The position numbers and the translations under genes are program-made. Positions 1 through 24,203 of a stretch of DNA of 24,203 bases are shown piece after piece. How positions within the stretch are numbered: the stretch's first letter is position 1; every line of letters begins with the position of its first letter. The notes under the pieces are model-generated. The model searched no databases. It was not told where the DNA came from and saw only the letters and a program-made list of their open reading frames with translations. Source of the DNA: Macrostomum lignano (taxonomy: Eukaryota); the NCBI GenBank assembly GCA_002269645.1, contig NIVC01003748.1:1-24203 (forward strand), written 5' to 3'.

Positions 1-713
1 GTATTACGTGCACACGCCAGCCCTGAATACCAAGCCATACTAGTCTACCTGCAGTGCTCCCAGAGGGAAGGATGGTCAGAGTTACACACAAGAATGCATT
101 CATACAAAGAGTACACAACTCGAGCCCAGACACCAAGTCACAGTCTACTTACAGTAGAGATGGTAGATTAATAGCAAGATTATATTACAATTAGACCTCC
201 CTAGCACATGAGGAGTGAAATTCAATAATAATTGAATTCAATAATAATACAACATTTAGACGTAGTAATTTAATTACAAAATACCACTAACACTGAGCCA
301 ACGAATTGTAGGTTACAAAGGAGTATCGTTTTTGTCTATGTTTTAATAATATACACCTGCATTATACTGGCTTTCCATATGAGTGGCAACTCCTTTGTAA
401 CCTACAATTCGTTGGCTCAGTGTTAGTGGTATTTTGTAATTAAATTACTACGTCTAAATGTTGTATTATTATTGAATTCAATTATTATTGAATTTCACTC
501 CTCATGTGCTAGGGAGGTCTAATTGTAATATAATCTTGCTATTAATCTACCATCTCTACTGTAAGTAGACTGTGATTGGTGTCTGGGCTCGAGTTGTGTA
601 CTCTTTGTATGAATGGATTCTTGTGTGTAACTCCTGACCATCCCTTCCCTCTGGGAGCACTGGGTAGACTAAGTATGGCTTGGTATTCAGGGCTGGCGTG
701 TGCCACGTAATAC
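1..713. repeat. Long inverted repeat (palindrome): arms 1-324 and 389-713, 64-nt spacer 325-388
   Basis: Read directly: the reverse complement of 389-713 matches 1-324. It is identical over 138-324, with 7 differences (6 indels, 1 substitution) in 1-137. Confidence 0.97.
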
Positions 714-729
714 TCTGTAATATTTACCG

Positions 730-2580
730 GACTCGGGTGGGGAAGCTCGCTGTACGGCTCTCTCCGTGGGGTGTGATTCACCGCCTCTCTGTCCCGCGCC
801 TCCTGCCAGGCAGCTCTCTGTCCCTCCGCGGGTGACTTACACACCTCTCTGTCCCGCGCGCGTGCTGCGACGCCGGGTAGCGTCCTCTATCTCCTACTCT
901 CCACGCACTCTCCACGCCTCTCTGTTCCCCCTCTGCTGGGGGCTGGTTGTCGCCTGTACAGGGCAGCGTCAGCATCTGGTTTCCTTCCTGCACCGTCTAC
1001 CCCACCACATATACTGACTAACCGCATGCACACGACATTGTGGGAGGGCGGAGTTCCCACTGACGGGTGTACACCTACTCGACGCTGAAGGTACACTTGC
1101 TGAACGCCCACCTTGTCAGATGTACACTTGCTGAACACCCATCCTGTCAGATTACACTCGCTGGACGCCTGCCGGATGTACACCCCGGTGACTAATTCGC
1201 TTACTTTTCTATTAAAATATTGCCATTTATTATGTCTGCTTTTTATTTCAATTTTATATGGTTTGAAGGTTTATTTTGCTGTAATACCTAGTTTCTTATA
1301 AAAATCTACTCTCGACGATGGTTGTGTTGGCTATTTCATTAAAATAACCTGCTTTTGAATAAAACGTTGTATTTAAGCCTCCAGTTTTTTTTCAAAATCA
1401 TAATGGAAACCCTCCCGACACCCCTGGAACCTCCTCGAGCAGCTTACATAGAGCTTGCAGACCCTCGAAACCCCTCTAGTGTGCCCTGATTTCAGCGGTC
1501 TAGAGGTTAACATCTGAATTTTTACACTATATTTTCCTTACATACAGCAATACAGGAGGGTCTGGAAGAGTGAGTCTGGCGGGAGAGGGGGCTTGTGGGA
1601 TGATGAGGATGTGTACACTGTTTAGCAGTTTTAGCCTACCTTTTGGGCTAATATACTTACTATTATTACTACTATTATACCTACTATGTACATACTATTA
1701 TACTACCCACTATTAAATATGCGGCACTAAAACCAACTTTTGATAATACATAGCGTGTTTTGGTGGATTCTCCCTCACGTCTCTGTCCCTACACATGTGC
1801 TTTTTAGTATTCTCTGTTTGTGTACCTCTCTGTAACGTCTCTGTACGCTCAGACTGGTTTCTCCGTCCCCGCGCGCGCCTCTACTAAAGTTTGCTGTTAC
1901 CTACCCCTACACACTGCTCTCTGTCTCCCTCCGCGCACACCTCTCTGCCCTTGCATGCAACTTGCATGTCTACTCCCCTGTCCTGCCCTCGCGTGGGTCC
2001 CTGTCTATACATAGCTACCAGACCCTACCTCTCTCTGTGCCTTGCTCGCAACTCTGTCCCAGGCCCCCCTTCATACTTCTCTGTCCCGGGCTGCAACTGG
2101 CTGACACGCGCCTCTCTGTTCCCCAGCCTGCGTGGCTGCCTACCCCTGCACACTGCTCTCTGTCCCCCTCCGCGCCTCTCTATCATCCTATTCCTGCAGC
2201 TGACCGTGCCGTTCAGCTCTGTCCACGCACGGCTCCACCCCTGCCCGTGTCTCACTGTACCGCCCTGTGTGGCTCCCTTACCCTGCGCGTTTGCTCCCCA
2301 TCTCCCTCCTGCTCGATATGTTTCTGTTCCCTCACACTACGCACACGTGGCTGGCTCTCTGTCCAAACACATCTCTGCTCCTCCACTCTATCCTCGCGTG
2401 GCCCCTTGACGGTTCGCATGCCCCTGCATACCCTGCCTGCCTCTCTGTCCCCTGCAACTGGGGAGGGAGCTCTCTATCCTCTGTATGGCTTTCTCTGTGG
2501 GGTGTGTGTGACTCACACTACCTCTCTGTCCTAGCATGCGCCTCTCTATCCGGCTCCTGTAGCAGGCTGTGTTGTTCACA
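730..2580. repeat. Degenerate modular repeat with recurring CTCTCTGTCC core, in two related blocks (~730-990 and ~1780-2580)
   Basis: CTCTCTGTCC-like cores recur every few tens of bases. Segments ~735-795 and ~945-985 are diverged copies of ~2460-2530 and ~2615-2645. Confidence 0.75.
1538..1575 (-). CDS. Possible terminal (7th) coding exon of the VWA/Cys-repeat gene, encoding (H)SLFQTLLYCCM*
   Basis: Pyrimidine-rich acceptor CCCCCTCTCCCGCCAG on the minus strand (AG at 1577-1576). Its phase (1) is compatible with the GTGAGT donor at 3749, and minus-strand AATAAA motifs lie downstream near 1225-1280. No homology support. Confidence 0.3.
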
Positions 2581-3012
2581 TCTCTTTCCACCCACCCTCT
2601 GCCCGTACACGCTCAGTGTACAGGGCTGCGTCAGCATCGGGGTTAAAACTTCTCGCTCCCTATGCTTCAACAGTATAACAACCTAGTGGCTGGTTCTCTG
2701 TCCACCCACCCCTCTCTGCCCGTACACTCTCACTGTACAGGGCTGCGTCAGCATCAGGGTTAAAACTTCTCGCTCTCTATGCTTCAACAGTATAATAACC
2801 TAGTGGCCGTCTCTCTGTCCACCCCCCCTTTCTGCTCGTACACGCTCATTGTACAGGGCTGCGTCAGCGTTAGGGTTGAAACTTCTCGCTCTCTATGCTT
2901 CAACAGTATAATAACCTAGTGGCCGTCTCTCTGTCCACCCCCCCCTTTCTGCCCGTACACGCTCATTGTACAGGGCTGCGTCAGCGTTAGGGTTGAAACT
3001 TCTCGCTCCCTA
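2581..3012. repeat. Tandem repeat, ~114-117-bp unit, about 4 copies (last truncated)
   Basis: Unit CTCTCTGTCCACCC...GTACAGGGCTGCGTCAGC...AAACTTCTCGCTC...TATGCTTCAACAGTATAA(C/T)AACCTAGTGG starts near 2581, 2695, 2811 and 2927. Confidence 0.95.
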
Positions 3013-3320
3013 TACCCCACAACCGTGTAGTGTCCTAGTATGGGCGCGACCTGGGTTCGATTTCGCTAGTTGAGATGTAGGTGAGAGAGGGGAAGAGGCC
3101 CGTATCGATGACTACATATCGGTGTACACACATATCGGGAGAGTGTACACTCGGGGCGCCTGCTGCATACATATCAGTGTACATATAGGGAGAGTGCGCA
3201 TACATATCGGGAGGGGCGCCTGAGGCGGGGAGGGCGCCTGCGGCATACATGTCGGGGGAGGGCGCGTGCGGCGGGGAGGGGCGCCTGCGGCATGGACGCC
3301 TGCTGCTCTGGAGGGTGCGC

Positions 3321-3380
3321 TTGGGATCTGATTGATTTGGGATCTGATTGATTTGGGATCTGATTGATTTATTGGGATCT
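3321..3380. repeat. 16-bp tandem repeat TTGGGATCTGATTGAT, 3 copies plus a partial copy
   Basis: Exact copies at 3321, 3337 and 3353. Confidence 0.95.
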
Positions 3381-3555
3381 AATATCGGGAGGGTGCGCCT
3401 GCGGCGCTTGGCGCCTGCGGCGCGCGCGCGCGCCGAGCGCCGATATCGATACGGGTATCGATCACCTAGTGATCGGGGCGCCAGCCAATGAGAGGCGAGG
3501 AGGGTTGACACCCACCTCACCTCCAAAATCAAGCCTTACGGGTTCATATAGTAGT

Positions 3556-3714
3556 GTCACTTCCTGAATCTCGGTCACTCTATGCTACTGAGTCACTTCT
3601 TGAATCTCGGTCACTCAATGCTACTGAGTCACTTCCTGAATCTCGGTCATTCAATGCTACTGAGTCACTTCTTGAATCTCGGTCATTCAATGCTACTGAG
3701 TCACTTCCTGAATC
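3556..3714. repeat. 36-bp minisatellite, ~4.4 copies
   Basis: Unit GTCACTTC(C/T)TGAATCTCGGTCA(C/T)TC(T/A)ATGCTACTGA; the C/T variant alternates between copies. Confidence 0.95.
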
Positions 3715-3741
3715 CCTTATTTTAAAAGCAAACTGCAAAAG

Positions 3742-6700
3742 TCACTCACGGTACTCGGATTGAAGTCGGCAAGGCCGTTGAAAAGTTTTCAGGCTCTTGT
3801 AGCACCGGCCGCCCCTCAGCCTGTAGAGGGTCACCGTCACCTGCTGATAGCCGCGGACGCATGGCCCGAACTGCCTGCTGCCGCTGCCTTGGCAGGCTGG
3901 CGAGTTCGAAATTATTGATTTCAATTATTCATACTCATCTTTGTAAGTCGCTTAGCACATGGAGTGAAAGTCAGTGAGTTAGCGCAAAGTCATCACAAGC
4001 TATAGCCCAACTGTCAGGATGACCTCCCCGCCCAACTGTCAGGATGACCTTCCCGCCCAACTGTCAGGATGACCTCTCCTCCCTACTGTCAGGATGACCT
4101 CCCCTTCCATCTGTCAGGATGACCTCCCCTCCCAACTGTCAGGATGACCTCCCCTCCCAACTGTCAGGATGACCTCCCCTCCCAACTGTCAGGATGACCT
4201 CCCCTCCCAACTGTCAGGATGACCTCTCCTCCCTACTGTCAGGATGACCTCCCCTTCCATCTGTCAGGATGACCTCCCCTCCCAACTGTCAGGATGACCT
4301 CTCCTCCCTACTGTCAGGATGACCTCCCCTTCCATTGTCAGAATGACCTCCCCTCCCAACTGTCAGGATGACCTCCCCTCCCAACTGTCAGGATGACCTC
4401 CCCTCCCAACTGTCAGGATGACCTCCCCTCCCAACTGTCAGGATGACCTCCCCTCCCAACTGTCAGGATGACCTCCCCTCCCAACTGTCAGGATGACCTC
4501 CCAAACTTCTGATCGTCTGACCCCCGATCTCTGATCAGGAGGCAGCTCCCATTTCCTACCTGAGCAATTCTCTTTCCGCATGTTGAAAACGTGGTGACAG
4601 TAGGTGTCGTTGATCCTGGTGAAGGTGGTCACCACGACAGTGCGCTGGCGGTTAATGCAGGGTCCGTAGCGGGTGAGCGGGGAGCGGTCGCCGCAGCTCT
4701 CGCAGCCAGTGGTCTTGAAGATGTCGTTGGGATTCGTGCAGTTGCATCTGATGGCTGTGAATGTAGAGTGGTTGAGATCAAGCCCCTGGCCATGGGTTTT
4801 TTGGTGGAGGTTGCAAAATCAAGAATCCTAGACGTTAGTACTGATTTTTTTGGCAATGAAGGGACTTATTTTGGCGCCTGAAGAGAAGTTCTAGATTTTC
4901 ATAACAGGTCACGAGGTGGTGCCGGGGCGAAAGCATAGACATGCCCCCATAGCTTTAATCGGGGGGGGCATGTCCTTCCGCTGGTGATGCCCCTGGTGGA
5001 GATAGGGCGCATTCAGTGTCACTGTGACGAGACTTCAGATCTGCTGAAGAGATACATATGTTGCAATTTATGTATACTATGAAATACTGTGAGGTACGGC
5101 GCAGTTTCATCGAAAACAATGCCTTTGAAGCGAGTAGCATCACCGAGATATCAATAACTAGAAACATCAAGAAACCCACATGTGACATACTAAAAGTGGG
5201 GGTTGAACCTCGGCTTGTTTGCCTTGGTCAATGGGCCCCTCTGCCAGCATTCCATGTGCACAGACTTTTCTTTCTTTTATGCTGTCTTCTTTTAAGGCGG
5301 CATCTTTCCGGGTATGAGAGAGATTTTACAACCTAAATTTTACACGTCTACTTTTCTCAGTATAGTCTAAATAGAACGTCACACCACCCAATCCATCCCA
5401 TTCTATGCTAGAACCCAATAGAGAAGACTCGAATTTGGTATCTCAGTGTTTCTAGTCAGGTAAGCCGACAAGAAATCGTTTCGATGTAGTTGGACCCAGA
5501 GCGCAAAGTTCGGGCTCCATTTTGTGCTCAATTCACATCCAATTTGATGTTAAATAAATAATTTTAAGAGTATGAAGACCGCGAGTTATTTAGCGTTTCT
5601 CAACTCACTGTTATTGGTGCCGTTAACGCACACGGACCCCGGCGGACACACAAAGGACTCGCAGCCGGTGGCCCTGCCGCAGGCCTCAGTCTGGGTGGTC
5701 ACGGACTCCGTACAGTCGCTGTTGTTGTCAGGCCGGGAGTACACAAAGGTGGAGATTCGAATGAATCCGTTGACGCATTCGCTTCGCTCAACTCGATTTG
5801 GAGGGCAATCTGATGGCGATGAGAGTTAGCTGGTGACTTATGCGAATATTTTGGCACTTTTGACCTGAGAGCCACTCCCAGTCCCCTGATTCTGTCTGTT
5901 TAAGCATGTCAGCCACTACTTAGAAGTGCTGTGCATTTAGCTGTCATCAGCAGCGTCTCACAGAGTTCGCCAATTCTAACCTACAATAATTTCACACCCC
6001 TTCGAGTAAGCGCGAGCATAAATGTGCGTGTGGATGCATAAGCACGACTCGTGCAGGCTGCATGCAGTGGCTCTGACTTGCTCCTGGCCTTCTAGATTTC
6101 GTGGGCTTTGCTCAAGGCGCAAGAAAACGATGCAAAACGGCTTTGCTACAGCCCCTTTACAATGTAGTACAATCCACGATCATCCATAAGAATACTTTAA
6201 AATTGAACTGTTGTTAAAAAGCAATAAAAAGAGGGCTTACCACACGGCTCGAACGAAATCGCTAACTTTCTGATGCAATTGTGCGGCAACTCCTCCGATC
6301 GATTGTAGAAGAAGCGCTGCACCTGCGCCCGGCCCCGGACTGTACAGTTGTCATAGGTGGTCCAGGACAGCGGGCACGGACAGAACACCTGGGCGTAGGC
6401 CTCGGTCTTGGTGAGGACTTCAACAATGTTAAACGCGTCGAAGATGCCACGCGTTCCGTCGCTAGCGATTCTGTAGAGCTCTTTGCTGCAGGAAGTGCGT
6501 TAGAGAGACAAGAGACGGTTACAAAACTTAATTTAGGGATGGAATTTGATGAAATAATCAAGATGAAGCAGACAAGAATCGAAGCAAAAGTCTTCCCCAC
6601 TCAAACGCTAGCAAAAATGAGACTGCCTGCAGTTCAATCAACTCACGGAGAGGCTCCGCCCGCCAGGTTGACTGCAAATACGTGCGAGGCAACACGGCGC

Positions 6701-7329
6701 AGTTGCGTCGACGCGGCGAACGTGCGGTGAGTGCCAGCGTTTCGGTCGCCACCCACTGCCACCACAGCCAGCAGCTTGCACTTGCGTCTTCCCACCTCAA
6801 CCAGCTGGTGGTGGTACTTGGCGAGCAGGTGCTTGGCAGCCAGCATGGCGTCTCCCGTGGCGATTCCGTCGAACCGCGGAAGCTGGGACAGCAGCCGGTT
6901 GAGCTTGCGCTGCACCAGCGTCAGATTGCGCGTCACCGGTATCGTGTGCTCGACCTTCTTGGAGAAGGCTACAAAGCCGACGCCGATGTCGTTCTCAGTG
7001 AGGAGGCGGGCGCGAGCGACAACAGCAGTCATCTGCTGCTGATAGGCTGTCAAGCTGTCGAAGTCTTTGCGCTGCAGGTTCAGCACTATAACGTAGTCAG
7101 CGTTGCCGCACTTGACCACGGGGTCCCTCACCGTGGGTGACAGACCAGTCTTGGGATGGGCGCTAATTTTGTTGAAAAAATGAAAAAGGACCATTTCTAG
7201 TAGTGTTACAGTGTAGATGCATATAGTAATCAAAACTGCTTACTTAGAGTAGTATCAAACTCACCGGACAGTTGACAGTAGCGCAGTGGCAACCAGCATG
7301 AGACTGGTAGCCGACGCTAGCATCCTCAT
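3742..7329 (-). CDS. Secreted VWA + divergent TSP1-like Cys repeats + EGF-like protein; exons 7329-7265, 7162-6647, 6485-6241, 5809-5609, 4754-4560, 3896-3742 (or 3896-3750 if spliced on); ~458-468 aa
   Basis: All five introns are GT-AG with matching phases (2,2,1,1,1). Signal peptide [26 protein letters not shown]-fold motifs [48 protein letters not shown]-like [24 protein letters not shown]. Four 4-Cys repeats such as [44 protein letters not shown]. Confidence 0.85.
4006..4503. repeat. 25-bp intronic minisatellite, ~20 copies
   Basis: Unit CCCAACTGTCAGGATGACCTCCCCT; the 25-nt period was verified (AGGATGACCT at 4141 and 4191). It lies in intron 5 of the VWA gene. Confidence 0.97.
4938..4974. 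repeat. Short hairpin GACATGCCCCC-(15 nt)-GGGGGCATGTC next to a CAGGGGCATCACCAG motif (minus strand); possible DNA-transposon/MITE end remnant
   Basis: The 11-bp perfect inverted repeat is seen directly. The transposon interpretation rests on general resemblance only, and no partner TIR was found. Confidence 0.4.
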
Positions 7330-8040
7330 TGCTATCGATGCGATTGCTCAGTCCGTCTGAACAGATTAGTAAGAGATTCTAGTAAAATATAGGCTGAAGT
7401 TTCCCAATCTGGTTGAATGGGAGAACTCTGACTCGAATTTTTATTCAGCCACTGTTTTCGATTTTCGCTTTTATAAACTATTGAGACTGGAAGGAAACGC
7501 CCTGACGCCCGAGAATACGCTGACAAAGCAGTTTTCGAATGCGCTTGATTTCAGCTGCCCCTGAAACTGCTGCTAGTCAGATAGTGAGGTCAGTAGAATC
7601 ATCTGTAAGTCACGGCCCATCTGCTTTCAATGCATAATCCATACCGATATGCGCATGCGTTCTCTTGTTATCCACCTTTTAAGTGCAGAGCTATCCTCCA
7701 ATAAATAAGTCGAGTGGCATAAGGCGGCTGTTTATCACCTGCGAAAAATTGAATCGTGACAATTCATTGGTATTTGGAGTCCACAAAAGGCACAAATCAT
7801 GTTTTGCGATGCAATTTTTTTCGACTATTGATTTCGGATTGCTGCAGACGATTATTTTGAAATTGCTTTGTTACTTCGTTTTCTCTTTTAGATCATACAA
7901 TCATACATGTCAGGGGCGGACCCAGGGGGGGGGCGTATTCGCCTTAATCGCCCTAAAATTTCGCTTCTCCAATTCTTAAAAAACTAAGTGAAATAGGCGA
8001 CTAATCTCGACGAATTACGTTCACTAAGAGACAGCGGCGC

Positions 8041-8044
<4 letters not shown>

Positions 8045-8137
<93 letters not shown>
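8045..8137. repeat. (AG)n microsatellite with two AC interruptions
   Basis: Seen directly. Confidence 0.99.
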
Positions 8138-8138
<1 letters not shown>

Positions 8139-8295
8139 GCCCACCAAGAGACAGTGACGCCCACCAACAAGAGACAAGGGCGCCTTCTGAGAGACAGTGA
8201 CGCCCACCAAGAGACAGGGGCGCCCACCACGAGACAGTGATGCCCACCAACAAGAGACAAAGGCGCCCTCTGAGAGACAGTGACGCCCACCAAAT
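8138..8295. repeat. 20-23-bp minisatellite with higher-order structure (CGCCCACCAAGAGACAGTGA family)
   Basis: Monomer variants recur in the order A-B-C-A'-A''-B-C-A. Confidence 0.9.
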
Positions 8296-8864
8296 ACTGG
8301 CAAGGGTTGCGGCCCCCTCTTATAAAAAAATCTTGCCCATGCCATGCTAATACACGTACAACTTCCGATGCATTAGACTATGCTGTACATGTACTTTAGT
8401 TTCAAAGCTCAATTCTACAAGTGACGGAAATGTGCTCGCGATCATCTGTGAGGGCTCGTGATATTATGTACTTTTATAGCATGCCCTTTCTATACTGCAT
8501 TACGGGAACCCGTTCAAACTCCAAGATGGTTACAGTGGACCAGTTACGAAGTACCATTCGAACAGTGTCGTAATTCATCCTGATGGGGTATATAAGATGC
8601 CGAGAAACATGGAGCTAACGCAGGCTTGCTGTGTGTTGTTAGTGAATTTACACTTTTCCCATTTTGGATTGCTGCTCCCATTTTCGTTCGCATGTCCGCG
8701 ATTGGAAAAGTGGAATCTGGACAGGATGTGTTGGACGGTTCCGCATTAAAGAGCTTCTCGAGTAAGAGAAGGTCCAAGCTGTCCAAGCTGCATAAGTTAT
8801 CGATCAAAATACAAAAACAGCAAAATACGCTGTCAAGGTCTTTACGAGTAAACGGCAGCTTCAC

Positions 8865-9065
8865 ATGTCGCGCCTTTGAGCCACGTTGCGAACGAAGGCC
8901 ACGCCGCCGACCGAGTCCGAGGCGCCAGCGTCAGTCTCCGATCTTGAAGGCGGCGCGGCATCTACTTGTCGCTCGAGCAAGTCCGCTGTACAGCAGGACG
9001 GTCTCGACCACCGCCTGGAACAACACTAGTACCTCGGACTGCAGGACTGCCCTCACGAACGGAAG
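8865..9065 (-). mobile_element. Decayed 3' fragment of a non-LTR retrotransposon (LINE) ORF2
   Basis: Minus-strand segments VRAVLQSE..LFQAVVETVLLY, then (frameshifted) LERQVDAA, AAFKIG and DAGASDSVGGVAFVRNVAQRRDM*. These resemble the post-RT region of RTE/L2-like LINEs (xxVESVLLYxxETW type motif); recognised from memory, not by search. Confidence 0.6.
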
Positions 9066-9984
9066 TCAGCTTAGACAAGCTTTTCACTATGTCGTGACTT
9101 CACTCAATCACAACACAAAGGTGGCATGCACAAAACGGGTGCTCTAGAGGCTACACTTTACATTTAACCTGTTAATGGCTCCGATTGAAGCACGTGCTTA
9201 CAAACAGGTACATATTGCACGTTTTTTAACCGAATTTTTCTGCATTTCAATCGGCCAGAGCCTCACAGACTTGCGAAAGCAATTAGAAAATCAGTTCTTG
9301 AACAGGGCGTCACTCCAGAAAGGCGATTGATGTAGTGGCTTTTAAAACTGAGTATCTTTTCGTCATTGCTGGTAAAACGTATTTCTGGCTGTGCAGTCTA
9401 ATAAAAATTGTATATTTTGTTCGGATAATAAATTGACTGATAAAATGTATTATGCTTTAATTGATTTCATTTCAGCAATTCACCAGACAATTACTAATAG
9501 ACTAATTGAAGCTTAGAGCTGTTCTGGTGACTCTAAAATTGCCAATTATACAATAAAACAATCTAAAAAATACTAGTGTGCATCAATATTGTAACAGTAC
9601 ACAATATAGTACCATAAAATGCTTCGCTATGACACTAGAATAAGACACAAAAGCAGCATAAGACGAAGAGCTTCTTAAACTAATCGCTTCTTTGATTATC
9701 TCAAGCCGAAAGACACTAAATAAGCTGCTATGGCATAGGATGTATTGAGCAATTGGCTAAAATACTTTCCTTGCAAAATAGTGCAGAGGTGACGCCACTC
9801 ATAACCGGAAACAACAAAGTGTAAAATTGCAATCTCACACGACAACATCTTTGTATATCAGGAATAAATATTGATTGCAAAAATCAGTTTTAGTAAAAGT
9901 AAAATCATGTCTAAGTTGAGTCGTACAGTTGAAATAGTCATTAAAATAAATAAAACTGCTTGATAAATTAGTCAGCAAGGCAGT

Positions 9985-11261
9985 TCAAAGAAGTTCAAGC
10001 CGCACACTCAGTATCCTCCAGAGCAGCAGCAGCATCACAGAGCCAACAGCCGAGCTGAAGCCAGCAGCTTTTAGCGCCACAGCAGCGTTACAATTTCTCT
10101 TGTCGCAGAAGCAGAGCTGGCCGTTGCGTCGGGACTCGTCGATGCAGACCAGGTAGGGCGACACCTTCTTCAGCCGCAGGTTCTTTGAACAGGTGCGCCG
10201 CACCCGGGAACTGCCGTCTGAATGGCGATATTGTGCTTGCATGATTAAGTCGCTGCTGTCACTGATGCCGCAGTCTGGCGTGCCCGCTCATCCTGCTCAC
10301 ACCTGAGCACACCCTCACACGGATACGTACTCAGGCACAATACACCTTTTATGAGCGTCACACGAGTCACACGAGTCCCAGGCTAACATTAGCGCATATT
10401 AATGTAATATAATAGTTATTTACATATAATAGTTGATTACACCTGCCCTAATGGGCAGATGTGCAACCGACAGCTCAGCCGCAGCTATTGCATGGCGCAT
10501 CTAGGCTGCGTACAACTGTTCAGGCCAAGGACTGGGAGGTCGCCACACACCCTCAATTACCCCAGGTAATGCTGGCATCCATTTGAACTGAAGCGTGAAG
10601 TGTTAAATGTCCTCTTGCTCAAGGATACAAATTGTTCCAAGTGGGTCGAGAATAAAACCCCCGACCTTTCAGTCGTAAGTCCGACGCTCCAACCACTACA
10701 CTAAAACCCCTGACTCTCGCATGAAACTCGACATTATAGTGGTCTGAAACGAATGGAATTCGGGATCTGATGTGAGCTTGGTATGCGGTACCGCTCAGTT
10801 TAGTTTACTATCGCCCTGATAGCTAACTTGTGCTCATGTTGACCTGAGAGAAGAGAATTAGCCCTTACCAGCGTATCTGTGCACCCATTTGGAGCAGACG
10901 CCGCCGCAGCGCACTGACGGAACCAAACCGCGCTTGACCAGGGACACGTCGAAGGGGTCGCGGCATCGGCTGTCGTACAGCGAGTCGCATTCCACACAGT
11001 CCATGTTCTGGTCTAACACAGTATAGGTAAGCATAAATTAGTTTATAAAGTACATAGTTTAAACCTAAGAGTACACATATTGTGAATTTGACCCTACTAA
11101 AGATTAGAGCTCATGCAATATTTATAATATATTGGGGAAAGTAATACATTAACTCGTTAAACACCTTTGCAATGGTCTGGATCGGAAGCAAAAGATGCCG
11201 TTGACAGACCAGCATACACCAGCTGCACCAGAATCAATAAATATTTCGCTGTGCAGTTCAT
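9985..11261 (-). CDS. Ly6/uPAR three-finger protein, quiver/sleepless-like, probably GPI-anchored; exons 11261-11165, 11012-10869, 10217-9985; 157 aa
   Basis: Both introns are GT-AG, phase 1. Signal peptide MNCTAKYLLILVQLVYAGLSTASFA. LU domain with 10 Cys: DCVECDSLYDSRCRDPF...RCGGVCSKW...VRRTC...VC...LCFCDKRNCN. It ends in NAA, a spacer and a hydrophobic tail (GPI-signal-like). The exon 1 donor (GTGTTT) is weaker, so exon 1 is less certain. Confidence 0.85.
10405..10710 (-). mobile_element. tRNA-headed SINE with CORE-like central domain, in intron 2 of the Ly6 gene
   Basis: On the minus strand: A-box TAGTGTAGTGG, tRNA-like GCGTCGGACTTACGACTGAAAGGTCGGGGGTT, and a degenerate B-box. Then TGTATCCTTGAGCAAG..TTAAC..TTCAGTT, which matches MIR/CORE TGTGACCTTGGGCAAG..TTAAC..CTCAGTT at 13/16 in the first block. 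The 3' end has a hairpin CTGCCCATTAGGGCAG and a duplicated AACTATTATAT tail. Confidence 0.7.
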
Positions 11262-12384
11262 GCCTGCAATCAGGAAAGAAGATCAATGATTTTGAGAGTG
11301 GACATCGTTGGCTTGTACAAAATTACCATGTGAATAGTTTAATTTCTTACATTATACTTAGTAATCACACAATTTATAATCTTATCTGCTTGTTATATTT
11401 TTAACTGCACCAGGCATGGCTCAATGTAGCAATTTCATTCAGTGATAGTTTAAATCTAAATCCTTGATGAAAGTAAGTATACTGTATCTATATTTTATCT
11501 TATAGTCTATAACAAATGAATCAGATTAGTTACTCCATAAGTTCTCATCATTTGATTTAAAATATGTCTATTTTAATTTTATTTAAAACGAGAGGAAAGG
11601 CCTGATGTAAAATCTAAGAATATGCAATTTGTGGATCAAAAAAGTGATTTAAGTTTTTGTAATCTATTTTAGCCATATATGAAGTTTCAACTGCTTTGCT
11701 TATATATTCAGAGCTACAGCCAAAAGTTGTTATTGTTATTATTACTATTTTTACGACGCTAGCCAGTTCTAGCGAGCACATGCTGTTTGAACAGCCAGAG
11801 CTGGGAAAATTTTTGATGTAGAAAAGAGGCTGGCTCCATTTTTTTCATTTAGTGGTTTTCTCTCATGAATAATAAGTGAAAGTTGCATGTTAAATTAAAA
11901 TTCATGTAACCTAACACAAGACACTGACATTTAAAAATACATCATTTAGTTAAATTTGAATGCCCTAGAAAAGAATTTTTTACATTTTAAGCATTGTTGA
12001 CGCCTTTGGCTTTAAAATAAATTAAAACAAGTTAATTTATGAAATTAATTATGAGCTTGCCATCTACATTAGTTTTTTCAGTCGGCATTATAGATATTAG
12101 GCTATTAAAAGTTTAAAGTTCTTTACATTTATTCTGTATAAATCAATGAATTCATTTAAGTTAAAGTTTTGAAGCTGAAAGGCCAATAGGCCGATAATCT
12201 ATATTTTATTATTTTAATTATTATAATTTTATATACTCGATAATAGAAAAAATAACTTGAAAAAAAGTCTTTATCTGATAGCACTTTCATTTTATGCATT
12301 TAGTTTGCTTTATTTTTTGTAAATATAATAAATATTTTTTAAATTTAGGCTTCTATCACATCCCTTACTATGGCTTATTCTTAC

Positions 12385-12417
12385 TAATTAACCCCTAATT
12401 AACCCCTAATTAACCCC
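12385..12417. repeat. 11-bp tandem repeat TAATTAACCCC x3
   Basis: Seen directly. Confidence 0.9.
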
Positions 12418-13614
12418 AATGCATTATTAACAAATTCTCTATTGAAAACATCATATAGGCGGTAGGCCCCTAACAAAAGTAAATATAAGGATCATGCTTT
12501 AGTAAGCTACAATTGTAGCATTTTTGCAATCATGGCTGTCTGTTTTAATTCTTACTATTTTTCATTGGGTATCGTATAATGAAATTGATGCAAGTAATCA
12601 ATTGTCTTACAGGTAGGCTTATCGTAAAATGAAAGAATGCCTATCAGTCTAGATTAGATAATAGGCCAAGCCTGCCAATTAAAGTTGGTGCAGGATAATA
12701 GATTGGCACATCAATTATCTATACAAAATTTTGTTTTCTATCTATAAAGTTGTATTAATTGCATAAGTCTAATCTAGTTTATAGCCTATACTATTTATTA
12801 ATTTGTTTATAATTAGGCACCTAGAACTTCTATTTAAGGTTTTTAATATTTAAATCATCTATTAGTTTTATAAATTTTTATATTAGTTGTATTTATTTAT
12901 ATCAATTATTTGATTAATTTAATTATGCATATTTTATAGAATTCACAGATTCTTAGAATATCTACTGAATGAGCCACTTAGCATATTTGCATGTAAGTTA
13001 CTTCAATTTAGTAGTAATTTAAACTATAGCATTTTAAGTTATTTTTAAATCCAAGCTTTATTTATTGTCTTTTACACCCTAAGCTTAAACCCTTAAACTC
13101 CATACAGATTATAAAACCTTTATCCCTGCCTTGCCACCCAATTTTTATTACTTTCTTTAATTGTTCTGCCTAAATCTGCCCTGTATATTTCAATGGCTAA
13201 TGCATATATATCTGAACCAATTGGCAATTGTTTATGTCTATAAGCTTAGGCTTCTAAACTTATCAAAGTCATTTTAGCTGCCTCTATTCTTATAAAAGTA
13301 TAAGAGTATAAAAGTATAATGCCTGATTTGGATCACAGTTTTGGTTTTCTTGGCATGTCTTAAAGTTTGCGACCTACCTAGGCTCAAGTTATTGCATGAT
13401 TCAGCAAATTCTCTACAATTATAAAGTCTTATAATAAGTTCTAATAATACGGATATCTTACTTTTGCTCGATCACAAAAGATGAAAGCTGGTATATCATG
13501 ACACACTGTTACTCGAAAATAAAACCTAGGGTACTCGCCATTGAAGAGACTGGAGTGAGTGAGTTCATCTGCTCAAGTACATAAAAAATCTGCCCTCCCC
13601 AGCTTGCAAGCCGC

Positions 13615-16600
13615 ATGGAAGACAGCGACGCGCCAATCCTGCAGTTCCTGCAGTCCCGGGTTGCCAACCTGGACGAGGACTTCAGCCAGTACCTGCACAG
13701 CCTGCTGGCCGACGGTGTCGACGACTTCGTCAGCGGCGCCGACATCGAGGCTGCGATTGGCGACTTCTTGCACGAAGCCGACGCCAACCAGACGCCGGAG
13801 TCTGTGCGCGACATCTGCGAGGCCATCTACACCAGATTCTGCTCCGGCGCCGCTTCTGCCGACTCTGCGGCCGACGCCGCTGCTGACTCCGGCGCGTCGG
13901 CTGGCAGTGCGACAGCCAATGGCGACGCGGCGGGTCCGGAGCGGCTGCGCGCGCCTGTGCAGCTGGGCGAGCTGCACTCTGCTGTGGCCGACAGCGGCGG
14001 AGGGCTCGGCGGCGGCGGCAGCAACGGCGGCGGCATCTGGATGCAGCGCAAGTCTGAGAACAAGCTCATCAATGTTGAAGCCTCGCTAGCCAGCGACCCC
14101 AAGGCTGCCAAGCGGCTGATGAAGGCCAACAATGCGTCCTCCAACTCGCTCACTTCGCAGGACGAGTGCGGAGCTTCCGTGAGTCTGTGTAGGGAGATGG
14201 GGTGATATTTGTATAGGGATTTGGGGAGTTCTGAAAGAGATTTGTAAGTGGATATTAGGGACTCGGAAGTTCATAATGATCTTTCCAGTAGGAATACCCC
14301 CTATAGGAAAAAGTTGTAAAACCGCGGACGGTGTCCGGCGCACTTTTGAAATTTTTCTAAAGCGCAGCGCGCGCACAGGCGCAGCGCCTGCGCGCGCTGC
14401 CCTTTCTTACTGGCTGCTGCTCTAGCAAATACATATACATGGGGATGGGTATAATACCTCTGTTGAAGGGGCTTATACACTCGTAATTTATTAAGCTTAG
14501 AGATGTTCCGAAAATTCAATTTCAATTTTCCAAAATTTGAAATTTTTTAGAGCAAATTTCAATTTCGAAATAAAATTTAGAAGTGTCGAAAATTGTCTAA
14601 ATTTAAAAATTTTGAAAATTTTGGTAGTGTCTAAAAAGTCGCTAAAAATAAACTACTTTCTACTACATATACATGTATTACTTTTTGCTTAAGCAGTAAA
14701 TTGAAAGTAAAAAAGTGAGTGTTGATCATACTAAACTTTGTTTTTCTGAATTATGATTTCGGGAAATTTCAATTTTGATTTTGGAAAGTTAGCGAATATT
14801 GATTTCGACGAAACTGCAGATCTTTCGGAACATCTCTAATAATCCTAAAGCGCGGTAAAATAGTTTGACTCTTTTCTAAAGCGCGCGTCCGCGGGTTTTT
14901 AACATTTATTCCAATAGGGGGAATACCAAGCCATTTTACCGGGCACAGTCACCCGGTGCCATCCGTTGAAGGTCCAGAAGTCAGAGCTGATTCAGACACC
15001 TGTCGTCGACGAGCTGGTGAAATTTGAAGACTTGTAAAAAATTCGACTTTCTGGCAGAATTTTTTAATATCTCGACGCGGTCCGAAAGGCTGGCGACTTG
15101 ATTATTGTTTGCGAAGGTGCGCGACAACAAAAAGGTTCGCTCGTGCCCTTCAAATTCGTGCGCCTGCGTTGCTTCCGTTCGAGCGCAGCAAAAAATTGTC
15201 AACTCCCTCACCCCCTTGGCCGTTCTACTAACAGATTAAAACAAAGTGGCTCAGAGATCGTAAAATTGGAGTTCAAACTATTCCGGACATCCGCAGGTGA
15301 GCCAGCAGCTTAATCGCAAAGACGCCGCTCTGGACGGCGAGTCGGGCCGCGTGCGCGATATTCGCGTTGAAGGTCTGGACATCGCCTTCGGCAGTCGGCA
15401 GCTGCTGGAGGGCGCCAACCTCACTCTGGCCAGCGGCAGGCGCTACGGCTTTGTTGGCCGGAACGGGCTGGGCAAGACCACCCTGCTGAAGCTGCTGAGC
15501 ACCAGGCAGATCAGCGTGCCATCGCATATCCGTGTGCTGCACGTGGAGCAGGAGGTGAGTAGCTGGGCTGCGGATTCACGGTTTCTGTATCTGCATTCAC
15601 AGTTTCTGTATCTGCATTCACAGTTTCTGTATCTGCATTCACGGTTTCTGTATCTGCATTCACGGTTTCTGTATCTGGATTCACGGTTTCTGTATCTGCA
15701 TTCACGGTTTCTGTATCTGGATTCACGGTTTCTGTATCTGCATTCACGGTTTCTGTATCTGGATTCACGGTTTCTGTATCTGAATTCACGGTTTCTTTAT
15801 CCGCATTCACGGTTTCTGTATCTGGATTCACGGTTTCTGTATCTGAATTCACGGTTTCTTTATCCGCATTCACGGTTTCTTTATCCAAATTCACGGTTTC
15901 TTTATCCGCATTCACGGTTTCTGTATCCGAATTCATGGTTTCTGTATCCGAATTCACGGTTTCTGTATCCGAATTCACGGTTTCTGCATCCGCATTCACG
16001 GTTTCTGTATCCGAATTCACGGTTTCTTTATCCGCATTCATGGTTTCTGTATCCGAATTCACGGTTTCTTTATCCGCATTCACGGTTTCTGTATCCGAAT
16101 TCACGGTTTCTATATCTAGATTTACAATCTCTAGATGAGGAGTCTAAATGACCTGAAGCTGAGCCACTCACATTCTCCCCAACCCGCCGGGCTTCCCCAA
16201 TCCCAGGTGGCAGGTGACGATACTCCGGCAGTCGAGAGCGTCCTGCAGGCCGACGAGCAGCGGGCCCGCCTGCTGGCCGAGGAGGCGCGCTGCCGCGCCG
16301 AGCCAGACGCGCCAGGCGCCGCCGACCGCTTGGCCGCCCTGTTCGCCGAGCTGGCCGCGATCGAGGCGGACAAGGCGCCGTCCCGGGTCGCCAGCATCCT
16401 GCACGGCCTGGGCTTCACGCCGGCGATGCAGACCGTGCCCACAAAGCAGTTTTCCGGCGGCTGGCGAATGCGACTGGCGCTGGCCAGGGCGCTGTTTGCC
16501 AAGTGAGTGCTGAAAAGCGCGAATCTCTGCCTTTATTTTAGTTTTGCCATGAAGGAATATCACTTTTAGCCTCTCCACCGAAGCCTGGAAATAACTGGGC

Positions 16601-18872
16601 TTCTAGATGGGTTTTTTGGTTCTCAATGGGGTTTTGGGGTTCTCAATGGGGTTTTGGGGTTCACAATGGGGTTTTGGGTTCTCAAGGGGTTTTTTTGTTC
16701 TCAAGGGGTTTTTGGGTTCTCAAGGGGTTTTAGGGTTCTCAAGGGGTTTTGGGTTCTGAAGGGGCGTTTTAGGGTTCTGAAGCGGATTTCAGGGTTCTGA
16801 AGGAAGGTTTTTAGGGTTCTGAAGGGATGTTTTTGGGTTTTGGAGAGGATTTTAGTGTTCTGAAGGCAGGTTTTAGGGTTCTGAAGGGAGTTTTTAGGGT
16901 CATTTCGAAATTCGAACCCCAAAGTCCCAGGCTTAACCCTGTCCCATTATCACTGCCCCGCCACCGCAGGCCGGACCTGCTGCTGCTGGACGAGCCCAGC
17001 AACATGTTGGACATGAAGGCCATCATCTGGCTGGAGAACTACCTGCAGCGCTGGCCAAACACCCTCTTAGTTGTGTCCCACGACACCGCCTTCCTAAACG
17101 CCGTCTCTACGGACATCCTCTTCATCAGCAACAGGAGGCTGGAGTACTACAAGGGCGACTACGACACGTTTGTGCGCTCCAGAGAGGAGAAGCTGCTCAA
17201 CCAGCAGCGCGAGTACGACGCCCAGATGGCCGAGCGGGAGCACATCCAGAAGTTCATCGACCGGTTCCGCTACAACGCCAACCGGGCCAGCCAGGTGCAG
17301 TCCCGCATCAAGATGCTGGAGGCCATGCCCAAGCTGGAGGCGCCAGTCCACGACTCGGAGGTCACAATGAAGTTCCCGCCGGTCGAGGACAAGCTGTCGC
17401 CGCCCATCCTGCAGCTGGACGAGGTCGTGTTCGGCTATCCGGGCAGCGACCGGACCGTGCTGAAGGGCGTCTGCGCCTGCGCCGGCTCCGACTCCAGGAT
17501 CTGCGTTGTGGGAGAGAACGGCCAGGTGAGGGGCGCCTGTCAAAACGAAAGCCTAGAATTGGGTTGGAAAAATCCCAATCTGGATTGGGATCCTAGAATA
17601 GGGATAAAAATAATCCCAATCTGAATTTAGATCTAGAATACAGATAAAAATAATCCATATCTGGTTTGGAATCTAGGGATAAAAATCCCAATCTGTTTGA
17701 AATCTAGAGATGAAAAATCCCTATCTGGTTCGGAATCTAAAGATAAAAATCCTGTATGTATTGGAATCTAGAGATATAAATCCCAATCTGTATTGGAATC
17801 TAGCGATAAAAATCCCTATCTGTTTTGGAATCTAGGGATAAAATCCCAATCTGGTTTGGAATCTAGGGATAAAAATCCCTATCTGTTTTGGAATCTAGGG
17901 ATAAGAATCCCAATCTGGTTTGGAATCTAGGGATAAAATCCCAATCTGGTTTGGAATCTAGGGATAAAATCCCAATCTGGTTTGGAATCTAGAGATAATA
18001 ATCTCGAACTGGTTTGGAATCTAGGGATAAAAATCCCCATCTGGATTGGAATCTAGGGATAAAAATCTCGAACTGGTTTGGAATCTAGGGATAAAAATCC
18101 CCATCTGGATTGGAATCTAGGGATAAAAATCCCGAACTGGTTTAAAATCCTTAGAATAGAGATAAAATAATCCCTATCTATTAATAGATTCCTAAATTCC
18201 TGTTTCAAATCTCCCCTAACAACTCCTAGCAAAATGATGCTGAAGACGAATGCTTTAGAGAGTAGGAATGGTAGGAATGCTGTGGAATCAAGTGATGCCA
18301 GCAGTAACCATAGCAACGCCACCCACCCGACTCCGCAGGGCAAATCCACGCTGCTGAAGATCATCCTCGGCGACCTGTCCCCATCGAAGGGCGTCCGGCA
18401 CGCGCACCGCAGCCTGCGCATCGGCTATTTCTCCCAGCACTTCGTTGACCAGCTCGACCTGAACTCGACCCCACTGGAGTTCATGGCCCGGACATTTCCC
18501 GGCCAGCCGCAGGAGGCCTACAGGCAGCAGCTCGGACAGTTTGGCGCCGGTGGCGACCTGGCGCTGCGCCAAATCCGCCTGCTGTCCGGCGGCCAGAAAT
18601 GTCGAATCGCCTTCGCCCTGATCGCCGCCGGCCGGCCGAACTTCCTGGTGCTGGACGAGCCCACCAATCACCTGGACGTGCAGACCATCAAAGCCCTTGG
18701 CGACGCCTTGAACTCCTTCAACGGCGGCGTTGTGCTGGTGTCGCACGATGAGCGATTGATCAAGATGATCTGCACCGAGCTGTGGCTGGTCTCCGATGGC
18801 CTGGTGCGGACTATTGAGGGTGGCATTGACGCCTACAGGCGGCTGGTAGAGAAGGAGCTCGAGCTGGCTTAG
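13615..18872 (+). CDS. ABCF3: ATP-binding cassette subfamily F member 3 (GCN20-like); exons 13615-14178, 15297-15554, 16207-16502, 16970-17525, 18339-18872; 735 aa
   Basis: All four introns are GT-AG with consistent phases (0,0,2,0); 2208 nt. ABCF3-type N-terminus. NBD1: GRNGLGKT, FSGGW, LLLLDEPSNMLD, VSHD. Linker FIDRFRYNANRASQVQS. NBD2: GENGQGKST, GYFSQH, LSGGQK, LVLDEPTNHLD, VSHD. No transmembrane domains. Closely parallels my recollection of vertebrate ABCF3. Confidence 0.96.
14291..14927. mobile_element. MITE-like element with ~40-bp imperfect terminal inverted repeats (outer element), ABCF3 intron 1
   Basis: 14291-14330 and the reverse complement of 14886-14927 align at about 33/42 positions, including CCCCCTAT and CCGCGGACG. 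No TSD was found. Confidence 0.55.
14498..14838. mobile_element. Nested hAT-like MITE with perfect TIR TAGAGATGTTCCGAAA
   Basis: 14497-14513 is the exact reverse complement of 14823-14839 (17 bp). The TAGAGATG terminus is hAT-like. The 8-bp flanks ATTAAGCT and ATAATCCT match at 5/8, a possible decayed TSD. Confidence 0.65.
15573..16118. repeat. 21-bp minisatellite, 26 copies, ABCF3 intron 2
   Basis: Unit (G/C/A)ATTCACGGTTTCT(G/T)TATC(T/C)G; copies were counted from the 7-aa repeat in the ORF track. Confidence 0.98.
16610..16900. repeat. ~20-bp degenerate G/T-rich minisatellite (GGGGTTTTTGGGTTCTCAA-like), ABCF3 intron 3
   Basis: Seen directly; units drift from TTCTCAA to TTCTGAA variants. 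Confidence 0.9.
17550..18150. repeat. ~32-33-bp minisatellite (TTGGAATCTAGGGATAAAAATCCCAATCTGGT), ABCF3 intron 4
   Basis: Seen directly, roughly 18 copies. Confidence 0.95.
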
Positions 18873-19200
18873 TTGCTAGGCTGGGGATTCGGTTGCTGTG
18901 GCAACTAAATGAATTTGTTGCTATACTGTGGACTCGGTTTCTATGGAAACTGAAATGATTTTTGTTGCTAGACTGGGGACTCGGTTGCTATGGCAACTAA
19001 ATTGATTTTGTTGCTATACTGGGGACTCGGTTGCTATGGAAACTAAATGATTTTGCTGCTAGGCTGGTGACTCGGTTGCTATGAAAACTGAAATAATTCT
19101 GCTGCTAGGCTGGGAGACTCGGTTGCTATGGAAACTGTTATAATCTGTTGTTGCAAGGCGATAAAATTTGTTGCTAGGTTTGGAACTCGGTTACTATAGA
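18872..19200. repeat. ~46-bp minisatellite starting at the ABCF3 stop codon, with an X-box-like palindrome in each unit
   Basis: GTT(G/T)CT(A/G)TG(G/A)(C/A)AAC at 18892, 18937, 18984, 19030, 19075 and 19122 (spacing 45-47 nt). Confidence 0.92.
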
Positions 19201-19499
19201 AGCGGTTCTGTTGCTTGACCTGTTCTGTTGCTAAGAGCTCAAGACTACCGGGACCTCGCGCATGCGTGCTGGTTTCCGCTGTTTACTTCTCTGATGTGCG
19301 CCGGTTTTCCTACCTTGACGAGGGTTGATATTTGAATTCGTAATTTTTGTTATTTACCAGATGGAAAAAAAGGTTGGGGCGCAGCTGCTCCAGATTCGCA
19401 GTACCCTGCATCCCAAAATTCTAAGTGAATATTTGCAACAAAATTTGGACAATTATTTTGCGTGTGCCTGCATTCCCCACATCCCTCCCAATGCTTAAC

Positions 19500-19880
19500 C
19501 ATTGCCAACATGCAAGCATGCCTAGTCAAGAACTGCTTTCACCCTTGGCTTGATAATTGCCACCGTTGATCTTTGAATCCCTTCTGAGGTGGCGAATCGG
19601 CTTCTTGTTCCCTTCTTTAACGTTTTTGCTTGTCTGCCCATTTGCCTTTGCAACCAAATCAAATGATATCTTAAATTTATCGTTGCATGTCCCCAACATT
19701 CTACTGCTGACCAATGGCAGTAGTATGGTTGGAATTTTTATCTATTATTTATTTCTCATATTTGTCGTGCCTGTCCGAATATCAGAAAGCATTATTTTGT
19801 TGCATGCTGCAAAGCTTCCTTGCAAAATCGGCACTTTGACCATGCATTTACTGCCATGTGTGACTGCAGTGCCCCGGGTT
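19500..19880 (-). mobile_element. Possible heavily decayed hAT-type transposase remnant (BED-finger-like segment)
   Basis: Minus-strand pieces WSKCRFCKEAL and, in another frame, TGTTNMRN resemble the BED finger pattern CxxC...GTTNLxxH. They are broken by stops and frameshifts; weak. Confidence 0.3.
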
Positions 19881-20056
19881 TGATGACAGATTAAATATAC
19901 ACCGCTTTAGAGCATGAGAATTTGAATTCGAGCCAGCTCGACTTTCATGAGGAATCTTCTTATCCATATTTGTTGCAAGATTGCACTTGCTTTCTTTGAT
20001 GATTGCAAAACCAAACTGCTCATTTTATCGTTGCTTTTCATGCTTGCAATCGATAA

Positions 20057-21125
20057 GGTTTGGGGAGAATGGATGGGGGATTTGAGGAGTAGGGATGGTG
20101 GATTTGAGGAGTAGGGATGGGGATTTGAGGAGTAGGGATGTCGGATTTGAGGAGTAGGGATGGTGGATTTGAGGAGTAGGGATGGGGGATTTGAGGAGTA
20201 GGGATGGTGGATTTGAGGAGTAGGGATGGGGGATTTGAGGAGTAGGGATGGCGGATTTGAGGAGTAGGGATGGGGGATTTGAGGAGTAGGGATGGGGATT
20301 TAAGGAGTAGGGATGGCGGATTTGAGGAGTAGAGATGGGTATTTGGTGAGTAGGGATGCGGATTTGAGGAGTAGAAATGGCGGATTTGAGGAGTAGAAAT
20401 GGCGGATTTAAGGAGTAGAGATGGGGATTCGAGGAGTAGAGATGGATGGGGGATTTGAGGAATACGTAAGGGGATTTGAGTGGTAGGGATGCGGATTTGA
20501 GGAGTAGGGATGTGGATTAGAGGAGTAGTGATGGGGATTTGTGGAGTAGGGATGGGGATTTGAGGAGTAGGGATGAAGATTTGAGGAGTAGGGATGCGGA
20601 TTTGAGGAGTAGGGATGGCGGATTTGAGGAGAATGGATGGGGATTTGAGGAGTAGGGATGGGGATTTGAGGAGTAGGGATGGGGATTTGAGGAGTAGGGA
20701 TGGGGATTTGAAAAGTAGGGATGGGGATTTGAGGAGTAGAAAGAGTAGAAAGGATGAGGAATGGCAGATTTGAGGAGTAGGGATGGGGATTTGAGGAGTA
20801 GAGATAGATAGGGATTTAAGGAGTAGGATGGATGGGGATTTGAGTAATAGGGATGGGAATTTAAGGAGTAGAGATGGGGATTCGGAGTGAGATAATTTGA
20901 GGAATACGTAAGGGGATTTGAGTGGTAGGGATGCGGATTTGAGGAGGGGATGGGGATTTGAGGAGTTGGGGGAAGTAGGGATTTGAGGAGTAGGATGGGG
21001 ATTTTGGGATGGGGATTTGAGGAGTTGCGGAGTAAAGGAAGGATGGTGGATTTGAGGAGTAGGGGATTTGAGGAGTAGAGATGGGGATTTGAGGAGTTGG
21101 TGGTAAGGATGGGTCAAGAATGAGG
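20057..21125. repeat. ~22-bp G-rich minisatellite (GATTTGAGGAGTAGGGATGGGG), roughly 45-50 copies
   Basis: Seen directly; the plus strand is almost free of C. Confidence 0.96.
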
Positions 21126-21155
21126 GGGAATAATCTGATACTGGGGTAATAATCT

Positions 21156-21346
21156 CCACTCCGCCCGGGTCAATCCGCCCCAATCTGACCCACTCCCGCC
21201 CGGGTCAATCCGCCCCAATCTGACCCACTCCCGCCCGGGGTCAATCCGCCCCAATCTGACCCACTCCCGCCCGGGGTCAATCCGCAATCTGACCCACTCC
21301 CGCCCGGGTCAATCCGCCCCAATCTGACCACTCCGCCGGGGTCAAT
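21156..21346. repeat. ~35-bp C-rich minisatellite (CCACTCCCGCCCGGGTCAATCCGCCCCAATCTGAC), ~5.5 copies
   Basis: Seen directly; copies differ mostly by homopolymer indels. Confidence 0.95.
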
Positions 21347-22029
21347 ACAGTGGTGCCGGATTCTGCCAAAGCGGAATGACGCTCATTTATCAGACTGAAG
21401 AATTAGCATAAATTCGCAGCCCCTCTGTCACATGATCGCGGTTTTCACTAGCCGCGCAGATTCTGTCAGTGCTGCATGGTCCGCAAGCGAGGGAAACAGA
21501 TTGATAAGTCCGATCCAGCGTTCACTGCCTGCGCTGCACTTTGACACGGCAAATCTGCATTGGCGCAATTGTGTTTTCAGTTAATAGGCGATCGCTGCCA
21601 GCTGCACACTGGCGGCCCTCCCGCAGCCGAACGCTGCCGGTCTCTCTTATCTCGAACTGCCTTATCGCATCGCCAGTGCCTGCCCCTGTATAGCGGCCGG
21701 TGTTTTCAACTCTAATATTGCCGCACGCCCGGGCTTCTGTAGGCCGCAATGCGGTTGGCGGTCCTGTTTGATGTTTCCAGAGGCGCGCGGGTGCCAGTTT
21801 TGGTGCGGGGAATGTCGCTGATATTCAACCGCCGGAGCTGCGGTTGAGGGCTTGTAGAGAGGGAGAGCAGGCAGGGACGGAACACGAAAATGGGATTCCA
21901 ATTGTAGGAAATTTATATGGTGTAGAACAGGGATTATAGTGTAGAAGAGAATAAGATTCAGAAGAAGAGAGTAAGACACGGTAGAAGAGGGAGCAGACTC
22001 TACGGTAGAATAGGGAGTAGATTTGCTTT

Positions 22030-22555
22030 AATTGGGAGTAGACACGGTAGAAGGGAGTAGACACGGTAGAAGGGAGTAGACACGGTAGAAGGGAGTAGCA
22101 CCGGTAGAAGGGAGTAGACACGGTAGAAGGGAGTAGACACGATAGAAGGGAGTAGACACGGTAGAAGGGAGTGGACACGGTAGAAGGGAGTAGACACGGT
22201 AGAAGGGAGTAGACACGGTAGAAGGGAGTGGACACGGTAGAAGGGAGTAGACACGGTAGAAGGGAGTAGACACGGTAGAAGGGAGTAGACACGGTAGAAG
22301 GGAGTAGACACGATAGAAGGGAGTAGACACGGTAGAAGGGAGTAGACACGGTAGAAGGGAGTAGACACGGTAGAAGGGAGTAGACACGGTAGAAGGGAGT
22401 AGACACGGTAGAAGGGAGTAGACACGTAGAAGGGAGTAGACACGATAGAAGGGAGTAGACACGGCTAGAAGGGAGTAGACACGGTAGAAGGGAGTAGACA
22501 CGGTAGAAGGGTAGTAACACGATGAAGGGAGTAGACACGGTAGAAGGGGGAGTAG
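22030..22555. repeat. 19-bp purine-rich minisatellite (AGACACGGTAGAAGGGAGT), ~27 copies
   Basis: The 19-nt period was verified across lines 22201-22380. Confidence 0.97.
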
Positions 22556-23214
22556 AATGAAGAGCAGAGCAGGTACGTAGGGTTCACCTGATGCCGGCCT
22601 TAAGGCTTCATTGCGCTTGAACAGAATGAAGCAAACAGCTGGGTGTCAGGAGCCATGGGCTTTGGGAATTGTTGTTGTCGCAAAAATGCATGCCGCGATG
22701 ACTGAACGATAAATATTTATTGTCAGGAAAACATATTTCACACGCCATATCGATAAATAGCCAAATCCAAACTGTTCAGCTATCGAATTTCCCGCTTTTA
22801 TTGTGAGACTCGAACAGGCCTTCTCTGCCTCTCTATTCACCGCTAATCGGCAATCGCGGCATTGGGAGCGACGCGAGTTTTATTTACAACCCTGGCGACT
22901 GACTTGCTGGGAGAGAAGATTTATAAAGTCACGTGCCGCCGTTCAGTTGTGAAAACTTCCATCGGGTCCGACAGGGCTTCAGCTCGCCCGAATTGACTGC
23001 CGCGGTTGCTACCCGGAGGCCAAGGAGGTAACAAGTTGGCTAAGATAAACTTATTATAAAATGAAAGCGAACGCCTCCTGCGGGACTTCGGCTTCCGTGA
23101 CTGAGAAACAAAAGCATTGGCTGAATGGCATTCCTTTAGGATTTCTTGGGGCCAGTTGGCATTTCGCAGCCTGACAAATTTTATGCTTATTGGCCTGGAT
23201 ACAGGCTCTGCCTG

Positions 23215-23528
23215 GTGCCCTCCTGTCTCCCTCTTGTCTCCTCTCCTGTCTCCCCTCTCTCCCCTCCATATCTTGTCTCATCTCTCCTATCTTCCCTCTC
23301 TTGTCTCCCCTCTCCTTTTATTCCTATTTTCCCTCTCATCTCCTGTCTCCTTGTGTCTCCCCTCTGCCCCCTCCCTCTCGTTTCCCCTCTCTCCCCCCTC
23401 CTCTCATGTCTTCCCTCTCTTGTCTCCCATCTTCTGCTCCCCTCTTCCGTCTCCCTCAATATAGTCTCGCTTCTATCCTTGTCTCGATTTACTGTCTTCC
23501 CTTCTGTCTCCCCCGTCTGCCTGTCTGT
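23215..23528. repeat. CT-rich low-complexity tract
   Basis: Seen directly. Confidence 0.9.
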
Positions 23529-23814
23529 AGGAAATTAGCTCTTCTAATAAAAAAAGTTGAAAAAATCCATGAAAATAAGCCAGAAACACTTCAGTTACAC
23601 TGACGCAAATCATTAAAGAATGTGACTGGAAGTACAGTGCGATCATCATTGTATTGTTCCAAGCGCGACACCAACCAGTAGCATGCCATGAGCCAAGTTT
23701 CACTAACAGTGACAGAGGCAGATCGCAAATTAACAGAGATCAGGAGCCAGCAGCTCAAGCACAGCCAAGAGTGCAGGAGCTTCAAAACTCATTTAAGGAG
23801 GGTGAGAATTCAAG

Positions 23815-24068
23815 GAGGGTGAGATACAGAGACAGAGGTGAGATACTGAGAGATAGGGTTAGATACAGAGACAGAGGTGAGATAAAGAGAGATAGAGGGT
23901 GAGATAAAGAGAGATAGATGTGAGATAAAGAGAGATAGACTGTGATAGACAGACAGAAGTGAAATACGGAGAGATAAAGGGTGAGATAAAGAGAGATAGA
24001 GGTGAGATAGAGATACAGAGACAGAGGTGAGATAGAGAGAGATAAAAGGTGAGATAAGAGAGATAGAT
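23815..24068. repeat. AG-rich degenerate repeat (GAGATA/GAGGTGAGATA motifs)
   Basis: Seen directly. Confidence 0.9.
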
Positions 24069-24203
24069 AACTTTTATTCTTTCTCAAGATTCCTGCAGTT
24101 GATGAAGCAAGCGGCATGCGTAACAACAAGAAGGACAAAGCATGCCTGGACAAGCAGCAAAGTGACACTAAAACTGTGAGGAGTTGATGCTCAACTCACC
24201 AAA

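What the first reader, a model, noticed from the sequence alone, without database searches (positions are those of the whole stretch)
3742..7329. Unannotated-looking secreted protein: VWA + four divergent 4-Cys repeats + EGF
Seen: after the VWA domain come repeats R1 [11 protein letters not shown]...NC...PC, R2 [15 protein letters not shown]...DC...AC, an EGF-like unit, R3 [18 protein letters not shown]...YC...NC and R4 [17 protein letters not shown]...RC...PC. The shared pattern is C-x(7-10)-C-x2-(G/R)-x-(R/Q)...beta-rich...C-x(10)-C. There are nine N-glycosylation sequons, and exons 4-6 are bounded by phase-1 introns. Established: phase 1-1 modules typify exon-shuffled extracellular domains, and VWA, EGF and TSP1 domains are common in adhesion and matrix proteins. 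Inference: the repeats are Trp-poor TSP1-like modules of the kind I recall in flatworm mucus and adhesive proteins, so this is a candidate lineage-specific adhesive, mucus or glycocalyx component. It is the best candidate for a novel protein in the window.
Basis: partly seen in the sequence, partly recalled or inferred. Interest (0 to 1): 0.7.

Follow-up and report, generated by a model that had tools for sequence, protein, structure and literature searches.

The report
Front end of large flatworm secreted protein

Summary
The six-exon minus-strand model (7329-3742) is correct through residue 456. It equals GenBank PAA49972.1, "hypothetical protein BOX15_Mlig008915g4, partial", from Macrostomum lignano; the window is that whole contig. 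VWA passes Pfam's threshold, the four repeats share more than their cysteines, there are nine sequons, and introns 3-6 are phase 1.

Two sister copies (1875 and 2043 aa) splice on into VWD, TIL-like, two ShK domains and about 25 more copies of the same module. Those distal copies are strongly cationic (net charge +172) and carry no sequons. In this contig the match to the sister locus breaks inside an intron-6 tandem array, so downstream exons are missing.

The module is predicted with high confidence (pLDDT 93) as a three-stranded antiparallel sheet. It is not a Pfam TSP1 repeat. Its closest resemblance is the midkine/pleiotrophin C-domain cysteine framework, but sequence homology is not demonstrable.

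Best reading: a lineage-restricted, multimerising secreted scaffold that binds polyanions. Function and expression site are untested. Interest is moderate.

The parts
7265..7329 (-). Exon 1: ATG at 7329 and a signal-peptide-like [21 protein letters not shown](R). The donor is GTGAGT, phase 2.
   Evidence: identical in GenBank model P0004
6647..7162 (-). Exon 2: bulk of the VWA domain. The MIDAS DxSxS motif is replaced by N-L-Q-R-K.
   Evidence: Pfam VWA PF00092 at 28.7-31.4 bits against a cut-off of 23.8. Alignment to a canonical VWA repeat of P0002. phmmer of this exon against 1.84 billion proteins returned only P0001 and one weak VWA hit.
6241..6485 (-). Exon 3: C-terminal end of the VWA domain plus module R1 (6376-6242). 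The donor is phase 1.
5609..5809 (-). Exon 4 (phase 1-1): module R2 (5807-5679) plus the first four cysteines of the EGF-like unit (5663-5609).
   Evidence: the EGF-like unit rests on its Cys pattern, with only a sub-threshold Pfam hit (EGF_Pikachurin 14.1 bits)
4560..4754 (-). Exon 5 (phase 1-1): last two cysteines of the EGF-like unit (4754-4699) plus module R3 (4695-4564).
3750..3896 (-). Exon 6 (phase 1-1): module R4 (3894-3769). This is an internal exon, not the last one.
   Evidence: AF2 model of R4 with pLDDT 93.1
3742..3749 (-). GTGAGTGA: the splice donor of intron 6.
   Evidence: The sister locus L001 has the identical sequence and splices from here to exon 7, giving ...SEY|QCIGS. The GenBank CDS of this contig stops at residue 456 and is flagged partial.
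4006..4502 (.). 25-bp x 20 tandem array inside intron 5.
   Evidence: about 29 copies in the sister locus
3556..3714 (.). 36-bp x 4.4 tandem array at the start of intron 6. Collinearity with the full-length sister locus ends at its far edge (about 3555).
   Evidence: L001 carries about 26 copies and then exon 7
1..3555 (.). Repeat-rich sequence unrelated to the sister locus. It holds no exon of the VWD/ShK/C-terminal-module part of the gene.
   Evidence: tblastn and blastn found nothing; 117-bp and other arrays

Best explanation
Window 7329-3750 (minus strand) holds exons 1-6 of a Macrostomum lignano gene, the Mlig008915/Mlig019034 cluster.

Architecture of the full product (about 2,043 aa):
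- signal peptide;
- VWA domain without a DxSxS MIDAS motif;
- two 4-Cys modules, an EGF-like unit, then two more 4-Cys modules;
- VWD, a Cys-rich stretch, a TIL-like domain and two ShK domains;
- about 25 further 4-Cys modules.

The module is about 43 aa. It is predicted to be a three-stranded antiparallel beta-meander. By inference, a C1-C3 and a C2-C4 disulfide clamp its two ends.

The four modules in the window are N-glycosylation-rich and mildly basic. The distal ones are sequon-free and strongly cationic.

Most likely mechanism (inferred, not shown): the protein is secreted, forms disulfide-linked multimers through its VWD/TIL region as mucins, VWF and Mlig-ap1 do, and uses the array of basic mini-domains to bind polyanionic glycans or surfaces multivalently. 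That would make it a cohesive, mucus or adhesive matrix component.

In this contig the gene is cut short. Collinearity with the full-length copy ends inside an intron-6 tandem array. The cause is either an assembly break or collapsed haplotype, or a truly truncated duplicate.
For: Gene model and identity:
- The splice model was rebuilt from the sequence.
- It equals GenBank PAA49972.1 'partial' on a 24,203-bp contig, which is the window's length.
- GenBank models for this assembly derive from a genome-guided RNA-seq transcriptome (PMC5730564).

Continuation of the gene:
- P0001 (1875 aa) and P0003 (2043 aa) are 99% identical over residues 1-456 and read on as ...SEY|QCIGS.
- L001 has the same GTGAGTGA followed by a phase-1 acceptor.
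- The ABCF3 neighbour is shared and the two loci are about 97% identical from 3556 to 17604.
- The CDS differs at 11 of 1369 nt, 7 of them synonymous, with no frameshift.

Domains:
- VWA.
- VWD at 1.6e-12.
- ShK at 34.6 bits; TIL at 18.4 bits, sub-threshold but covering the full profile.

Module family:
- HMM cross-detection between the C-terminal and N-terminal modules.
- In the 24-module alignment only the four Cys columns are invariant.
- The AF2 model has pLDDT 93.1 with strands 6-13, 16-27 and 30-41.
- The same three-strand pattern recurs for R1-R4 in the low-confidence multi-module model.

Charge:
- Residues 1079-2043 have net charge +172, 0 sequons and 54 His.
- Residues 229-456 have 8 sequons and net charge +11.

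Analogy: Mlig-ap1 combines VWD-C8-TIL with K/R-rich regions that bind polyanions such as heparin (PMC6410801).
Against: - No expression, localisation or binding data were found, so the function is inference from architecture and charge.
- The exon 6-to-7 junction rests on the Mlig_3_7 transcriptome-derived models at two loci. Older database entries are fragments that start or stop at exon boundaries: P0005 begins at exon 7 and P0007 ends at exon 5. A fusion of two adjacent genes is therefore not strictly excluded.
- Foldseek finds no significant PDB match for the module. The best E-value is 0.27, to generic beta-meander fragments.
- The multi-module AF2 model is poor, with pLDDT 54.9.
- The VWA lacks the DxSxS MIDAS motif, so integrin-type metal-dependent ligand binding is unlikely.
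- Several C-terminal modules share a boundary cysteine with their neighbour, so the simple 1-3/2-4 pairing cannot hold everywhere.
Confidence: 0.55

Rival explanations
1. One reading: a complete 458-aa secreted protein (VWA, four Trp-poor TSP1-like repeats and an EGF unit) that acts on its own as a lineage-specific adhesive or mucus component.
For: An in-frame TGA follows residue 458. In this contig no downstream exon exists. The predicted three-stranded topology is compatible with a TSR.
Against: The TGA is part of a consensus GTGAGT donor that the sister loci use. GenBank flags the CDS as partial at residue 456. No Pfam TSP_1 hit appeared at E <= 10 for the region or for any of 24 modules. 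The modules have 4 Cys rather than 6 and no WxxW motif.
Confidence: 0.08
2. The window copy is a real truncated duplicate rather than an assembly artefact. An insertion or rearrangement in intron 6 removed the downstream exons, and the locus yields a short VWA plus four-module product or is on its way to becoming a pseudogene.
For: Collinearity stops abruptly at 3555, with 3.5 kb of unrelated repeat-rich DNA beyond it. The DV1 genome carries extensive recent duplications (PMC5730564). The exons are intact, with mostly synonymous differences.
Against: The break falls exactly inside a tandem array, a classic site for mis-joins or collapsed haplotigs in a 24-kb contig. The transcript-based annotation ends at the donor with no stop codon, as expected if reads splice to an exon absent from the contig.
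Confidence: 0.25
3. The 4-Cys module is a true but extremely divergent homologue of the TSR superfamily. More specifically, it would be of the midkine/pleiotrophin C-domain type, amplified into an array.
For: The Cys framework C-x9-11-C-x18-22-C-x10-C in about 43 aa matches C-x9-C-x21-C-x9-C of the MK/PTN C-domains; those sequences were verified against PDB 1MKC, 2LUT, 2LUU and 2N6F. Three antiparallel strands are predicted. The composition is basic. One module (CPPSRPIKECDGETG...) hits Pfam PTN_MK_C at E = 0.03, 15.1 bits.
Against: The hit is below the 25.3-bit cut-off, occurs in 1 of 24 modules, and is near the chance expectation for 24 queries. hhalign of the module profile against the MK/PTN profile gives probability 1.2%. 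MK/PTN C-domains score no better against the module HMM than Cys-preserving shuffles (p 0.05-0.18). The profile search of PDB sequences finds nothing. Neither midkine nor any TSR is among the top 50 Foldseek hits.
Confidence: 0.25
4. P0001 and P0003 are chimeric gene models that fuse two neighbouring genes: a VWA gene with four modules and a VWD/ShK/module gene. On this view the window gene would be essentially complete.
For: Older UniProt/ParaSite entries split the region. P0007 covers residues 66-407 and P0005 starts exactly at exon 7.
Against: The same model occurs at two independent loci. The junction is phase-compatible, 1 to 1. The same rare module family lies on both sides of it. There is no in-frame stop apart from the one inside the donor. 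The older entries are fragments that break at introns filled with tandem arrays.
Confidence: 0.1

Closest known systems
[quoted passage not shown]
   Same: It comes from the same species. It is a large, secreted, cysteine-rich protein with a VWD-C8-TIL core and EGF-type units. It has very cationic K/R-rich regions proposed to give cohesion and to be released by polyanions.
   Different: Mlig-ap1's cationic regions are low-complexity G/R/K repeats without cysteines, not folded 4-Cys modules. It has a C-type lectin domain and 17 calcium-binding EGF modules, no VWA or ShK, and its KR regions alone exceed 3,600 aa. The paper's authors found no significant homology of Mlig-ap1 to any known protein. 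This protein is not mentioned in the adhesion papers read.
Midkine / pleiotrophin C-terminal heparin-binding domain (Pfam PF01091; PDB 1MKC, 2N6F)
   Same: It is about 43 aa with four cysteines at nearly the same spacing. It has three antiparallel strands, a basic surface and 1-3/2-4 disulfide pairing (pairing from my own knowledge for MK, inferred here for the module). One module gives a weak PTN_MK_C hit.
   Different: No statistically supported sequence similarity was found. The conserved CKY-F--W-C and Q-T motifs of MK/PTN are absent. MK/PTN carry one N-domain and one C-domain, not an array of about 29 modules embedded in a VWA/VWD mosaic.
Thrombospondin type 1 repeat (TSP_1, PF00090)
   Same: It is an elongated, three-stranded, disulfide-clamped extracellular module. 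R/Q residues sit on the central strand, it is often encoded in phase-1 exons, and it occurs in flatworm adhesive proteins such as Mlig-ap2.
   Different: The module has no WxxW(xxW) motif, four rather than six cysteines, and is about 43 rather than 50-60 aa. All three predicted strands are regular. There was no Pfam match at E <= 10.
VWD-C8-TIL multimerising proteins (gel-forming mucins, VWF, SCO-spondin, sea-star Sfp1)
   Same: The full-length copies have a VWD domain followed by Cys-rich and TIL-like segments, plus long arrays of small disulfide-rich repeats.
   Different: There is a single VWD unit. No PTS/mucin domain, C-terminal cystine knot or VWC domain was detected. This part of the gene is absent from the window.
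VWA + EGF matrix proteins (matrilins, AMACO/VWA2)
   Same: They share an N-terminal VWA domain followed by EGF-like and Cys-rich units in a secreted protein.
   Different: The VWA here is very divergent and lacks the DxSxS MIDAS motif. There is no coiled coil. No orthology was detected.

Membership tests
TSP1 repeat (PF00090) | Match to the family profile | tested here: not met
   hmmscan found no TSP_1 or related hit at E <= 10. This covers the 230-aa Cys-rich region, the whole P0001 at E <= 1 and each of 24 modules.
TSP1 repeat (PF00090) | WxxW(xxW) tryptophan ladder on strand A | tested here: not met
   R1 has a single Trp (SWTTY). R2, R3 and R4 have none. No Trp column is conserved in the 24-module alignment.
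TSP1 repeat (PF00090) | Six cysteines forming three disulfides in 50-60 aa | tested here: not met
   There are four invariant Cys in 41-45 aa.
TSP1 repeat (PF00090) | Three-stranded antiparallel layered fold | tested here: inconclusive
   AF2 predicts three antiparallel strands at pLDDT 93. Foldseek against the PDB gives no significant match, and no TSR is in the top 50.
PTN/MK C-terminal domain (PF01091) | Match to the family profile at the gathering score | tested here: not met
   One of 24 modules hits at 15.1 bits, E = 0.03, against a cut-off of 25.3. None of R1-R4 hits.
PTN/MK C-terminal domain (PF01091) | Four-Cys framework C-x9-C-x21-C-x9-C in about 43 aa | tested here: met
   The modules have C-x9-11-C-x18-22-C-x10-C in 42-45 aa. 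MK/PTN spacing was read from PDB-verified sequences.
PTN/MK C-terminal domain (PF01091) | Sequence similarity beyond the cysteines | tested here: not met
   hhalign probability is 1.2%. The module HMM scores MK/PTN no better than Cys-fixed shuffles, p 0.05-0.18. The profile search of PDB sequences found nothing.
PTN/MK C-terminal domain (PF01091) | Heparin / glycosaminoglycan binding | not testable with these tools
   Only composition is available: net charge +172 and 12 Cardin-Weintraub-type motifs in residues 1079-2043 of P0003.
VWA domain (PF00092) | Profile match above the gathering score | tested here: met
   28.7 bits and 31.4 bits against a cut-off of 23.8.
VWA domain (PF00092) | MIDAS motif DxSxS for metal-dependent ligand binding (a feature of many VWA domains, not all) | tested here: not met
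   The DASTS of a canonical VWA repeat (P0002) aligns around NLQRK, across a four-residue gap. The Pfam alignment starts only at profile position 19.
EGF-like domain | Six-Cys pattern C-x4-C-x5-C-x9-C-x-C-x11-C, and a profile match | tested here: inconclusive
   The pattern is present at aa 325-360. The best Pfam hit is EGF_Pikachurin at 14.1 bits against a cut-off of 27. AF2 gives short hairpins there but with low confidence.
VWD-C8-TIL multimerisation unit | VWD profile match followed by Cys-rich C8 and TIL segments | tested here: met
   This holds in the full-length copies only. VWD scores 48.4 bits. TIL scores 18.4 bits, sub-threshold, over profile positions 1-55 of 55. No exon for it lies in the window.
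Known M. lignano adhesion proteins Mlig-ap1 / Mlig-ap2 | Published domain architecture | tested here: not met
   ap1 has KR low-complexity flanks, a C-lectin, VWD-C8-TIL and 17 EGF. ap2 has two VWD, two TIL, LDLa, 46 long repeats and TSP1 (PMC6410801). This protein has VWA, ShK and 4-Cys modules instead.

The most novel reading that the evidence does not exclude
The 4-Cys unit is a previously undescribed domain family restricted to Macrostomum (or Macrostomorpha). It would be convergent with the TSR/midkine fold rather than descended from it, and amplified to about 29 copies. On this reading the protein is an unrecognised polycationic cohesive component of a flatworm secretion (adhesive gland, rhabdite/mucus or cement gland). 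Its binding to polyanions, and its release by polyanion competition, would parallel Mlig-ap1 but use folded mini-domains instead of low-complexity K/R tracts.
Probability: 0.25. Interest if true: 0.55.

Novelty: new variant of a known kind. Interest (0 to 1): 0.38.

Why it matters
- If the cationic module array binds sulfated glycans or charged surfaces, it would give flatworm bioadhesion or mucus research a second, structurally defined route to polycationic cohesion. This would sit alongside the low-complexity K/R tracts of Mlig-ap1. The mini-domain is only 43 residues and disulfide-stabilised, so it could be expressed and engineered.
- It would add an unclassified repeat family to the domain libraries.
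- For the scan itself there is a practical lesson. A stop codon inside GTGAGTGA, next to an intronic tandem array near a contig end, is a warning that a model is truncated.

Tried and rejected
- The word-index homologue search with the whole model found nothing. With the 24-module profile it found only 14 candidates and no hit, not even P0001. That second search is therefore uninformative about how widely the module occurs.
- phmmer of the model against PDB sequences and the module profile against PDB sequences both returned nothing.
- The Rfam scan and the tRNA scan of the window were empty.
- Foldseek of the module model returned only generic three-strand fragments of OB/S1-type folds, best E-value 0.27. 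I rejected these as meaningless.
- The 228-aa multi-module AF2 model was too poor (pLDDT 54.9) to send to Foldseek.
- The midkine lead came from one Pfam hit. I followed it with hhalign and a shuffle test, and homology was not supported.
- The scallop '4C-repeat' byssal proteins gave no motif in the text to compare with.
- Searches for Mlig008915 and Mlig019034 in the full-text library and in the supplements of four M. lignano papers found nothing, so there are no expression data.
- I considered and rejected identity with Mlig-ap1 or Mlig-ap2.
Full report
**1. What is in the sequence**

Three-frame translation of the minus strand and explicit splice-site placement give six GT..AG exons. They are 7329-7265, 7162-6647, 6485-6241, 5809-5609, 4754-4560 and 3896-3742. 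The CDS is 1377 nt and encodes 458 aa.

- The N-terminus is hydrophobic and signal-like.
- Pfam finds VWA above its gathering score: 28.7 bits for the whole model and 31.4 bits for the isolated domain, against a cut-off of 23.8.
- Four units follow with spacing C-x9-11-C-x18-22-C-x10-C. These are R1 at aa 231-275, R2 at 277-319, R3 at 363-406 and R4 at 409-450. Window coordinates are in the parts list.
- Between R2 and R3 lies a C-x4-C-x5-C-x9-C-x-C-x11-C pattern. This EGF-like unit is supported by pattern only; its best Pfam hit is sub-threshold (EGF_Pikachurin, 14.1 bits).
- There are exactly nine N-x-S/T sequons.
- Introns 3, 4 and 5 are phase 1.

**2. Are the repeats more than chance?**

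Yes.
- With cysteine positions held fixed and other residues shuffled, local alignment scores are z = 5.2 for R3-R4, 3.9 for R1-R2 and 3.3 for R2-R4.
- There is an independent test. An HMM built only from 12 modules in the far C-terminal half of the full-length paralogue detects R4 (7e-6), R2 (3e-4), R3 (3e-3) and, partially, R1 (0.13).
- That HMM gives no hit in the intervening VWD/TIL/ShK region, which has 33 cysteines. This serves as an internal negative control.

**3. Whose gene it is, and where it really ends**

phmmer of the VWA exon against 1.84 billion representative proteins returned two hits. One was a weak generic VWA protein. The other, P0001, is 100% identical over the exon but 1875 aa long.

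P0001 is PAA75931.1, 'hypothetical protein BOX15_Mlig019034g1 [Macrostomum lignano]'. Its 90% cluster also holds two relevant entries:
- PAA91016.1 (Mlig008915g5, 2043 aa, on an 890-kb contig);
- PAA49972.1 (Mlig008915g4, 'partial', 456 aa, on a 24,203-bp contig).

GenBank annotation of this assembly comes from a genome-guided RNA-seq transcriptome (PMC5730564).

After ...RLQSEY the long proteins continue QCIGSALSGGQFLTYDG.... The TGA is inside a consensus GTGAGT donor in phase 1. The sister locus L001 has the identical octamer and splices 1.1 kb downstream into a phase-1 acceptor.

**4. Why the window lacks the rest**

The window and L001 are collinear at about 97% from window 3556 to 17604, including the divergently transcribed ABCF3 neighbour. 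Collinearity ends inside a 36-bp tandem array in intron 6. The window has 4.4 copies (3556-3714), and L001 has about 26 copies followed by exon 7.

Window 1-3555 is repeat-rich. It matches neither the downstream part of L001 nor any exon of the long protein.

The coding exons differ from L001 at 11 of 1369 nt, 7 of them synonymous, and there is no disruption. So this copy is either cut by an assembly break or haplotig collapse at the array, or it is a genuinely truncated duplicate. The first is more likely, given the position of the break and the 'partial' transcript model. The DV1 genome is known to be highly redundant. Long-read mapping would settle the question.

**5. Architecture of the whole protein**

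The order of domains is as follows:
- signal peptide;
- VWA;
- modules R1 and R2, the EGF-like unit, then modules R3 and R4;
- VWD (Pfam 1.6e-12);
- a Cys-rich stretch and a TIL-like domain (18.4 bits, full profile length, sub-threshold);
- two ShK domains (34.6 bits against a cut-off of 20.9);
- about 25 more 4-Cys modules, from aa 891 to about 2035.

The VWA lacks the DxSxS MIDAS motif: the DASTS of a canonical VWA repeat aligns around NLQRK.

The modules fall into two populations:

| Region | Sequons | Net charge | Other |
|---|---|---|---|
| Residues 229-456 (the window's four modules plus the EGF-like unit) | 8 | +11 | |
| Residues 1079-2043 | 0 | +172 | 54 His |

The C-terminal stretch analysed in P0001 (aa 1081-1875) is 24-29% K+R with pI 9.8-10.7.

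Many distal modules share their first cysteine with the preceding module and carry a CxC at the third position. This gives an A-B super-repeat of about 90 aa.

**6. What the module is**

AlphaFold2 was run on R4 with the 24 modules as its alignment. The result is a confident model: pLDDT 93.1, all five models at or above 90.6. It shows three antiparallel strands at residues 6-13, 16-27 and 30-41.

From the strand register, C1 and C3 lie at one end of the sheet and C2 and C4 at the other.

A 228-aa model of R1-R2-EGF-R3-R4 was of low confidence (pLDDT 54.9). It repeats the three-strand pattern in each module.

Foldseek against the PDB gives nothing significant. The best E-value is 0.27, to fragments of OB/S1-like folds. 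No TSR or midkine chain is in the top 50.

Pfam finds no TSP_1-type match at E <= 10 for the region or for any module. The modules also lack the Trp ladder and have four rather than six cysteines. 'TSP1-like' is therefore not supported as membership.

The only suggestive hit is one C-terminal module against PTN_MK_C (E = 0.03, 15.1 bits). The midkine/pleiotrophin C-domain was verified against PDB 1MKC, 2LUT, 2LUU and 2N6F. It has a strikingly similar framework (C-x9-C-x21-C-x9-C in 43 aa) and is a basic, heparin-binding, three-stranded domain. Homology, however, is not demonstrable:
- hhalign probability is 1.2%;
- MK/PTN sequences score no better than Cys-preserving shuffles against the module HMM;
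- the profile search of PDB sequences is empty.

I therefore say that the module looks and probably works like a midkine-C/TSR-type mini-domain. I do not file it in either family.

**7. Likely mechanism**

Shown here:
- a secretory signal-like N-terminus;
- extracellular domain types throughout;
- a VWD/TIL segment of the kind that multimerises mucins, VWF and Mlig-ap1;
- a very cationic, sequon-free array of small disulfide-rich modules.

Inferred: the protein is secreted, forms disulfide-linked multimers, and binds polyanionic glycans or charged surfaces multivalently through the basic modules. The glycosylated N-terminal part that lies in the window, VWA plus four modules, would provide protein-protein contacts.

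The closest functional precedent is Mlig-ap1. Its K/R-rich regions bind negatively charged carbohydrates, and heparin blocks their cohesive function (PMC6410801). By architecture this protein is not Mlig-ap1 or Mlig-ap2.

The tissue is unknown. Candidates include adhesive glands, rhabdites or mucus, cement or shell glands, and prostate. No paper or supplement searched mentions the gene.

**8. Distribution and novelty**

No relative outside M. lignano was found:
- the word-index searches with the model and with P0001 found none;
- the exhaustive phmmer of the VWA exon found only one weak generic VWA hit.

These searches are limited, and the module-profile search failed technically. 'Lineage-restricted' is therefore provisional.

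The gene is already in GenBank and UniProt as a hypothetical 'VWFA/ShKT domain-containing' protein. What is new here is threefold: the recognition of the module family of about 29 copies, its predicted fold, and the charge dichotomy between the two populations of modules.

I rate it a new variant of a known kind, a disulfide-clamped three-stranded mini-domain in a VWA/VWD mosaic protein. Interest is moderate.

Noticed in passing
window ~9985-11010, minus strand: An apparently uncalled Ly6/uPAR gene of the Quiver type. One exon-like ORF reads ...DCVECDSLYDSRCRDPFDVSLVKRGLVPSVRCGGVCSKWVHRYA. Another reads ...RRTCSKN...LCFCDKRNCN and is followed by a hydrophobic GPI-signal-like tail. An approximate join of the two hits Pfam QVR PF17064 at E = 4.3e-7, 31.3 bits (cut-off 27.3), over profile positions 2-86 of 86. 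No gene is called at the matching place in the sister locus L001.
   Followed up: partly
window 13615-18872, plus strand: An ABCF3 orthologue, transcribed divergently from the VWA gene. The sister copy carries Pfam PWI_ABCF3 plus two ABC_tran domains. One of its introns holds a 21-bp x 26 tandem array (15574-16116) that reads as a long open frame.
   Followed up: partly
window 4006-4502 and 3556-3714; L001 12832-13553 and 13917-14867: The intronic tandem arrays differ in copy number between the near-identical gene copies. The 25-bp unit has 20 copies here and about 29 in L001. The 36-bp unit has 4.4 copies here and about 26 in L001. The contig's collinearity with the sister locus ends inside the 36-bp array.
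   Followed up: yes
P0003 (PAA91016.1) aa ~990-1810, outside the window: The C-terminal modules alternate between two subtypes. Type A has its own first cysteine, often in a CPxP motif. Type B shares its first cysteine with the preceding module and has an extra cysteine as CxC at the third position. Together they form an A-B super-repeat of about 90 aa, whose disulfide connectivity must differ from a simple 1-3/2-4 pattern.
   Followed up: partly
window 11000-13500: An AT-rich block (26-31% GC against about 50% elsewhere) lies in the intergenic region between the VWA gene and ABCF3.
   Followed up: no
window 1-3555 and 19500-24203: Both ends of the contig are dominated by tandem arrays. These include a 117-bp x 3.7 array at 2581-3013, a 21-bp x 44 array at 20059-21004, a 19-bp x 27 array at 22034-2548, and others. 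GC skew is strong at 19.5-21.5 kb. This fits the repeat-rich, hard-to-assemble M. lignano genome.
   Followed up: no
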